From the NCBI GenBank assembly GCA_902373435.1, contig CABKMD010000001.1, positions 20,500 through 84,499 of the forward strand: a stretch of DNA of 64,000 bases, written 5' to 3'. The position numbers were made by a program, and so were the translations under genes. The notes below the pieces were generated by a model. That model saw only the letters and a program-made list of their open reading frames with translations, ran no database searches and was not told the origin of the DNA. Source of the stretch: an uncultured Actinomyces sp. Its GTDB lineage: Bacteria; Actinomycetota; Actinomycetes; Actinomycetales; Actinomycetaceae. Shown here piece by piece: positions 1 to 64,000 of the stretch (positions within the stretch are counted from its first letter, which is position 1; the number at the start of each line of letters is the position of its first letter).

Positions 1-187
1 GTGGGCAACTCCAGAACAGGTTGTGAGCGAAGCTTTGGCTGCGATGCGACGGGGGCAGGTGTTGGTAACTCCAACGCCGGTCTACAAGGTGGCAATGGCT
101 GCAATGCGGGTTGCTCCGCGTTGGGTCACGCGCCGCGTCATGCGTTCGATTCCGCATATGTAGCGTTTTGTGTGGTCGGTGGCGGAA

Positions 188-217
188 TTGACGCTAGCAC
201 CCTTCTACTGTGATAAT
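188..217 (+). promoter_or_regulatory. Candidate sigma-70-like promoter: TTGACG (188-193), 18-nt spacer, GATAAT (212-217). It lies only about 10 nt from ATG 228, implying a very short-leader or leaderless mRNA.
   Basis: Hexamers read directly from the sequence. The AT-rich patch sits immediately 5' of the first signal-peptide codon. Confidence 0.35.
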
Positions 218-227
218 GATTCTCATT

Positions 228-2999
228 ATGAGAGTTAAGAGGATCATTTCTACCGGAGCCCTAGCCCTGACCATTGCCCTTATGCCCCAACTCGCATGGG
301 CTGGGCCTGACCGCGATACCGAATGGGTCGTTACCGGTCAACACGTTGACGCGCCCATCCCTATCTGGCATGCGGATACGCATAGTTTCACGATGAACAC
401 CATCAATATGCCAGTGGAAAAGACCGTCCTGTGGCTTCCCAAAGCCTGGGCAGGCAGTGGAGCGCAAGACGCGAAGTATCAATTAGAGATTCCCGAAAAG
501 CGTCCTGACCTTGCCTTCCTTGGCCCTGAGCACTCGGTCCTCAACGCAGCCCCACAAAACCCCGGTCCCAACAACACGCCAATTTGGGCGGGCCTCGGCG
601 CTGACTCTTCTGTCGAATGGGCAGCGCCTGATGAATTCGATGGAAGCACCTACACCCTAGACCTGATTAACGTTGATGGTCCGGGACGGATGGAGATGTT
701 CATCGATCACGGAGACTCGGTGTCGCGTTTCCTATCGAGCCACGATATCGCCTATCGATCGGTCTACAACCCGCGTCACACGCACCTCTTCACGACCTTC
801 ACGCAACCGGGGCGCTACCAAGCACGCTTCCGCGTGAATGCGCGTTCGATTGACGGGAAAACGATCTACACCTCGCCCATCCAGTCGCTGACCTGGCAGG
901 TCGGTGGATCTAACCCGTCTTCCGGAAGTATCACAGATATTCACCAAGCTTTTGCCGCTGCACAGGCACAGCGCAGTGATGGCGTTCAGGCGCAGCCCTC
1001 GTTGACGCTTGCTCCCAACCCGCAGCGTGAACACCCCGGAGACCAGCACCTAACGGAGATCACCTTCAATAGCGGTCACGCAACGGATCAAGGTCGCCTC
1101 TGGTTGACCGTCAACGGATACTTCCTCACCGAAGAACCCGTCGTTGACGGAAAAGCGCAGGTTCGTGAACTTCTGGGTGACGATGATGCGCTGATTCAGG
1201 CGGTCTTTATTCCCGAGGCCGGAAGTGGTAGTGCGCGCTGGGCATCAACGCCTCAGGCCTTCTCTCAGCGAGACCGTGCGGAAGTACGTGTCACCCGGGC
1301 AAGCTCGGTCATCATCGAGCCCTCTAATCCGGATCCGAGCCCCGTTTGGGATCCTGCCCAGATTTCGGTTTCGCGCCCAGGCGTTCATGTCTCTTATACC
1401 CGTAAGGAGGGAAGCGAAGACCAGTACACAGTTCAGGTCCAGGCTGACGATCCCGAATTGCGCGCGGCCTATAAAGTTGAGCTTTTCGAAAGCGAATATG
1501 ACTTCTCCCCGTGGTGTGCCATCGAAGGCACTCTTGGAAAGGGCGGAATTGATATTCAGCAGCAAGATTTGGGCGCCTGCATGGGTCAGCCCATGTACAT
1601 GAAATTCAGTGTTCGCCCGCACCCGAAATCTTTGGCATCCATGACCACGAAGGGGCAAGAAGATGTGGAGCTCTCCTCTTCATTCGGAATGGATCTGAAG
1701 TTGAAGATGTGGCCGGGTGGAAACCCTGTTGAACCCGCTCCGGCACCAACGGTCGAACCCTTGCTTCCTTCCCCCTCGCCGACTCCTTCTCCTGCACCGA
1801 ATATTCCTGATACCAGTAACGATCACGCGGATGATGCTCTGAAGACGAATCCGGTTGAACTTGCGCGCGGACATATGGACCTGCGTCTTCGCGAGGATTC
1901 TGGCGCCGCCACGCACTACTCGCTGGTGCTCAAGGATGATTCCTTGACGGGAGAAAAGACCTCAGTGATGCGTGCAATCGACTCAGTGACGTGGAAGGTT
2001 GGTGTCAACGCGCGCTTTACCCGTCCGCAGAGCCTATCCGATCCCAGTTATGACGTTCTGGGCGCAATTGGCGAATCCAGCTACGTGCTTCCTGAGACTC
2101 AAAATCCCGACATTGTCTGGCCTGGGGTCAGCACGGAGGGTATCGACTATTCTCAATTCCCCAAGGGAATTGATTATGAGCTCAAGGTTGTGGAATCTCC
2201 GAAGGACTCAAGGGTTGCCTTCTTCCAGGGAGGAACCTTCGGTGGGCCGGCGAATATCATGGTCGACTCGGCAAACCCTGCAAAGTCGCGCATTCACACC
2301 GATTCTCCTACTCATATGCACGCAAACTGGGTGTTCTCGAAGCCCGGGCACTATCGACTGCAGATCCGTGCACTCGATGGAGACAAAGAGATCGCTGCTC
2401 CGATGAGCTGGAACGTTTCCGTTCACGAGGCCGCGGTTCCTACGCCCACCCCTTCAAGTGAACAACCCTCTGAGCAGCCGATTCCTACGCCCAGTCCCTC
2501 GGCGGATACTCCCTCAGTAGCGCCGGAGCCAACGCCGGATCAAACAACTGCTCCGACACCCGCCTCGACAGAATCTGCGCCCGCTCCCGCGGCGAGTCCT
2601 TCGGCTGCAGATCCAAAGGCCTCGGAAAACCCATCGGCTCAGCCAGCCACTCAAACGACTACGCCCCCACCGAGCAATACTCTGGGGCAAGTCAGTGCGG
2701 GTGAACGCTTGCTTGGTTCGCGCTCCAACTCTTCTGGTTCCCGGCGCGTTCTTGGGGGAGTAAGCGGTGGCGGCGGGGCTGCCCCATTGGCCGCTTCAGC
2801 AGAGCCAAGCAGCACTCCGACGGCCAGTAAGAGTTCCGCTGCCGATTTAGATTCTCCAGCTCAAGCAGCCCAGCTGAGCAATGATGAGGCCGGCGAATCG
2901 ACCGCCTCGAGAATCCCACGCTGGTGGTGGATTCCTGCAGCAGCACTGGCGATTGTGCTGGGTGCTGGCGCCGCTTTAGCCGTCAGAAGAAGAGGGTGA
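228..2999 (+). CDS. Large secreted cell-surface repeat protein. It has a signal peptide (MRVKRIISTGALALTIALMPQLAWA), two copies of a His-containing roughly 60-aa module (HGDSVSRFLSSHDIAYRSV..PGRYQARFRVNA and THMHANWVFSKPGHYRLQIRALD), Pro/Ser/Thr-rich linkers, and a C-terminal hydrophobic anchor followed by RRRG.
   Basis: Listed ORF 210..2999. The internal ATG at 228 gives a canonical signal peptide. There is a low-complexity PTPSPS region. A TM segment plus basic tail is present, but no LPXTG/LAXTG motif. Confidence 0.7.
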   Translation: MRVKRIISTGALALTIALMPQLAWAGPDRDTEWVVTGQHVDAPIPIWHADTHSFTMNTINMPVEKTVLWLPKAWAGSGAQDAKYQLEIPEKRPDLAFLGPEHSVLNAAPQNPGPNNTPIWAGLGADSSVEWAAPDEFDGSTYTLDLINVDGPGRMEMFIDHGDSVSRFLSSHDIAYRSVYNPRHTHLFTTFTQPGRYQARFRVNARSIDGKTIYTSPIQSLTWQVGGSNPSSGSITDIHQAFAAAQAQRSDGVQAQPSLTLAPNPQREHPGDQHLTEITFNSGHATDQGRLWLTVNGYFLTEEPVVDGKAQVRELLGDDDALIQAVFIPEAGSGSARWASTPQAFSQRDRAEVRVTRASSVIIEPSNPDPSPVWDPAQISVSRPGVHVSYTRKEGSEDQYTVQVQADDPELRAAYKVELFESEYDFSPWCAIEGTLGKGGIDIQQQDLGACMGQPMYMKFSVRPHPKSLASMTTKGQEDVELSSSFGMDLKLKMWPGGNPVEPAPAPTVEPLLPSPSPTPSPAPNIPDTSNDHADDALKTNPVELARGHMDLRLREDSGAATHYSLVLKDDSLTGEKTSVMRAIDSVTWKVGVNARFTRPQSLSDPSYDVLGAIGESSYVLPETQNPDIVWPGVSTEGIDYSQFPKGIDYELKVVESPKDSRVAFFQGGTFGGPANIMVDSANPAKSRIHTDSPTHMHANWVFSKPGHYRLQIRALDGDKEIAAPMSWNVSVHEAAVPTPTPSSEQPSEQPIPTPSPSADTPSVAPEPTPDQTTAPTPASTESAPAPAASPSAADPKASENPSAQPATQTTTPPPSNTLGQVSAGERLLGSRSNSSGSRRVLGGVSGGGGAAPLAASAEPSSTPTASKSSAADLDSPAQAAQLSNDEAGESTASRIPRWWWIPAAALAIVLGAGAALAVRRRG

Positions 3000-3004
3000 T
3001 ACTC

Positions 3005-3055
3005 GTCTATTCCTGAGGTTTTCCTGCTTGACTCAGGAAAACCTCAGGAATAGAC
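3005..3055. terminator. Perfect 22-bp inverted repeat (gtctattcctgaggttttcctg / caggaaaacctcaggaatagac) just after the stop of the surface protein. A weaker hairpin and a T-tract (cttcttttt) follow at 3064-3110.
   Basis: Palindrome read directly. It is placed 5 nt after the stop codon at 2999. Confidence 0.5.
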
Positions 3056-3124
3056 TGACGTTACCAGAACCGGTTCCGCCCGAAAGGGTCCAGGGCCGGT
3101 CTTCTTTTTCACTGCAAAGGTGCA

Positions 3125-4051
3125 ATGAATATGAAACCGTTCAAAACGATTAGCCAACAACTGGCTTTACTGGAGTCGCGTGGAATGCTCATAGAGGACT
3201 CAGTGCTTGCTGCCCACGCATTAGAAACTATTGGCTACTACCGGTTATCGGGATATTCGTATCCATTCCGGAAGCGCCTGGCGGATGTAATAGGCAGAGA
3301 TCAAGCTTTTGTTGAGGGCACTCGATTCGCCGACGTATTGTCACTGTATGCCTTTGATGTGAAGCTACGTTCAGCGGTATTTGCCCAGCTTGCTTGTATT
3401 GAGATAGCGCTTCGAAGCTGGATTGGAAATGAAGTTGGGAAGATTGACCCAGCTATGCACCTAGATGTAACAAAATTAGGGCCCACAGCTCTACATGTAG
3501 AGAAGCGAAGCAAGCAGACACGCTATGACTCCTGGAAGGCGCGGTACGACAAGAAACTATCTACTTCGAACGAAGACTTTGCGAAGCACTACCGACAGAG
3601 TTGTGGGGGTGAGCTGCCGATTTGGGTGGCTGTTCAACTGCTTGATTGGGGCGCGTTGCAGACATTATTCTCCATGCTCCCACGCGGTGTTCAGGATGCG
3701 ATTGTGGCAGGTGTCGGTATCTCGGCATCTGAAATGAATTCGTGGCTCAATGCGCTTCGGGTGATGAGGAATATCTCTGCACACCACAACAGACTTTTTA
3801 ACCGTGTGTTTCCGTCTAAGCCCGCGTTTCCACAGGCTGCCGAAACGAGTGAGTTCATTGGAAACGCAGGTCCTAACAATCGTGCGTTTTATCTTCTGAC
3901 TCTCACTCAATATTTTCTTGATCGATTCCAGATTGGAGATAAGACAGTATTGCCCTCAGTTCTCGCTGAATTCCCAAGCATGCAGCACATTGATATTTCA
4001 TCGATGGGAGCGCCGATGAATTGGGAATCTCTGGAACTGTGGGGTTCTTGA
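3125..4051 (+). CDS. Abi_2-family abortive-infection protein (AbiD/AbiF-like phage resistance protein).
   Basis: It carries the YYRLSGY motif and the overall Abi_2 layout. Gene GC is about 47%, far below flanking genes at about 65%. RBS aaagg lies upstream of ATG 3125. Confidence 0.7.
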   Translation: MNMKPFKTISQQLALLESRGMLIEDSVLAAHALETIGYYRLSGYSYPFRKRLADVIGRDQAFVEGTRFADVLSLYAFDVKLRSAVFAQLACIEIALRSWIGNEVGKIDPAMHLDVTKLGPTALHVEKRSKQTRYDSWKARYDKKLSTSNEDFAKHYRQSCGGELPIWVAVQLLDWGALQTLFSMLPRGVQDAIVAGVGISASEMNSWLNALRVMRNISAHHNRLFNRVFPSKPAFPQAAETSEFIGNAGPNNRAFYLLTLTQYFLDRFQIGDKTVLPSVLAEFPSMQHIDISSMGAPMNWESLELWGS

Positions 4052-4068
4052 GCCTCAAGAACCCCACA
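4038..4068. terminator. Bidirectional hairpin (tgtggggttcttgag c ctcaagaaccccaca) shared by the convergent Abi gene and the response-regulator gene.
   Basis: Perfect 15-bp stem overlapping the Abi stop codon. It is located between convergent 3' ends. Confidence 0.5.
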
Positions 4069-4078
4069 TGACCTTTAC

Positions 4079-4549
4079 TTACCGAATTGACTCCATGATT
4101 CGAACTCCGTCGAGGACGGGCATGTAGGGAAGAGGGTCGATTCCAGTCTCAAGCACATAGTCCGTCAGCTGCTCGCGAACAACGTTTCGAAGCGTTTGTG
4201 GATCCCAAGGCTTGGCAATGTAGTAATCCAAACCGGCCTGGTTCAGTGCCTTGATGGTGTCACTTTGATCTGCCTGTCCCGTGACCAACACTGTGCGAGT
4301 CGAACTAAACCTTGGATCCGCAGTGAGCTCAACAAGGAAATCGACACCAGACTTTCCCGGTAGACGATGATCGGAGAGCACCAGTGCAAGCTCATCCCCA
4401 TCCGACTCGATTTCCTCGACAACGCTCCACGCATCGGAGGCGTCTTCTGCCAATTCCAAACGGACGCGACCGTCGAATTCCTCAAGGTCACGTTCTAGCG
4501 CCTGACGAACCTCGGCCTCGTCTTCGAGGGACAAAATGGTCAGCGTCAT
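4079..4549 (-). CDS. Stand-alone response-regulator receiver domain protein (CheY-like, no output domain).
   Basis: Receiver-domain pattern with an acidic pocket and phospho-acceptor Asp in LVLSDHRLPG. There is a 4-bp overlap with the upstream kinase gene. Confidence 0.8.
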   Translation of the reverse strand: MTLTILSLEDEAEVRQALERDLEEFDGRVRLELAEDASDAWSVVEEIESDGDELALVLSDHRLPGKSGVDFLVELTADPRFSSTRTVLVTGQADQSDTIKALNQAGLDYYIAKPWDPQTLRNVVREQLTDYVLETGIDPLPYMPVLDGVRIMESIR

Positions 4550-6648
4550 GATTCCTCCTCGTGAACATGGTGTGCTGGAATAAGGATCCGCATCGTAGTG
4601 GATCCCGGGTGAGAGTCAATGAGTAGTCGCCCATCCAAATCAGCGATGATCGAGTGGACGATGGACATGCCCATTCCCAAGCCGAAGCGCACGCGGCCAG
4701 CCTTTGTTGTGAAATGTGGTTCCATAATACGGTCCAAAACCTCGGGTGCAATACCGGGACCGTTATCGCAGATCTGGACTTCGACCTGATCTCCATCCAT
4801 CGCTACCCGGATGGTAATTCGCGCTTCATCGTGACCGCGCGCGGGAAGGTGAATTCCCGAGGCCGGGCTGGCCTCCGCGCGCGCCTTGAGGTCTGCGGTC
4901 TCGTCCTCGATTGCTTCAGCCGCGTTCACAATGAGATTGGTCCAGACCTGCTGCAATTTGCTGGGGTGAGCCAGGACCGGCTCAACGTCCTCGTATTCGC
5001 AGACGACATCGATCCCGTGAACCCGGTGTGAGGTTAATCGCAGCACGTCATCGATTCCGCGCCGAACATCGACCTCTTTACGTTCGTCGGCATCGGGGCG
5101 CGCGTAGCCCTTCAATGACTGTGTGAGTGCGATGATGCGCTCACCGGATGCTAGGACTGATCGTAGGGAACTTCCCAGTCGAGCTCCTGCCTGGAAGGCA
5201 AGCAGCTGCTTGGGATCATCTGCGAGCTTCTGTGCCTGCTCGCGGTCGCTCAGACCCGCGCGGATCAGCTGCCGAATAACGCTGCGATCGTGAAGGATCG
5301 GTAAGAATTCCTTTTGGAGTTCCCTTTCGCGAGCGGTCGAAAGGGGCGGAAGGTCCATCGCAGAGTTGAGCGCCTTAAGACATGCCTCCGGTTCGGGTGA
5401 ACTGACAACGTCTTTGGTGTCTTCGCGAAGATGCCCGGCCGCCCGTAAAAGGGCAGTGACCGGATTATTGAGCTCGTGGGCGATCCCAGCGCTGAGTTCG
5501 CCGAGCATGGCAAAACGAGCGCCTTCGACAAGCTTTGCGCGCGTTGCACGCAGGTCTTCCAAGGTAGCCGCCAGTTCTTCTTTCTGGCGCTCCAAGTCTT
5601 CGGCCAGCATCGCATTTTCGACGTGAAGGGCCTCGGCGCGCATGAGGCGTCGCGTCAGTGAACGAATTGCCAACGCGGTTAAAACCGTTGAAATTGATGG
5701 ATCTTCTGTCAGAGCGATCTGAAGCTGTTCGGTGGTTAGACGCACCACTGTTGCTTCGCTTGTCGTCAGCGCGGTGAAAAAGGCACTCTCGCCTCGCGCA
5801 AGCGAAATAAGACCAATGAGCGGGCCCGAGGTTGCAAGGTGGGCAAGGACCTCGCCATGGCGTGAGTCGCGGTGGAGGGAAACCGTCCCCTCAAGGACCA
5901 GGTGAACTGCTTCGACTCTGTGGCCCTGCGTCAGCAGGTGAGTTCCCCGCGGAAGAATGATCCGAGGCCGAGGACCCAGAACCCTCTCGACACCTTCAAG
6001 TAATTCGTAGACAACCTGAGCCTCATTGAGATCGAGGCCTTCGAGGATTGGTCCTTGAACCGCAAAAGAAGGTGCACCCTGGATGAGAGCGAGGATCTCA
6101 CCTCCGCAGTACCCGCATTCCTCGAGGTAACGGCGCATGGTTGAATACGCCTGGCCGGACAGCAAAGGTACTGTCCACGGGGAGCGCACGACCGAGGCTA
6201 AATGCCCCGATTCCGTACATACCGCAAGGTCAGTATGAATTTCCTGGTCGCTCACCAGCATCCACTGTGTCGACGCCATGAGAGAGGACGCGCGCGCAGA
6301 TTCGATCAGGGCATCGACATTGGGGACCTCGCTGGTTGCAACTCCCAAGACCACATGGTCATCGTCTCCGAGGTCCTCGAAGAAGGCATCCAGATCGTTG
6401 AGATCCTGGATGCGATCAAAGCAGAGGTTTGGGAAAGACTGCGTGAGATCACGCGTGAGAGGGCCGGCAATCTGGCGGGAATTATCCCCAACTACTAGGA
6501 CGTGAATGTGATAGCCCGCCCGGTGCCCACCACTGCGGACATCGGTTCGCTCAAGAACCTGAGCATCTCCTTGTGCAGGGCCTTGCGTCCACCCGTGAGC
6601 AAGCCCAGGTGCGCTCGCGGAAGAGGCCTCGGCTGGGGGAAAGGACAC
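4546..6648 (-). CDS. Cytoplasmic sensor histidine kinase with an N-terminal domain of unknown type, a cNMP-binding-like (Crp-type) domain, then HisKA (H-box AHELNNP) and a HATPase_c domain. The true start is probably internal to the listed ORF.
   Basis: H-box, N/G-box motifs (NLIVNAAEA, DNGPGI, GLGMGM) are present. No TM segments. The listed ORF begins at GTG right after the transporter stop codon. Confidence 0.75.
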   Translation of the reverse strand: MSFPPAEASSASAPGLAHGWTQGPAQGDAQVLERTDVRSGGHRAGYHIHVLVVGDNSRQIAGPLTRDLTQSFPNLCFDRIQDLNDLDAFFEDLGDDDHVVLGVATSEVPNVDALIESARASSLMASTQWMLVSDQEIHTDLAVCTESGHLASVVRSPWTVPLLSGQAYSTMRRYLEECGYCGGEILALIQGAPSFAVQGPILEGLDLNEAQVVYELLEGVERVLGPRPRIILPRGTHLLTQGHRVEAVHLVLEGTVSLHRDSRHGEVLAHLATSGPLIGLISLARGESAFFTALTTSEATVVRLTTEQLQIALTEDPSISTVLTALAIRSLTRRLMRAEALHVENAMLAEDLERQKEELAATLEDLRATRAKLVEGARFAMLGELSAGIAHELNNPVTALLRAAGHLREDTKDVVSSPEPEACLKALNSAMDLPPLSTARERELQKEFLPILHDRSVIRQLIRAGLSDREQAQKLADDPKQLLAFQAGARLGSSLRSVLASGERIIALTQSLKGYARPDADERKEVDVRRGIDDVLRLTSHRVHGIDVVCEYEDVEPVLAHPSKLQQVWTNLIVNAAEAIEDETADLKARAEASPASGIHLPARGHDEARITIRVAMDGDQVEVQICDNGPGIAPEVLDRIMEPHFTTKAGRVRFGLGMGMSIVHSIIADLDGRLLIDSHPGSTTMRILIPAHHVHEEES

Positions 6649-8121
6649 CTACATCACCCCGATCGCACCCCAGGTCAAAGGTGCGACGAAGGACAGAAGG
6701 ACGATGCCAATCACGCCGACGATGACACCAACAATGGCCATTTCCTTTGTCGGGGTGGTTCCTGTCGAGTAGGCAATTGCGTTCGGAGGGGTCGAAATCG
6801 GTAGGCACATGCCCAGCGAGCAGCCGAGGGCAATGACCATGGCGATCTCTGCGGCACCCGTCGATACCGTGGCTGCAAGTCCCATACCCATGGGGACCAG
6901 CAGGTTCGCCGAGGCCGAGTGCGAGATGACGTTTGAGGTGACCCAGCCGACCAGTGCCAGAACCAGAATGAGCAGCGCACCGGGGATTGAGGCCCACTGG
7001 ATTGAACCGAGCATCCATTTGTCCAAGCCGGTCGCGCTAACGCCGGAACCGAGAGCGATACCTCCGGCAACCAGCCACAGAACAGGCCAATCCAATGCAC
7101 GAAGGTCGTCACCGCTCATCACCTTTGTCATGAGCAGAACGACGACGGGAAGGAAACCAACGATATTGGAGGAGATGTGGTGCAAAGATTCGGTCATCCA
7201 CAGCAGGATCGTCAGGCCTGCGACCGCATAGAAGATGATGGCACTCTTTGACTTCTCGAATCGTGCAGAGGTGTCAATGTCGAACTTTGCATTGGAAGGA
7301 ATGTAGCGCCACGCGATGAATGCCCATGACAAAGCAAGAAGAACCAACATGAGCGGGACAGCTGCCAGCATCCATTGGAAGAAGGTCACCTTGATGCCCG
7401 CGTTTTCCAGGGCACCCAGGGCGATGGCGTTCGGGGGAGTGCCAACAGGTGTTCCCATGCCTCCAACATTCGCAGCAACCGGGATCGATAAGGCAATGCC
7501 TGTTCGTGCTTTACCTTCGGGAAGAGCCATGATGACCGGCATCATGACAGCGAACATGGTCGCAGTCGTTGCGGTGTTTGACATGAACATGCTCATGATT
7601 GCGGTGATGAGCATGACGCCCATGACGGTCAGTCGCGGCTTGCCAATGAATGGTTTCAGCAGCACTGCGGAGAGTGCGCGGTCGACCTTGTACTTCGCAG
7701 CTCCGTCGGCAACCATGAATCCGCCCAAGAAGAGGATGATGACTGGGTTGGCCAGAGCTCCGAAGAACTTTGTGTAGGCGGGGGCTTTCTCGGGGATGCT
7801 CAAAAGTGCATGGTCAGAGATGAAGAGGACCTCGAGGAAAATCACCAGGACCGCGGTGCCCGCAAGGGGGACGGCCTCGGTGACCCACAGGAGAATTGCC
7901 GCCAAGAAGATCCCAAACATTCGGGTTCCCGAGGCATCGAGGCCCGGCAGCTGGATGAGCAGACAGGTGATGATCGATATGAGTGCGCCCACAGCTCCAA
8001 ACACCTTGAAGGGGCTCAGACGTTGCTTGGTCGCAGTAAAGTCGGCCGGTCGGGTCGACATGTTCTGCGCCGAGCGCGGGTTAATAGATACAGATGCAGT
8101 ACTGCGGTTGCGGCGTACCAT
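6649..8121 (-). CDS. DASS/SLC13-family sodium-coupled di/tricarboxylate or anion symporter. An alternative start is ATG 8061.
   Basis: Polytopic membrane protein with duplicated hairpin motifs SNTATTA and TPPNAIA characteristic of the DASS family. Confidence 0.75.
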   Translation of the reverse strand: MVRRNRSTASVSINPRSAQNMSTRPADFTATKQRLSPFKVFGAVGALISIITCLLIQLPGLDASGTRMFGIFLAAILLWVTEAVPLAGTAVLVIFLEVLFISDHALLSIPEKAPAYTKFFGALANPVIILFLGGFMVADGAAKYKVDRALSAVLLKPFIGKPRLTVMGVMLITAIMSMFMSNTATTATMFAVMMPVIMALPEGKARTGIALSIPVAANVGGMGTPVGTPPNAIALGALENAGIKVTFFQWMLAAVPLMLVLLALSWAFIAWRYIPSNAKFDIDTSARFEKSKSAIIFYAVAGLTILLWMTESLHHISSNIVGFLPVVVLLMTKVMSGDDLRALDWPVLWLVAGGIALGSGVSATGLDKWMLGSIQWASIPGALLILVLALVGWVTSNVISHSASANLLVPMGMGLAATVSTGAAEIAMVIALGCSLGMCLPISTPPNAIAYSTGTTPTKEMAIVGVIVGVIGIVLLSFVAPLTWGAIGVM

Positions 8122-8200
8122 GGGCAGACCTCGTTGTCTTCACGGAATGAGTACGCATAATTATATGTCATACATCACGTGGTGATGACCATTTTGGTGA

Positions 8201-8716
8201 TCAATCAGCAAGCGATGGGGCGCAGTAGGTGAGTCCGGCTTTGCCTGCGAAATCCCGCGTCAAAGGGTCGGGGAGAAGGGAAACAATTCCGACCACTGTG
8301 GCGCCCGCAGCTTCTACAGCTTCATGAAGCGCACCGGTGTCGACCAATGAAGAGTTCGCCAGAAGGATCGCCGGACGCCCGTAGATGGGTGCGCCGGTGA
8401 AAGATGCGTCCGAGGCCGTCGCCTGAGTCGGACGAAGAAGTGCGGCATCCAGATCCAGCCCTCGCCCTCCCGCTGCGTGAATCATCGCGGCAGCAAGTGC
8501 GCCGTCACCTTCGGGTGCGATCACCACTTCATAGTCACCGATTGCGAGGTCATTTTCCTCGAGAAGATCAATGAGGACGTGACCGCAAACAGCCGCACCT
8601 TGAGCGCTCAAGGAAATCTCATTGAGGTGTGCAAGTGGTTCTTCGGTGTCCAGTAGTGGTGCGGTGAGGCTGCGTAGGGCAAGGAGCTGAGGATCGTGAG
8701 TGATCATTGTTCCCAT
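8201..8716 (-). CDS. Hypothetical protein, possibly with a weak phosphoribosyltransferase-like nucleotide-binding fold.
   Basis: High GC3 coding signal. It abuts the HAD gene stop in the same orientation. No confident family assignment. Confidence 0.4.
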   Translation of the reverse strand: MGTMITHDPQLLALRSLTAPLLDTEEPLAHLNEISLSAQGAAVCGHVLIDLLEENDLAIGDYEVVIAPEGDGALAAAMIHAAGGRGLDLDAALLRPTQATASDASFTGAPIYGRPAILLANSSLVDTGALHEAVEAAGATVVGIVSLLPDPLTRDFAGKAGLTYCAPSLAD

Positions 8717-9535
8717 TCAGTTGGATGCGGGCTGGACGTAACGGATCAGGTCACCAATTCCGTTGTAGATACGGTAGGGACGGTAGGGGAAGTTCGCCAC
8801 GTCATCAGAGTGCGTCGAACCCGAGAGCACCAAGAAGGTCCTCATGCCCGCCTCGACACCTGCGCGGACATCCGTATCCATGCGGTCGCCAACCATCGCA
8901 GCTTGTTCGGAGTGGGCACCGATCTTGTTGAGGCCGGCGCGAATCATGACGGGGTTTGGCTTACCAACAAAGTAGGGAGCCTTGCCGGTCGCTGCTTGGA
9001 TCATTGCTGCGATGGAACCTGCTGCGGGTAGGGTTCCTTCATCGGAAGGGCCCGAGACATCCGGGTTGGTTGCAATGAACTTTGCACCGCGTTCGATCAG
9101 ACGGATTGCCGTGGTGAGCGCGTAGAAGTCATAGAAGCGGGTCTCTCCAAGAACGACGTATTCCGGATCCTGGTCGGTCATGACGTAGCCCGCGGTGTGC
9201 AGGGCAGTTGTCAGTCCGGCCTCGCCAATGACATAAGCCGTGGAGTTGGGGGACTGCTGGGAGAGGAATGCAGCAGTCGCATTGGCAGAGGTCCAAATGT
9301 GTTCTTCGGGGACCTTCAGGCCTGAGTTCGCAAGCCGGGCAGAAAGGTCACGGTTTGTGAAGATCGAATTGTTCGTGAGAACCAGGAAAGGGATCCCATT
9401 TTCTTCCAACGCAGAGATGAAGTCCTGAGCACCGGGAAGAGCGCGATTTTCTTTTACAAGAACGCCGTCCATATCCGACAGCCATGCGCTAATTGGGGGC
9501 ATATCCGACAGTGCGGTGGAAAGTGAATTCGTCAT
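8717..9535 (-). CDS. HAD-superfamily hydrolase, subfamily IIA (NagD-like sugar-phosphate phosphatase).
   Basis: DxDG motif I (LSDMDGVL). Motif II has the catalytic Thr in LVLTNNS, and GDRMDTDV is the terminal metal-binding Asp motif (motif IV), typical of HAD-IIA. Confidence 0.8.
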   Translation of the reverse strand: MTNSLSTALSDMPPISAWLSDMDGVLVKENRALPGAQDFISALEENGIPFLVLTNNSIFTNRDLSARLANSGLKVPEEHIWTSANATAAFLSQQSPNSTAYVIGEAGLTTALHTAGYVMTDQDPEYVVLGETRFYDFYALTTAIRLIERGAKFIATNPDVSGPSDEGTLPAAGSIAAMIQAATGKAPYFVGKPNPVMIRAGLNKIGAHSEQAAMVGDRMDTDVRAGVEAGMRTFLVLSGSTHSDDVANFPYRPYRIYNGIGDLIRYVQPASN

Positions 9536-9581
9536 GCATCTAATGTATCTGTTTGCGGGTTCATTCGGTAGGAAGAAGGCG

Positions 9582-10205
9582 ATGATGGACGCAAACTCTC
9601 AGCCAGAAGTGGGCGTTGGCCCCTGGCTTGGCGGCCCCGAGAACTGGCCGAGCGATGATGTCTACGATCCCCAGCTCCTTGCCGATGGTGATCGGCGCAA
9701 TGTCGAGGACCGCTACCGTTATTGGAAAATGGAGGCGATTATCGCTGATATCGCTGCCCACGCACTTCCCTTTGAGATTGCCATCGAGAATCTGGGACAC
9801 GACTTCAATATCGGCTCAATCGTTCGAAGCGCGAATGCTCTGGGAGTCAGCCGCGTACATATCGTTGGAAGGCGGCGCTGGAATCGGCGTGGCGCAATGG
9901 TCACGGACCGATACCTAGATGTCGTCCACCACAGCGATGTCACGGAATTCGCTGATTCGGTTCGCGAAAGAGGATTGTCGCTGGTTGGCATTGACAATGT
10001 GCCAGGTTCAATTCCGCTGGAAGGTCACCAGCTTCCCGCTCAGGCATGCCTGATATTTGGGGAAGAATCCAGTGGTTTGAGCGAAGAAATGCGCGCGCAG
10101 TGCGGCGAGATCCTCCACATCACGCAGCGCGGTTCGACTCGCTCAATGAACGTGGGCCACGCCGCGGCAATCGCCATGTGGGCGTGGGTGATTCAGCACT
10201 CTTAA
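9582..10205 (+). CDS. TrmH/SpoU-family RNA 2'-O-methyltransferase.
   Basis: SPOUT motifs (IGSIVRSANALGV, LIFGEESSGLS, SMNVGHAAAIAMW). The internal ATG was chosen to avoid overlap with the HAD gene. Confidence 0.75.
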   Translation: MMDANSQPEVGVGPWLGGPENWPSDDVYDPQLLADGDRRNVEDRYRYWKMEAIIADIAAHALPFEIAIENLGHDFNIGSIVRSANALGVSRVHIVGRRRWNRRGAMVTDRYLDVVHHSDVTEFADSVRERGLSLVGIDNVPGSIPLEGHQLPAQACLIFGEESSGLSEEMRAQCGEILHITQRGSTRSMNVGHAAAIAMWAWVIQHS

Positions 10206-10951
10206 GCGCGAGCCAGGGCCTCGGCGGGAAAATCTTGTACGCGGTCGGTAAAGATCCCGCTGACTCCCCATTTCGCGGCTGTGCGTGCATCCTCAAGAGA
10301 ATTGACGGTCCAGGCGTTCACTTCGAAGCCAACGCTCAGCATCTCGCTCACCTCAACCTCGGTCAGCCCTTCCCAAGCGGGATGGATGGCGCTGCATCCA
10401 AGATCGGCAGCCTGACGCCAGGAACCATTAGTGACCTCATCGCGACGGCACAGCCAGGCCAGTGGAAGCTCGGGCATCGCCTGACGGATTGCGCCGAGCA
10501 GTTCGTGGTCGAAGGAAGAAATCAGCAGCCCACTCTTATTTTTGAAGGACTGTAGTGCAACCTCAAGGTTTTCAACCAATGTATCGCGGCGTTTCCCCGC
10601 GGCTCGAGGCTTCAGTTCAATATTGAAGGATGTCTGCGTCGCATTCGCAAAAGACACCACATCGGCCAGCTCAGGAATGCGTTCAAAACGGTAGGTCGGA
10701 GAAAACCATGCACCCGCATCAAGTCGGCGCAGTTCCCCGTAGCCCCAGGAATCCCAAGAACCGGAAGAATTCGTTGTGCGGTCGACCGTATCATCGTGGA
10801 TCACCAACAGCGTCCCATCAGCCATGACGCCCACATCGCATTCGCACCAGCGTGCGCCAATTTCCGAGGCTTTAGCGAAAGCTGCGATCGTATTCTCGGG
10901 CGCTAGGGTCGATGCGCCGCGATGGGCAATAATCTTTGGGAATTCGCTCAT
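10202..10951 (-). CDS. Glycerophosphodiester phosphodiesterase (GDPD/UgpQ family).
   Basis: Contains IIAHRG plus the E..D..H catalytic pattern (ECDV, VIHDD). The aagga RBS sits 8 nt before ATG 10951. Confidence 0.8.
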   Translation of the reverse strand: MSEFPKIIAHRGASTLAPENTIAAFAKASEIGARWCECDVGVMADGTLLVIHDDTVDRTTNSSGSWDSWGYGELRRLDAGAWFSPTYRFERIPELADVVSFANATQTSFNIELKPRAAGKRRDTLVENLEVALQSFKNKSGLLISSFDHELLGAIRQAMPELPLAWLCRRDEVTNGSWRQAADLGCSAIHPAWEGLTEVEVSEMLSVGFEVNAWTVNSLEDARTAAKWGVSGIFTDRVQDFPAEALARA

Positions 10952-11000
10952 TGTTGTATCCTTCATGTCTTCACAACACGTGCCGAGGCCATATAAGGGT

Positions 11001-12422
11001 CTAGAAGTAATCATCGACGGGAATCAATCCAATCCCCGGGACAAATTGCATCTTTGGGCGACCCGGACTCGCTTCGGTCTCGTCCGCTTTCCCGTGCATT
11101 CCGTCAATTCCCGCGCGCTCTTCTTCGCGGCTGAAACCCTCTTCTTCAGTGAGCGTTTCCATCTCCGAGGCCGCCGTGCCTTCGTCAGGTTGGGCCATCA
11201 GCGCAGGATCCAGCAGCATCGCTTCGTCACGCTTGGTCGGAAGAATGCTCTTGACGTAGGACTCAATCGCCTCATCTTGGGGGATATCGCGCCCGGCTTC
11301 TTCGGCCAAATACCAGCGGTGTTCAAGGAATTCGTGGAAGATCTGTGCGGGTTCAAGCTTCGCAGCAAGTTCGGCGGGAACAGCGCTGATGACGGGTTCG
11401 AAAACTTCGTTCATCCACTCGTGCGCAACGATTTCCAGTGGGGTCTTGTTCTTCCCGGTCATTGCACGGTAGGTCTCGATGTCATTGAGCATTCGCTGCG
11501 CCTGATTTTCGCCAACATCCATACCGGTCAAGCGCATGAGCTTTCGGTGATGGTGGCCGGCGTCGACGACCTTCGGGGTGATGATTATGTGGGTACCATC
11601 AAGATCCGAGGACATTTGAAGTTCTCCGACCTCGAAGCCCAGGTCATTGAGACGGCGGATACGTTGAGCAACACGCCATTTTTGGTTGGTTTCGATGACT
11701 TCAGGGCCCGTGAGTTCATTCCAGAGCTCAAGGTAGCGTGAACGAATGCGGTCGCCAACTTCGATGGGGTCTTCTTCGCTGGGGAAGAAAGAACCGGCCT
11801 GCAGGTCCATGAGTTCGCCGATGATGTTGGTGCGCGCAAGATCAACGTCGTATAGGCGCTGTCCTTCGGTTAGGGAAGGATGGATTTCACCGGTTTCTGC
11901 GTCGACGAGGTAGGCAGAAAATGATCCGGCATCGCGCCTGAATAGGGTGTTCGACAGTGAAACATCGCCCCAATAGAAGCCCAGAAGATGGAGGCGAACA
12001 AGAAGGACAGCCAAAGCATCAATTAAGCGTCCCGCGGTGTCTGGCGTCATGTGCTGCGAGAAGACCGCGCGGTAGGGAAGAGAGAACTGAAGGTGTTCGG
12101 TAACCAGCACAGCCGCAAGTTCTTCACCAAAGGCATCGCGTCGCCCGGTGATGACTGCAGTGGGGAGGACGGAAGGTGCACCTAGACGCGACAGATTTCG
12201 AAGGAGCTCATATTCGCGGTATGCGACGCTTTCGCCGATTTCCTTGACCGCGATGACCCTGTCGGAAAGGTTGACGAAACGGACGACGTGGCGAGAGATG
12301 CCGCGAGGAAGAGCAGCAAGGATCTCCGTCGGCCAGTCTTCAAGGGGGATATCCCAAGGTAAGTCCAACAGTGCGGGGTCAACCGTCGCTGCTGTGATCT
12401 CAAGCGTTGAGGGAATGGGCAT
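11001..12422 (-). CDS. Conserved actinobacterial kinase-fold protein (Kdo/WaaP lipopolysaccharide-kinase-like N-terminus with a DUF4032-like C-terminal region).
   Basis: Long GC-rich ORF with an N-terminal protein-kinase-like segment. The assignment is from memory of the family architecture. Confidence 0.5.
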   Translation of the reverse strand: MPIPSTLEITAATVDPALLDLPWDIPLEDWPTEILAALPRGISRHVVRFVNLSDRVIAVKEIGESVAYREYELLRNLSRLGAPSVLPTAVITGRRDAFGEELAAVLVTEHLQFSLPYRAVFSQHMTPDTAGRLIDALAVLLVRLHLLGFYWGDVSLSNTLFRRDAGSFSAYLVDAETGEIHPSLTEGQRLYDVDLARTNIIGELMDLQAGSFFPSEEDPIEVGDRIRSRYLELWNELTGPEVIETNQKWRVAQRIRRLNDLGFEVGELQMSSDLDGTHIIITPKVVDAGHHHRKLMRLTGMDVGENQAQRMLNDIETYRAMTGKNKTPLEIVAHEWMNEVFEPVISAVPAELAAKLEPAQIFHEFLEHRWYLAEEAGRDIPQDEAIESYVKSILPTKRDEAMLLDPALMAQPDEGTAASEMETLTEEEGFSREEERAGIDGMHGKADETEASPGRPKMQFVPGIGLIPVDDYF

Positions 12423-12525
12423 GGCTCTATTGTCTCATTCATTGCACGATAGGGCACGGGGCCCGCAACCGTGTGGTTGCGGGCCCCGTGGTTTAGCCCT
12501 TAGTAGCGTCTAGACGCCGAGTAGG

Positions 12526-13656
12526 TCACTCGGGCAGGCGCTCGCCGGTGGACGCAGAGAAGTTGTGCTGCTGTCCTTCCTTGATGCGGGTGTGGATCAC
12601 GCCGCCAGGCTTGGGAGCGGTGCGCGGAGGAACGCGGACGATGAGCTGTTCGCCCTTGCCTTCGCTGCCGGAACCCAGACCGTGGCCGGAATCTGCACCT
12701 GCCAGGTGGCCGTAGATGTAGGCATCCGAACCCAGTTCCTCAACGAACTCAACTTCGATCGGAATGGTGTTTTCAGTTTCTGCAGAAACGACCTCGAGGC
12801 CCTCGGGACGGAAGCCGATCGTGATCTTGCCTTCGTCTTCGGGAACCATGGCATCCAGGGTTGCCTGCGACAGCGGAACCTCTGCGGTGCCGAGTTTCGC
12901 GACATTGCCTTCAACCTTGAACTTGCCGAGGTTCATGGCGGGGGAGCCGATGAAGCCTGCGACGAATTCGTTGGCGGGGCGTTCGTACATTTCCTGCGGG
13001 GTGCCGACCTGCTGGAGGAGACCGCCTGCGAGAACCGCGATGCGGTCGCCCATCGTCAGAGCCTCGGTCTGGTCGTGGGTCACGTAGACCGTAGTGACAC
13101 CGAGTTCGCGCTGCAGCGAAGCGATCTGCGTACGAGTCTGGACACGGAGCTTGGCGTCCAAGTTGGACAGAGGCTCATCCATGAGGAAGACCTGAGGCTT
13201 ACGGACGATTGCGCGGCCCATAGCAACACGCTGACGCTGACCACCGGAGAGAGCCTTGGGCTTGCGGTCCAAGTAGGGCTCCAGGTCAAGGATGCGTGCG
13301 GCTTCTTCAACGCGCTTGTTGATTTCATCCTTGGGGGTGCCTGCGATCTTCAGTGCGAAGCCCATGTTCTCGCGAACGGTCATGTGCGGGTACAGAGCGT
13401 AGTTCTGGAAGACCATTGCGATGTCGCGGTTCTTCGGCTGTACGTCGGTGACGTCCTTATCGCCAATGAAGATACGGCCGGAGTTCACGTCTTCAAGACC
13501 TGCGAGCATTCGCAGGGACGTGGACTTGCCACAACCGGAAGGACCGACGAGAACCAGGAATTCACCATCCTGAATCTCAAGATCGAGCTGGTCGACAGCG
13601 GGCTTATCTGACCCGGGGTAGATTCGGGTTGCCTTATCGAAAGTTACAGTTGCCAT
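12526..13656 (-). CDS. msiK: Orphan multiple-sugar ABC transporter ATP-binding protein (MsiK/MalK/UgpC type) with a C-terminal TOBE/MalK regulatory domain.
   Basis: Walker A GPSGCGKST, signature LSGGQRQRV, Walker B FLMDEPLSNLD. No adjacent permease, as is typical for MsiK. The ggtggagg RBS precedes ATG 13656. Confidence 0.85.
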   Translation of the reverse strand: MATVTFDKATRIYPGSDKPAVDQLDLEIQDGEFLVLVGPSGCGKSTSLRMLAGLEDVNSGRIFIGDKDVTDVQPKNRDIAMVFQNYALYPHMTVRENMGFALKIAGTPKDEINKRVEEAARILDLEPYLDRKPKALSGGQRQRVAMGRAIVRKPQVFLMDEPLSNLDAKLRVQTRTQIASLQRELGVTTVYVTHDQTEALTMGDRIAVLAGGLLQQVGTPQEMYERPANEFVAGFIGSPAMNLGKFKVEGNVAKLGTAEVPLSQATLDAMVPEDEGKITIGFRPEGLEVVSAETENTIPIEVEFVEELGSDAYIYGHLAGADSGHGLGSGSEGKGEQLIVRVPPRTAPKPGGVIHTRIKEGQQHNFSASTGERLPE

Positions 13657-13865
13657 ATTGAACCTCCACCGGCGGTACGTGCCGGACGATCCTTTGTAGA
13701 GACCAGACGACAGCGTCTTCACTGCCGCCGCGCTTGCCCCACATCAGATGTGAAGTTCGCACTCGCTCACCATAGCACCGCTTGTCGTACAAATTCCAGC
13801 CCCATTTGTTGTCGACAGTGCACGTGAGGCCTGAAATTCGTCAACCATTCGCTAGGCTTGGGGTG

Positions 13866-15746
13866 ATGCGTGAGCAAGACATGATTGGTGGGTACCGCCT
13901 TCTCAAGCGCCTGGGCGCGGGAGGCGCTGCCACCGTGTGGCTTGCCTGTGACGAGGCCGGAGAACGTGTTGCGTTAAAAATCCTTCACCCCGCCTTGGCT
14001 GCTGATGAGGACTATCGCGAGCGTCTCCTACGCGAAGCTCGGACGGTTAACTCGATTCGCGGTGGAGGGGTTGCGCACATCTTAGATATTGAGATCGATG
14101 CCACCCAACCCTTCGTCGTCAGTGAATACATTCCCGGTCCGACACTGTCTGAACTGCTTGCCAGAGGAGCGCTGAACATCGGTGGTGTTGCCGCAATCGG
14201 TGGCGCCCTTGCTCAGACCCTTGAAGATGTTCATGCGCGCCGGATTATTCATCGCGATGTCAAAGCCTCCAATGTCATCTGTTCGCCTCGTGGCCCCGTG
14301 CTCATTGACTTCGGTATCGCGATGGGACAGGACGAGGCTCGGCTGACCCAAACCGGCCTCGTTTCCGGTACCGCGGGCTATACCGCACCCGAATTGCTCA
14401 GGGGAGGGCGGGCCTCGGCGGCTACGGACTGGTGGGGCTGGACGGCCACTCTGTTGACTGCGCTCACCGGCCGACCTCCCTACGGGGAAGGCGCCACAGA
14501 AGGGATTTTGGACCGAGTCCTCAAAGGCGAACCCGATACGCGAGGACTTGATCCGCGAGTTGCCTCGCTCATGCGCATGGCTCTGCATCCCGACCCTCAT
14601 GTGCGCCCAAGCCCCGATCAGGTTGTTCGAGAGCTGGCTCAGTGGGGTAGGTTCCTCCTCAGCGACATGGCAGTCTATGGCGGCTCTATGGCGTGGGAAG
14701 GTCTTAATTGGGCCCGTCTTCTTGCACCTGCAACATCCTCGCAGGCACCTACCGTGGTGGCCGGCCTGAGTGAGCGCGATGAAGGCGAAGAGCGCTTTGC
14801 CTCTGAGAGCGAGCGTACTTCGGTCCTTGATCCTTCAGAGGCGGATGCGACTCGCGTGATGGAGAGCGGTTACGCAGAGGATCCCTCCTATGTCGATCCC
14901 GAGGCCACGCAGGTGTATCCCCAGACCGTTGCCGACTCGCGGGGTTGGGAAGGCAGAAGCGGGGGAGGGGAAACTGCTTATTTGCCCCCCATCGCCCCTA
15001 CGGCCTCGTCAATGGGAACAAGCTATCTTCCCGCAGAGGATGGTTACCGTCAGGCGGCAATACCCCCGAATGTCGAGTTTGTGGCGGAACAACGTCATTA
15101 CGAGTGGCAGCACCTGAAAACAGCGAATTTCATCGGACTCATCGCGCTGGCTGCGCTTGCTCTTGCACCTATATATATGGGGATGGCTGGGCTCATTCTT
15201 GTCGGCGTGATCACTGCTATTTTCGCGGTGTTGGGCGGTGCATACAGATGGCGTGAAAACCGCCGGATCCGCAATCAAGAGGTTCGTTCCAGTGACAACT
15301 GGGCAGCGCTTGGAATGCTTCCCTTTACGGGACTCGGAGCGATACTGTCGACGGCAATTGGCCTTTTCCCGGGGACGGCACTGGCTTGGGGGCAGTGGGT
15401 TCTCTTCTCACGAGATTTCTACGCAGAGATCGGCTGGTCAATTTACTCGGGCTTTTTTGCAACCAGGTTGGGAAATCCCGGCATCTCGTGGTTCCCTCTG
15501 GTCGTAACTGGGCAAACACCCATTCACTCTGATTCTTGGCTAGCAATGAATCCATCCTGGGTTCTGCTGACGTGGGTACTGACAACGATTTCCCTGTGGG
15601 GAATGTGGGTGATGCCTACGGGGCGGCCGCTTCGTACTGGCCTGAGTGTGGCTGTGCGGGTCTGTGCGCCGAGAGTGTGGATGCAGGTCATCCTTGGGCT
15701 GCTTGGTGTGCTCGCTATTGCTCTTATTCTCGCGGGAAATTTCTAA
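13866..15746 (+). CDS. Ser/Thr protein kinase with an acidic linker and a C-terminal polytopic membrane domain.
   Basis: GxGxxG (LGAGGAATV), VALK, HRDVKASN, DFG and APE motifs. There are several hydrophobic helices in the last roughly 200 aa. Confidence 0.85.
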   Translation: MREQDMIGGYRLLKRLGAGGAATVWLACDEAGERVALKILHPALAADEDYRERLLREARTVNSIRGGGVAHILDIEIDATQPFVVSEYIPGPTLSELLARGALNIGGVAAIGGALAQTLEDVHARRIIHRDVKASNVICSPRGPVLIDFGIAMGQDEARLTQTGLVSGTAGYTAPELLRGGRASAATDWWGWTATLLTALTGRPPYGEGATEGILDRVLKGEPDTRGLDPRVASLMRMALHPDPHVRPSPDQVVRELAQWGRFLLSDMAVYGGSMAWEGLNWARLLAPATSSQAPTVVAGLSERDEGEERFASESERTSVLDPSEADATRVMESGYAEDPSYVDPEATQVYPQTVADSRGWEGRSGGGETAYLPPIAPTASSMGTSYLPAEDGYRQAAIPPNVEFVAEQRHYEWQHLKTANFIGLIALAALALAPIYMGMAGLILVGVITAIFAVLGGAYRWRENRRIRNQEVRSSDNWAALGMLPFTGLGAILSTAIGLFPGTALAWGQWVLFSRDFYAEIGWSIYSGFFATRLGNPGISWFPLVVTGQTPIHSDSWLAMNPSWVLLTWVLTTISLWGMWVMPTGRPLRTGLSVAVRVCAPRVWMQVILGLLGVLAIALILAGNF

Positions 15747-15887
15747 CTGGGCGGTTGTAGATCGTCTGCGGGGGACGGTTATGTCAATGTCCTTCTGGAA
15801 TTAAACGCGTAGCATCAGCGTTGGCATTGTGCGTCGGTGAGTAATGCTCGCTAGGCTTGGATGCACATCAACAGAAAGGCCCAGACA

Positions 15888-16739
15888 ATGGCAAAGCCGT
15901 CTCGCTCGCAGGAAGTGCGTGAGAAAGCTCAGCAACTGCGTGAGCAACAGGCACGTGCGGATCGCCGAACCCGAAACATCATCATCGGACTGGTCGTACT
16001 GATTCTTGTTGTGATCATTGGCGCGATCGCTGCGGTGATCATTCAGTCGAACCACAAGAAGGCTCAGGACAGCCAAGCTGCGACCGCCGCCATCGGTTCC
16101 TACGGGGACGGCGGACCGATTGTGGTTTCTCACTTGGGCATTGGCAAGATCGATGAATCCCTTCCGACGCTGACGGAATACTTTGATTACTCCTGCCACG
16201 TCTGCGCAGCCTATGACGTTGCCTTCGGTGAACAAGCCACTCAAGATGCTCTCGATGGCAAATTCAACATCAAGTACCAGCCGGTGAATACGGTGAAGGC
16301 GCCCTATCAGTACGCCGCAACGACCGCTTCTTTGATCGCCGCGCAAAAGGTCGATGCTCAGACCTGGGGCAAGTTCCACAATGCGCTTCTTGCCTACTTC
16401 AACGAGGCCTACAACTCGGGTAATGGTTCCGTTGTCCAGGACCTGTCGAAGTCGGCCAAGCAGGTCAAGACCATTGCATCGCAGGTTGGAATTCCTGAGG
16501 ATGTTGTGAATTCCTTCCCCGAGAATGGCGTTGATGAATACCTGACCAAGACCACTCAGGCGTGGGGAAATGCCACCTACGAGGGTCGCAGTCCCAATTC
16601 CTTGGGTACTCCCGAGTTTGTTATCAATGACAAGACTGCTCTGGACTTCTCGAAGCTTGGTGTGACCAAGGTCGATGGTATCTACCCGGCAATTCAGCAG
16701 CAGCTTGCTGCCGCGGGAACGGCGTCTGCTTCGAAGTAA
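15888..16739 (+). CDS. Membrane-anchored DsbA-family thiol:disulfide oxidoreductase.
   Basis: N-terminal TM helix and a thioredoxin-fold CHVC active site (YFDYSCHVCAAYD). Confidence 0.7.
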   Translation: MAKPSRSQEVREKAQQLREQQARADRRTRNIIIGLVVLILVVIIGAIAAVIIQSNHKKAQDSQAATAAIGSYGDGGPIVVSHLGIGKIDESLPTLTEYFDYSCHVCAAYDVAFGEQATQDALDGKFNIKYQPVNTVKAPYQYAATTASLIAAQKVDAQTWGKFHNALLAYFNEAYNSGNGSVVQDLSKSAKQVKTIASQVGIPEDVVNSFPENGVDEYLTKTTQAWGNATYEGRSPNSLGTPEFVINDKTALDFSKLGVTKVDGIYPAIQQQLAAAGTASASK

Positions 16740-16787
16740 AGGCGATGTGATCCCCTAGGGTGATCGCGCTTTGGACCTTAAAGTGTT

Positions 16788-16830
16788 AGGGCGCGTGCGT
16801 GACCTTGTCGCGTACGCGCCCTTTCTTTGT
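16788..16830 (+). terminator. Stem-loop (agggcgcgt ... acgcgccct) followed by ttctttgt downstream of the dsbA-like gene.
   Basis: 9-bp GC stem plus a T-rich run, read directly. Confidence 0.45.
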
Positions 16831-16968
16831 CGCTATGGGGGATGGTGCCCGTGCGTAGCGTTTTCGTATTGATGCTCAGCTTGTTTTGAGGGCCTAAAGG
16901 TGGCGTGTGAGCCACATTGCGGTTTTTAATTCGTCTTTGCGGCCTCAGTCATGGCACACTATGTGGGT

Positions 16969-17044
16969 TGCCACCTTAGCTCAGTTGGTAGAGCACCCGC
17001 CTTGTAAGCGGACGGTCGTCGGTTCGAGTCCGACAGGTGGCTCC
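16969..17044 (+). tRNA. tRNA-Thr (anticodon TGT).
   Basis: Acceptor stem 7 bp (gccacct/aggtggc), D-loop agctcagttggtagagc, anticodon loop cttgtaa, T-loop ggttcgagtcc, discriminator t and an encoded CCA. Length 76 nt. Confidence 0.85.
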
Positions 17045-17216
17045 ATTTTTTTATCCGGGAGACCGACTCCTCTTTTTCCCTGTGTTTTCAAGCTTTCGAA
17101 ATGTTTTTGAATCTCATAAATTTAGGTTGTCGAAGCAGCAATTGCTCCGTTGGCGCGGTAAATTTGCAATTGTCGATCCAGATTACGCAAAGGCGCGCCT
17201 AGTTGACAGGAGAGAG

Positions 17217-17612
17217 ATGGATGGACTCATCTCATTTGGTCTAGGACTCTTAACGTTTGTTGCCGCATTCTGCTTGGCTGGTCTAGCGCGAGCGATGCGA
17301 AATGACAAATTGCCGCCGAATATGTGGGCGGGAATCAGGACGAAGGCAGCATCAGAGTCGGAGTCGTCCTGGTATCAGGTTCAACGAGCAGGTTCAGTCC
17401 CACTCATTTGCTTAGCAGTTGCTTATGCAGATTCAGGTTTACTCTTCATTCTTCAAGGAATCTACCACGAGGTCATTTCTCCACTTATTCCGGTAGTTGT
17501 GTTTAGTGCACAAAGTCTCGTCGGAATTATATGGATATACAAGGCGAGCAGTAACTCCGATCCATCACAAAACCAGAGTGGAACCAGTGAGGTCTCCGAA
17601 AGAATTAAGTAA
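17217..17612 (+). CDS. SdpI/YhfL-family small membrane protein (homologue of a toxin-immunity/signal-transduction protein).
   Basis: Three to four TM helices and the family motif N-x-W-A-G-I-R-T ... S-E-x-S-W. Gene GC is about 45%, in a low-GC patch directly 3' of tRNA-Thr. Confidence 0.6.
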   Translation: MDGLISFGLGLLTFVAAFCLAGLARAMRNDKLPPNMWAGIRTKAASESESSWYQVQRAGSVPLICLAVAYADSGLLFILQGIYHEVISPLIPVVVFSAQSLVGIIWIYKASSNSDPSQNQSGTSEVSERIK

Positions 17613-17826
17613 AAAATGAATTCGGCCATCGTTGTGCCCCAAAAATATTGAGTCAGAAGCGGGACGTGACTTTGGAGCGTGCTCTAGCGAGCCTATGTGA
17701 GTGCGGCAGCCTCTCGAAGGTTGTGGGGTCTGCTGTATGCGTTGGAATCTTGTTTCCCAATACCCCCAGGGGTATTCTTGGAGGAGGCAAAGAAGACATT
17801 CCACCGAGCCAGAAAGCGAGCGGCAC

Positions 17827-19509
17827 GTGCGAGTTGTAGTTGTCGGAGGAGTCGCGGGTGGTATGAGTGCGGCGGCACGTCTGCGCAGACGCGATGAGGG
17901 TGCCGAGATCATCGTGTTGGAGCGCAGCAAATACGTGTCATTCGCGAACTGCGGGCTCCCGTACTACGTTGGCGGCGAGATCGAAGACCCCGCCAGGCTC
18001 CTCCTCCACACCCCGCAATCTCTCAAGGCTGCGCTGAACCTCGACGTGCGCATCAACTCCGAGGTCACGGCGATCAACCCCGGCGCGCACAGCCTCCAGG
18101 TCACTGACACTGAGACCGCTGAGGCCTACGCGCTCACCTACGATTACCTAATCCTCTCCCCGGGCGGCCTCGCGAGCCTGCCCCCAATCGACGGCCTCGA
18201 TTCCCCGCGCGTGCACACGCTGCGCACGGTTGACGATGCCCTCGCCCTGCGCGAGGCCTCGGGCACGCACGCCGTTGTCCTCGGCGCCGGGTTCATCGGC
18301 ATCGAGGCCACCGAAGCGCTCGCACAGCGAGGCTTCGAAACCCACCTTGTCGAGTGTGCCGAGCACGTCCTGCCACCCCTCGAAGTCGAGATGGCCACGC
18401 TGGTCACGCAGGAGCTGCGCGCTCTTGGCATTCACGTTCACGCCGGCGTTGCGGCCCAGTCCGTCATCCACGGCGTCGACAACGACTCTGTGACGCTCTC
18501 CGACGGCACCGTCCTGACCACCGATGTCATCGTCCTGTCGACCGGTGTGTGCCCTGACACCGCCTTCGCCGAGGCCGCGGGCATCGAGACCAGCCGCGGC
18601 TACATCCTTGTTGATGAGCATGGGCGTACCAGCGTGGACGACATCTACGCGGTCGGCGACGGCACGATGGGTCGCGACCACGACCGCCCCGTCGCCCTGG
18701 CCGGACCCGCAAACCGCGGGGGACGCCTCGTCGCTGACGCTATTGCCGACGCCGAACAAGGCGAGGCCGCCGCGCGCCCCATCCCGAAGCCTCAGGGCAC
18801 CGCGATCGTTCGGATCGGCGGACTTACCGCCGCCATGACCGGCGCTAACCGCCAGGCCCTCGATGCCTCGGGCGCGGAGTACTTTACGGTGCACACGCAC
18901 GCTAACCAGCACGCGGGCTATTTCCCCGGCGCCAAGCCCGTGCACATCCTCATGCATGTCGGCACCGGCGGACAGATTCTCGGCGCGCAAGCCGTGGGCA
19001 CCGACGGTGTGGACCGCCGCATCGACGTCATTGCGACCGCCATGCGGGCCGGCCTGAAGGCGACGGATCTCATCGACCTGGACCTCGCCTACGCCCCGCC
19101 CTACGGCCAGGCCAAGGACCCCGTCAACCAGACCGGAATGGTCGCGCACAACGTGCTGACCGGCGAGCTCGTCCTCACCGGTCCGGACGCCCTGACCGTG
19201 GACATGCCAGTCCTCGACGTACGCACGGTGGGGGAATACGTGGCCGGGCACATGCCGAACTCCCTGAACATTCCGCACACCCAGCTGCGCGACCGCCTCG
19301 ATGAAGTCCGCTCTTGGGTCGATGAGAAGGTCGGAGACCAGCCTTTCGTTGTCATGTGCGCGGCGGGCGTGCGCTCTTGGATTGGCTACCGCATCGTGCG
19401 CCACGCGGGCTTTAACGTCACCATGCTGTCGGGCGGCATTCAGACGCTGCGCGCATGGCTCGGAGAGAAGGCCGAGGCCGTTCTCGTCATGGGGGAGGGG
19501 CGCTCATGA
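17827..19509 (+). CDS. CoA-disulfide reductase with a C-terminal rhodanese domain (CoADR-RHD, a CoA-persulfide-reductase type).
   Basis: Rossmann motif VVVVGGVAGG, CoADR redox Cys in SFANCGLPYY, and a C-terminal rhodanese with active Cys in CAAGVRS. GTG 17827 was chosen so the protein begins at the FAD-binding motif. Confidence 0.8.
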   Translation: MRVVVVGGVAGGMSAAARLRRRDEGAEIIVLERSKYVSFANCGLPYYVGGEIEDPARLLLHTPQSLKAALNLDVRINSEVTAINPGAHSLQVTDTETAEAYALTYDYLILSPGGLASLPPIDGLDSPRVHTLRTVDDALALREASGTHAVVLGAGFIGIEATEALAQRGFETHLVECAEHVLPPLEVEMATLVTQELRALGIHVHAGVAAQSVIHGVDNDSVTLSDGTVLTTDVIVLSTGVCPDTAFAEAAGIETSRGYILVDEHGRTSVDDIYAVGDGTMGRDHDRPVALAGPANRGGRLVADAIADAEQGEAAARPIPKPQGTAIVRIGGLTAAMTGANRQALDASGAEYFTVHTHANQHAGYFPGAKPVHILMHVGTGGQILGAQAVGTDGVDRRIDVIATAMRAGLKATDLIDLDLAYAPPYGQAKDPVNQTGMVAHNVLTGELVLTGPDALTVDMPVLDVRTVGEYVAGHMPNSLNIPHTQLRDRLDEVRSWVDEKVGDQPFVVMCAAGVRSWIGYRIVRHAGFNVTMLSGGIQTLRAWLGEKAEAVLVMGEGRS

Positions 19510-19811
19510 CGACGCGCAAGCAGGTTGTCAATCGCCTCAAGCGTGCTCGCGGGCAGCTCGACAGCCTCATCGACCACATCGAGAGTGGAGATGCGAACTG
19601 TCGGGACGTGCTGACTCAATTCGCGGCCGTTAACTCCGCGATGAAACGCGCTAGCTACCTCGCGGTTGCGACGATCATGTCGCAGTGCGCGATCGAGGAT
19701 TCCATCCTCGAAAACGATGATGCGCCGACACCCGAAGCGGAAGAATCTCTAGTCAAAACCGGGAGCATCTCGATCGAAGAACTCGAGCAATTGTTCCTCC
19801 GGCTAGGCTGA
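19506..19811 (+). CDS. CsoR/RcnR/CstR-family (DUF156) transcriptional repressor. The two-Cys pattern without the CsoR His suggests a persulfide-sensing CstR-like member rather than a Cu sensor.
   Basis: Four-helix-bundle family signature RLKRARGQLDSLIDHIESGDANCRDVLTQ. Cys residues sit in ANCRD and SQCAIE. The ATG overlaps the upstream TGA (ATGA). Confidence 0.8.
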   Translation: MTTRKQVVNRLKRARGQLDSLIDHIESGDANCRDVLTQFAAVNSAMKRASYLAVATIMSQCAIEDSILENDDAPTPEAEESLVKTGSISIEELEQLFLRLG

Positions 19812-19906
19812 TGCGACAAAGCAATCAGCCCGCCTAGAAAAACCTCATCACACCATGCAGCGGATCCGTTGATGGATTCGAGGCCCGATCAACGAAGGAG
19901 ACAATC

Positions 19907-20086
19907 ATGTGTCGACCCACTACCTGTGAAGTATGCGGAAAGACCACCTGGAAAGGCTGCGGCAAGCACATCGACTCGGTGAGGGAACAAGTGCCCCCGG
20001 AGCAGTGGTGCGATAAGGACCATACCGAAGAGGAGTGCGCCGCCGCCAAGAAGAAACGCGGTTTCTTCGGTAGCCTCTGCAGCTAG
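19907..20086 (+). CDS. Unlisted 59-aa cysteine-rich small protein (7 Cys, 3 His): MCRPTTCEVCGKTTWKGCGKHIDSVREQVPPEQWCDKDHTEEECAAAKKKRGFFGSLCS.
   Basis: Strong RBS aaggag 7 nt upstream of ATG 19907. It is an open frame of 59 codons with coding-like codon usage. It is below the 60-aa cutoff of the ORF track. Confidence 0.5.
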   Translation: MCRPTTCEVCGKTTWKGCGKHIDSVREQVPPEQWCDKDHTEEECAAAKKKRGFFGSLCS

Positions 20087-20250
20087 CCCTCGGCCCTTCT
20101 GGCATCGTCGCGGACCGTGCATGTCTTGATCTCCGACATATAGATTGATTGATCAACTTACCTTCTCTTTCGTCGGTAGAATCAAGCCAATTCTTCCCTT
20201 CTATTTGGACGTTTTCCCGGCGTCCGTGCCGCCGAAGGATGGGTTTGATC

Positions 20251-23200
20251 ATGCATCATCAACACACTCGAGTGCGTTCTGCCTCGATTCGAAAGCTATT
20301 TCTTACCGCTTTGCTCACCGGCGCGCTTGTGTGCGGAACAGGTTTAGCTCCAGCTCTAGCAGAGCCGGCCTCTCCCACTCCCTCTTCCGAGGCCTCGGCG
20401 ACCACAGGAGCAGAAGCGTCCCAGGAAGCTCACGGAGTGGAAGCACCCCAGTCGACCAGCGAGGCCTCTCCTCTGCCGTCCGCCCCCAGCGGTCAGGACC
20501 GGGCGGCTCGCGGAGCGGCTGCCTCGTCGGATATGACCCTGACCAATGAACGCAATACGACGGATGTTGTCATTGAACTTCCCGAGGGCGAAGCTGGCAA
20601 AGAACTCCGCGAGAGTGCGGATACCGTGCACCTGCGCGCAACCATGAGCTACCGCGGGAAAGTGACGCGTGAAATTGATCAGCGGATCTCATTGAAGGAC
20701 TTCACTGACGACTACTACATTCTCGACTTCAAGAACTTTGGGAAGTTCACTGTCGAACTTTCGACCGAGAAAAACGGGGCGGTAGTCCGTAAATTCCCAA
20801 AGCGTACAGTCGGCGTGACCGCGGATAGCTACGTGCTTGCTCCAGTCAGTGCGACACTTCCCGTTGCGATGTTTTCGCTGAACCTTTGGGGTAAGGATTC
20901 AGTTCGGAAAATCGGCCCTGTCATCGCCATGTTCGAGCGTCCCAATGCTTATGACTGGAATGCGCTGCCCGGCCCAACTGCTGAAGAGCATGGAGTTTAT
21001 GCGCTTCCTTACCTGACTGAGCGTGAGAACGCGTTCCAGCCAGGCGGTTTCGACGAGGCCGCGCAGCAGTTCCGTGATCGCATCGACGTTTTTGCTGATT
21101 ACGTGCGTGATTTGCGTGAGTTGGATCCTTCTTCTGATTTCCACCTCTACTCGGTCGATATGTTCCCCAATATGGTCCAGAAGGTCATCTACGCGAATCG
21201 GATCCCTCAAGACCAATACACGATCAATCTCATGACCGATGGGGCGTATTCCTACGTGAAGTTTGCCGATCTCTATCAGGGATCAAACCCGCGAGGAACG
21301 CACGAGCGCTTGCTTCGTGAGTGGAAAGAAATGAAGGAACACGCCTACGCCAATGGGCGTGCTGATGCGAAGGCCTCCGAGCAGTGGAGCACAGCTGACT
21401 ATTTGTGGGCACTGGTCGATTCTGAGCCGAATGCGCACTGGTGGCTGGCTCGCCCGAAGCTTTTGAGTACTTCGGGAGATGGGAATGCTTTTGCAACCCA
21501 GGTTCAAAAGTCGCCGAAGGTTCGCGGCGTTAATATCTCTCAGCTGCTGAGCGCGAATATCAAGCCCTCGAAGGAAGCGACCGAGCAGTTTAAGGCCCTC
21601 TATAACTTCAACGATGGGTACTTCAGTGCCGCGGAACGTGAGGGCAAGGACGTCCTTCTGCTTCTTGGAACGATTCATCCCAATGAACAGGGCTTCGAAG
21701 ACTATGCCCGCTTTACGAAGAGCTACTACGGGGATCGCTACGCCTACTACTACAAGGGGCACCCAGCGACGCCCACGGAAATGTCAGTTCCCAAGCAAGA
21801 ACAACTCAAGCGTCTGGGAATGGATGATGTCGATGCCTCCATTGCGGCGGAATTGATTCTGTTCTTTAACCCGGGAATTGATATTGCCGGTTATCAGTCC
21901 TCAACTTTTGAGTCGACCCAGCCTGGGCGCTCGAAGGGAGTGTTTAACTACACCAAGGGTGAAGCTATGGCTAAGGCCGATTCGCCCTACCGTGACCTCG
22001 ACTTCTGGATCGTCCCGATCGATCGGGCGTGGGACCAGCTGAAGCGCTTGTGTCCAGGTGGACACAGCTGCTACCAGGTGGAGTTCTCTGACCAGATTGC
22101 CGCGCGCGAAGGTTATACACACGCGCTGTGGGATGCCACTGATTCTGTCATCGTCTACTACAAGAAACAGGGGGATCGTTTCGAGAAGGTCCGCAGTCAA
22201 GATGCGATTGGTGAAAAGTCCTCGGTAGAGCCGGGGGAGTACTTCATTAAGTCAGCGCTCGCGGATCACCTGGTTCTGGATGTTCCCGGTGCTAGCCGTG
22301 ATAATGGCGCGAATGTCCAGCTGTGGGACGCGAATCGAAGCGATGCCCAGAAGTGGCGTGTTTCTTATGATTCGCAAGGACTTGCGACCATCACCAATGT
22401 GGCCTCGGGTAAGGTGCTTGATGCCCAATGGGGGTCCTCGCGTCCTGGGACCAACGTTGACCAGTGGAGTTCTAACGGTACGCGCGCGCAGAAGTGGCGC
22501 ATCACTTCGGACGATCAGGGCCGAGTGAAGATCGTCTCCGCTTTGGATCCCGCAATCGTTTTGGATGTTGCAGCGGCCAATGCTTCAGCGGGAGCGAATG
22601 TCGGCCTGTGGAATGCAAATGGCTCTGATGCTCAGGCATTTTCATTCATTCCGACTCATCCCAAGGTTTCCTCCGCGGGTCAGGCAGATATCACCCCCGG
22701 TTACTACGAGCTAGCAAGCGTCGTTGATCCCACGAAGGGGATCGATCTGAAAGACTTCGCGATGAACAACGGGGCTCGGCTTCAGCTGTGGGGTTCAAGC
22801 AAGACCGATAATCAGATCTGGAAAATTAGCCGTGAATCTGATGGCTTCTACCGATTGGTGAATACCTGGTCGAATAAGTCCTTGGATTCCACTGATGGCA
22901 CTCCGATTCCCGGTACTGAGCTCCAGTTGTGGGACACGGACATGTCCAATGCGAACCAGAAGTGGGCAATCTTCTCGGTGACGGGAGGGGCGTATATGCT
23001 CCGCAACGTCGGGACCGGTCTGGTTGTCAATCTTCGCTGGGGACAGGCGCGTAATGGTATGGCTATTGACGGCTACCTGGCCAATGGAACAACCTCTCAG
23101 CAGTGGCGTCTGAACCCGGTTCAAGGGCCCCAAGAGATCCTGGATCAGTGGGCGAAGGAAAACCGCAACTTGGTTCCTGATGGTGAGTATCAGATCCGTC

Positions 23201-23601
23201 CGGTTGTCGCCCCGAATAATCGTGTCGAGGTCCAATGGGCATCTCGGGACGCGGGAGCTCGCGTCTGGTCTTTCCAGTCCAACGGAAGTGCGGCACAGAA
23301 GTGGCGTATCAGTCACGACGACAAGGGCTACGTGACCTTGACCAACGTGGCTTCTGGGAAAGTCTTGGATGTCTTCGCGGCGTGGAAGAACTGGCCGGCT
23401 CGGGTCAATCAGCAGCCCTCGAACTCCTCCGCGGCTCAAAAGTGGGTCATCCAAGAGCGAGGCGGCCATAAAGTTCTTGTTTCGGCACTCTCGCCCATGT
23501 TGGTCCTTGATCTTGAAGGTGGGCGTAGCCAGAACGAAACAACGGTTCACCTCTATCAGGACAATGGAAGTTCGGCCCAGCGCTTTGATTTCCTGAAGTA
23601 G
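20251..23601 (+). CDS. Secreted multidomain protein. It has a signal peptide, a GT80-like bacterial sialyltransferase / trans-sialidase-like domain, and four ricin-B (QxW)3 beta-trefoil lectin repeats.
   Basis: Signal peptide LFLTALLTGALVCGTGLAPALA. Sialyltransferase signature motifs are INLMTDGAYSYV (D/E-D/E-G-type) and YYKGHP (HP motif). There are repeated ...QLWD.N.S.AQKWR... ricin-B modules from about aa 700. GC is lower than in core genes. Confidence 0.7.
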   Translation: MHHQHTRVRSASIRKLFLTALLTGALVCGTGLAPALAEPASPTPSSEASATTGAEASQEAHGVEAPQSTSEASPLPSAPSGQDRAARGAAASSDMTLTNERNTTDVVIELPEGEAGKELRESADTVHLRATMSYRGKVTREIDQRISLKDFTDDYYILDFKNFGKFTVELSTEKNGAVVRKFPKRTVGVTADSYVLAPVSATLPVAMFSLNLWGKDSVRKIGPVIAMFERPNAYDWNALPGPTAEEHGVYALPYLTERENAFQPGGFDEAAQQFRDRIDVFADYVRDLRELDPSSDFHLYSVDMFPNMVQKVIYANRIPQDQYTINLMTDGAYSYVKFADLYQGSNPRGTHERLLREWKEMKEHAYANGRADAKASEQWSTADYLWALVDSEPNAHWWLARPKLLSTSGDGNAFATQVQKSPKVRGVNISQLLSANIKPSKEATEQFKALYNFNDGYFSAAEREGKDVLLLLGTIHPNEQGFEDYARFTKSYYGDRYAYYYKGHPATPTEMSVPKQEQLKRLGMDDVDASIAAELILFFNPGIDIAGYQSSTFESTQPGRSKGVFNYTKGEAMAKADSPYRDLDFWIVPIDRAWDQLKRLCPGGHSCYQVEFSDQIAAREGYTHALWDATDSVIVYYKKQGDRFEKVRSQDAIGEKSSVEPGEYFIKSALADHLVLDVPGASRDNGANVQLWDANRSDAQKWRVSYDSQGLATITNVASGKVLDAQWGSSRPGTNVDQWSSNGTRAQKWRITSDDQGRVKIVSALDPAIVLDVAAANASAGANVGLWNANGSDAQAFSFIPTHPKVSSAGQADITPGYYELASVVDPTKGIDLKDFAMNNGARLQLWGSSKTDNQIWKISRESDGFYRLVNTWSNKSLDSTDGTPIPGTELQLWDTDMSNANQKWAIFSVTGGAYMLRNVGTGLVVNLRWGQARNGMAIDGYLANGTTSQQWRLNPVQGPQEILDQWAKENRNLVPDGEYQIRPVVAPNNRVEVQWASRDAGARVWSFQSNGSAAQKWRISHDDKGYVTLTNVASGKVLDVFAAWKNWPARVNQQPSNSSAAQKWVIQERGGHKVLVSALSPMLVLDLEGGRSQNETTVHLYQDNGSSAQRFDFLK

Positions 23602-23690
23602 TCAGCTGCTCAGCCAAAAGATTGGGGTGCGTTCGCGTCACTATGCGCGAGCGCACCCCTGTTCGTTGTACGTATCCCGAGCGACGAGGC

Positions 23691-24377
23691 CTACGGCAAT
23701 CTCCAGTCCACCGGCGTTGCCCCCTGCTTCTCAAGGAGAGTATTCGCGCGGGAGAAGGGGCGTGAGCCAAAGAAGCCGCGGCGCGCTGACAGGGGAGAGG
23801 GGTGCGCAGACTCGATGACTGGCGTGGATCCCAATTGCTCGCGCAGAGATTGCGCGTCGCGCCCCCACAAAATTGCGACCAGGGGCAGCGGGTTCCCGGA
23901 TGCGTCCCTACGGTTCACCAAAGCGTCAATTGCGCAGGAGGTGACTTCCTCCCAGCCCATCTTTCGATGGGAACCGGCCTGTCCGGGCCTGACCGTCAGT
24001 ACCCTGTTGAGCAGGCATACTCCCTGACGAGACCACGGCCGCAGGTCGCCGCTGGTTGGCATGGGAATGCCAAGGTCGGTGGAGAGCTCCTTGAAGATAT
24101 TGCGCAGCGAGGCCGGGAAAGGAATGCCGGGAGCAACCGAGAAACTCAGCCCAATAGCATGGCCGGGAGTGGGGTAGGGGTCCTGCCCGACAATGAGGAC
24201 CTTCACCTGGTCAAGAGGATAGGTAAAGGCTCTCAAGACATCGCTACCGGCGGGAAGATAGCCGTGCCCGGCCTCGATCTCGCGGCGCAACTGAACTCCC
24301 AATTCATGGATTTTTCCCTCAACCGGTGCCAGCGCCCGCGCCCAGGAGGGATCGATAACCGTATCCAAAGATTCCAC
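23691..24377 (-). CDS. ung: Uracil-DNA glycosylase (family 1 UNG).
   Basis: Motifs [10 protein letters not shown] (water-activating loop), GVCLLN, and AHPSPLSA (HPSPLS leucine loop). Confidence 0.9.
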
Positions 24378-24546
24378 GCACCTACTGTAACCTCAGGCAC
24401 GCCCAGCCACGGCCTCGACAATGGGAGGCGTTCAGGGAAATCTAAGGCACGCGGGCAGGGACTATGCGGGAGCGGCGGTATTTCGCTACTCTGAAGCCGT
24501 GACTTCACAGTATCCAAAGGACGAATTTGACCGCGCCGGCGAAGAC

Positions 24547-25077
24547 ATGCCCCAGGGCATGCACCTTCAGCAGCCCTCGCGATGGAAGAGCGTATGGCCT
24601 TTCCTTGCAGTGCTGGTGATCGTTCCCGCTGCCGCGTGGGGGATCAGCCACATCCTGACTTCGGGCGGTGCCCAGCAGAAGACGACCACAAGCGTCTCCA
24701 CGACCGCTGCAACGACCCAGGCCCCCGCCGCCTCTGCGACTACCGAGGCCACCCAGACTCCTTCCGCGGCCCCGACGACCAGTGAGACTCCTTCTCCTTC
24801 GCCGTCGATTCCCGTGCGTCACTCCGCGAAGATTTCCGTTCTGAACGGAACCGGAACACAGGGACTGGCAGCGCAGAAGGTTTCCGCGCTTTCCTCCGCG
24901 GGCTTTGACGGTGCCACTGCAGCGAACGCGCGCGGTTGGGATACCGAAGTAACGACCGTTTACTACGAGGATCCAAACCTCAAGGCCACTGCTGAAGAGG
25001 TCGCGAAGGTCCTTGGAATCAGCCGCGTGCAGCAGACGCAGACCGGCGACCCGGATGTCGTTGTCGTTCTGAAGTAA
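24547..25077 (+). CDS. Membrane-anchored LytR_C (LytR/CpsA/Psr C-terminal) domain protein with a Thr/Ala/Ser-rich linker.
   Basis: N-terminal TM helix, low-complexity linker, and a C-terminal ISVLNGTG...GFDGAT...VVVL domain pattern. Confidence 0.6.
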   Translation: MPQGMHLQQPSRWKSVWPFLAVLVIVPAAAWGISHILTSGGAQQKTTTSVSTTAATTQAPAASATTEATQTPSAAPTTSETPSPSPSIPVRHSAKISVLNGTGTQGLAAQKVSALSSAGFDGATAANARGWDTEVTTVYYEDPNLKATAEEVAKVLGISRVQQTQTGDPDVVVVLK

Positions 25078-25143
25078 CGTTTATTAGCCGCTGAGCAAGG
25101 CTCGTGTTGCGCTGAAGGTGAGAGTTCGCGTTACACTTTCAGA

Positions 25144-25220
25144 GCCCCAATAGCTCAGTCGGTCAGAGCAGCGGACTCATAATCCGTGGGTCGTCGGTTC
25201 AAGCCCGACTTGGGGCACCA
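25144..25220 (+). tRNA. tRNA-Met (anticodon CAT). An elongator-type acceptor stem is present. It could alternatively be the lysidine-modified tRNA-Ile2.
   Basis: Acceptor stem gccccaa/ttggggc, anticodon loop ctcataa, T-loop ggttcaagccc, encoded CCA. Length 77 nt. Confidence 0.85.
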
Positions 25221-25474
25221 CCACCCAAGCCCGGGTTCCGCCGCCCGTCGCACCTGACGAACGAGCTGGCCACGGCCTCGCCCCGTGAAACCCTGCACAT
25301 ATCACACGCTGCCTTGACTCGCGATGCGACTCACGGTAGCCTGAGTAGTTGCGCCTTATCATGCCCGAGGTGACACGTATCCAGCCGTTGTAACAGGCGC
25401 TTGACGGACCAGGACGCGTCAGATAATGGGTGATAAGGCAGCGTGCGCACCGTTAATGCAGGGAAGGATCCCCT

Positions 25475-28951
<3,477 letters not shown>

Positions 28952-28966
28952 TAGGGAGAGATAACT

Positions 28967-32869
<3,903 letters not shown>

Positions 32870-32886
32870 TCGGGATCGTTCACCCG

Positions 32887-32948
32887 TGGGGCCCCGAACT
32901 CGTCCGTGAGAACGCGACGAGGCCGGGGCCCTTGTCGTATCTGTTTGC
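32887..32948 (+). terminator. Long imperfect GC-rich stem-loop (ggggccccgaactcgtc...gacgaggccggggccc) followed by a T-rich stretch, downstream of rpoC.
   Basis: Inverted repeat read directly. The T-tract is weak. Confidence 0.4.
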
Positions 32949-33335
32949 TCGCCCTGAGCGCACCGGGGATGTCTCACGGCGATAGGTACAACGAGTTCGA
33001 CATCGATAGATCCGCTCAGGATCCAGCCGACTGCTGAGCAGCCCCAGCCTGCTTCTGGTAAGAGCACTGAGGGCAGTAAGTGTGCCAGCACCGGTGCGAA
33101 CATCGGCGAAGCCCGCGGGGCGCCAGCGTGCCCACCCTGACAGATTATGCGCGCAATTCGACAGAACGCACGAGGTCCCAGCTCAAGGGGCCGACCGTGC
33201 GGTTGAATAGGTGGTGGTTCCCATCTGCCCTCGGGTCTGCGGCGACCCATGTCTATGGAGACACAAAAGAGGATGGTAAGGGAGCTGATCTGGCTCTGGG
33301 ATGCAGGGTTTCGGAACTGAAAGAGGACATCAACA

Positions 33336-36287
33336 ATGCTTTCCATCAACTGGTCTGATGTGTGGAAGATGGTTGAGTCGATCAAGGTGCCCTTGATCGT
33401 CATTGGCGTGGCGCTGGCGCTCGCCATCATCGTCTCCCTCGCTGTTTTCAAGATGGGCAAGCCTGCCCGCAAGCTGACGCGCTCGACGGCCTGGATCGCG
33501 GCGCTCGTCGCGGTCGTCGTGGCCGTCGTGTCGATGATGTACGGCGGCTTCAAGACGGTGCTCGACCTGGCGGCCGGCACCGGCGCCCTCACGGATGCGT
33601 CAAAGGCCCAGGTCGAGGATCTGGGCAACGACATTTCTGACGAGGGCATGGTCCTCCTGAAAAATCAGGGCGGTGCCCTGCCTCTTGCCAAGGGCTCCGC
33701 GATCAACGTGTGGGGATGGGGTTCGACGAACCCGATCTACGGCGGCACCGGCTCCGGCTCGCTGTCGAAGGACAACCCGACGACGACCCTGCTTGATGGC
33801 CTGCACAACGTCGGCTTTGCCACGAACGACGAGCTGACGAACCTATACACCTCCTACCGCGCTGAGCGTCCCGAGGTCGGCATGTTCAAGGCCGACTGGT
33901 CGCTGCCCGAGCCCACGCAGGACAAGTACTCTGACGACCTGCTCTCCAACGCCACCTCCTTCGGTGACACTGCGGTCGTGACGATCGCCCGCTCGGGCGG
34001 CGAGGGCTTCGACCTGCCGCGCAACGTCAACCAGGAGATGGCGGACAACCCGTACTTCAGCTACACGAACAACTCCGAGGAATACACGGACTTCGAGGAC
34101 GGCCAGGGCTACCTCGAGCTGACGCGTCCCGAAAAGGACATGATTGAGCTGGCGAAGAAGACCTCGGACAAGACGATTGTCGTCATTAATGCCGCCAACG
34201 CCTTCCAGCTGGGCGACCTCCAGGACGACCCGGAGATCGACGCGATCGTGTGGGCGATCCCCGGCGGCCAGGTTGGATTCAACGCGCTGGGGCGCATCCT
34301 GGACGGCGAGGTTAACCCCTCGGCCAAGACCCCCGACACCTTCCCGCGTGACATCAAGGCTGGCCCCGCGGCCAACAACTTCGGCGACTTCCAGTACATG
34401 AACATGACGGAGTTCGCCCAGGACGACCCCTTCAACAAGGGCACCCAGACGCAGCCGTCCTTCGTCAACTACAACGACTCGATCTACGTCGGCTACCGCT
34501 GGTACGAGACGGCCGCCGCTGAGGGCGTCATCGACTACAGCAACGAGGTCGTCTACCCCTTCGGCTATGGCCTGTCCTACACGACGTTCTCCCAGTCGAT
34601 GAGCGACATCTCGGTCGACGAGGCCACGGGTGCCATGTCCGCGGACGTGACCGTCACTAACACGGGCCAGGGCGCCGGTAAGGACATCGTCCAGATCTAC
34701 GACAACCCGCCCTACACGGACGGTGGCATCGAAAAGGCTTCCGCGAACCTGCTGTCGTACGAGAAGACGAAGCTGCTGGGGCCCGGTGAATCCCAGACGC
34801 TGACGGTCACCTGGAACCGCGATTCACTTGCCTCCTACGACGCGGTCAATGCCAAGGCATACGTGCTCGAGGCTGGCGACTACAAGATCTCCGCGCGTAC
34901 CAACTCGCACGACGTCATCGACGAGAAAGCGTACACGGTGGATGCGACGCAGACATTCAATACCGCCGACAACACGCACGACGGTGACAAGGTCGTGGCC
35001 ACCAACCAGTTCGACGACGCGAAGGGGGACATCACCTACCTGTCGCGCGCGGGCCGCTTTGCCAACCTCGCGGAGGCGACTGCAGCCCCCACGAACTTTG
35101 AGATGAGCGAGGCCAACAAGGCGAAGTTCCTCGCGACGTCGAACTACGACGCGGCAGCCGCCGACGCTGACGCCAGCGCGACGATGCCCAACACGGGCGC
35201 CAAGAACGGCCTTGTCCTGGGTGATCTCGCTGGCCTCGATTACGACGATCCGAAGTGGGACCAGCTTCTCGACCAGCTGACCGTCAAGGACATGAACACC
35301 CTCGTCTCCAAGGGTGGCTACGGCTCCCCGGCGATCTCCTCGATCGGCAAGCTGCGCGTCTCCGACGTGGACGGCCCCGCCTCGCTAAACAACAACTTCA
35401 CGGGTGTCGGCTCGATCGGCCTGCCCTCCGCCGTGTCCGTTGCGGCCACCTTCAACAAGGAGCTCGCGCGTTCCTTCGGTGACGCGATCGGCACGATGGC
35501 GCACGACATGCAGGTCTCTGGCTGGTACGCGCCGGCCACGAACACGCACCGCTACGCCTACGCGGGCCGTAACTTCGAGTACTTCTCGGAGGACCCGGTC
35601 CTGGCCGGCTCGCAGGTCGCCGAGGAAATTAAGGGTGCCCAGGCGAAGGGTGTGTACGCCTTCCTCAAGCACTTCGCGCTTAACGATCAGGAAACGAACC
35701 GCACGCACATGCTGGCGACCTGGACGAACGAGCAGGCGATGCGCGAGATCTACCTGCGTCCCTTCGAGATCGGCGTCAAGGACGGCGGTGCACACGCGAT
35801 TATGAGCGCGTTCAACTACATCGGCCCTCAGTACGCGGGTGCAAACTCTGCGCTGCTGAATACTGTCCTGCGCGACGAGTGGGGCTTCCGCGGCATGGTC
35901 CTCACCGACTACTTCGCGGGCTATGGCTACCAGAACGCGGACCAGATTACGCGTCACGGTGGTGACATGATGCTGGCCACGCTCGACATGCCGATCGCAA
36001 CGGTCAACGTGCAGGATGCAACGGGCGTGAGCTCTCTGCGACGCGCATCGCACAACATCCTGTACACGGTCGCGAACTCGTGGATCTATGAGAACGGCCA
36101 GCCCGAGGTCACCCGCAATGCGTGGGAGTACATCACCTGGGTGGTGGCAGGCGCAGCGATCCTGGCGCTGCTCGGACTTGAGCTGGTCGCGATCCGTCGC
36201 TACCGCGCTCGAAAGGCTGAGGCTGTGATTACCGTCGAGCCCAACGCTTCGATCGGCGAGGCCGGGGCTGAGAAGGCGGACGAGTGA
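33336..36287 (+). CDS. Glycoside hydrolase family 3 (beta-glucosidase/beta-N-acetylhexosaminidase-related) with an N-terminal membrane anchor. Its domain order appears permuted.
   Basis: N-terminal TM helix. GH3 (alpha/beta)-sandwich-like region (LLKNQGGALPL) precedes the GH3 barrel signature LKHFALNDQETNR and GFRGMVLTD. Confidence 0.8.
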   Translation: MLSINWSDVWKMVESIKVPLIVIGVALALAIIVSLAVFKMGKPARKLTRSTAWIAALVAVVVAVVSMMYGGFKTVLDLAAGTGALTDASKAQVEDLGNDISDEGMVLLKNQGGALPLAKGSAINVWGWGSTNPIYGGTGSGSLSKDNPTTTLLDGLHNVGFATNDELTNLYTSYRAERPEVGMFKADWSLPEPTQDKYSDDLLSNATSFGDTAVVTIARSGGEGFDLPRNVNQEMADNPYFSYTNNSEEYTDFEDGQGYLELTRPEKDMIELAKKTSDKTIVVINAANAFQLGDLQDDPEIDAIVWAIPGGQVGFNALGRILDGEVNPSAKTPDTFPRDIKAGPAANNFGDFQYMNMTEFAQDDPFNKGTQTQPSFVNYNDSIYVGYRWYETAAAEGVIDYSNEVVYPFGYGLSYTTFSQSMSDISVDEATGAMSADVTVTNTGQGAGKDIVQIYDNPPYTDGGIEKASANLLSYEKTKLLGPGESQTLTVTWNRDSLASYDAVNAKAYVLEAGDYKISARTNSHDVIDEKAYTVDATQTFNTADNTHDGDKVVATNQFDDAKGDITYLSRAGRFANLAEATAAPTNFEMSEANKAKFLATSNYDAAAADADASATMPNTGAKNGLVLGDLAGLDYDDPKWDQLLDQLTVKDMNTLVSKGGYGSPAISSIGKLRVSDVDGPASLNNNFTGVGSIGLPSAVSVAATFNKELARSFGDAIGTMAHDMQVSGWYAPATNTHRYAYAGRNFEYFSEDPVLAGSQVAEEIKGAQAKGVYAFLKHFALNDQETNRTHMLATWTNEQAMREIYLRPFEIGVKDGGAHAIMSAFNYIGPQYAGANSALLNTVLRDEWGFRGMVLTDYFAGYGYQNADQITRHGGDMMLATLDMPIATVNVQDATGVSSLRRASHNILYTVANSWIYENGQPEVTRNAWEYITWVVAGAAILALLGLELVAIRRYRARKAEAVITVEPNASIGEAGAEKADE

Positions 36288-36355
36288 CCGAACCGGGAAT
36301 AACCGGATGGAGCATGATCCCAGGGTGGCACTAAGTATCCCCCACCCGTGGGGGA

Positions 36356-36385
36356 GGGGCCCGCAGGCAAGCGCCTGCGGGCCCC
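36356..36385 (+). terminator. GC-rich hairpin (ggggcccgcaggc aagc gcctgcgggcccc) after the GH3 gene. There is no clear U-tract.
   Basis: Perfect 13-bp stem read directly. Confidence 0.4.
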
Positions 36386-36795
36386 TCTGCGTGCCTGTTC
36401 GTGCGCGTACATGTGGCGCACGGTGGGCGCTCCGACAGCGTTGACAAGGGTGCCTGCGGCACCCCGCAAACGACATGTGGTCCCGGTCGTCTGCACCGGC
36501 CTCGTCGATGAGGAAGGAACCACAATGCGCCCCCTTTGACGAATGGTCCCGTTTCCCACTATCCTTGAAGGCGGTTCCCGCTTCTGTGGAACCTCTGTGC
36601 CCGGGAAACCGGGAGCGGGCTCCGTCCGTCGGAGCTCCGGGCGTCATTCTCTGACCCTCGTGGTTATCATGGCGCGCCGGCCCCCAGGCGGACACGTGTG
36701 CCCACACGGGGGTGAACGCAGTCGCGGAAGACTGACAATCAGGGCCGCCCCTTGAAGCGAGGGGAGGCCGCCGACGGAAAGAAACTGGAGACCCA

Positions 36796-37170
36796 GTGCC
36801 TACCATTCAGCAGCTCGTCCGCAAGGGACGTGTCTCGAAGCGCGCGAAGGTGAAGACCCCCGCGCTGAAGGGCTCCCCCCAGCGTCGCGGCGTGTGCACC
36901 CGTGTGTACACCACTACGCCGAAGAAGCCGAACTCGGCTCTGCGAAAGGTCGCTCGTGTGCGCCTTTCGTCCGGCATCGAAGTCACCGCCTACATTCCCG
37001 GTGAGGGTCACAACCTGCAGGAGCACTCGATCGTGCTCGTGCGCGGTGGCCGTGTGAAGGACCTGCCCGGCGTGCGTTACCGCATCGTCCGCGGCTCGCT
37101 CGACACCCAGGGTGTCCGCGGCCGTCAGCAGGCTCGTTCCCGTTACGGCGCGAAGAAGGAGAAGAAGTAA
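36796..37170 (+). CDS. rpsL: 30S ribosomal protein S12.
   Basis: Near-identical to actinobacterial S12 ([11 protein letters not shown]...[16 protein letters not shown]). K43 and K88 are wild-type. GTG start. Confidence 0.97.
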
Positions 37171-37640
37171 TGCCTCGTAAGGGCCCCGCTCCCCGTCGCC
37201 CCCTCGTCGATGACCCGGTTTACGGCTCCAAGGTCGTGACCCAGCTGGTCAACCGCGTTCTCCTCGACGGCAAGAAGACCGTCGCCGAGCGCATCGTCTA
37301 TGGCGCACTTGAAACCGTTCGCGAGCGCACCGAGCAGGAGCCCGTCTCCGTGCTCAAGCGCGCTCTTGAGAACATTCGTCCGGCCCTCGAGGTCCGCTCC
37401 CGCCGTGTCGGTGGCGCGACCTACCAGGTCCCCGTCGAGGTTCGCCCCTCGCGCGCCACGACGCTGGCCCTGCGCTGGCTAGTCGACTTCTCGCGGCAGC
37501 GTCGCGAGAAGACCATGACCGAGCGTCTCGCCAACGAGATCCTCGACGCCTCCAACGGCCTTGGTGCCGCTGTGAAGCGCCGTGAGGACATGCACAAGAT
37601 GGCTGAGTCCAACCGCGCCTTCGCGCACTACCGCTGGTGA
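37170..37640 (+). CDS. rpsG: 30S ribosomal protein S7.
   Basis: [12 protein letters not shown]... S7 signature. The ATG overlaps the rpsL stop. Confidence 0.97.
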
Positions 37641-37720
37641 TTTAAAGACGAGGCCTGGGCAACCGGGCCTCGTCTCACGCAGCTTTCACACCCATTACTT
37701 CGAACGAAGGAACCACACTC

Positions 37721-39844
37721 GTGGCACTAGAGGTGCTGACGGATCTCAACAAGGTCCGCAACATTGGCATCATGGCTCACATCGATGCCGGCAAGACGAC
37801 CGTGACCGAACGAATCCTGTTCTACACGGGCATCAACTACAAGATCGGCGAGACGCACGATGGCGCCTCGACGACCGACTGGATGGAACAGGAAAAGGAA
37901 CGCGGCATCACGATTACGTCCGCCGCCGTTACCTCTTTCTGGAACGGTAACCAGATCAACATCATTGACACCCCCGGTCACGTTGACTTCACCGTTGAGG
38001 TTGAGCGCTCCCTGCGCGTCCTCGACGGCGCTGTCGCCGTGTTCGACGGCAAGGAGGGCGTTGAGCCCCAGTCCGAGACCGTGTGGCGTCAGGCCGACAA
38101 GTACGACGTCCCGCGTATCTGCTTCATCAACAAGATGGACAAGATGGGCGCCGACTTCTACTTCTCGGTTGGTACCATCCGCGACCGCCTGCACGCGACC
38201 CCTATCGTCATGCAGCTCCCGATGGGTGCCGAGAGCGACTTCGTCGGCAACATCGACCTGCTGACCATGGAGGCCCTGACCTACCCGGCCAAGGACGACA
38301 AGGGCAACGATACGCTCGGCTCCATCGTCGAGCGCGGCCCGATTCCCGCTGAGTACCAGGAAAAGGCTGAAGAGTACCGCGAGGCGCTCGTTGAGGCCGC
38401 CGCCGAGGGCTCCGACGAGCTGACCGAGGCCTACCTGGAGAACGGCGAACTCACGCTCGAGCAGATCAAGGAAGGCATCCGCCTCCTGACCATCTCCTCG
38501 CGCGCGTTCCCCGTCTACTGCGGTACCGCTCTGCGTAACATGGGCGTGCAGCCCGTCCTCGACGCCGTCGTGGACTTCCTGCCCTCCCCGCTCGACGTCG
38601 GCGATGTTCACGGCTTCCTCCCCGGTTCTGAGACCGAGGAAGAGACCGAGGTTCGTAAGCCCAACGAGAACGAGCCTTTCTCCGCTCTGGCGTTCAAGAT
38701 CGCCGCTCACCCCTTCTACGGCAAGCTCACCTTCATCCGCGTGTACTCCGGCAAGGTTGAGTCCGGCGCCCAGGTCCTCAACTCGACCAAGGGTAAGAAG
38801 GAGCGCATCGGCAAGATCTTCCAGATGCACTCGAACAAGGAGAACCCCGTCGAGGTGGCGCACGCTGGCCACATCTACGCGGTGATCGGCCTCAAGGACA
38901 CCACGACCGGCGACACCCTGTCCGCGATGGACAAGCCGATCGTCCTCGAGTCGATGACGTTCCCCGCCCCCGTTATCAAGGTTGCCGTCGAGCCCAAGTC
39001 GAAGGCCGACCAGGAGAAGATGGGCGTCGCCATCCAGAAGCTGGCGGAAGAGGACCCGACGTTCACCGTCGAGCTCGACGCCGAGACCGGCCAGACCATC
39101 ATCGGTGGTATGGGTGAGCTCCACCTCGACATCATCGTCGACCGTATGCGTCGCGAGTTCAAGGTCGAGGCCAACGTGGGTAACCCGATGGTTGCCTACC
39201 GTGAGACCATCCGCAAGGCGGTCGACAAGTACGAATACACGCACAAGAAGCAGACCGGTGGTTCCGGTCAGTTCGCGCGTGTCATCATCGCCCTGGAGCC
39301 CCTCCCGGCTGACTCTGAGGAAGAGTACATGTTCGAGGACAAGGTCACCGGTGGCCGCGTTCCTCGCGAGTACATCCCGTCGGTCGACGCGGGCATCAAG
39401 GACGCCATGCAGTCCGGCGTTCTCGCCGGCTACCCGATGGTTGACATCAAGGCCACGCTGCTCGACGGCGCCTACCACGAGGTTGACTCCTCCGAAATGG
39501 CGTTCAAGGTTGCTGGCTCGATGGCGCTGAAGGAAGCTGCTAAGAAGGCTAGCCCCGTCCTCCTCGAGCCGATCATGGCCGTTGAGGTTCGTACTCCCGA
39601 GGAGTACATGGGCGATGTCATCGGCGACCTCAACTCTCGCCGTGGCCAGATCTCGTCGATGGACGAGCAGCACGGCGTGCGCGTCGTCAAGGCTCAGGTC
39701 CCGCTGTCCGAGATGTTCGGATACGTGGGCGACCTGCGCTCCAAGACGCAGGGCCGCGCTGTCTACTCCATGGAGTTCGACAGCTACGCCGAGGTTCCGC
39801 GCGCCGTTGCGGACGAGATCGTCGGCAAGTCTCGGGGCAACTGA
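37721..39844 (+). CDS. fusA: Elongation factor G.
   Basis: G-domain motifs [21 protein letters not shown] and collinearity with EF-G. GTG start. Confidence 0.97.
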
Positions 39845-39991
39845 GTCCCACCGGGGGCTCGTGGGGCAGGGTGACCTGCCCTGCGAGCCGCCTCACACAC
39901 AAGTAAACCCAGTAGGTCTCAAGCCCCAGGGGTGTTAAAGTGGCACCTAGCCGTAGGCTGAGAATATCTACCCGAGTCCAGGAGGACACAA

Positions 39992-41179
<1,188 letters not shown>

Positions 41180-41230
41180 GCTGATTCAAGCACATGCCTG
41201 ATTCCCTGATCTTCTGATCACGCGGCTTCA

Positions 41231-41268
41231 GGGAGTCCGCACCCGTCAGGGTGCGGACTCCCTTTTTG
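41231..41268 (+). terminator. Rho-independent terminator of tuf: gggagtccgcaccc gtca gggtgcggactccc followed by tttttgtg.
   Basis: Perfect 14-bp stem plus T-tract, read directly. Confidence 0.85.
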
Positions 41269-41374
41269 TGTATACGGGATGGACGGAACTGGGTGCATGT
41301 CGAATATGTGAGGTGGAAAAACGTGTGTTCGCTGGAGTGTGCTGACAGTATGTGGGGTGCATGCGGTCAAGTCC

Positions 41375-42614
41375 GGGTTATAGGACAAACGTGTTGGTTT
41401 TGTGGTGATTTTTCGGCTTTTTGGTGGGGGAAAATCCACAGTGAAGTTGGTTGTTTCATCGTGGGGGTATGAATACCCCCAAATGCCCGACGTGCGGGCG
41501 AGTGATGACCAGGTATGGGCACTTAGCGTCAGGGGCGCAGCGATGGCGCTGCTTCCTGTGCAATATCAGCCAGGTCAGCCGCATTAATTCCACGGCGAAG
41601 CATCTTGATGAATTCTTGTCCTGGCTGCTCAGTGGGCGCCGTCAGGCGGATTTGCCTGGCGGGGGCCGCTCGTTTCGTCGGTGTTGTGAGCCGTTGTGGC
41701 AGTTATGGCCTGTCAGCCCGATCATCGATGAGGTTCATGACGTCATCTTCGTCGATGGTATCCACCTGGGCCGATGCGCTGTGGTTCTCATCGCCCAAAG
41801 TCCCGATCATGTGCTGGGCTGGTACGCGGCTCGGAGTGAGAATTCGCGGGCCTGGGGTGCGCTCATGAGCCGGATCGCGCCCCGGCCATGGTGGTCACTG
41901 ACGGGGGCAGTGGGTTCGCGACAGCATGCACGAAGGTCTGGCCTGCCACGCGCGTCCAGCGCTGCACCTTCCATGCGTATTGCCGTATTCGCCAAGCCAC
42001 CACGACGCGCCCCAAACTGGTGGCCTCGCGACGCTTATACGCTCTTGGGTAACAACTCCTTGCGTGTAGAGGACCCAGAAGATGCTCAGGTATGGATAGG
42101 TGCCTACCAGGCCTGGTGCACGCGCTGGAAGGGCTTCCTGGAGGAGAAAACACGCAGACCTGACGGAGGGTGGGAATACACCCATGACAGGCTCGTTCGG
42201 GCTCGTAACAGCCTCAGCAAACTCATCAGGCAAGGCTTGTTGTTCACGTACCTGAACCCCACCTGGGACCACCCGATGCCCTCAACAACCAACCAGATCG
42301 AAAGCACGAACGCCCAATTGCGCCAGATGCTGCGCGACCACCGCGGCATGCGCTTGACCCGACGCATGAAAGCCGTGTTCTGGTGGTGCTACACCCACTC
42401 TCCGCGCCCCCAGCCAGCAGCAACAATCCTGGCCACCATGCCCACCGACGCAGCCCTCAAAAACGCCTGGTACCACGCCAGCCACACCCACCAAGCCACC
42501 GCCACCATCCCCGGCTGAGGCGACGCAATCTGCTGAAACGAACTCCACCACACCACCCCCTACCACAACACCTGGGACTAACCCCTCAACCAACACGTTT
42601 TGTCCTATAACCCC
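41375..42614 (+). mobile_element. Insertion sequence of about 1.24 kb, IS256 family (IS1249 group), bounded by approximately 25-bp imperfect inverted repeats (left gggttataggacaaacgtgttggtt; right complement ggggttataggacaaaacgtgttggtt).
   Basis: Terminal IRs found by eye at 41375-41399 and 42588-42614. A single transposase ORF lies inside. It is inserted between the tuf terminator and the S10 operon leader. Confidence 0.6.
41469..42518 (+). CDS. IS1249-group transposase with an N-terminal zinc-ribbon (CPTCG...CFLC).
   Basis: Zinc-ribbon N-terminus, DDE-type core and TNQIESTNAQLRQM motif. The listed ORF starts at TTG 41451. ATG 41469 lies in a small palindrome (gggggtatgaataccccc). Confidence 0.7.
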   Translation: MNTPKCPTCGRVMTRYGHLASGAQRWRCFLCNISQVSRINSTAKHLDEFLSWLLSGRRQADLPGGGRSFRRCCEPLWQLWPVSPIIDEVHDVIFVDGIHLGRCAVVLIAQSPDHVLGWYAARSENSRAWGALMSRIAPRPWWSLTGAVGSRQHARRSGLPRASSAAPSMRIAVFAKPPRRAPNWWPRDAYTLLGNNSLRVEDPEDAQVWIGAYQAWCTRWKGFLEEKTRRPDGGWEYTHDRLVRARNSLSKLIRQGLLFTYLNPTWDHPMPSTTNQIESTNAQLRQMLRDHRGMRLTRRMKAVFWWCYTHSPRPQPAATILATMPTDAALKNAWYHASHTHQATATIPG

Positions 42615-42668
42615 ACTTTTCCTTGATATTTAAGATCTTGAGGGCTGTTGCCGCTCTTGTGTTTTGCT

Positions 42669-42836
42669 ATGAATCTTGGGGAAGAAAGCAAGCCGGCTCC
42701 TAAGGATGGCAAGCCCGGAATGCAGAACACCAAGATCGCTCGCACCGGTTCCGATGCCCTCGTGATCGGTGGCGCATCTGCAGCCATGCTGCTGGCTGGC
42801 GCCGGAGCAGTTGCTCTGCGTCGTCGTAACGCCTGA
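42669..42836 (+). CDS. Small ORF (55-62 aa) whose C-terminus resembles a sortase cell-wall sorting signal (KIARTGS + hydrophobic helix + RRRNA) but lacks an N-terminal signal peptide. It may be a gene remnant or a novel small protein.
   Basis: High-GC3 codon usage, and its own rho-independent terminator 40 nt downstream. It begins 55 nt after the right IR of the IS (42614). Confidence 0.3.
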   Translation: MNLGEESKPAPKDGKPGMQNTKIARTGSDALVIGGASAAMLLAGAGAVALRRRNA

Positions 42837-42876
42837 AACTAATCTGACAGTGCTTCGGGCACTGAACGAGACCCTC

Positions 42877-42919
42877 CTGTGGGGTGGAAGCGCACGCTTC
42901 CACCCCACAGGAATTTTTA
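42877..42919 (+). terminator. Rho-independent terminator: ctgtggggtggaag cgcacg cttccaccccacag followed by gaattttta.
   Basis: Perfect 14-bp stem read directly, with a short T-run. Confidence 0.6.
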
Positions 42920-42929
42920 TCCCCTCCCA

Positions 42930-43405
42930 TCGATATTGTTGAATGGGAGAGGGCGAATAAAAGCGTTGAAATGTGAAGAGCTGTAGTGATAGCGCTCGTC
43001 ACATATGAGCGGCTAAAAGCTGAAATTCCGCCTGAAACATATATGGGCGTGACCTATCTGACTTTGCGACACGCCCGAGTGCGGTGTACGGTGGTCAATC
43101 GGTGCGTAGTGCATCTCCTCGCGGAGCGCTGCCTGCGAACCATGCCGCCCCTATCGGAGGATTCACACGCTTTCATTGGCTCTCGAGCTTGGTGAAAACG
43201 GCGAAGATCTGACAAAATGGGACGGTTGCCCCGCAGAGTCGGGGCGGTCTGCATGTGCCATCATGTGCAGGCCGGGCAAAATGCCCAAGATCTTTGGACA
43301 AGACACCGGTTCTCACACTGGGAACAGTGGGTATGTGTGCGTCGCATGCGACACGCCCGAACGCGGGGATCGGTGCCGAATCTGTACGAGAAGAGGTAAG
43401 ACGGC
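42930..43405 (+). promoter_or_regulatory. Roughly 480-nt non-coding leader/promoter region of the S10 ribosomal-protein operon (site of autogenous L4-type control in other bacteria).
   Basis: No convincing coding signal. It lies directly 5' of rpsJ. The single listed ORF here (42986-43195) has poor codon usage. Confidence 0.35.
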
Positions 43406-43714
43406 ATGGCGGGACAGAAGATCCGCATCCGGCTCAAGTCGTATGACCACGAGGTCATCGACAGCTCCGCGCGCAAGATCGTGGACACCGTACAGCGTGC
43501 TGGCGCCACGGTCGTGGGCCCGGTGCCGCTGCCGACCGAGAAGAACGTTTTCGTCGTTATTCGGTCGCCCCACAAGTACAAGGACAGCCGCGAGCACTTT
43601 GAAATGCGCACGCACAAGCGGCTCATCGACATCATCGATCCGACCCCCAAGGCCGTCGACTCGCTCATGCGCCTCGACCTGCCTGCGGACGTCAACATCG
43701 AGATCAAGCTCTGA
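43406..43714 (+). CDS. rpsJ: 30S ribosomal protein S10.
   Basis: [26 protein letters not shown]... S10 signature. Confidence 0.97.
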
Positions 43715-43725
43715 GGACATCTGCA

Positions 43726-44391
43726 ATGACTAACAAGAAGCAGCACGCTGGCGCGCCCATCAAGGCGCTGCTCGGCCGCAAGCTCGGCATGACCCAGGTC
43801 TGGGATGCCGACGGCCACCTCGTGCCCCTGACTGTCGTGCAGGTCGGCACCAACGTCGTCACCCAGCTTCGTACCGATGAGGTCGACGGCTACTCCGCTA
43901 TCCAGCTTGGCTTCGGTGAGATTGACTCCCGTAAGGTCACCAAGCCCCTCCAGGGCCACTTCGAGAAGGCCGGGGTTACCCCCCGTCGCCACCTCGTTGA
44001 GGTCCGCACCTCCGAGCATGACTCTTACGAGCTCGGCCAGGAAATCGACGCCACAACCTTCGAGGCTGGCGAAGGCGTCGACGTCTCCGGCACCACCAAG
44101 GGCAAGGGCTTTGCCGGCGTCATGAAGCGTCACGGCTTCGCTGGCGTTTCCGCCTCCCACGGTGCGCACCGCAACCACCGCAAGCCCGGCTCGATCGGTG
44201 CCTGCGCAACCCCCGGTCGCATCTTCAAGGGCCTGCGTATGGCCGGCCGCATGGGTGGCAACCGTCGTACTGTTCAGAACCTGACGATCCAGGCCGTGGA
44301 CGCCGAGAAGGGCCTGCTGCTTATCAGCGGCGCCATCCCGGGTCCGAAGAACGGCGTGGTCCTGGTTCGCTCCTCCGTGAAGGGTGCGTGA
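43726..44391 (+). CDS. rplC: 50S ribosomal protein L3.
   Basis: Sequence collinear with L3 ([10 protein letters not shown]...[11 protein letters not shown]). Confidence 0.97.
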
Positions 44392-44393
44392 TC

Positions 44394-45038
44394 ATGGCTG
44401 ACGATCGTAACGTTGACGTCATCGACCTGAAGGGCAAGAAGGCGGGTTCCGTCGTTCTCCCCGGTTCGATCTTTGACGTTCCCACCAACATTCCGCTGAT
44501 GCACCAGGTTGTCGTCGCTCAGCTTGCGGCCGCTCGTCAGGGCACGCACGCGACGAAGACCCGTGGTGAAGTCGCTGGCGGCGGCAAGAAGCCGTTCCGT
44601 CAGAAGGGCACCGGTAACGCTCGTCAGGGCTCCATCCGTGCGCCTCACTTCACCGGTGGTGGCATCGTCCACGGCCCTCAGCCGCGTGACTACGACCAGC
44701 GCACCCCCAAGAAGATGAAGCAGGGCGCTCTGCGTTCCGCTCTCTCCGACCGTGCGCGCGCCGACCGCATCCACGTTGTCACCGCTCTGTTCGAAGGTGA
44801 CAAGCCCTCGACCAAGGCTGCTCTCGCCGCTCTGTGCGCGATCGTCGAGGACCGTCAGGCTCTCGTCGTCCTTGAGCGTGGCAACGAACTGACCGCGCTG
44901 TCCCTGCGCAACGTTCCCGAGGTTCACGTCCTGTGGGCCGACCAGCTGAACACGTACGACGTCCTGGACGCCGATGATATCGTCTTCACGCAGGCCGCCC
45001 TTGAGTCCTTCCTCGGTACCAAGGAGGAGACCAAGTGA
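44394..45038 (+). CDS. rplD: 50S ribosomal protein L4.
   Basis: L4 signature [26 protein letters not shown]. The ATG lies just after the rplC stop. Confidence 0.95.
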
Positions 45039-45340
45039 GCACGATTGAAGCGGGTAAGAACCCCCGTGACATCATCCTGAAGCCGGTCACCACCGAGAAG
45101 TCGCTCGCCCTCATGGACCTGGGCAAGTACACCTTCGAGGTTGACCCCCGCGCGAACAAGACCGAGATCAAGATTGCCCTCGAGCGTATCTTCGGCGTCA
45201 AGATCGGTTCCATCGCCACCCAGAACCGCAAGGGCAAGACCTACCGCACCCGCAACGGGATCGGTAAGCGCAAGGACGTCAAGCGTGCCATCGTCACCGT
45301 ACGTGAGGGCACCATCGACATCTTCGGCGATCAGGCCTGA
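45035..45340 (+). CDS. rplW: 50S ribosomal protein L23.
   Basis: L23 size and signature. GTG overlaps the rplD stop. Confidence 0.95.
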
Positions 45341-45362
45341 GGACCGAAGGGACATTTGAACA

Positions 45363-46199
45363 ATGGGAATTCGCAAGTACAAGCCCACGACTCCGGGCCG
45401 TCGCTTCTCGTCCGTCTCTGACTTCGTCGAGATTACCCGCGACACCCCCGAGAAGTCGCTGCTGCGCCCGCTGCACAAGACCGGTGGCCGTAACAACAAC
45501 GGCCGTGTGACCTCCCGCCACCGCGGCGGCGGCCACAAGCGTCAGTACCGCGTGATCGACTTCCGTCGTCACGACAAGGACGGCGTCCCGGCAACGGTCG
45601 CTCACATCGAGTACGACCCCAACCGCACCGCTCGCATCGCCCTCCTGCACTACGCGGATGGCGAGAAGCGCTACATCCTCGCTCCGACTGGCCTCAAGCA
45701 GGGCGATCAGATCGAGGCCGGCGTTGGCGCTGACATCAAACCCGGCAACTCCCTGCAGCTGCGCAACATCCCCCTGGGTACCGTTGTGCACGCCGTCGAG
45801 CTCTACCCGGGTGGCGGCGCGAAGATCGCTCGCTCCGCTGGTACCTCCGTGCAGCTCGTCGCTAAGGAAGGCCGCTTCGCCCAGCTGCGTATGCCCTCCG
45901 GCGAGATCCGCAACGTCGAGGCCACCTGCCGCGCCACCATCGGTGAGGTCGGCAACGCTGAGCAGTCGAACATCAACTGGGGCAAGGCCGGCCGTATGCG
46001 CTGGAAGGGCAAGCGCCCGCACGTCCGTGGTGTCGTTATGAACCCGGTCGACCACCCGCACGGCGGTGGTGAAGGCCGCACGTCCGGTGGTCGTCACCCC
46101 GTGTCGCCTTGGGGCAAGCCCGAGGGCCGTACGCGTCGTCCGAAGAAGGCGTCCGATCGCATGATCGTCCGCCGTCGCAAGACCGGCAAGAACCGCTGA
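45363..46199 (+). CDS. rplB: 50S ribosomal protein L2.
   Basis: [14 protein letters not shown]...HGGGEGR signature. Confidence 0.97.
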
Positions 46200-46215
46200 G
46201 TAGGAGTCGATTGAA

Positions 46216-46497
46216 ATGCCGCGTAGTTTGAAGAAGGGCCCGTTCGTCGACGACCACCTGCTCAAGAAGGTCGACGCCGCGAACGAATCCGGCTCTAAGA
46301 ACGTCATCAAGACCTGGTCGCGTCGCTCGGTCATCACCCCGGACTTCCTGGGTCTGACCATCGCCGTCCACGACGGCCGTAAGCATGTGCCCGTTTTCGT
46401 CACCGAGTCGATGGTGGGCCACAAGCTCGGCGAGTTCGCTCCCACGCGTACTTTCCGTAGCCACGACAAGGACGATCGCAAGGGACGTCGGCGCTGA
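46216..46497 (+). CDS. rpsS: 30S ribosomal protein S19.
   Basis: [19 protein letters not shown] signature. Confidence 0.97.
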
Positions 46498-46532
46498 GCC
46501 GGCCTTGCGTAACGAAGAAAAGGCAGGATTTC

Positions 46533-46904
46533 ATGGAAGCCAAGGCGCAGGCGCGTTTTGTCCGCGTCACGCCCCAGAAGGCACGCCGTGTCGTGAACGA
46601 GGTTCGCGGCAAGGCTGCTTTGGAGGCAGCCGACATTCTGCGGTTCGCCCCGCAGGCCGTCGCCACCGATGTCCGCAAGGTGCTCCTGAGCGCCGTCGCC
46701 AACTCGAAGGTCAAGGCTGAGAACGCCGGCGAGACCTTCAACGAGGCCGACCTGCTCGTTCTGGAGGCATACGTGGACGAGGGTCCGACCATGAAGCGCA
46801 TTCGTCCCCGTGCACAGGGGCGCGCCGGTCGTATCCTGAAGCGCACCTCCCACATCACCATCGTGGTGGGCACCAAGGAAGACAAGAAGAAGGGAGACCG
46901 CTGA
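46533..46904 (+). CDS. rplV: 50S ribosomal protein L22.
   Basis: [20 protein letters not shown] signature. Confidence 0.96.
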
Positions 46905-46905
46905 T

Positions 46906-47715
46906 ATGGGTCAGAAGGTCAACCCCCGCGGGTTCCGTCTGGGAATCACCACTGACCACCGGTCTCGCTGGTTCTCCGACTCCACCACCAAGGGACAGCG
47001 CTACGCGGACTACGTGGCTGAAGACGTCGCGATCCGCAAGTTCCTGACCGACAACCTCGAGCGCGCCGGCATCGCCGAGGTGAGCATCGAGCGTACGCGT
47101 GACCGCGTTCGCGTCGACCTGCACACCGCGCGCCCGGGCATCGTCATCGGTCGTCGTGGTGCTGAGGCCGACCGCCTGCGCGTTCAGCTCGAGAAGCTGA
47201 CGGGCAAGCAGGTACAGCTGAACATCCTTGAGGTCAAGAACCCCGATCTCGACGCGCAGCTCGTTGCGCAGGGCATCGCCGAGCAGCTCGCTGCCCGCGT
47301 GTCCTTCCGTCGTGCGATGCGTAAGGGCATCCAGTCCGCGCAGCGCGCCGGCGCCAAGGGCATTCGTGTCCAGGTGTCCGGCCGTCTGGGTGGCGCTGAA
47401 ATGTCCCGCTCCGAGTTCTACCGTGAGGGCCGCGTGCCGCTGCACACCCTCCGCGCGAACATCGACTACGGATTCCACGAGGCCCGTACGACCTTCGGTC
47501 GCATCGGCGTCAAGGTGTGGATCTACAAGGGCGACATCACCGAGCGCGAGTTCGCTCGCCAGCAGGCCGAGCAGGCCCAGCGCGGCGGCCGTCGCGATGG
47601 TCGTCGCGGCCCCCGCCGCGGTGGACGCCCCAACCAGGAGACCGCTGCGCAGCAGGCTCCCCGTGAGGCTTCGGCCTCCGAGGCCGTTGCGCCCACGACC
47701 GGATCGGAGGCCTGA
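46906..47715 (+). CDS. rpsC: 30S ribosomal protein S3 with a Gly/Arg-rich C-terminal tail.
   Basis: [13 protein letters not shown] signature with KH and S3-C domains. Confidence 0.97.
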
Positions 47716-47720
47716 GCCCA

Positions 47721-48140
47721 ATGCTCATTCCCCGTCGGACTAAGTACCGCAAGCAGCACCGTCCTCACCGCACTGGCTTTGCCTCCGGTGGCACCGAACT
47801 GGCGTTCGGCGACTACGGCATCCAGGCGCTTGAGGCTGCGTACATCACCAACCGTCAGATTGAGGCCGCACGTATTGCCGTGACGCGTCACATCAAGCGT
47901 GGCGGTAAGGTCTGGATCAACATCTTCCCGGACCGTCCTCTGACGAAGAAGCCCGCCGAAACCCGTATGGGTTCCGGTAAGGGTGCTCCGGAATGGTGGG
48001 TTGCCCCCGTCAAGCCCGGACGTGTCATGTTCGAGCTGGCAGGCGTCCCGGAGGAGCTCGCTCGCGAGGCCCTCAGCCGTGCCCAGCACAAGCTTCCTAT
48101 CAAGACCCGTTTCGTGGTCCGAGAGGGTGGTGACATCTGA
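47721..48140 (+). CDS. rplP: 50S ribosomal protein L16.
   Basis: [15 protein letters not shown] signature. Confidence 0.97.
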
Positions 48141-48373
48141 TGGCAGATAAGGGTCTGACCACTGAACAGCTCGATGCAATGGACAACTTCCAGCTGTCCA
48201 AGGAGCTGGAGAAGGCGAAGGCTGAGCTGTTCAACCTGCGTTTTGCGCAGGCCGTTGGCAACCTCGAGGATCACGGTCGCATGAAGACCGTGCGCCGCGA
48301 TATTGCCCGGATCTACACCATCGCGCGTGAGCGGGAGCTTGGCTACCGCACCGCCCCGAGCACTGAGGAGTGA
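48140..48373 (+). CDS. rpmC: 50S ribosomal protein L29.
   Basis: Size and signature [12 protein letters not shown]. The start overlaps the rplP stop. Confidence 0.95.
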
Positions 48374-48378
48374 GCCTG

Positions 48379-48645
48379 ATGGCAGAAACCACCGCTCGTA
48401 ACGAGCGTAAGGTCCGTCGCGGCTACGTCGTCAGCGACAAGATGGACAAGACCGTTGTCGTCCAGATCGAGGATCGCGTCAAGCACGCCCTCTACGGCAA
48501 GGTCATGCGCAAGAACAAGAAGGTCAAGGTTCACGACGAGCACAACGAGTGCGGTGTCGGCGATCTCGTCCTCATCATGGAGACCCGCCCGCTGTCGGCC
48601 ACCAAGCGCTGGCGCGTTGTGGAGATCCTCGAAAAGGCGAAGTGA
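48379..48645 (+). CDS. rpsQ: 30S ribosomal protein S17.
   Basis: [19 protein letters not shown]...[11 protein letters not shown] signature. A GTG at 48370 is an alternative start. Confidence 0.95.
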
Positions 48646-48733
48646 CCTTCGCTCACAGACCGAAATCCGTTCGGCAAGGCTCGACCGGTACAATCCGGAA
48701 GAGAACCGGCACGACGACAGGAGTCAATAGAAA

Positions 48734-49102
48734 ATGATTCAGCAGGAGTCGCGACTGAAGGTCGCCGACAACACAGGGGCCAAGGAGATCCTGACCATCC
48801 GTGTTCTCGGTGGCTCGGGTCGGCGCTACGCGGGTATCGGCGACACCATTGTCGCCACCGTGAAGGACGCCATTCCCGGCGGCAACGTCAAGAAGGGCGA
48901 AGTCGTCAAGGCAGTGATCGTTCGCACGCGTAAGGAAACCCGCCGCCCCGACGGTTCCTACATTCGTTTCGACGAGAATGCGGCCGTCATCATCAACAAC
49001 AATGGCGAGCCGCGTGGCACGCGTATCTTCGGCCCCGTGGGCCGCGAGCTGCGTGACAAGAAGTTCATGCGCATCGTCTCCCTCGCTCCGGAGGTGATCT
49101 GA
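48734..49102 (+). CDS. rplN: 50S ribosomal protein L14.
   Basis: [18 protein letters not shown] signature. Confidence 0.97.
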
Positions 49103-49105
49103 TCC

Positions 49106-49537
49106 ATGGCAGCCAAGATTCGTAAGAATGACCTCGTCGAGGTCGTTCGCGGACGTACGTCCGACGAGAAGGCGCTGGCTGAGCGCAACGCCCGCCGTGC
49201 GGAAGAGGGCCTCGAGCCCCTGACCCCCGGCGACAAGGGCAAGCAGGGCCGCGTCATCCAGGTGTTCCCCGCCGAGGGCAAGGTCCTCGTCGAGGGCATC
49301 AACCTGAAGACGCGCCACGTGCGCCAGGGCCAGCAGGGCAGCGCTGGCGGCATCGAGACCATCGAGGCCCCCATCTCGCTGTCCAAGGTCGCACTGGTCG
49401 ACCCCGAGACCAAAAAGCGCGTTCGCGCCGGTTTCCGCGAGGACACCGTCGAGCGCGGCGGCCGCACCCGCACTGTCCGAGTTCGCGTGGCTCGTGGCGG
49501 CGCGAAGCGCGGCGTTGAGCAGGGCAAGGAGATCTGA
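49106..49537 (+). CDS. rplX: 50S ribosomal protein L24 (KOW domain) with an internal insertion and a basic C-terminal extension.
   Basis: Position between rplN and rplE. KOW-like [13 protein letters not shown]. 143 aa, versus about 105 aa typical. Confidence 0.85.
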
Positions 49538-49539
49538 GC

Positions 49540-50085
49540 ATGGCCCCGCGTCTGAAGGAAAAGTACGTCTCCGAGATCCGCGAGGCGCTCCGTGCTGAAT
49601 TCAAGCACGAGAACGTCATGCAGGTCGGCGGACTGACGAAGATCGTTGTCAACATGGGTGTCGGCGAGGCCGCTCGCGACTCGAAGGCACTCGAGGGCGC
49701 AATCCGCGACCTCACCGCGATCACCGGCCAGAAGCCCGTGACCACCCGCGCCAAGAAGTCCATCGCGCAGTTCAAACTGCGTGAGGGTCAGGCGATCGGT
49801 GCGCACGTCACGCTTCGCGGCGACCGCATGTGGGAGTTCCTGGATCGCCTCCTCTCGACGGCGCTTCCCCGTATCCGTGACTTCCGCGGACTGTCTTCCA
49901 AGCAGTTCGACGGTCACGGCAACTACACCTTCGGTCTCACGGAACAGTCGATGTTCCACGAGATCGATCAGGACTCGATCGACCGAGTGCGCGGCATGGA
50001 CATCACGGTTGTCACCTCGGCCACCACCGACGAAGAGGGTCGCGCCCTTCTCCGTCACCTCGGCTTCCCGTTCAAGGAGGACTGA
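49540..50085 (+). CDS. rplE: 50S ribosomal protein L5.
   Basis: Signature and operon position. Confidence 0.96.
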
Positions 50086-50088
50086 CCC

Positions 50089-50274
50089 ATGGCCAAGACA
50101 TCCCTGAAGGTCAAGGCTGCCCGCAAGCCGAAGTTCGGCGTGCGTGCCTACACCCGGTGCAACCGTTGCGGTCGTCCGCACTCGGTGTACCGCAAGTTCG
50201 GACTGTGCCGCGTGTGCCTGCGCGAGCTCGCCCACCGTGGCGAACTCCCCGGTGTCACCAAGAGCAGCTGGTAA
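50089..50274 (+). CDS. rpsN: 30S ribosomal protein S14, zinc-binding type Z (C-x2-C...C-x2-C).
   Basis: 61 aa with CNRCGRPH...CRVCLRE. Confidence 0.95.
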
Positions 50275-50336
50275 AACGAACGTCGCAGGTCCCGGATAAC
50301 CGGAGAAACCGCGACGAGGAAGGGGAATAAACCCCC

Positions 50337-50735
50337 ATGACAATGACAGACCCGATTGCAGATATGCTGACGCGTCTGCGCAACGCGACTCGTGCGCACC
50401 ACGATGCGGTCTCCATGCCGTACTCGAAGCTCAAGAATGCGATTGCGAACATCCTGGTCGAGGAAGGCTACATTGCCTCGACCTCCGTCGAGGATGCCCG
50501 TGTGGGCAAGACCCTGACGATCAACCTGAAGTACGGCTCGCACCGCGAGGCCGCGATCCAGGGGCTCAAGCGCGTGTCCAAGCCTGGTCTGCGCGTGTAC
50601 GCCAAGTCCACCAACCTGCCCAAGGTCCGCGGCGGCCTCGGCGTGGCTATCCTGTCCACGTCCTCCGGCCTGCTCACCGACCGTCAGGCAGCCGAGAAGG
50701 GTGTGGGTGGGGAAGTCCTCGCCTACATCTGGTGA
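50337..50735 (+). CDS. rpsH: 30S ribosomal protein S8.
   Basis: [17 protein letters not shown] signature. Confidence 0.97.
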
Positions 50736-50750
50736 TGAGGAGGCTGAAGA

Positions 50751-51287
50751 ATGTCGCGTATTGGTAAGAATCCGATCGAAATTCCCGCGGGCGTCGACGT
50801 CACCATCAACGGTGCAGACGTTACCGTTAAGGGCCCCAAGGGAACACTGAGCCACGTTGTGCCTGAACCCATCAGCGCCGCCATCGATGAAGGCAAGGTC
50901 GTTGTGACCCGTCCTTCCGATGATCGTGTTGCTCGTTCGCTCCACGGCCTGACCCGCACCCTGATCGCCAACATGATCGAAGGTGTGACGAAGGGCTTCT
51001 CGAAGCAGCTTGAAATTGCCGGTACCGGTTACCGCGTTGTTGCAAAGGGCAAGGACCTCGAGTTCTCCCTCGGCTTCTCGCACACCGTTTTCGTTCCGGC
51101 GCCCGAAGGCATCGAGTTCTCCGTCGAATCTCAGACGAAGTTCACCGTGTCGGGTATCGACAAGCAGCTCGTTGGAGAGACCGCCGCTCGCATCCGTAAG
51201 CTCAAGAAGCCTGAACCCTACAAGGGCAAGGGTATCCACTACGTGGGCGAGACCATCCGTCGCAAGGTCGGAAAGGCTGGTAAGTGA
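50751..51287 (+). CDS. rplF: 50S ribosomal protein L6.
   Basis: [15 protein letters not shown] signature. Confidence 0.97.
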
Positions 51288-51658
51288 TGGCTTACTCGAT
51301 CAAGGGCAAGGGCAAGTTCGTCGCTCGCAAGCGCCGTCACCTCCGCCTCCGCAAGAAGATCAACGGCACGCCCGAGCGTCCCCGTCTGGTCGTTACCCGT
51401 TCGAACCGCCACATGGTGGCTCAGGTTATCGACGATACGGTTGGTCACACCCTGGTGTCGGCCTCCGACATCGAGACCGAGGTCGCTGGTTCCGAGGGCA
51501 CGAAGACCGACAAGGCTCGCAAGGTCGGCGCACTGATCGCCGAGCGTGCGAAGGCAGCCGGTATCTCCGCTGTCGTCTTCGATCGCGGTGGTAACAAGTA
51601 CACAGGTCGCGTTGCGGCCGTTGCCGAGGCCGCCCGTGAGGGCGGACTCGAGCTGTGA
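51287..51658 (+). CDS. rplR: 50S ribosomal protein L18.
   Basis: Signature and position. The ATG overlaps the rplF stop. Confidence 0.95.
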
Positions 51659-51686
51659 ACGAGCCGAAAGAAAGAGAGATCATCTG

Positions 51687-52376
51687 ATGGCTGCACAGCA
51701 GCGAGACAGGAACGGTTCGGGCGCGGGCGAGAACAACGATCGCCGTGAGCGCCGCTCCGGCCGCGGCAACGATCGCGATAACCGCCGGAACAACGAAAAC
51801 AAGAACGAGTACATCGAGCGCGTCGTGACCATCAACCGCGTCTCCAAGGTTGTGAAGGGTGGACGTCGTTTCTCCTTCACCGCCCTGGTTGTCGTGGGTG
51901 ACGGCGAAGGCACGGTGGGCGTCGGCTACGGAAAGGCCAAGGAAGTTCCCCAGGCTATTTCCAAGGGCGTCGAGGAGGCGAAGAAGAACTTCTTCCGCGT
52001 CCCGATGATCCGTCGCACGATTACGCACGTGGTGCAGGGCCGAGACACCGCCGGTGTCGTCCTCCTGCGTCCGGCTGCCCCCGGTACCGGCGTTATCGCC
52101 GGCGGCCCGGTGCGCGCCGTCCTGGAGGCCGCAGGCGTCCACGACGTGCTCACCAAGTCGCTGGGCTCGTCCAACGCGATCAACATCGTCCATGCGACGG
52201 TTGACGCACTCAAGCAGCTCGAGCAGCCCGAGGCTGTCGCCGCACGCCGCGGCCTGCCCGTCGAGCGCGTTGCTCCCGCGTCCATGCTGCGCGCTCGCGC
52301 AGAGGGCGAGGCCGAGAAGCGCGCGGCTGCCGAGGCCGCCGAGGCCGACAAGGCCGCTGCAGGGGAGGCTAAGTGA
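51687..52376 (+). CDS. rpsE: 30S ribosomal protein S5 with an Arg/Asn/Asp-rich N-terminal extension and an Ala/Glu/Lys-rich C-terminal tail.
   Basis: Core [20 protein letters not shown]...GVGYGKA signature. The aaagagag RBS precedes ATG 51687. Confidence 0.95.
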
Positions 52377-52561
52377 TGGCGAAGAACATCAAGATCACGC
52401 AGGTCAAGTCCTCTGCTCACGCGAAGCAGAACATGAAGGACACGCTGCGCACCCTCGGGCTGCGCAAGATCGGCCAGAGTGTCGTGCGTGAGCAGACGGA
52501 AGCCGTTCTGGGCGCCGTTCGCACCGTGCGTCACCTGGTGACCGCTGAGGAGGTCGACTGA
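52376..52561 (+). CDS. rpmD: 50S ribosomal protein L30.
   Basis: [12 protein letters not shown] signature. The ATG overlaps the rpsE TGA. Confidence 0.95.
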
Positions 52562-52563
52562 CA

Positions 52564-53028
52564 ATGGCGGACTCCACGAACAAGACGCAGATCGTTAAGC
52601 TGCACCACCTGCGTCCTGCCCAGGGAGCCAAGACCGCTAAGACCCGCGTGGGTCGCGGTGAAGGTTCGAAGGGTAAGACCGCTGGCCGCGGCACCAAGGG
52701 CACCAAGGCCCGTTACCAGGTTGCTGCCGGCTTCGAGGGTGGCCAGATGCCGATCCACATGCGTTTGCCGAAGCTTCGCGGCTTCAAGAATCCCTTCCGC
52801 GTTGAGTACCAGGTCGTGAACGTTGGCAAGCTCGGGGAGCTCTTCCCTGAGGGCGGCAAGGTCACGGTCGAGGATCTCATCGCCAAGCACGCCGTTCGCG
52901 ATTCCGCGCCCGTCAAGGTGCTCGGTACAGGCGAACTGAGCGTCAAGCTCGAGGTTGAGGTCGATTCCTGGTCGTCCTCTGCCGAGGCGAAGATCACGGC
53001 TGCCGGCGGGTCCATTTCGGCTCGCTGA
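52564..53028 (+). CDS. rplO: 50S ribosomal protein L15.
   Basis: [21 protein letters not shown] signature. Confidence 0.96.
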
Positions 53029-53285
53029 CGCTGAACGGGGGTGGTCCCTCGCGGGACCACCCCCGTTACGTGTCTGTGTTTTCGCGGGTGACACGCTGTC
53101 ACAGTGCTTGTGCCCCGAGACAGTAACTCGCCCCAGCGCGTGGGGCGTAGGTGCGCCGCGTCTCGTTAAATACGCGGCAATGCGCTTGTTTAATGATTGG
53201 ATATCGCCAGCCACTACCCGTGTCGGGTAAGCTGGATCAGTCTAGGGGCTCTCGCCCCGCTGCCCATCACCCGTAGGAGGAAGCC

Positions 53286-54578
53286 TTGCTCGGTGCATTC
53301 GCCCAGGCGTTCCGTACCCCCGACTTGCGTCGGAAGCTGCTGTTTACCCTGTTCATCATGGCCGCGTTCCGGCTGGGCTCGTTCATCCCGACGCCCGGCG
53401 TGGACTCTCAGGCTGTGCAGCGCTGCATGGCGCAGGAGTCGCAGGCGTCGCTGCTCGACCTTGTCAACCTGTTCTCGGGTGGAGCGCTCCTCCAGCTGTC
53501 GATCTTCGCGCTGGGAATCATGCCGTACATCACTGCGTCGATCATCATTCAGTTGCTGAGGGTCGTTATTCCTCGCTTCGATGACCTCTACAAGGAAGGT
53601 CAGACGGGCCAGGCCAAGCTCACGCAGTACACGCGTTATCTGACGATTTTCCTGGGCATCTTGCAGGCAACGACGACGATTTCTCTCGCACGCAGCGGCC
53701 AGCTCTTCCAGTCGTGCCAATACGACATCATCAAGGACCGCTCCGTCTTCACCTTCATCATGATGATCATCGTGATGATGGCTGGTACCGGCGTCATCAT
53801 GTGGCTGGGCGAGCTCATCACGGAGCGCGGCATCGGTAACGGTATGTCACTGCTGATCTTCACGTCGATCGCCGCCCGCCTGCCGGAGCAACTACTCTCC
53901 ATTGGTCAGGCCGGCAAGTGGGGTTCGGTCGCCGCGATCGTTGCGCTACTTCTCCTCGTGGCCATCGCTGTCGTCTATGTGGAGCAGGCCCAGCGCCGCA
54001 TTCCCGTCCAGTACGCCAAGCGCATGATCGGGCGTCGCCAGTACGGCGGCACCACGACGTACATCCCGCTGAAGATCAACATGTCGGGCGTTATCCCCGT
54101 CATCTTCGCCTCCTCGATCCTTGCCCTGCCTCCGATGGCGGCGCAGTTCGGCAAGCCGGACGATCAGTGGGTCCAGTGGATCTCCGCGCATTTCACGCAG
54201 GGCAGCGCGTTCTACCTGACGATCTACGCCCTCATGACTTTGTTCTTCACCTTCTTCTACACCGCCATCACGTTCAACCCGGACGAGGTCGCGGACAACA
54301 TGAAGAAGTACGGAGGCTTCATCCCCGGTTACCGTGCGGGTCGTCCCACGGCTGAGTATCTGCGCTACGTGATTAACCGAATCACGTCGGCGGGCGCTCT
54401 CTACCTCGTGATCATCGCCCTCCTGCCGTCTCTGGCGATCATCCCGTTGAAGCTGTCGAGCTCGCAGATGCCCTTCGGTGGCACCACGCTGCTCATCATC
54501 ATCGGCGTTGGTCTGCAGACGGTGAAGGAAATCAATACGCAACTCCAGCAGCACCACTACGAAGGATTCCTGAAATGA
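53286..54578 (+). CDS. secY: Preprotein translocase subunit SecY.
   Basis: Ten-TM SecY collinear with the actinobacterial protein (FRTPDLRRKLLFTL...). TTG start with an aggagg RBS 5 nt upstream. Confidence 0.96.
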   Translation: MLGAFAQAFRTPDLRRKLLFTLFIMAAFRLGSFIPTPGVDSQAVQRCMAQESQASLLDLVNLFSGGALLQLSIFALGIMPYITASIIIQLLRVVIPRFDDLYKEGQTGQAKLTQYTRYLTIFLGILQATTTISLARSGQLFQSCQYDIIKDRSVFTFIMMIIVMMAGTGVIMWLGELITERGIGNGMSLLIFTSIAARLPEQLLSIGQAGKWGSVAAIVALLLLVAIAVVYVEQAQRRIPVQYAKRMIGRRQYGGTTTYIPLKINMSGVIPVIFASSILALPPMAAQFGKPDDQWVQWISAHFTQGSAFYLTIYALMTLFFTFFYTAITFNPDEVADNMKKYGGFIPGYRAGRPTAEYLRYVINRITSAGALYLVIIALLPSLAIIPLKLSSSQMPFGGTTLLIIIGVGLQTVKEINTQLQQHHYEGFLK

Positions 54579-55153
54579 CAGTCGTTATCCTCCTCGGCCC
54601 TCCCGGAGCTGGCAAGGGTACCCAGGCCTCGCGTATCGCTGAGCGCTTCGGTATCCCGGCTATTTCGACGGGCGACATCTTCCGCGCCAACATGGCGGAA
54701 GGTACGGAGATCGGCAAGCAGGCGCAGGCCTACATGGACCGCGGCGAGTTCGTTCCGGACTCAGTGACGAACGCTATGGTGAAGGCGCGCCTTGCTGCCC
54801 CCGACGCTGCCGACGGTTTCCTCCTCGACGGCTACCCGCGTTCCGTGGAGCAGGCGCACGTCCTGCGTGACATGCTCCTCGATCTGGGCAAGTCCATCGA
54901 CGTGGTCCTGGAGATCCAGGTGGACGAGGACGAGGTCGTGGAGCGCATGCTCAAGCGTGCTCAGGAGCAGCACCGCACGGATGACACCGAGCCCGTCATG
55001 CGTCACCGTCTGGAGGTTTACCACCAGCAGACGGAGCCCGTTGCCACGTACTACGTCGACCAGGACCTTCTTGAGGTCGTGGACGGCTCCGGTACGATCG
55101 ACGAGGTCACGGCTCGGATCTTTGCGATCCTCGACTCGGTGGCAAAGAACTAA
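54575..55153 (+). CDS. adk: Adenylate kinase.
   Basis: P-loop GPPGAGKGTQ. ATG overlaps the secY stop. Confidence 0.96.
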   Translation: MTVVILLGPPGAGKGTQASRIAERFGIPAISTGDIFRANMAEGTEIGKQAQAYMDRGEFVPDSVTNAMVKARLAAPDAADGFLLDGYPRSVEQAHVLRDMLLDLGKSIDVVLEIQVDEDEVVERMLKRAQEQHRTDDTEPVMRHRLEVYHQQTEPVATYYVDQDLLEVVDGSGTIDEVTARIFAILDSVAKN

Positions 55154-55156
55154 ACG

Positions 55157-56065
55157 ATGCCACGCATTGAACTGAAGTCCGCGCAGGAGATTCGATGGAT
55201 GCGCGAGGCCGGCCTGGTCGTCGCTTCCATCCACGAGGCCCTGCGCGGCGCCATTCGTCCCGGCATGACGACACGTGAGCTGGACGAGGTCAGCGCCCAG
55301 ACGATCATCGACGGGGGAGCAACCTCCAACTTCAAGGGCTACTACGGCTACCCGGCGACGGTGTGCATCTCAGCGAACGACGTGATCGTTCACGGTATTC
55401 CCGGCGACTACGAGCTGGCACCCGGCGACATCGTGTCTTTTGACTGCGGCGCGTACGTGGAGCGCGGAGGCCGCCAGTGGCACGGAGACGCTGCATTCAG
55501 TGTCATCGTCGGCGAGGCCTTCGTGTCGGACGCTGCCTTCGCGGCGGGGGAACGGGCCACCGGTGCGATCGCTGGAGTGGACGAGAACCTGCTGCGTGAG
55601 CGTCGCCAGCTCGACGCGGTGACGCGCGAGTCGCTGTGGGCCGCCCTTGCGGGTTTGGCGACGGGGAAGCGTATTAGTGCGGTCGGCAACGCGGTCGAGA
55701 CCGTCGTCGCGGAGAATGCTCTCATCAACGGCTGGGAAGCCGGCATCATCGAAGAGTTCGTTGGCCACGGTATCGGCACGAAGATGCACATGCCACCGGA
55801 CGTCCTCAACTACAACGTCCGCGGTATTCAGGCTCGCCTCAAGCCGGGCATGGTCCTGGCGGTCGAGCCGATGCTCACTCGTGGTGACATAGCGTCGCAG
55901 ACGGACGACGACGAGTGGACGGTGCGCACGGTCGACGGCCGTGATGCGGCCCACTGGGAACACTCGATAGCGATCACCGAAGATGGCGTCTCCGTCCTGA
56001 CGGCACGCGATGGGGGAGTCGCCGGCTTGGCACCCTACGGCGTCACCCCGGTGTCGCTCGACTGA
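55157..56065 (+). CDS. map: Methionine aminopeptidase type I (with an internal insertion).
   Basis: Pita-bread fold motifs (VHGIPG, DCGAYVERGG, FVGHGIG, LAVEPM). Confidence 0.93.
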   Translation: MPRIELKSAQEIRWMREAGLVVASIHEALRGAIRPGMTTRELDEVSAQTIIDGGATSNFKGYYGYPATVCISANDVIVHGIPGDYELAPGDIVSFDCGAYVERGGRQWHGDAAFSVIVGEAFVSDAAFAAGERATGAIAGVDENLLRERRQLDAVTRESLWAALAGLATGKRISAVGNAVETVVAENALINGWEAGIIEEFVGHGIGTKMHMPPDVLNYNVRGIQARLKPGMVLAVEPMLTRGDIASQTDDDEWTVRTVDGRDAAHWEHSIAITEDGVSVLTARDGGVAGLAPYGVTPVSLD

Positions 56066-56461
56066 CATCACAGACGTTTTCGGGCTCGGTACCTCTGTGA
56101 GGTGCCGGGCCCGAGTCATATCTCGACGAGGCAGTGGGTGGCGGTGCCCTGCCCGTCAGGCTCAAATCGTTCATGGATGAGGCTGTGGCTCTCGTGCGCT
56201 CATCACGCACCCGTCGCACAGGGCCGCGGTGAGGCATGGCTCGCCCCGGCCTCGTCGTTATGAGACGACCGACGACGGCGATTCTCCAAAATGTGACGCA
56301 TTAAACGTGAGCGAACCGACAGGGGCCCTGACTACCGGCAATGGGTGTCGATGCCGTAGAGTAGTCCCTTGGGCGTATCTGCATCCGACATTCGTCGGTG
56401 TGCTATGCCTAGCGGCATCCGCCGCAACCTATCCGAGACATGTAGAGGATAAACGGAGGAT

Positions 56462-56683
56462 ATGGCGAAGAAAGACGGCGTCATTGAGATGGAAGGCACG
56501 GTCGTTGAGGCCCTGCCTAACGCGATGTTCCGTGTGGAACTGAAGAATGGCCACGTGGTTCTCGGCCACATTGCGGGAAAGATGCGTCAGCACTACATCC
56601 GCATCCTGCCCGAGGATCGAGTTGTCGTCGAGCTGAGCCCCTACGACCTCTCCCGAGGTCGTATCGTCTACCGCTACAAGTGA
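56462..56683 (+). CDS. infA: Translation initiation factor IF-1.
   Basis: [31 protein letters not shown]... near-universal IF-1 sequence. Confidence 0.97.
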
Positions 56684-56723
56684 CCCGACACAAACTGCCC
56701 GACGGGCAGTGGAGGTAACAACC

Positions 56724-56837
56724 ATGAAGGTCAAGCCGAGTGTCAAGAAGATCTGTGACAAGTGCAAGGTGATTCGTCGCCACGGCAACGTCATGGTCAT
56801 CTGCGACAACCCCAGGCACAAGCAGCGCCAGGGCTGA
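56724..56837 (+). CDS. rpmJ: 50S ribosomal protein L36 (37 aa, below the ORF-track cutoff): [37 protein letters not shown].
   Basis: Translated by hand from ATG 56724. Zn-ribbon C-x2-C...C pattern and position between infA and rpsM. RBS ggagg. Confidence 0.95.
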
Positions 56838-56986
56838 GACCCGCTGCGACCCCGCGGGGCACTAAGCCCCACAGCATCACTCTAAGCACCCACCCGTGGG
56901 TGACCCTCGGTTCGGAGGCCGAGGCCGGGCTGCTCGCCCGGATTGAGCGATGACGACCTCCGATGAACAACTGGAGCAACATCACC

Positions 56987-57361
56987 ATGGCACGTATTGC
57001 CGGCGTCGACCTCCCCCGCGAGAAGCGGCTCGAGATCGCGCTCACATACATCTACGGAGTCGGCCGCACCCGCGCGGCAGAGACCCTCGCCGCCACCGGC
57101 GTCAGCCCGGACACTCGCGTGAAGGACGCGACGGAAGAGGAACTCGTCAAGCTTCGTGACTACATTGAGGCAAACTTCAAGGTTGAGGGTGACCTCCGCC
57201 GTGAGGTTCAGGCCGACATTCGTCGCAAGATCGAAATCGGTTCGTACCAGGGCCTTCGCCACCGTCGTGGCCTGCCGGTCCACGGTCAGCGCACCAAGAC
57301 CAACGCGCGTACCCGCAAGGGCCCCAAGCGCACCGTTGCAGGCAAGAAGAAGGCCAAGTAA
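56987..57361 (+). CDS. rpsM: 30S ribosomal protein S13.
   Basis: [14 protein letters not shown] signature. Confidence 0.97.
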
Positions 57362-57422
57362 GGCCTAGGAGAGCGCATCCCTTCGGGATAGCTTTCCGCG
57401 ACAAGAAGGAACTGAACCAGAA

Positions 57423-57833
57423 ATGGCAGCAGCAAAGACCTCGCGCTCGGGCGGTGCCCGCAAGCCGCGTCGCAAGATTTCGAAGAACGTCACCAACGGC
57501 CACGCCTACATCAAGTCGACGTTCAACAACACCATCGTTTCCCTCACGGACCCCACGGGCGCGGTTGTCGCCTGGGCGTCCTCCGGCCAGGTTGGCTTCA
57601 AGGGTTCGCGTAAGTCCACCCCCTTCGCCGCCCAGCTCGCGGCCGAGGCTGCGGCTCGGCGCGCCCAGGAGCACGGCATGAAGAAGGTTGACGTTTTCGT
57701 GAAGGGTCCCGGCTCCGGCCGTGAGACCGCGATCCGTTCCCTCCAGGCCGCCGGCCTCGAGATCGGTTCGATCCAGGACGTCACGCCTCAGGCCTTCAAC
57801 GGCACCCGCCCGCCGAAGCGCCGCCGCGGCTGA
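57423..57833 (+). CDS. rpsK: 30S ribosomal protein S11.
   Basis: Signature [31 protein letters not shown]. Confidence 0.97.
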
Positions 57834-57957
57834 CTTGTGGACGGGAGGGCTATGCCCTCCCCACGTCTGAACCTTCAGGTTCTTACTCCCTTAGCCTGCT
57901 TCAGCAGGTTCCCATATCCGGTGTCATATAGCGGGCACCGGCCAGAAAGGAATAGAC

Positions 57958-58953
57958 GTGCTCATTGCAGAGCGACCCATCCTGACCGAAGAAAAGGTCA
58001 GCGACCTGCGCTCCCGTTTCACCCTGGAGCCCCTCGAGCCCGGGTTCGGCTACACGCTGGGTAATTCCCTGCGTCGTACCCTCCTCTCCTCGATCCCGGG
58101 TGCAGCGGTGACGTCCATCCGTATTGATGGCGTCCCCCACGAGTTCCGCACGATCGAAGGTGTGAAGGAAGATGTCGCTGAGATCATCCTGAACATCAAG
58201 CAGATCGTCCTGTCCAGCGAGAACGACGAGCCTGTCGTCATGTACCTGCGGAAGGCTGGCCCCGGCGAGGTTCTCGCCGGCGACATCACGCCTCCCGCCG
58301 GCGTGGAGATCCACAACCCCGATCTGCACCTTGCCACCCTCAACGAGAAGGGCAAGCTGGAGATCGAGCTGACCGTCGAGCGTGGCCGTGGCTACGTGTC
58401 GGCTGCTCAGAACAAGGATCCGCAGGCCGAGATCTCTCGCATTCCGATTGATTCGATCTACTCGCCCGTCGTCAAGGTGACCTACAAGGTCGAGGCGACG
58501 CGTGTTGAGCAGCGCACCGACTTTGATCGCCTCGTCATCGACGTGGAGACCAAGCCGGCGATCACCCCGCGCGACGCCCTGGCCTCGGCCGGCAAGACGC
58601 TGGTGGAGCTGTTCGGCCTCATGCGTGAACTGAACGAGGAAGCGGAAGGCATCGAGGTGGGCCCGTCCACAACCGACGCCACCCTCGCAGCCGATCTGGC
58701 TCTTCCGATCGAGAACCTCAACCTGCAGTCGCGTTCCTACAACGCGCTGCGTCGCCGCGGCATTCTGACCGTCGGCGAGCTGGTTGCTCACTCGGAGGCC
58801 GACCTGCTCGACATCCGCAACTTCGGCACCAAGTCGATCGAAGAGATCAAGGAGTCCTTGGCGGCCCTTGGTATGACGCTGAAGGACTCGGTCATGCCGA
58901 GCTTCAGCGACTCGGAGTCCGCCGCGATCTTTTCGGACGACCAGTCCATCTGA
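57958..58953 (+). CDS. rpoA: DNA-directed RNA polymerase alpha subunit.
   Basis: Collinear with actinobacterial RpoA ([36 protein letters not shown]). GTG start with an aaagga RBS. Confidence 0.97.
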
Positions 58954-58996
58954 CCCCGTGCGTCCGATGGGCGCATTGAATCCGTAGGAGAAACTC

Positions 58997-59566
58997 ATGC
59001 CCACCCCCAAGAAGGGTGCTCGTCTGGGCGGTAGCCCGGCACACCAGAAGCTGATCCTGTCGAACCTGGCAGCTCAGCTCATCGAACACCGTGCGATCAC
59101 GACGACCGAGGCCAAGGCCAAGGCCCTGCGCCCCTACGTCGAGAAGCTCATCACTAAGGCCAAGCGTGGCGACCAGCACGCCCGCCGCACGGTCATGAAG
59201 AAGATCCCCAACAAGGGTATCGTCGCGATCCTCTTCGAGGAGCTCGTCCCCGCGATGGATTCCGAGCGCGCCGGCGGCTACACCCGCCTTATCCGCGTCG
59301 GCAACCGCAAGGGCGACAACGCTCCCCTGATGCGCGTTGAGCTCGTCATGGAGAAGGTCGAGAAGAAGGCCGTCGTGAAGGCTGCCGAGAAGACCGCTGC
59401 AAAGGCTGTCGCCGCCGAGGCCGAGAAGGCTGCTGAGGCTGCCGCCGATCGCGCCGAAGAGGCTCGTGAGGAAGGCGATCTCGCCAAGGCCAACGAGGCT
59501 GAGGAAGTTGCCTCTGAGGCCGGCGAGGCTGCTGACGCCGCCGAGCAGGTCGAAGAAGAGAAGTGA
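58997..59566 (+). CDS. rplQ: 50S ribosomal protein L17 with a long Ala/Glu/Lys-rich C-terminal extension.
   Basis: Core L17 signature in the first roughly 115 aa. The tail is low-complexity [12 protein letters not shown]. Confidence 0.95.
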
Positions 59567-59594
59567 CCGTGAGGCACTGACCGATTCGAGCATT

Positions 59595-59634
59595 GGGCCG
59601 GACATTCCGCAAGGAGTGTCCGGCCCTTGCCGTA
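59595..59634 (+). terminator. Hairpin gggccggaca ttccgcaaggag tgtccggccc followed by ttgccgtat, downstream of rplQ.
   Basis: Perfect 10-bp stem read directly. The U-tract is weak. Confidence 0.5.
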
Positions 59635-59651
59635 TCCGGTAGCCTGAAGCC

Positions 59652-60401
59652 ATGACTCGTGAGATGACGTTGGCGATTGACTGCGGCGGCGGTGGGATTA
59701 AGGGTTCCGTCGTGGATGAGCGCGGCACCATGATGGCCCCGCCTCGCAGGGTGCCCACTCCCTACCCGCTGCCTCCCGAGCTTCTCGTGGAAACCGTTGT
59801 CGGCCTCGCGCGCGAGCTTCCCGCTGCGACGCGCGTGACGATGGGTATGCCGGGCATGATTCGCCACGGCGTGGTCATCGCGACCCCTCACTACATCACG
59901 CGCGACGGGCCGCGCTCGCGCGTGCTGCCTGAGCTGGTGGAACGCTGGGATCACTTCGACATGGGGCGCGCTATTGAAGGGGCCCTCGGTCTGCCGACGA
60001 AGGTCCTGAACGACGCCGAAGTCGCCGGCGCAGGGGCGATCACGGGCCGCGGTCTCGAAATGATCATCACTCTGGGCACGGGCCTCGGTAACGCCGTTTT
60101 TGACGGTGGCCAGCTGGCTCCCCACGTCGAGGTGTCGCAGGGGCCCGTTCGGTGGGGCTTGACCTACGACGACTACATTGGCGAGCATGAACGCCTGCGC
60201 CTCGGCGACGTGCACTGGTCGCGCCGTATCCGCCGCGTCGTGGACGGCCTGCGTCCCATGTACATGTGGGATCGCCTCTACCTGGGTGGCGGCAACTCCA
60301 AGCGCATCACGGCCTCGAACCTGCGCCTCATGGGTGATGACGTCATCGTCGTGCCGAACGACGCGGGCATCATCGGCGGCGTTCGGGCGTGGGAGCTGTG
60401 A
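59652..60401 (+). CDS. ROK-family sugar kinase, polyphosphate/ATP-glucokinase (PpgK)-like.
   Basis: N-terminal ATPase motif LAIDCGGGGIKGSVVD and later motifs LNDAEVAGAGA and ITLGTGLGNAV, resembling actinobacterial PpgK. Confidence 0.7.
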   Translation: MTREMTLAIDCGGGGIKGSVVDERGTMMAPPRRVPTPYPLPPELLVETVVGLARELPAATRVTMGMPGMIRHGVVIATPHYITRDGPRSRVLPELVERWDHFDMGRAIEGALGLPTKVLNDAEVAGAGAITGRGLEMIITLGTGLGNAVFDGGQLAPHVEVSQGPVRWGLTYDDYIGEHERLRLGDVHWSRRIRRVVDGLRPMYMWDRLYLGGGNSKRITASNLRLMGDDVIVVPNDAGIIGGVRAWEL

Positions 60402-61306
60402 GCGCGCGGCGCCTGCGCCTCGACCTGGGCTACGACGGCACTGACTTTCGTGGATGGGCAGCACAGCCCGGCCTGCGTACCGTCCAGGGCGAGATTGAAG
60501 CGGCCCTTGCCATGGCCTCGCGCGAAGAGATCGTGACGACGGTCGCGGGTCGCACCGACGCGGGGGTTCATGCGCGTCACCAGGTCTGTCATGCGGACAT
60601 TTCCGAGGCGGCCTGGGCGCGCCTGTCGCCCAGGGGAGGGGAGTGCGACGATGACTCCGCGGCCTCGTCGATTGTCCGACGACTCAACAAGATCCTGTCC
60701 GGCCGATACGGCGAGCGCGCTCGTGGGCGCGAGCTGGCCCCCGCGCGCGGCACCTGCGACGTGCGCATCTATTCGGCCGCCGTCGTCAACCCCAGTTTTG
60801 ACGCGCGCTTTTCTGCCCTTGGGCGTTCCTACGCCTACCGGGTGTCCGATCGTCCTGAGCCTCTTGGGCGCTGGGATCGCCTCTGGATCGAAGAGCCCCT
60901 CGACGAGGGGGCCATGAACGAGGCCGGGGCTGCCCTCCTCGGGGAACATGACTTCCTCGGGTTCTGCCGCCCGCGCGAGGGAGCCACGACGATCCGCACG
61001 CTGCGCACCCTGCACGCCGAGCGTGACTCAGAGCGAACCCTCGTCTTCCGAGTCGAGGCTGACGCTTTCTGCCACTCGATGGTCCGCTCCCTGGTGGGGG
61101 CGCTGCTCCTCGTCGGCTCGGGCGCGCGCGACACCGACTACCCGGCGCAGATCCTGCGGGCGCGCTCCCGTTCCGAGGCCGCGCCGATCGCTCCCGCACA
61201 CGGACTCACCCTTGAGAGCGTGGAGTATCCCGATCCCTCGCAGTGGGGCGCGCGAGCCGAGCAAGCCCGGGCTAGGCGCGACACGTGCTGCGGCGACGAC
61301 GGCTGA
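60398..61306 (+). CDS. truA: tRNA pseudouridine(38-40) synthase TruA.
   Basis: Motifs LDLGYDGTDFRGWAAQPG and catalytic AGRTDAGVHA. The GTG start overlaps the upstream stop (GTGA). GTG 60389 is an alternative. Confidence 0.9.
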   Translation: MSARRLRLDLGYDGTDFRGWAAQPGLRTVQGEIEAALAMASREEIVTTVAGRTDAGVHARHQVCHADISEAAWARLSPRGGECDDDSAASSIVRRLNKILSGRYGERARGRELAPARGTCDVRIYSAAVVNPSFDARFSALGRSYAYRVSDRPEPLGRWDRLWIEEPLDEGAMNEAGAALLGEHDFLGFCRPREGATTIRTLRTLHAERDSERTLVFRVEADAFCHSMVRSLVGALLLVGSGARDTDYPAQILRARSRSEAAPIAPAHGLTLESVEYPDPSQWGARAEQARARRDTCCGDDG

Positions 61307-61509
61307 GGAATGTGACACAGTATTCGCCGCGCTTTGACCGCCGGGCTGCGCACAGATAATATGGCTAGTGCTGTGCGTCAGCAGAGTACCTAGTGTCTCC
61401 CACTCGCTAGGAGCGCTCGCCGACGCCTCGCGCGAACCGTTTCATCGTGGACACCCCCGGAAAAACCGGCGCGGCGTCCCATGACCAACAAGAATTGAAG
61501 GTTACGCCC

Positions 61510-61953
61510 GTGCGCACCTATTCACCCAAGCCTGGGGACGCGGACAAGAAGTGGTACGTCATTGACGCCACCGACGTCGTCCTCGGTCGCCTGGCAGCCC
61601 AGACCGCTGCCCTTCTCCGTGGGAAGCACAAGCCGACGTTCGCCCCTCACATGGACATGGGCGACTACGTCATCATCATCAACGCGGACAAGGTCGCTCT
61701 GACCGGCAAGAAGCTCGACCAGAAGATGGCCTACCGTCACTCCGGTCGTCCTGGTGGCCTGACCGCAACCGCTTACCGTGACCTCCTCGCCGCGACGCCT
61801 GAGCGCGCCGTCGAGAAGGCCGTTAAGGGCATGCTTCCTCACAACTCCCTCGGCCGCGCGCAGTTCAAGAAGCTGCATGTGTACGCTGGCCCGGAGCACC
61901 CCCACGCCGGCCAGTCGCCGGTTCCCTACGAACTGACCCAGGTGGCTCAGTGA
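61510..61953 (+). CDS. rplM: 50S ribosomal protein L13.
   Basis: [50 protein letters not shown] signature. GTG 61510 has a gaagg RBS 7 nt upstream. TTG 61495 is an alternative. Confidence 0.93.
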
Positions 61954-61991
61954 CCTTTGGTCGCTGAACGCCTTTGACCCTGAGGAGAACC

Positions 61992-62483
61992 GTGGCTGAG
62001 ACCATCGTTTCCGCTGAGCTGGACGAGGAAGTCGTCCCCAGCTCTTACACGTCCGAGACCGAGTCGGCTCCCGCCGGCGCCGGTCAGTCCATCACCGCGC
62101 CCGGCGCGGGCCTGGGCCGCCGCAAGGAGGCCGTCGCCCGCGTTCGCCTGGTCCCCGGCTCCGGCAAGTGGACCATCAACGGTCGCACCCTTGAGGACTA
62201 CTTCCCCAACAAGCTGCACCAGCAGCTGGTGAAGTCCCCCTTCGTGCTGCTCGACATTGACGGCCGCTTCGACGTCATCGCCCGCATTAACGGCGGCGGC
62301 ATTTCCGGCCAGGCCGGCGCCCTGCGCCTCGGCGTGTCGCGCGCCCTCAACGAGATCGACCGCGACGCGAACCGTCCGGCCCTCAAGAAGGCTGGCTTCC
62401 TGACCCGTGATGCCCGCGCCACCGAGCGTAAGAAGGCAGGTCTCAAGAAGGCCCGCAAGGCTTCGCAGTTCTCGAAGCGCTGA
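61992..62483 (+). CDS. rpsI: 30S ribosomal protein S9 (with the actinobacterial N-terminal extension).
   Basis: [24 protein letters not shown]...[12 protein letters not shown] signature. A gaggag RBS is 4 nt upstream of GTG 61992. Confidence 0.93.
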
Positions 62484-62507
62484 TTTTACTCAGCACATTT
62501 TCTGTTG

Positions 62508-62542
62508 GCCGCGCCCCGCATCTGCGGGGCGCGGCTTTCGTA
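62508..62542 (+). terminator. Rho-independent terminator gccgcgccccgc atct gcggggcgcggc followed by tttcgtat, after rpsI.
   Basis: Perfect 12-bp GC stem plus T-run, read directly. Confidence 0.8.
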
Positions 62543-62664
62543 TCCCCTCCTGGCCGTGCCAGTATGTGAGCGTCTCCGCTGTCCGCGCCTCGGCCTCGTA
62601 GAAATGAGTGGGCGCGAACGCGGTAGGCTTAGTGCAGTCGAATGACCCACTGAACGGAGAGACT

Positions 62665-64000
62665 ATGCCCAGGATGTTCGGCACGGACGGCGTGCGAGGA
62701 CTGGCGAACGTTGACATCACTGCGGACCTCGCGCTGCAGCTCGGCGAGGCGGCGGCCCGCCAGTTCGGCGGCTCCCTGCGTGCGGACGGCTCCAAGCCTC
62801 GCGCGATCATCGGCCGCGACACCCGCATCTCGGGTGAGTTCCTCGACCACGCGCTCGCGGCGGGCCTGGCGAGCGCCGGCATGGACGTGACCCGCATCGG
62901 CGTCGTCACCACCCCGACGGTCGCGCACCTGACGGCCACGGAGGACACCGTGGATCTGGGCGTCATGATCTCCGCGTCACACAACCCCATGCCCGACAAT
63001 GGCATCAAGTTCTTCGCGCACGGCGGCTACAAGCTCGCCGATGCCGTGGAGGACCAGATCGAGGCGCTCGTGAACACCGAGTGGGATCGCCCCACCGGCG
63101 ACGCAGTCGGCGAGGTTAACGCGGACCACGCGTGGGCGAAGGACTCCTACATTGCGCACCTCGTCGAGGCGATCGGCACCGATCTGCGCGGTATGAAAAT
63201 TGCGATCGACTGTGCGAACGGCGCGGCGTCCGAGCTGGGCCCGGCCGTCTTCCGTGAGCTCGGCGCTGACATCACCGTCATCAACGCGTCCCCCGACGGA
63301 CGCAACATCAACCTGCACGCGGGTTCCACGCATCCCGAGTCCCTGCAGGCCGCCGTCGTCGAGGCCGGCTGTGACTTTGGTGTCGCCTACGATGGAGACG
63401 CGGATCGTTGCCTCGCCGTCGACCACGAGGGCAACCTCATCGACGGCGACAAGATCATGGGTGCGCTGGCCGTGAATGCGCTCGGGCGCGGCACTCTCGC
63501 TAAGAACACGCTCGTCGTCACCGTCATGAGCAACCTGGGCCTGCTGATCGCTATGCGCGAGGCTGGTATCAAGACCGTGCAGACCGGCGTGGGCGACCGC
63601 TACGTCCTCGAAGAGATGCTGGCGTCCGGCTACTCCCTCGGTGGTGAGCAGTCCGGCCACATCATCGCCCGCGATCATGCGACCACTGGCGACGGCATCC
63701 TGTCATCGCTGCTGATTTCGCGCATGGTCAAGGAGTCCGGCCGTTCGCTGGCCGACCTGACGTCCTTTATCCAGCGTCTGCCGCAGACCCTCATCAACGT
63801 GGGCGGTGTGGACCGCGCGGCTGCCTCGACGAACGAGGCCGTCGCCGAGGCGGTCGCGGCCGCCGAGGCTCGCCTGGGCGATACCGGCCGCGTGCTCCTG
63901 CGTCCCTCCGGCACCGAGCCGCTCGTGCGTGTCATGGTCGAGGCCGCCACGCAGGAGGAGGCAGACTCTGTCGCCGCTTCGCTGGCGGACGTCGTGAAGG
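62665..64000 (+). CDS. glmM: Phosphoglucosamine mutase, 5' portion (runs off the window end). It is not in the ORF track because no stop lies within the window.
   Basis: Hand translation from ATG 62665 gives MPRMFGTDGVRGLAN...GVMISASHNPMPDNGIKFF (the phosphoserine loop). The ggagag RBS is upstream. Confidence 0.9.
   Translation, partial: MPRMFGTDGVRGLANVDITADLALQLGEAAARQFGGSLRADGSKPRAIIGRDTRISGEFLDHALAAGLASAGMDVTRIGVVTTPTVAHLTATEDTVDLGVMISASHNPMPDNGIKFFAHGGYKLADAVEDQIEALVNTEWDRPTGDAVGEVNADHAWAKDSYIAHLVEAIGTDLRGMKIAIDCANGAASELGPAVFRELGADITVINASPDGRNINLHAGSTHPESLQAAVVEAGCDFGVAYDGDADRCLAVDHEGNLIDGDKIMGALAVNALGRGTLAKNTLVVTVMSNLGLLIAMREAGIKTVQTGVGDRYVLEEMLASGYSLGGEQSGHIIARDHATTGDGILSSLLISRMVKESGRSLADLTSFIQRLPQTLINVGGVDRAAASTNEAVAEAVAAAEARLGDTGRVLLRPSGTEPLVRVMVEAATQEEADSVAASLADVVK

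Follow-up and report, generated by a model that had tools for sequence, protein, structure and literature searches.

A conserved small cysteine- and histidine-rich protein encoded in putative CstR regulons of Actinomycetota

Introduction

Against hydrogen sulfide and persulfide stress, the main defence known in bacteria is provided by CstR-type operons. The circuits compared here are cstR-cstA-cstB-sqr of Staphylococcus aureus, cstR-rhdA-coaP-rhdB of Enterococcus faecalis and streptococci, and ScCsoR-pdo-tauE-rhod of Streptomyces coelicolor. Small Cys-rich proteins are also known from related regulatory settings: MymT is a small copper metallothionein of the mycobacterial RicR (CsoR-family) regulon, and RsrA-type (ZAS) and Hsp33-type proteins are zinc-thiolate redox switches that are reset by thioredoxin. 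In S. coelicolor, the binding site of the sulfane-sulfur sensor ScCsoR has been mapped experimentally as ATACC-n6-GGTAT, with two sites in the pdo promoter (PMC7533328), and an x-C-x-C signature separates persulfide-sensing CstR from Cu-sensing CsoR proteins (PMC8643695).

Here, we analyzed a 59-codon gene in a 64-kb stretch of Actinomyces DNA (hereafter the window) together with its relatives in other genomes. As in the CstR and ScCsoR operons, the locus combines a CsoR-family repressor that has two Cys and no His with an ATACC-n6-GGTAT operator; it further shares with them a cdr-rhodanese gene in the window and genes for persulfide dioxygenase-rhodanese, TauE and rhodanese in related loci. 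It differs from those operons as described (PMC7533328, PMC8643695) in encoding a small Cys/His protein, which is unmentioned there, and in that thioredoxin is a frequent member of the loci carrying the small gene.

The small protein bears a partial likeness to several other described proteins. It resembles the zinc finger at the N-terminus of Trx2/TrxC in being small and Cys-rich and in preceding a thioredoxin, either within one chain or as a gene just upstream, but its spacing is C-x4-C-x2-C-x7-C-x2-H...C rather than the C-x2-C-x16-C-x2-C of TrxC, and it is usually a separate polypeptide. It shares with MymT a small size, a high Cys content and a place under a CsoR-family repressor in Actinomycetota, whereas its regulator is of the persulfide-sensing type instead of a Cu sensor, and it shows conserved aromatic and His residues and a predicted fold in place of metallothionein-like Cys clustering. 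RsrA and Hsp33 resemble it in the probable Zn-Cys/His centre and the genetic coupling to thioredoxin and a thiol-stress regulon; unlike them, it has no sigma-factor partner, and the stress signal would be sulfane sulfur, not disulfide stress. With the rhodanese, TusA and DsrE carriers it has in common a genomic tie to persulfide-metabolizing enzymes and a plausible role as protein-bound carrier of sulfane sulfur, but it contains many conserved Cys and His residues where those proteins have a single catalytic Cys, and its predicted fold is different and much smaller.

Results

A predicted three-gene operon in the window

The small gene lies downstream of two genes and an operator, with the following features (numbered from the first letter of the window):

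17760..17775, no strand assigned: CsoR/CstR-type operator ATACCCCCAGGGGTAT; ATACCCCNNGGGGTAT has no other exact match in the 64-kb window
17827..19509, forward strand: cdr, a CoA-disulfide/persulfide-reductase-like flavoprotein with C-terminal rhodanese (CoAPR/Npsr type; Pfam, NCBIfam)
19506..19811, forward strand: cstR-type CsoR-family repressor of 101 aa (Pfam PF02583, 4.3e-17)
19895..19900, forward strand: Shine-Dalgarno sequence AAGGAG of the small gene, read directly, with the 6-nt spacer ACAATC before the ATG
19907..20086, forward strand: small Cys/His-rich protein gene, 59 aa (ORF reading, homology, dN/dS)

The operator palindrome extends to AATACCCC-CA-GGGGTATT at 17759-17776 and lies 52 nt upstream of GTG 17827, the probable start of cdr. 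The mechanically called cdr ORF starts already at 17701, so that the operator would fall inside it; the Pfam match begins at residue 44 of this long ORF, which corresponds to 17830. The cdr product matched Pyr_redox_2 (2.5e-56), Pyr_redox_dim and Rhodanese (1.2e-12), a set that is the CoA-persulfide reductase architecture, and also the NCBIfam CoA-disulfide reductase model at 6.5e-108, a score below the equivalog cut-off. The ATG of cstR (19506) overlaps the cdr stop codon (ATGA). In the encoded repressor, the two Cys are Cys32 and Cys61, and Ile57 stands where Cu(I)-sensing CsoR proteins have His. The operator fits the mapped ScCsoR site (PMC7533328) and matches the core of the Streptococcus mitis cst operator (PMC8643695).

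The small gene begins 95 nt past cstR, and directly upstream of it no second operator was found, even when 3 mismatches were allowed. The next gene, at 20251, encodes an unrelated secreted ricin-lectin repeat protein and is preceded by an AT-rich gap. Because a consensus scan of 17500-20400 detected neither a promoter nor a terminator, we infer the boundaries of the operon; the simplest reading of the arrangement is a co-transcribed unit of operator, cdr, cstR and the small gene, with the small gene last.

The 59-codon frame as a gene

The small gene runs from ATG 19907 to the stop codon TAG at 20084-20086, and its product, MCRPTTCEVCGKTTWKGCGKHIDSVREQVPPEQWCDKDHTEEECAAAKKKRGFFGSLCS (59 codons), is a cytoplasmic 59-aa protein. 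Direct reading of the sequence bore out most of what an earlier note on this DNA had described, namely the start and length of the frame, the ribosome-binding site (AAGGAG at 19895-19900, six nucleotides before the ATG), the seven Cys at residues 2, 7, 10, 18, 35, 44 and 58, the spacing C-x4-C-x2-C-x7-C, and the placement directly 3' of a CsoR-family gene (PF02583) and a CoA-disulfide-reductase-like gene (Pyr_redox_2 and rhodanese). Two details required correction: the note had counted three His, but the protein contains only two (H21 and H39), residue 4 being Pro, and the motif written as C35-x-x-D-K-D-H is in fact C35-D-K-D-H39.

A frame of this size could in principle arise by chance in GC-rich DNA and be no gene at all. 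Frames of 59 codons are common here, with 97 ORFs of at least 30 aa in the surrounding 8 kb, and the antisense frames of the small gene are open too. Since an open frame of 59 codons is not significant in this setting, the case for a gene must rest on comparative evidence. In comparisons with six close relatives, dN/dS was 0.11-0.22, and the nucleotide differences were concentrated at the third codon position (26, 17 and 72 at positions 1, 2 and 3). The AAGGAG was kept in the alignment of the six. The earlier note had named absent conservation of the Cys positions and equal rates of synonymous and nonsynonymous change as grounds for abandoning the frame; instead, C2, C7, C10, C18 and C35 were conserved, and dN/dS was well below 1. 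In addition, the homologues number in the thousands, extend across phyla and share invariant residues, and PGAP calls a CDS in RefSeq plasmids. The small gene is thus under purifying selection, the conservation data refute a chance origin, to which we assign next to no probability, and the ORF is almost certainly a real gene.

We also looked for an RNA element around the small ORF. No Rfam family overlapped it, and both the 95-nt spacer between cstR and the ORF and the 3' flank folded no better than shuffled sequences (z=0.19 and 0.65, respectively). A 7-bp hairpin before the Shine-Dalgarno sequence was not conserved in relatives.

Distribution and annotation of the family

A search with the single protein sequence recovered 47 clusters at E<=0.01, and a profile search with the family recovered 3085 clusters. 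When 1.84 billion representatives were scanned exhaustively with HMMER, the family matched 376 clusters (50% identity), and a scan of one genome per species found a relative encoded in at least 597 species genomes, which were overwhelmingly those of Actinomycetota. The Trueperella relative was 95% identical to the window protein, followed by those of Schaalia, Actinomyces, Propionibacteriaceae, Microbacterium, Leucobacter, Mycobacterium, Rhodococcus and others. Members were also present in fungi (Didymella, Sporormia, Sphaerosporella, Saccharomycopsis and Cystobasidium), all as unnamed proteins. Since these fungal members occur without CstR, the core function of the family must be independent of CstR.

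The existing annotation of the family is sparse. PGAP labels the small gene "hypothetical protein" on 67 actinobacterial plasmids in RefSeq, and scans of the protein against Pfam and NCBIfam gave no match at E<=1. Searching PDB sequences with the family profile returned chance-level matches only (the best, a cerato-platanin, at E=0.08), and the family had no structural match in the PDB. Literature searches on the family, its motif and small Cys-rich proteins of CstR regulons yielded nothing relevant. As judged from these searches, the family is widespread and has neither an assigned function nor a Pfam or NCBIfam model nor a recognizable fold.

Membership in described families was checked individually. 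The Trx2/TrxC zinc finger was rejected as a homologue: alignment of the family profile by hhalign with an E. coli TrxC sequence entered by hand gave a probability of 0.5% and E=0.13, and the Cys spacing differs. The ZAS signature of RsrA-like proteins, H-x3-C-x2-C, was absent from both the 59-aa sequence and the family consensus. Rhodanese, TusA and DsrE were matched neither in Pfam or NCBIfam nor by structure in the PDB, and for the WhiB-like and ferredoxin Fe-S families there was no Pfam match at E<=1. Assignment to the metallothioneins found no Pfam match at E<=1 either, and the protein has invariant W15, W34 and H21 and predicted secondary structure. A CopZ/HMA-type copper metallochaperone was set aside in view of the missing HMA match, the lack of a CopA neighbour and repressors devoid of the Cu-ligand His.

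Conserved residues and predicted fold

The conserved core of the family reads M1-C2-x4-C7-x2-C10-GKTTW-x-G-C18-G-x-H21 ... W/R-C35, followed by C37 or H38/39. The window protein retains M1, C2, C7, C10, K12, T13, T14, W15, G17, C18, G19, H21, V25, V29, P30, W34, C35 and H39. Among 93 close-to-moderate relatives, M1, C2, C7, C10, T13, T14, W15, G17, C18, G19, H21, V25, V29, W34 and C35 were invariant, and R3, G11, K12, P30, Q33 and H39 nearly so. Across 130 divergent representatives, C2, C7 and C10 were still present in 100%, C18 and H21 in 98% and C35 in 91%. The ligand-like position after C35 was filled in two ways, by C37 (C-x-C) in 53 of the 130 and by a His two to four residues past C35 in 57. 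Such a swap between Cys and His at one conserved position speaks for at least some of the Cys and His residues being metal ligands; where His can take the place of Cys, the residue behaves like a metal ligand rather than a cysteine that forms disulfides or persulfides.

The earlier note had included the distal Cys in the pattern; beyond the closest relatives, neither C44 nor C58 is conserved, and by this comparison they are lineage-specific. The C-terminal tail also varies: most members end in an amphipathic GFFxRLFGR (hydrophobic moment 0.46), and the window protein has GFFGSLCS instead. At the other end, a Cys always occupies residue 2. Removal of Met before Cys is expected from the known specificity of methionine aminopeptidase, and the mature protein would begin with Cys.

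An AlphaFold2 prediction based on the 93-sequence alignment had a mean pLDDT of 79.8, with values of ~85 over residues 1-40. Strands 3-6 and 13-16 flank the C7-x2-C10 turn, a helix (22-28) starts just past C18-x2-H21, and a second helix spans 41-57. The predicted layout, a beta-hairpin carrying a C7-x2-C10 knuckle, a helix leading from C18-x2-H21 and a C-terminal helix, is suggestive of a treble-clef-like zinc site. The invariant candidate ligands (C2, C7, C10, C18, H21, C35 and either C37 or H38/39) and the constantly N-terminal Cys would most likely coordinate metal, probably Zn (one or two ions); two Zn sites may exist if the N-terminal amine provides one of eight ligands. Overall, we regard the protein as probably a metal-binding Cys/His domain.

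Operators and repressors in related loci

To place the small gene in context, we fetched 80 related loci and scored operators with up to 2 mismatches. In 57 of the 80, the small gene had an operator no more than 200 bp upstream, often in the form of a tandem pair like that of the pdo promoter, with 23-35 bp between the two sites. In a further 11, it was located farther upstream, typically ~1.8-2.2 kb away before cdr, as in the window, so that 68 loci had an operator ahead of either the small gene or cdr; none within this threshold was found in the remaining 12.

CsoR-family genes accompanied the small gene in 46 of the 80 loci, usually in divergent orientation at a distance of 115-195 bp. When these 46 repressors and the window copy were compared, both Cys were present in all 47, and none had His at the Cu-ligand position (-4). 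The small gene therefore combines the features expected of a CstR target, an ATACC-n6-GGTAT operator ahead of the unit and a repressor with the x-C-x-C signature that lacks the Cu-ligand His, and is very probably a member of the CstR regulon. This agrees with the proposal in the earlier note that the ORF belongs to a thiol- or persulfide-sensing module, given the exact operator before cdr-cstR-ORF, the operator within 200 bp in 57/80 loci and the synteny. Across Actinomycetota, the small gene is the gene found most consistently directly behind the predicted CstR operator, and it is very probably a regular part of the actinobacterial CstR regulon, in many loci close to the promoter.

Gene neighbourhoods and fusions

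Neighbouring genes were counted within 4.5 kb in the same 80 loci by targeted tblastn and a GC3-based gene picker. The synteny with csoR/cstR and cdr that the earlier note had suggested checking was found in part of the set: the cstR-type repressor in 46/80 loci, as above, and cdr in 21/80. A persulfide dioxygenase combining an MBL fold with rhodanese was present in 25/80, a thioredoxin (WCGPC) in 19/80, where its start was usually 15-70 nt downstream of the small gene, and a TauE/SafE sulfite exporter in 15/80; about half of the loci encoded some rhodanese domain. In 20/80, the five sulfur genes tested were all missing within 4.5 kb, and in ~14 of these 20 the small gene stood alone behind the operator. 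In a common order, the small gene is followed by thioredoxin, the MBL-rhodanese persulfide dioxygenase and TauE; in an alternative one, cdr-rhodanese adjoins the small gene. The association with a reductive module (cdr), with an oxidative module (PDO-TauE) and sometimes with neither suggests a role that is general to persulfide stress rather than confined to one pathway.

Other partners were seen less often. In tblastn searches of the 80 loci, DUF302 and CMD were found in only 2-3 and DUF2892 in none, a count from a short query that may miss members. A DUF2892 gene lies downstream of the small gene on a Paenarthrobacter plasmid, and on plasmid pRHL3 of Rhodococcus jostii RHA1 the small gene is part of an annotated island that also encodes MBL-fold proteins, trxA, a CMD-family protein, rhodanese, a metal-sensitive regulator, DUF2892, DUF302 and TauE.

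Rare natural fusions placed the small domain at the N-terminus of a thioredoxin (P0117, P0136 and P0169), and one joined it to a YgaP-like/DUF2892 membrane domain (P0161). The small gene is thus linked to thioredoxin and to rhodanese-containing enzymes by both adjacency and fusion. The operon thioredoxin itself scored best against the TrxC model (96-101 bits, compared with 53-61 for TrxA), over positions 39-137, and generic thioredoxin models scored it equally well. Since the match to the TrxC model covers only positions 39-137, the operon thioredoxin lacks the TrxC zinc finger.

Discussion

The explanation that we favour is that the small protein is a metal-thiol protein of the CstR regulon that relays sulfane sulfur, and we rate this reading as a whole at about even. 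CstR bound at ATACCCCCAGGGGTAT would repress the small gene, and reactive sulfur species would cross-link Cys32 and Cys61 of CstR and so lift the repression. Under sulfide or persulfide stress, sulfane sulfur could then be accepted by the thiolates of the small protein in persulfide or polysulfide bridges, perhaps with loss of metal, and a co-encoded thioredoxin, or the rhodanese-fused reductase or dioxygenase, would discharge or re-reduce it. The protein would in this way serve as a sink or relay for sulfane sulfur. The persulfide-carrier role that was among the functions raised in the earlier note is plausible; that the protein acts as a sulfane-sulfur acceptor or relay coupled to thioredoxin or rhodanese in particular is a tentative proposal, which we think somewhat less probable than its opposite.

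The ligand-like residues also allow readings in which the protein carries no sulfur. Sulfide complexes metals, and the protein might simply be a metal buffer or metallochaperone that binds Zn, Cu or Fe to protect or re-supply metals under sulfide, with no sulfur-transfer role of its own. This idea fits the seven conserved residues that could act as ligands, an invariant His and the Cys/His-swapping position among them, and the fact that the family of the controlling repressor includes metal sensors, but each of the 47 adjacent repressors belongs to the persulfide-sensor type without the Cu-ligand His (PMC8643695), the neighbours are sulfur enzymes and thioredoxin instead of CopA/CopZ or metal transporters, and the domain is fused to thioredoxin or a YgaP-like domain rather than to metal domains. 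There is also no metallothionein or HMA match in Pfam, and only five Cys are conserved in a well-ordered, Trp-containing predicted fold, unlike in metallothioneins. On this evidence we consider the buffer reading unlikely in general, and the same holds for two specific options that the earlier note had offered: a copper metallochaperone is improbable given the 47/47 repressors without Cu-ligand His and the absent HMA match, and so is a metallothionein, with no Pfam match, five of seven Cys conserved among invariant W, G, T, K and H residues and a defined predicted fold. An alternative that agrees with the data but is equally unlikely is a zinc-thiolate redox switch (cf. RsrA, Hsp33 and the Trx2 finger), in which oxidation or persulfidation would free Zn and alter binding to thioredoxin, TauE, a rhodanese domain or CstR, so that the protein modulates the response and carries no sulfur. 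Its appeal lies in the position of the domain N-terminal to thioredoxin in fusions, in the small gene immediately upstream of a TrxC-like thioredoxin that lacks the TrxC zinc finger, and in the ~14/20 loci without the five tested sulfur genes where the small gene stands alone behind the operator; it is weakened by the lack of homology to the Trx2 zinc finger in hhalign, by a sequence without the ZAS motif and by the operon thioredoxin being scored equally well by generic models.

Two further alternatives appear less likely still. Four conserved Cys could hold a [2Fe-2S] or [4Fe-4S] cluster in a small electron carrier or sensor serving the adjacent flavoprotein or dioxygenase, and five invariant Cys within 35 residues and redox enzymes among the partners are compatible with this. 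No Fe-S partner is known to be required by CoAPR or persulfide dioxygenase, and the reading is further opposed by the absence of ferredoxin, rubredoxin or WhiB matches (Pfam, E<=1) and of a structural match, and by the invariant His and Cys/His swap, which are more typical of Zn sites; we therefore hold an iron-sulfur protein to be improbable. Finally, polycysteine leaderless sORFs in mycobacteria have been described as attenuators (bioRxiv 10.1101/834739), and the small gene, being Cys-rich and often the first ORF past the promoter/operator ahead of sulfur genes, might be such a leader, sensing cysteine supply through its translation and encoding a functionless peptide. Against this, conservation extends well beyond the Cys (K12, T13, T14, W15, G17, G19, H21, V25, V29, P30 and W34), the Cys codons are dispersed and not consecutive, and the window gene is last in its operon with a strong Shine-Dalgarno sequence. 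Residue-level conservation, the domain fusions and the fungal homologues led us to reject the attenuator, which has hardly any probability left.

Returning to the sulfur-relay reading, a bolder version would make the family an unrecognized class of sulfane-sulfur carrier or redox relay. Here, a ~40-residue domain with two metal sites would use its mature N-terminal Cys and Zn-thiolates to catch persulfide or polysulfide sulfur, the rhodanese-fused persulfide dioxygenase or CoA-persulfide reductase would receive it, and thioredoxin would reset the protein. This more detailed form is doubtful; if it is true, the family would be a missing conserved part of reactive-sulfur homeostasis, common to Actinomycetota and fungi and occasionally fused to thioredoxin.

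The regulatory system in which the small gene is found is a known one; what appears to be new is the small protein as its component. CstR operons are of importance to actinobacteria that live with hosts, among them Trueperella, Schaalia, Actinomyces and Cutibacterium, and also to the making of antibiotics by Streptomyces. Should the protein turn out to be a redox switch or a sulfur relay, models of reactive-sulfur homeostasis would gain a component, and the presence of thioredoxin genes in CstR operons would be explained.

Origin and genomic context of the module

The block formed by cdr, cstR and the small gene for the 59-aa Cys/His-rich protein was examined together with its neighbors, which in the window are as follows.

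15861-16739, + strand: membrane-anchored protein of 292 aa with a C-H-V-C motif, 5′ of tRNA-Thr
16970-17045: tRNA-Thr gene, directly after which the module block (to 20086) starts
17037-17612, + strand: SdpI/YfhL-family membrane protein, between tRNA-Thr and the operator
20251-23601, + strand: lectin-repeat protein of 1116 aa, immediately 3′ of the small gene

In the window, the GC content of the cdr gene was 0.67-0.69, versus 0.48-0.58 for the flanking DNA. Between the window and Schaalia/Actinomyces genomes, which represent other genera (loci L002-L006), identity reached 88-94% for the flavoprotein Cdr and 83-86% for the small protein. This GC contrast, the start of the block next to tRNA-Thr and the high identity across genera suggest that the module was horizontally acquired.

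Among the flanking genes, the 1116-aa protein starts with a signal-peptide-like segment, and its C-terminal half contains six lectin repeats of the ricin-type beta-trefoil kind, whereas its N-terminal region of ~650 aa had no Pfam match; the gene also lies 3′ of the small gene in a T. pyogenes MAG (L001). The 292-aa protein had no Pfam match at 1e-4. Because the listed start of the SdpI/YfhL-family ORF overlaps tRNA-Thr, the true start is probably later than 17037. An Rfam search also gave a sub-threshold match to the Vibrio antisense RNA V_AS7 at 17846-18014 (- strand), lying antisense to the cdr 5′ region (E=5.5e-07). Its score of 46.8 bits was below the gathering score of 90. The match probably stems from the conserved flavoprotein coding sequence and not from an RNA gene.

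Family members assigned outside Actinomycetota and a possible fusion protein

A few family members were assigned to non-actinobacterial MAGs, including one from Pirellulales (L033), which retains the operator 52 bp upstream, and one from Rubrivivax (P0265). Contaminated bins could account for this placement, as could gene transfer from Actinomycetota to other lineages. In P0050, a predicted 131-aa protein on a 754-nt metagenome contig, residues 1-46 of the small protein run straight into the rhodanese portion from the C-terminus of Cdr. The joint may be a genuine rearrangement, or else the contig is chimeric through misassembly.

C-terminal tail of the small protein

Across the family, the majority of members end in a conserved tail, GFFxRLFGR, which is amphipathic, with a hydrophobic moment of 0.46. 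It resembles the membrane-targeting helix of the MinD type (KGFLKRLFGG, 0.45), and membrane association via the tail is possible. The window clade instead carries GFFGS(L/F)C(S/K/R) (20057-20083), with a clade-specific Cys.

Repressor remnant in Schaalia/Actinomyces relatives

In L002, the spacer between cdr and the small gene holds only a 35-codon remnant (5860-5967), beginning MTTDKSERSVLRLAS, and the operator 5′ of cdr is still present. The same remnant arrangement was found in L003-L005. In all four loci, the remnant retains the first and last residues of the repressor CstR, but the core, where the two sensing Cys lie, is missing; this looks like an internal deletion. If CstR is internally deleted, the operon would be constitutive in these Schaalia/Actinomyces relatives.

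What the first reader, a model, noticed from the sequence alone, without database searches (positions are those of the whole stretch)
20251..23601. Secreted sialyltransferase-like (GT80-type) domain fused to four ricin-B lectin repeats
The roughly 1117-aa protein has a classical signal peptide, so it is exported. Its N-terminal half contains the two short signature motifs shared by bacterial sialyltransferase families GT38/52/80. The first is a D/E-D/E-G-type motif, seen here as INLMTDGAYSYV; from memory, compare Pasteurella PmST1 LNLYDDGSMEYV. The second is the HP motif, seen here as YYKGHP; compare YFKGHP. A Rossmann-like LLLLGTI segment is also present. The C-terminal half is four tandem (QxW)3 beta-trefoil lectin modules, each with QLWD...AQKWR. 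Characterised bacterial sialyltransferases are cytoplasmic or inner-membrane enzymes acting on LOS or capsule. An extracellular, lectin-tethered GT80-like enzyme would be a new architecture. GT80 enzymes such as PmST1 also show sialidase and trans-sialidase activity. Tethering via Gal/GalNAc-binding lectin domains could therefore mean a surface trans-sialidase or sialoglycan-remodelling enzyme acting on host glycans. The gene lies in a lower-GC stretch that also contains other accessory genes.
Basis: partly seen in the sequence, partly recalled or inferred. Interest (0 to 1): 0.8.

Follow-up and report, generated by a model that had tools for sequence, protein, structure and literature searches.

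The report
Exported wall-anchored GT80-like sialyltransferase homologue
This gene encodes a secreted protein, probably anchored to the cell wall, whose enzyme half is a previously unannotated relative of bacterial GT80 sialyltransferases with the catalytic and CMP-binding residues intact; it belongs to a large uncharacterised family in Gram-positive, mostly gut, bacteria whose substrate is still unknown.

Summary

Three points need correcting. The lectin part is three beta-trefoils, not four. Export is not new for this fold, because classical GT80 enzymes carry Sec or lipoprotein signals. The ricin repeats are probably a cell-wall anchor rather than a host lectin. Orthologues swap them for ChW, choline-binding, SLH or other wall-binding modules. 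In 9 of 14 contexts the gene lies among wall-glycopolymer genes or wall proteins, five of these with neighbours carrying the same anchor.

The family is large (485 clusters at 50% identity), and every source name seen says only 'hypothetical', 'RICIN domain-containing' or something equally uninformative. Donor, acceptor and physiological reaction are not established.

The parts
20251..23601 (+). Complete CDS, 1116 aa plus stop codon; a stand-alone gene about 440 bp downstream of a CsoR-like gene and convergent with udg
   Evidence: orthologues of 1116 aa
20251..20361 (+). Sec-type signal peptide (aa 1-37; predicted cleavage ALA|EP)
   Evidence: Read from the sequence; helix 11-27 in the model; 158 of 188 Met-starting family proteins have a comparable N-terminal hydrophobic segment. 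No SignalP run.
20362..20532 (+). Low-complexity Pro/Ser/Ala/Glu-rich linker (aa 38-94), predicted disordered
   Evidence: pLDDT below 50 for residues 29-91
20533..20820 (+). N-terminal beta-sandwich (Ig-like) domain, aa ~95-190
   Evidence: Strands 96-189 at pLDDT above 90. The arrangement parallels the Ig-like domain in front of the Photobacterium GT80 enzymes (PF22352). Homology of this domain was not shown.
20821..21567 (+). GT-B N-terminal Rossmann-like domain (aa ~191-439) with invariant R230 and D303 and the catalytic-base motif
21235..21243 (+). T329-D330-G331, aligned with PmST1 D140-D141-G142 (D141 is the catalytic base)
   Evidence: D330 and G331 invariant; role of D141 from PMC5517516
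21568..21990 (+). GT-B C-terminal (nucleotide-binding) Rossmann domain, aa ~440-580, including G473-T474 (= PmST1 G266-T267)
21754..21765 (+). K502-G503-H504-P505 HP motif (= PmST1 K309-G310-H311-P312)
   Evidence: invariant; role of H311 from PMC5517516
21850..21852 (+). E534, aligned with PmST1 E338 (the Glu that binds the CMP ribose hydroxyls)
   Evidence: invariant; role from PMC7540698 and PMC5517516
21898..21903 (+). S550-S551, aligned with the PmST1 S355-S356 phosphate-binding 'SS' motif
   Evidence: motif described in PMC7540698
21991..22215 (+). Conserved small beta-rich C-terminal subdomain of the catalytic module (aa ~581-655; YxVEFSD ... WDAT ... YYK)
   Evidence: Strands 585-651 at pLDDT above 90; conserved columns
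22234..22653 (+). Ricin-type beta-trefoil 1 (aa 662-801)
22699..23121 (+). Ricin-type beta-trefoil 2 (aa 817-957)
23182..23595 (+). Ricin-type beta-trefoil 3 (aa 978-1115)
23624..23659 (.). GC-rich hairpin (15-bp stem) between the gene and the convergent udg gene; probably a bidirectional terminator
   Evidence: consensus scan only

Best explanation
Shown. The gene encodes a protein with a Sec-type signal, a disordered linker and an Ig-like domain. These are followed by a two-Rossmann GT-B catalytic module that is a divergent homologue of GT80 sialyltransferases, and then by three ricin-type beta-trefoils. The catalytic module keeps the GT80 general base (D330 = PmST1 D141) and the HP-motif histidine that stabilises the CMP phosphate leaving group (H504 = H311). 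It also keeps the whole CMP cradle: K502, E534 and S550/S551 correspond to K309, E338 and S355/S356. It belongs to a large unannotated family of Actinomycetota and Bacillota. The family's members carry interchangeable Gram-positive surface-anchoring modules, or a single N-terminal membrane anchor.

Inferred. The enzyme works outside the membrane, held on the bacterium's own wall by the trefoils. It uses GT80 chemistry: inverting transfer of a CMP-linked 2-keto-3-deoxy acid sugar (sialic acid or a related nonulosonic or ulosonic acid) to a glycan hydroxyl activated by D330. It could also run the reverse reaction. CMP-sugars are scarce outside cells. The physiological reaction is therefore most likely either use of scavenged CMP-sialic acid, or CMP-catalysed reverse transfer. 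The latter would give sialidase or trans-sialidase behaviour, as documented for GT80 enzymes. The acceptor would be a surface glycan, plausibly the cell's own wall glycopolymer.

The sugar, donor and acceptor are not established.

For: Sequence homology. hhalign of the family (52 sequences) against GT80 (17 sequences) gives probability 96.6%, E 5.2e-10 over 320 columns spanning both domains, with the catalytic and CMP residues in register. The narrower alignment gives 94.2%, E 1e-7. A home-built GT80 HMM picks up many family members in the same register. Pfam PF11477 and PF07388 hit 4 and 7 of 52 members weakly.

Conservation. G164, R230, D303, D330, G331, G473, K502, H504, P505, E534 and G547 are invariant at 22-48% identity. 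The roles of the matching residues in GT80 and GT38 enzymes are given in PMC5517516 and PMC7540698.

Extracellular location. The evidence is the signal peptide, 158 of 188 family members with N-terminal signal or anchor segments, and fusions to ricin, ChW, choline-binding, SLH, LRR_5, Flg_new and Big_2 modules.

Wall association. In 9 of 14 contexts the gene lies in or beside wall-glycopolymer loci or clusters of wall proteins.

Precedents. Reverse-transfer sialidase and trans-sialidase activity is documented for GT80 (PMC7540698). Surface sialyltransferase activity using scavenged CMP-Neu5Ac is documented for gonococcal Lst (PMC11413452, PMC11364026).
Against: - No enzymatic evidence exists for any family member.
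- The protein itself scores on no Pfam, NCBIfam or PDB sequence profile.
- The first acidic residue of the D/E-D/E-G motif is Thr or Ser here. The acceptor-side residues of PmST1 (T268, W270, E271, R313) are not conserved, so acceptor and possibly sugar specificity differ.
- The HP motif is shared with beta-Kdo transferases (PMC5517516), so the sugar need not be sialic acid.
- No CMP-sialic acid synthesis, sialic acid catabolism or transport genes were seen near the gene in 14 contexts. Two loci instead encode IspD/TarI-like cytidylyltransferases.
- No extracellular source of CMP-sugars is known for gut commensals. Direct CMP-Neu5Ac scavenging has been reported only for N. gonorrhoeae (PMC11364026).
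- Residue-level geometry in the model could not be inspected, because no coordinates were available.
Confidence: 0.5

Rival explanations
1. One reading: a secreted enzyme tethered to HOST Gal/GalNAc glycans by its ricin lectins, acting as a sialidase, trans-sialidase or sialoglycan remodeller on host mucins or cells.
For: GT80 homology with an intact active site. GT80 enzymes have sialidase and trans-sialidase side activities (PMC7540698). Close relatives come from human-associated Actinomyces/Pauljensenia, Collinsella and Olsenella. The ricin trefoils resemble sugar-binding HA33 and MTX domains. One homologue lies 3 kb from a SASA (sialate O-acetylesterase family) gene.
Against: Orthologous catalytic domains carry ChW, choline-binding, SLH and other bacterial wall-binding modules in place of ricin. 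In ricin-using genomes the neighbouring glucosaminidase, S8 peptidase and CotH proteins carry the same ricin repeats, which fits a generic wall anchor. No nan or sialic acid transport genes lie nearby in 14 contexts. The PmST1 residues tied to acceptor binding are not conserved.
Confidence: 0.2
2. A wall-glycopolymer processing enzyme unrelated to sialic acid. The GT80-like scaffold would be used outside the cell to transfer, trim or re-link units of the bacterium's own secondary wall polymer (galactofuranan or teichoic-acid-like). The old CMP pocket would hold a phosphodiester or polyol-phosphate, or a polyprenyl-phosphate-linked donor.
Confidence: 0.25
3. A catalytically dead scaffold or adhesin: the GT80-like module only binds glycans.
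For: No activity is known. The first acidic residue of the D/E-D/E-G motif is lost.
Against: The catalytic Asp, the HP-motif His, the ribose-binding Glu, the Lys and the Ser pair are invariant or nearly so across members of 22-48% identity. This is the pattern expected of an active enzyme.
Confidence: 0.04
4. Chance motif resemblance: the N-terminal half is unrelated to sialyltransferases.
For: There is no Pfam, NCBIfam or PDB-sequence hit for this protein. hhalign against the single PmST1 sequence was only borderline (27% probability).
Confidence: 0.01

Closest known systems
CAZy GT80 bacterial sialyltransferases (Pasteurella multocida PmST1/Pm0188; Photobacterium alpha2,3- and alpha2,6-sialyltransferases; PDB 2ex0/2ilv, 2zwi, 4r83, 2z4t; Pfam PF11477)
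   Different: 12-15% sequence identity, and this protein gives no PF11477 hit. The motif is T/S-D-G instead of D-D-G. The acceptor-side residues T268, W270, E271 and R313 are not conserved. There is an extra C-terminal beta subdomain. Hosts are Gram-positive. Wall-anchoring repeats (here three ricin trefoils) are present, which GT80 lacks. Activity is unknown.
GT38 polysialyltransferases (Mannheimia haemolytica PST, PDB 5wc6; Pfam PF07388) and GT52 Lst
   Same: They share the HP motif, the D/E-D/E-G-type base loop and the CMP-binding Glu and Ser/Thr (PMC5517516). Seven of 52 family members give weak PF07388 hits. Gonococcal Lst is a surface-exposed enzyme that uses scavenged CMP-Neu5Ac.
Modular cell-wall-anchored surface enzymes of Gram-positive bacteria (choline-binding proteins, ChW proteins, SLH proteins; review PMC5817068)
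   Same: An N-terminal signal and a catalytic module joined to a repeat array that holds the protein on a wall polymer. The anchor modules are interchangeable between orthologues. The genes cluster with autolysins and wall-polymer loci.
   Different: Known cargo domains are hydrolases, peptidases and adhesins. No GT-B or sialyltransferase-like cargo turned up in my literature searches.
Ricin-B / CBM13 multi-trefoil lectins (botulinum HA33, Lysinibacillus MTX holotoxin, Streptomyces xylanase and arabinofuranosidase CBM13)
   Same: (QxW)3 beta-trefoils: PF14200 and PF00652, with Foldseek E as low as 7e-32.
   Different: Here there are three tandem trefoils acting as the C-terminal module of a GT-like enzyme. 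The ligand is unknown and is probably a bacterial wall glycan rather than Gal/GalNAc.

Membership tests
GT80 sialyltransferase (CAZy GT80 / Pfam PF11477) | GT-B fold closest to solved GT80 structures | tested here: met
GT80 sialyltransferase (CAZy GT80 / Pfam PF11477) | Significant match to the family sequence profile (PF11477 at or above its gathering score) | tested here: not met
   No PF11477 hit for this protein even at E <= 1. Only 4 of 52 family members hit, weakly (E ~2e-5). Homology is detectable only profile-to-profile.
GT80 sialyltransferase (CAZy GT80 / Pfam PF11477) | YDDGS / D/E-D/E-G motif carrying the catalytic base (PmST1 D141) | tested here: inconclusive
   D330-G331 align with D141-G142 and are invariant. 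The preceding acidic residue (D140) is Thr/Ser, and S143 is Ala or variable.
GT80 sialyltransferase (CAZy GT80 / Pfam PF11477) | FKGHP (HP) motif: the His that stabilises the CMP leaving group | tested here: met
   Y501-K502-G503-H504-P505 align with F308-K309-G310-H311-P312. K, H and P are invariant.
GT80 sialyltransferase (CAZy GT80 / Pfam PF11477) | CMP cradle: ribose-binding Glu (E338) and the SS phosphate motif (S355/S356) | tested here: met
   E534 aligns with E338 and S550/S551 with S355/S356. E534 is invariant.
GT80 sialyltransferase (CAZy GT80 / Pfam PF11477) | Transfers Neu5Ac from CMP-Neu5Ac to Gal/GalNAc acceptors | not testable with these tools
   This needs an enzyme assay. The acceptor-side residues of PmST1 (W270, E271, R313) are not conserved.
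Ricin-type beta-trefoil lectin (PF00652 / PF14200, CBM13-like) | (QxW)3 sub-repeats forming a beta-trefoil, with a significant profile match | tested here: met
   PF14200 E 7.5e-66 and PF00652 E 1.1e-34. Nine QxW/QxF motifs. AF2 model at pLDDT 94 with three 12-strand units. Foldseek to MTX and HA33.
Ricin-type beta-trefoil lectin (PF00652 / PF14200, CBM13-like) | Binds Gal/GalNAc-type sugars | not testable with these tools
   No binding data exist. Context suggests a bacterial wall glycan as ligand.
Sec-exported, non-covalently wall-anchored Gram-positive surface protein | N-terminal signal peptide | tested here: inconclusive
   The n-, h- and c-regions with an AxA site were read from the sequence. 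A hydrophobicity heuristic is positive for 158 of 188 relatives. No dedicated predictor was available.
Sec-exported, non-covalently wall-anchored Gram-positive surface protein | Repeat module exchangeable with recognised wall-binding modules in orthologues | tested here: met
   The same catalytic domain is fused to ricin, choline-binding (PF19127/PF01473), ChW (PF07538), SLH, LRR_5 or Flg_new modules.

The most novel reading that the evidence does not exclude
These proteins form a large, overlooked family of extracellular GT-fold enzymes. They would let Gram-positive gut and oral bacteria carry out nucleotide-sugar-sparing trans-sialylation (or transfer of another ulosonic acid) at the cell surface. 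Tightly bound or catalytic CMP would serve to move sialic acid from host sialoglycans onto the bacterium's own wall polysaccharide. That would be a physiological, GT80-based bacterial trans-sialidase and a route to host mimicry in commensals such as Collinsella and Actinomyces.
Probability: 0.15. Interest if true: 0.85.

Novelty: new variant of a known kind. Interest (0 to 1): 0.62.

Why it matters
The GT80 enzymes recovered here are all from Gram-negative gamma-proteobacteria, and to my knowledge their natural roles are poorly understood. This result shows a much larger sister family (485 clusters at 50% identity). Its members sit in Actinomycetota and Bacillota, including abundant human gut genera such as Collinsella, Olsenella and Actinomyces/Pauljensenia. 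They are displayed on the cell wall and keep an intact CMP site and catalytic dyad. If active, these would be Leloir-type glycosyltransferase-fold enzymes working outside a Gram-positive cell. That raises a concrete, testable question: where does the donor come from? Candidates are scavenged CMP-sialic acid, reverse transfer from host sialosides, or an activated linkage in the wall polymer. The answer could reveal a new way for commensals to edit their own or host surface glycans. It could also supply new biocatalysts for sialoside synthesis. Finally, the family deserves a profile and a name in Pfam and CAZy.

Tried and rejected
- Direct sequence annotation failed. Pfam and NCBIfam see only the ricin part. 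phmmer and a family HMM against PDB sequences gave no GT hit.
- hhalign of the narrow family alignment against the single PmST1 sequence was only borderline (27% probability, E 6.5e-4). It became convincing only with broader alignments on both sides.
I then verified it against PDB 2ex0/2ilv (one mismatch, corrected).
- The AFDB50 fold library was not available.
- No relatives were found in viral contigs, and the locus has no match in plasmids. A mobile-element origin is therefore not supported, despite the atypical GC3.
- Seven full-text literature searches found no paper on a Gram-positive, wall-anchored or ricin/ChW/choline-binding-fused GT80-like protein.
- I looked for sialic acid pathway neighbours (neuA/B/C, nanA/K/E, transporters) and found none in 14 contexts. 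Only one SASA-family gene turned up, near one homologue.
- I considered and rejected a lipoprotein signal: ALVC is a poor lipobox, and an AxA site follows.
- I considered and rejected the longer TTG start at 20149, because orthologues are 1116 aa.
- I could not inspect model coordinates. The distance between D330 and H504 and their position in the cleft were therefore not measured.
Full report
**1. The observation**

A single long ORF occupies 20251-23601 on the + strand (ATG to TAG, 1116 aa). A TTG 102 nt upstream would extend it, but about 30 near-identical database proteins are all 1116 aa.

The N-terminus (MHHQHTRVRSASIRK / LFLTALLTGALVCGTGLAPALA / EP...) has the three regions of a Sec signal peptide, and a predicted disordered Pro/Ser/Ala-rich linker follows (pLDDT below 50 for residues 29-91).

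Pfam and NCBIfam recognise only the C-terminal ricin-type lectin region (PF14200 E 7.5e-66, PF00652 E 1e-34). Nothing is recognised in aa 1-655. That region contains nine QxW/QxF sub-repeats. An AlphaFold model of aa 652-1116 (pLDDT 94.4) shows three, not four, beta-trefoils, at aa 662-801, 817-957 and 978-1115. Its best structural matches are multi-trefoil lectins such as MTX and HA33.

The gene is low in GC (0.555; GC3 0.62) compared with the ribosomal and RNA-polymerase region to its right (0.636; rpoB GC3 0.88). It stands alone, about 440 bp downstream of a CsoR-like repressor gene. A 15-bp GC-rich hairpin at 23624-23659 separates it from the convergent udg gene.

**2. What the N-terminal half is**

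Sequence methods on the protein alone fail. phmmer against PDB sequences and a 17-sequence family HMM both give no glycosyltransferase hit. Structure and profile-profile methods are decisive.

- The AlphaFold model of aa 1-660, built on a 28-sequence alignment, has pLDDT 84.3 and pTM 0.77, with over 90 across most of aa 95-655.
- Foldseek against the PDB returns GT80 sialyltransferases as its seven best hits: Photobacterium damselae 4r83 at E 5.9e-13, and PmST1 and P. dagmatis at 4e-11 to 8e-10.

For residue-level evidence I verified the PmST1 sequence against PDB 2ex0/2ilv. I then collected 17 GT80 proteins (alignment A4) and compared them with a 52-member alignment of the new family (A3). 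hhalign gives probability 96.6% and E 5.2e-10 over 320 columns spanning both Rossmann domains. The narrower alignment A2 gives 94.2% and E 1e-7.

| This protein | PmST1 | Known role in PmST1 |
|---|---|---|
| T329-D330-G331 | D140-D141-G142 | D141 is the catalytic base |
| G473-T474 | G266-T267 | not assigned here |
| K502-G503-H504-P505 | K309-G310-H311-P312 | HP motif |
| E534 | E338 | binds the CMP ribose hydroxyls |
| S550-S551 | S355-S356 | phosphate-binding SS motif |
| R230 | R63 | not assigned here |

The roles of these residues are documented in PMC5517516 and PMC7540698: Asp as base, His stabilising the CMP phosphate, Glu binding the ribose hydroxyls, Lys contacting the cytosine, and Ser/Ser(Thr) on the phosphate. 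G164, R230, D303, D330, G331, G473, K502, H504, P505, E534 and G547 are invariant across members that share only 22-48% identity. This is the signature of an active enzyme with a nucleotide site.

There are differences from GT80. The first acidic residue of the D/E-D/E-G motif is Thr/Ser. PmST1 T268, W270, E271 and R313 on the acceptor side are not conserved. A conserved beta-rich subdomain (aa ~581-655) follows the GT-B module. An Ig-like beta-sandwich (aa ~95-190) precedes it, which echoes the Photobacterium enzymes, but I did not show that the two are homologous.

**3. The family**

- The catalytic domain defines a large family. An exhaustive profile search of 1.84 billion representatives gives 485 clusters at E <= 1e-3 and 223 at E <= 1e-30.
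- Every source name seen is uninformative: 'hypothetical protein', 'RICIN domain-containing protein', 'uncharacterized protein YjdB', or, for one partial Collinsella entry, 'helix-turn-helix domain-containing protein'.
- A few members weakly touch PF11477 (GT80) or PF07388 (GT38).
- Genomes that carry it include Pauljensenia / 'Actinomyces sp. ph3' (98-99% identity, so the window comes from this lineage of Actinomycetaceae), other gut Actinomyces, Olsenella, many Collinsella aerofaciens strains, Drancourtella, Erysipelotrichaceae, Eggerthellaceae, Propionibacteriaceae and Clostridia MAGs.
- The catalytic domain is joined to different modules in different lineages: ricin trefoils, choline-binding repeats, ChW repeats, SLH, BspA-type LRR, Flg_new or Big_2. 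Some members have only an N-terminal signal, lipobox or membrane anchor. Several of these (choline-binding, ChW, SLH) are recognised Gram-positive wall-binding modules (PMC5817068).
- By a simple heuristic, 158 of 188 Met-starting members have an N-terminal hydrophobic segment preceded by Lys or Arg.

I conclude that the family is extracytoplasmic.

**4. Surroundings**

In the window and in Actinomyces marseillensis the gene sits next to udg and rpoBC. The upstream flank varies: CoA-disulfide reductase plus CsoR here, and a SIR2-HerA pair there. This is uninformative.

Elsewhere the picture is consistent. In 9 of 14 contexts examined, the gene is inside or beside cell-wall glycopolymer loci or clusters of wall proteins. 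The loci contain:

- multiple GT2 genes, UDP-galactopyranose mutase and GlfT2-like genes;
- LicD and a LicC-type choline kinase/cytidylyltransferase;
- TarI/J-like IspD genes and a TagF-like Glyphos_transf gene;
- ABC-2 exporters, GtrA+GT2+DUF2142/DUF6020/DUF6541 sets and Acyl_transf_3.

The immediate neighbours in five of these loci are wall proteins that carry the same anchor repeat: a ricin-glucosaminidase, a ricin-S8 peptidase, ricin-CotH, ChW-GH25, ChW-YkuD, ChW-NlpC/P60 and a choline-binding protein. The other five contexts are housekeeping (and the window). No neuA/B/C, nan or sialic acid transport gene was seen in any context. One homologue lies 3 kb from a SASA-family gene.

This pattern, together with the anchor swapping, makes it more likely that the ricin trefoils hold the enzyme on the bacterium's own wall glycan than that they target host Gal/GalNAc. 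That is an inference.

**5. How it most likely works**

Shown: the protein is an exported, modular protein whose catalytic module is a GT80 homologue with the base, the HP-motif histidine and the CMP cradle intact.

Inferred: it performs GT80-type chemistry at the cell surface. D330 would deprotonate an acceptor hydroxyl (or water). H504 and S550/S551 would stabilise a CMP phosphate leaving group. K502 and E534 would hold the nucleotide. The sugar would be a CMP-activated 2-keto-3-deoxy acid.

The HP motif also occurs in Kdo transferases (PMC5517516), so sialic acid is the leading candidate but not the only one. Nucleotide sugars are scarce outside cells, which leaves two plausible modes:
- donor scavenging, for which the only precedent is gonococcal Lst (PMC11413452, PMC11364026);
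- CMP-catalysed reverse transfer, giving sialidase or trans-sialidase behaviour, as documented for GT80 enzymes (PMC7540698).

I put about 0.5 on this class of mechanism. The main rival (about 0.25) is that the scaffold has been re-used for processing the cell's own wall polymer, with a phosphodiester- or polyprenyl-phosphate-linked donor. This fits the gene neighbourhoods but not the invariant ribose- and cytosine-binding residues.

**6. Comparison with what is known, and novelty**

The protein works like, and is homologous to, GT80. It fails the operational membership test (a PF11477 profile hit) and lacks part of the YDDGS motif. I therefore file it as a new sister family or variant rather than a GT80 member.

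PmST1 has a Sec signal (MKNRRLNFKLFFLNIFSLFSTPSWS|K), and the Photobacterium, Shewanella and Aeromonas GT80s have lipoboxes (PMC7540698).

Three things are new: the Gram-positive host range, the fusion to wall-anchoring repeats, and the existence of a large unannotated family. Seven literature searches found no description of such proteins.

**7. Verdict**

- The GT80-like interpretation is supported.
- The host-lectin and trans-sialidase parts remain open and are partly contradicted by context.
- Novelty: a new variant of a known kind.
- Interest: 0.62. It is not a solved mechanism, but it is a well-founded and directly testable lead on extracellular GT-fold enzymes in abundant gut bacteria.

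Noticed in passing
window 25475-32869 (+) and 27161-32386 (-): rpoB (1158 aa) and rpoC (1300 aa) lie here. The 1741-aa ORF on the opposite strand, and other long antisense ORFs, have no Pfam hits. They look like the spurious open frames typical of high-GC DNA.
   Followed up: partly
window 33336-36287 (+): A 983-aa GH3 glycosidase has its domains in permuted order: GH3_C and Fn3-like come before the GH3 N-terminal domain.
   Followed up: no
window 1-4100: This is the lowest-GC stretch of the window (0.49 at 3-4 kb). It holds an Abi_2 abortive-infection-like gene (3125-4051) and a 929-aa ORF with no Pfam match (210-2999). It may be a defence or mobile islet.
   Followed up: no
window 17701-19811 (+): A CoA-disulfide-reductase-like pyridine nucleotide-disulfide oxidoreductase fused to a rhodanese domain overlaps a CsoR-type metal-sensing repressor gene. 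The local GC is 0.68, much higher than in the flanks.
   Followed up: no
L015 6139-9475 (Actinomyces marseillensis): The orthologue (69% identity) keeps its udg-rpoB side, but its upstream flank is a SIR2_2 plus HerA/DUF87 pair (a defence-system-like pair) in place of the CoADR/CsoR genes. The left border of the gene is therefore a variable region.
   Followed up: partly
proteins P0222-P0248 (classical GT80): Most of the 11 classical GT80 sialyltransferases sampled have a Sec signal (Pasteurellaceae) or a lipoprotein lipobox (Photobacterium, Shewanella, Aeromonas). GT80 enzymes therefore appear mostly exported, which leaves open where their CMP-sialic acid donor comes from.
   Followed up: partly
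L082 13337-16744; L084 4787-9924; L024 34-9140: In Olsenella-like, Coriobacteriia and Collinsella genomes, whole sets of surface enzymes (CotH kinase-like, glucosaminidase, S8 peptidase, GH25, L,D-transpeptidase) carry the same ricin or ChW repeat arrays. They sit next to Galf- or teichoic-type wall-polymer loci. Ricin trefoils may be a general wall anchor in Coriobacteriia and Actinomyces.
   Followed up: partly
L089 1764-3125: One anchor-less family member (P0125, 575 aa) lies 3 kb from a SASA (sialate O-acetylesterase family, PF03629) gene and next to a gene for a protein of more than 8500 aa. This is the only sialic-acid-related neighbour seen.
   Followed up: no
window 4549-6648 (-) and 11004-12422 (-): Two unusual signalling or kinase-like genes lie here: a 700-aa protein with cNMP-binding and HATPase_c domains, and a DUF4032 protein with a Kdo/WaaP-kinase-like domain. 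They sit beside a GDPD glycerophosphodiesterase (10205-11014).
   Followed up: no
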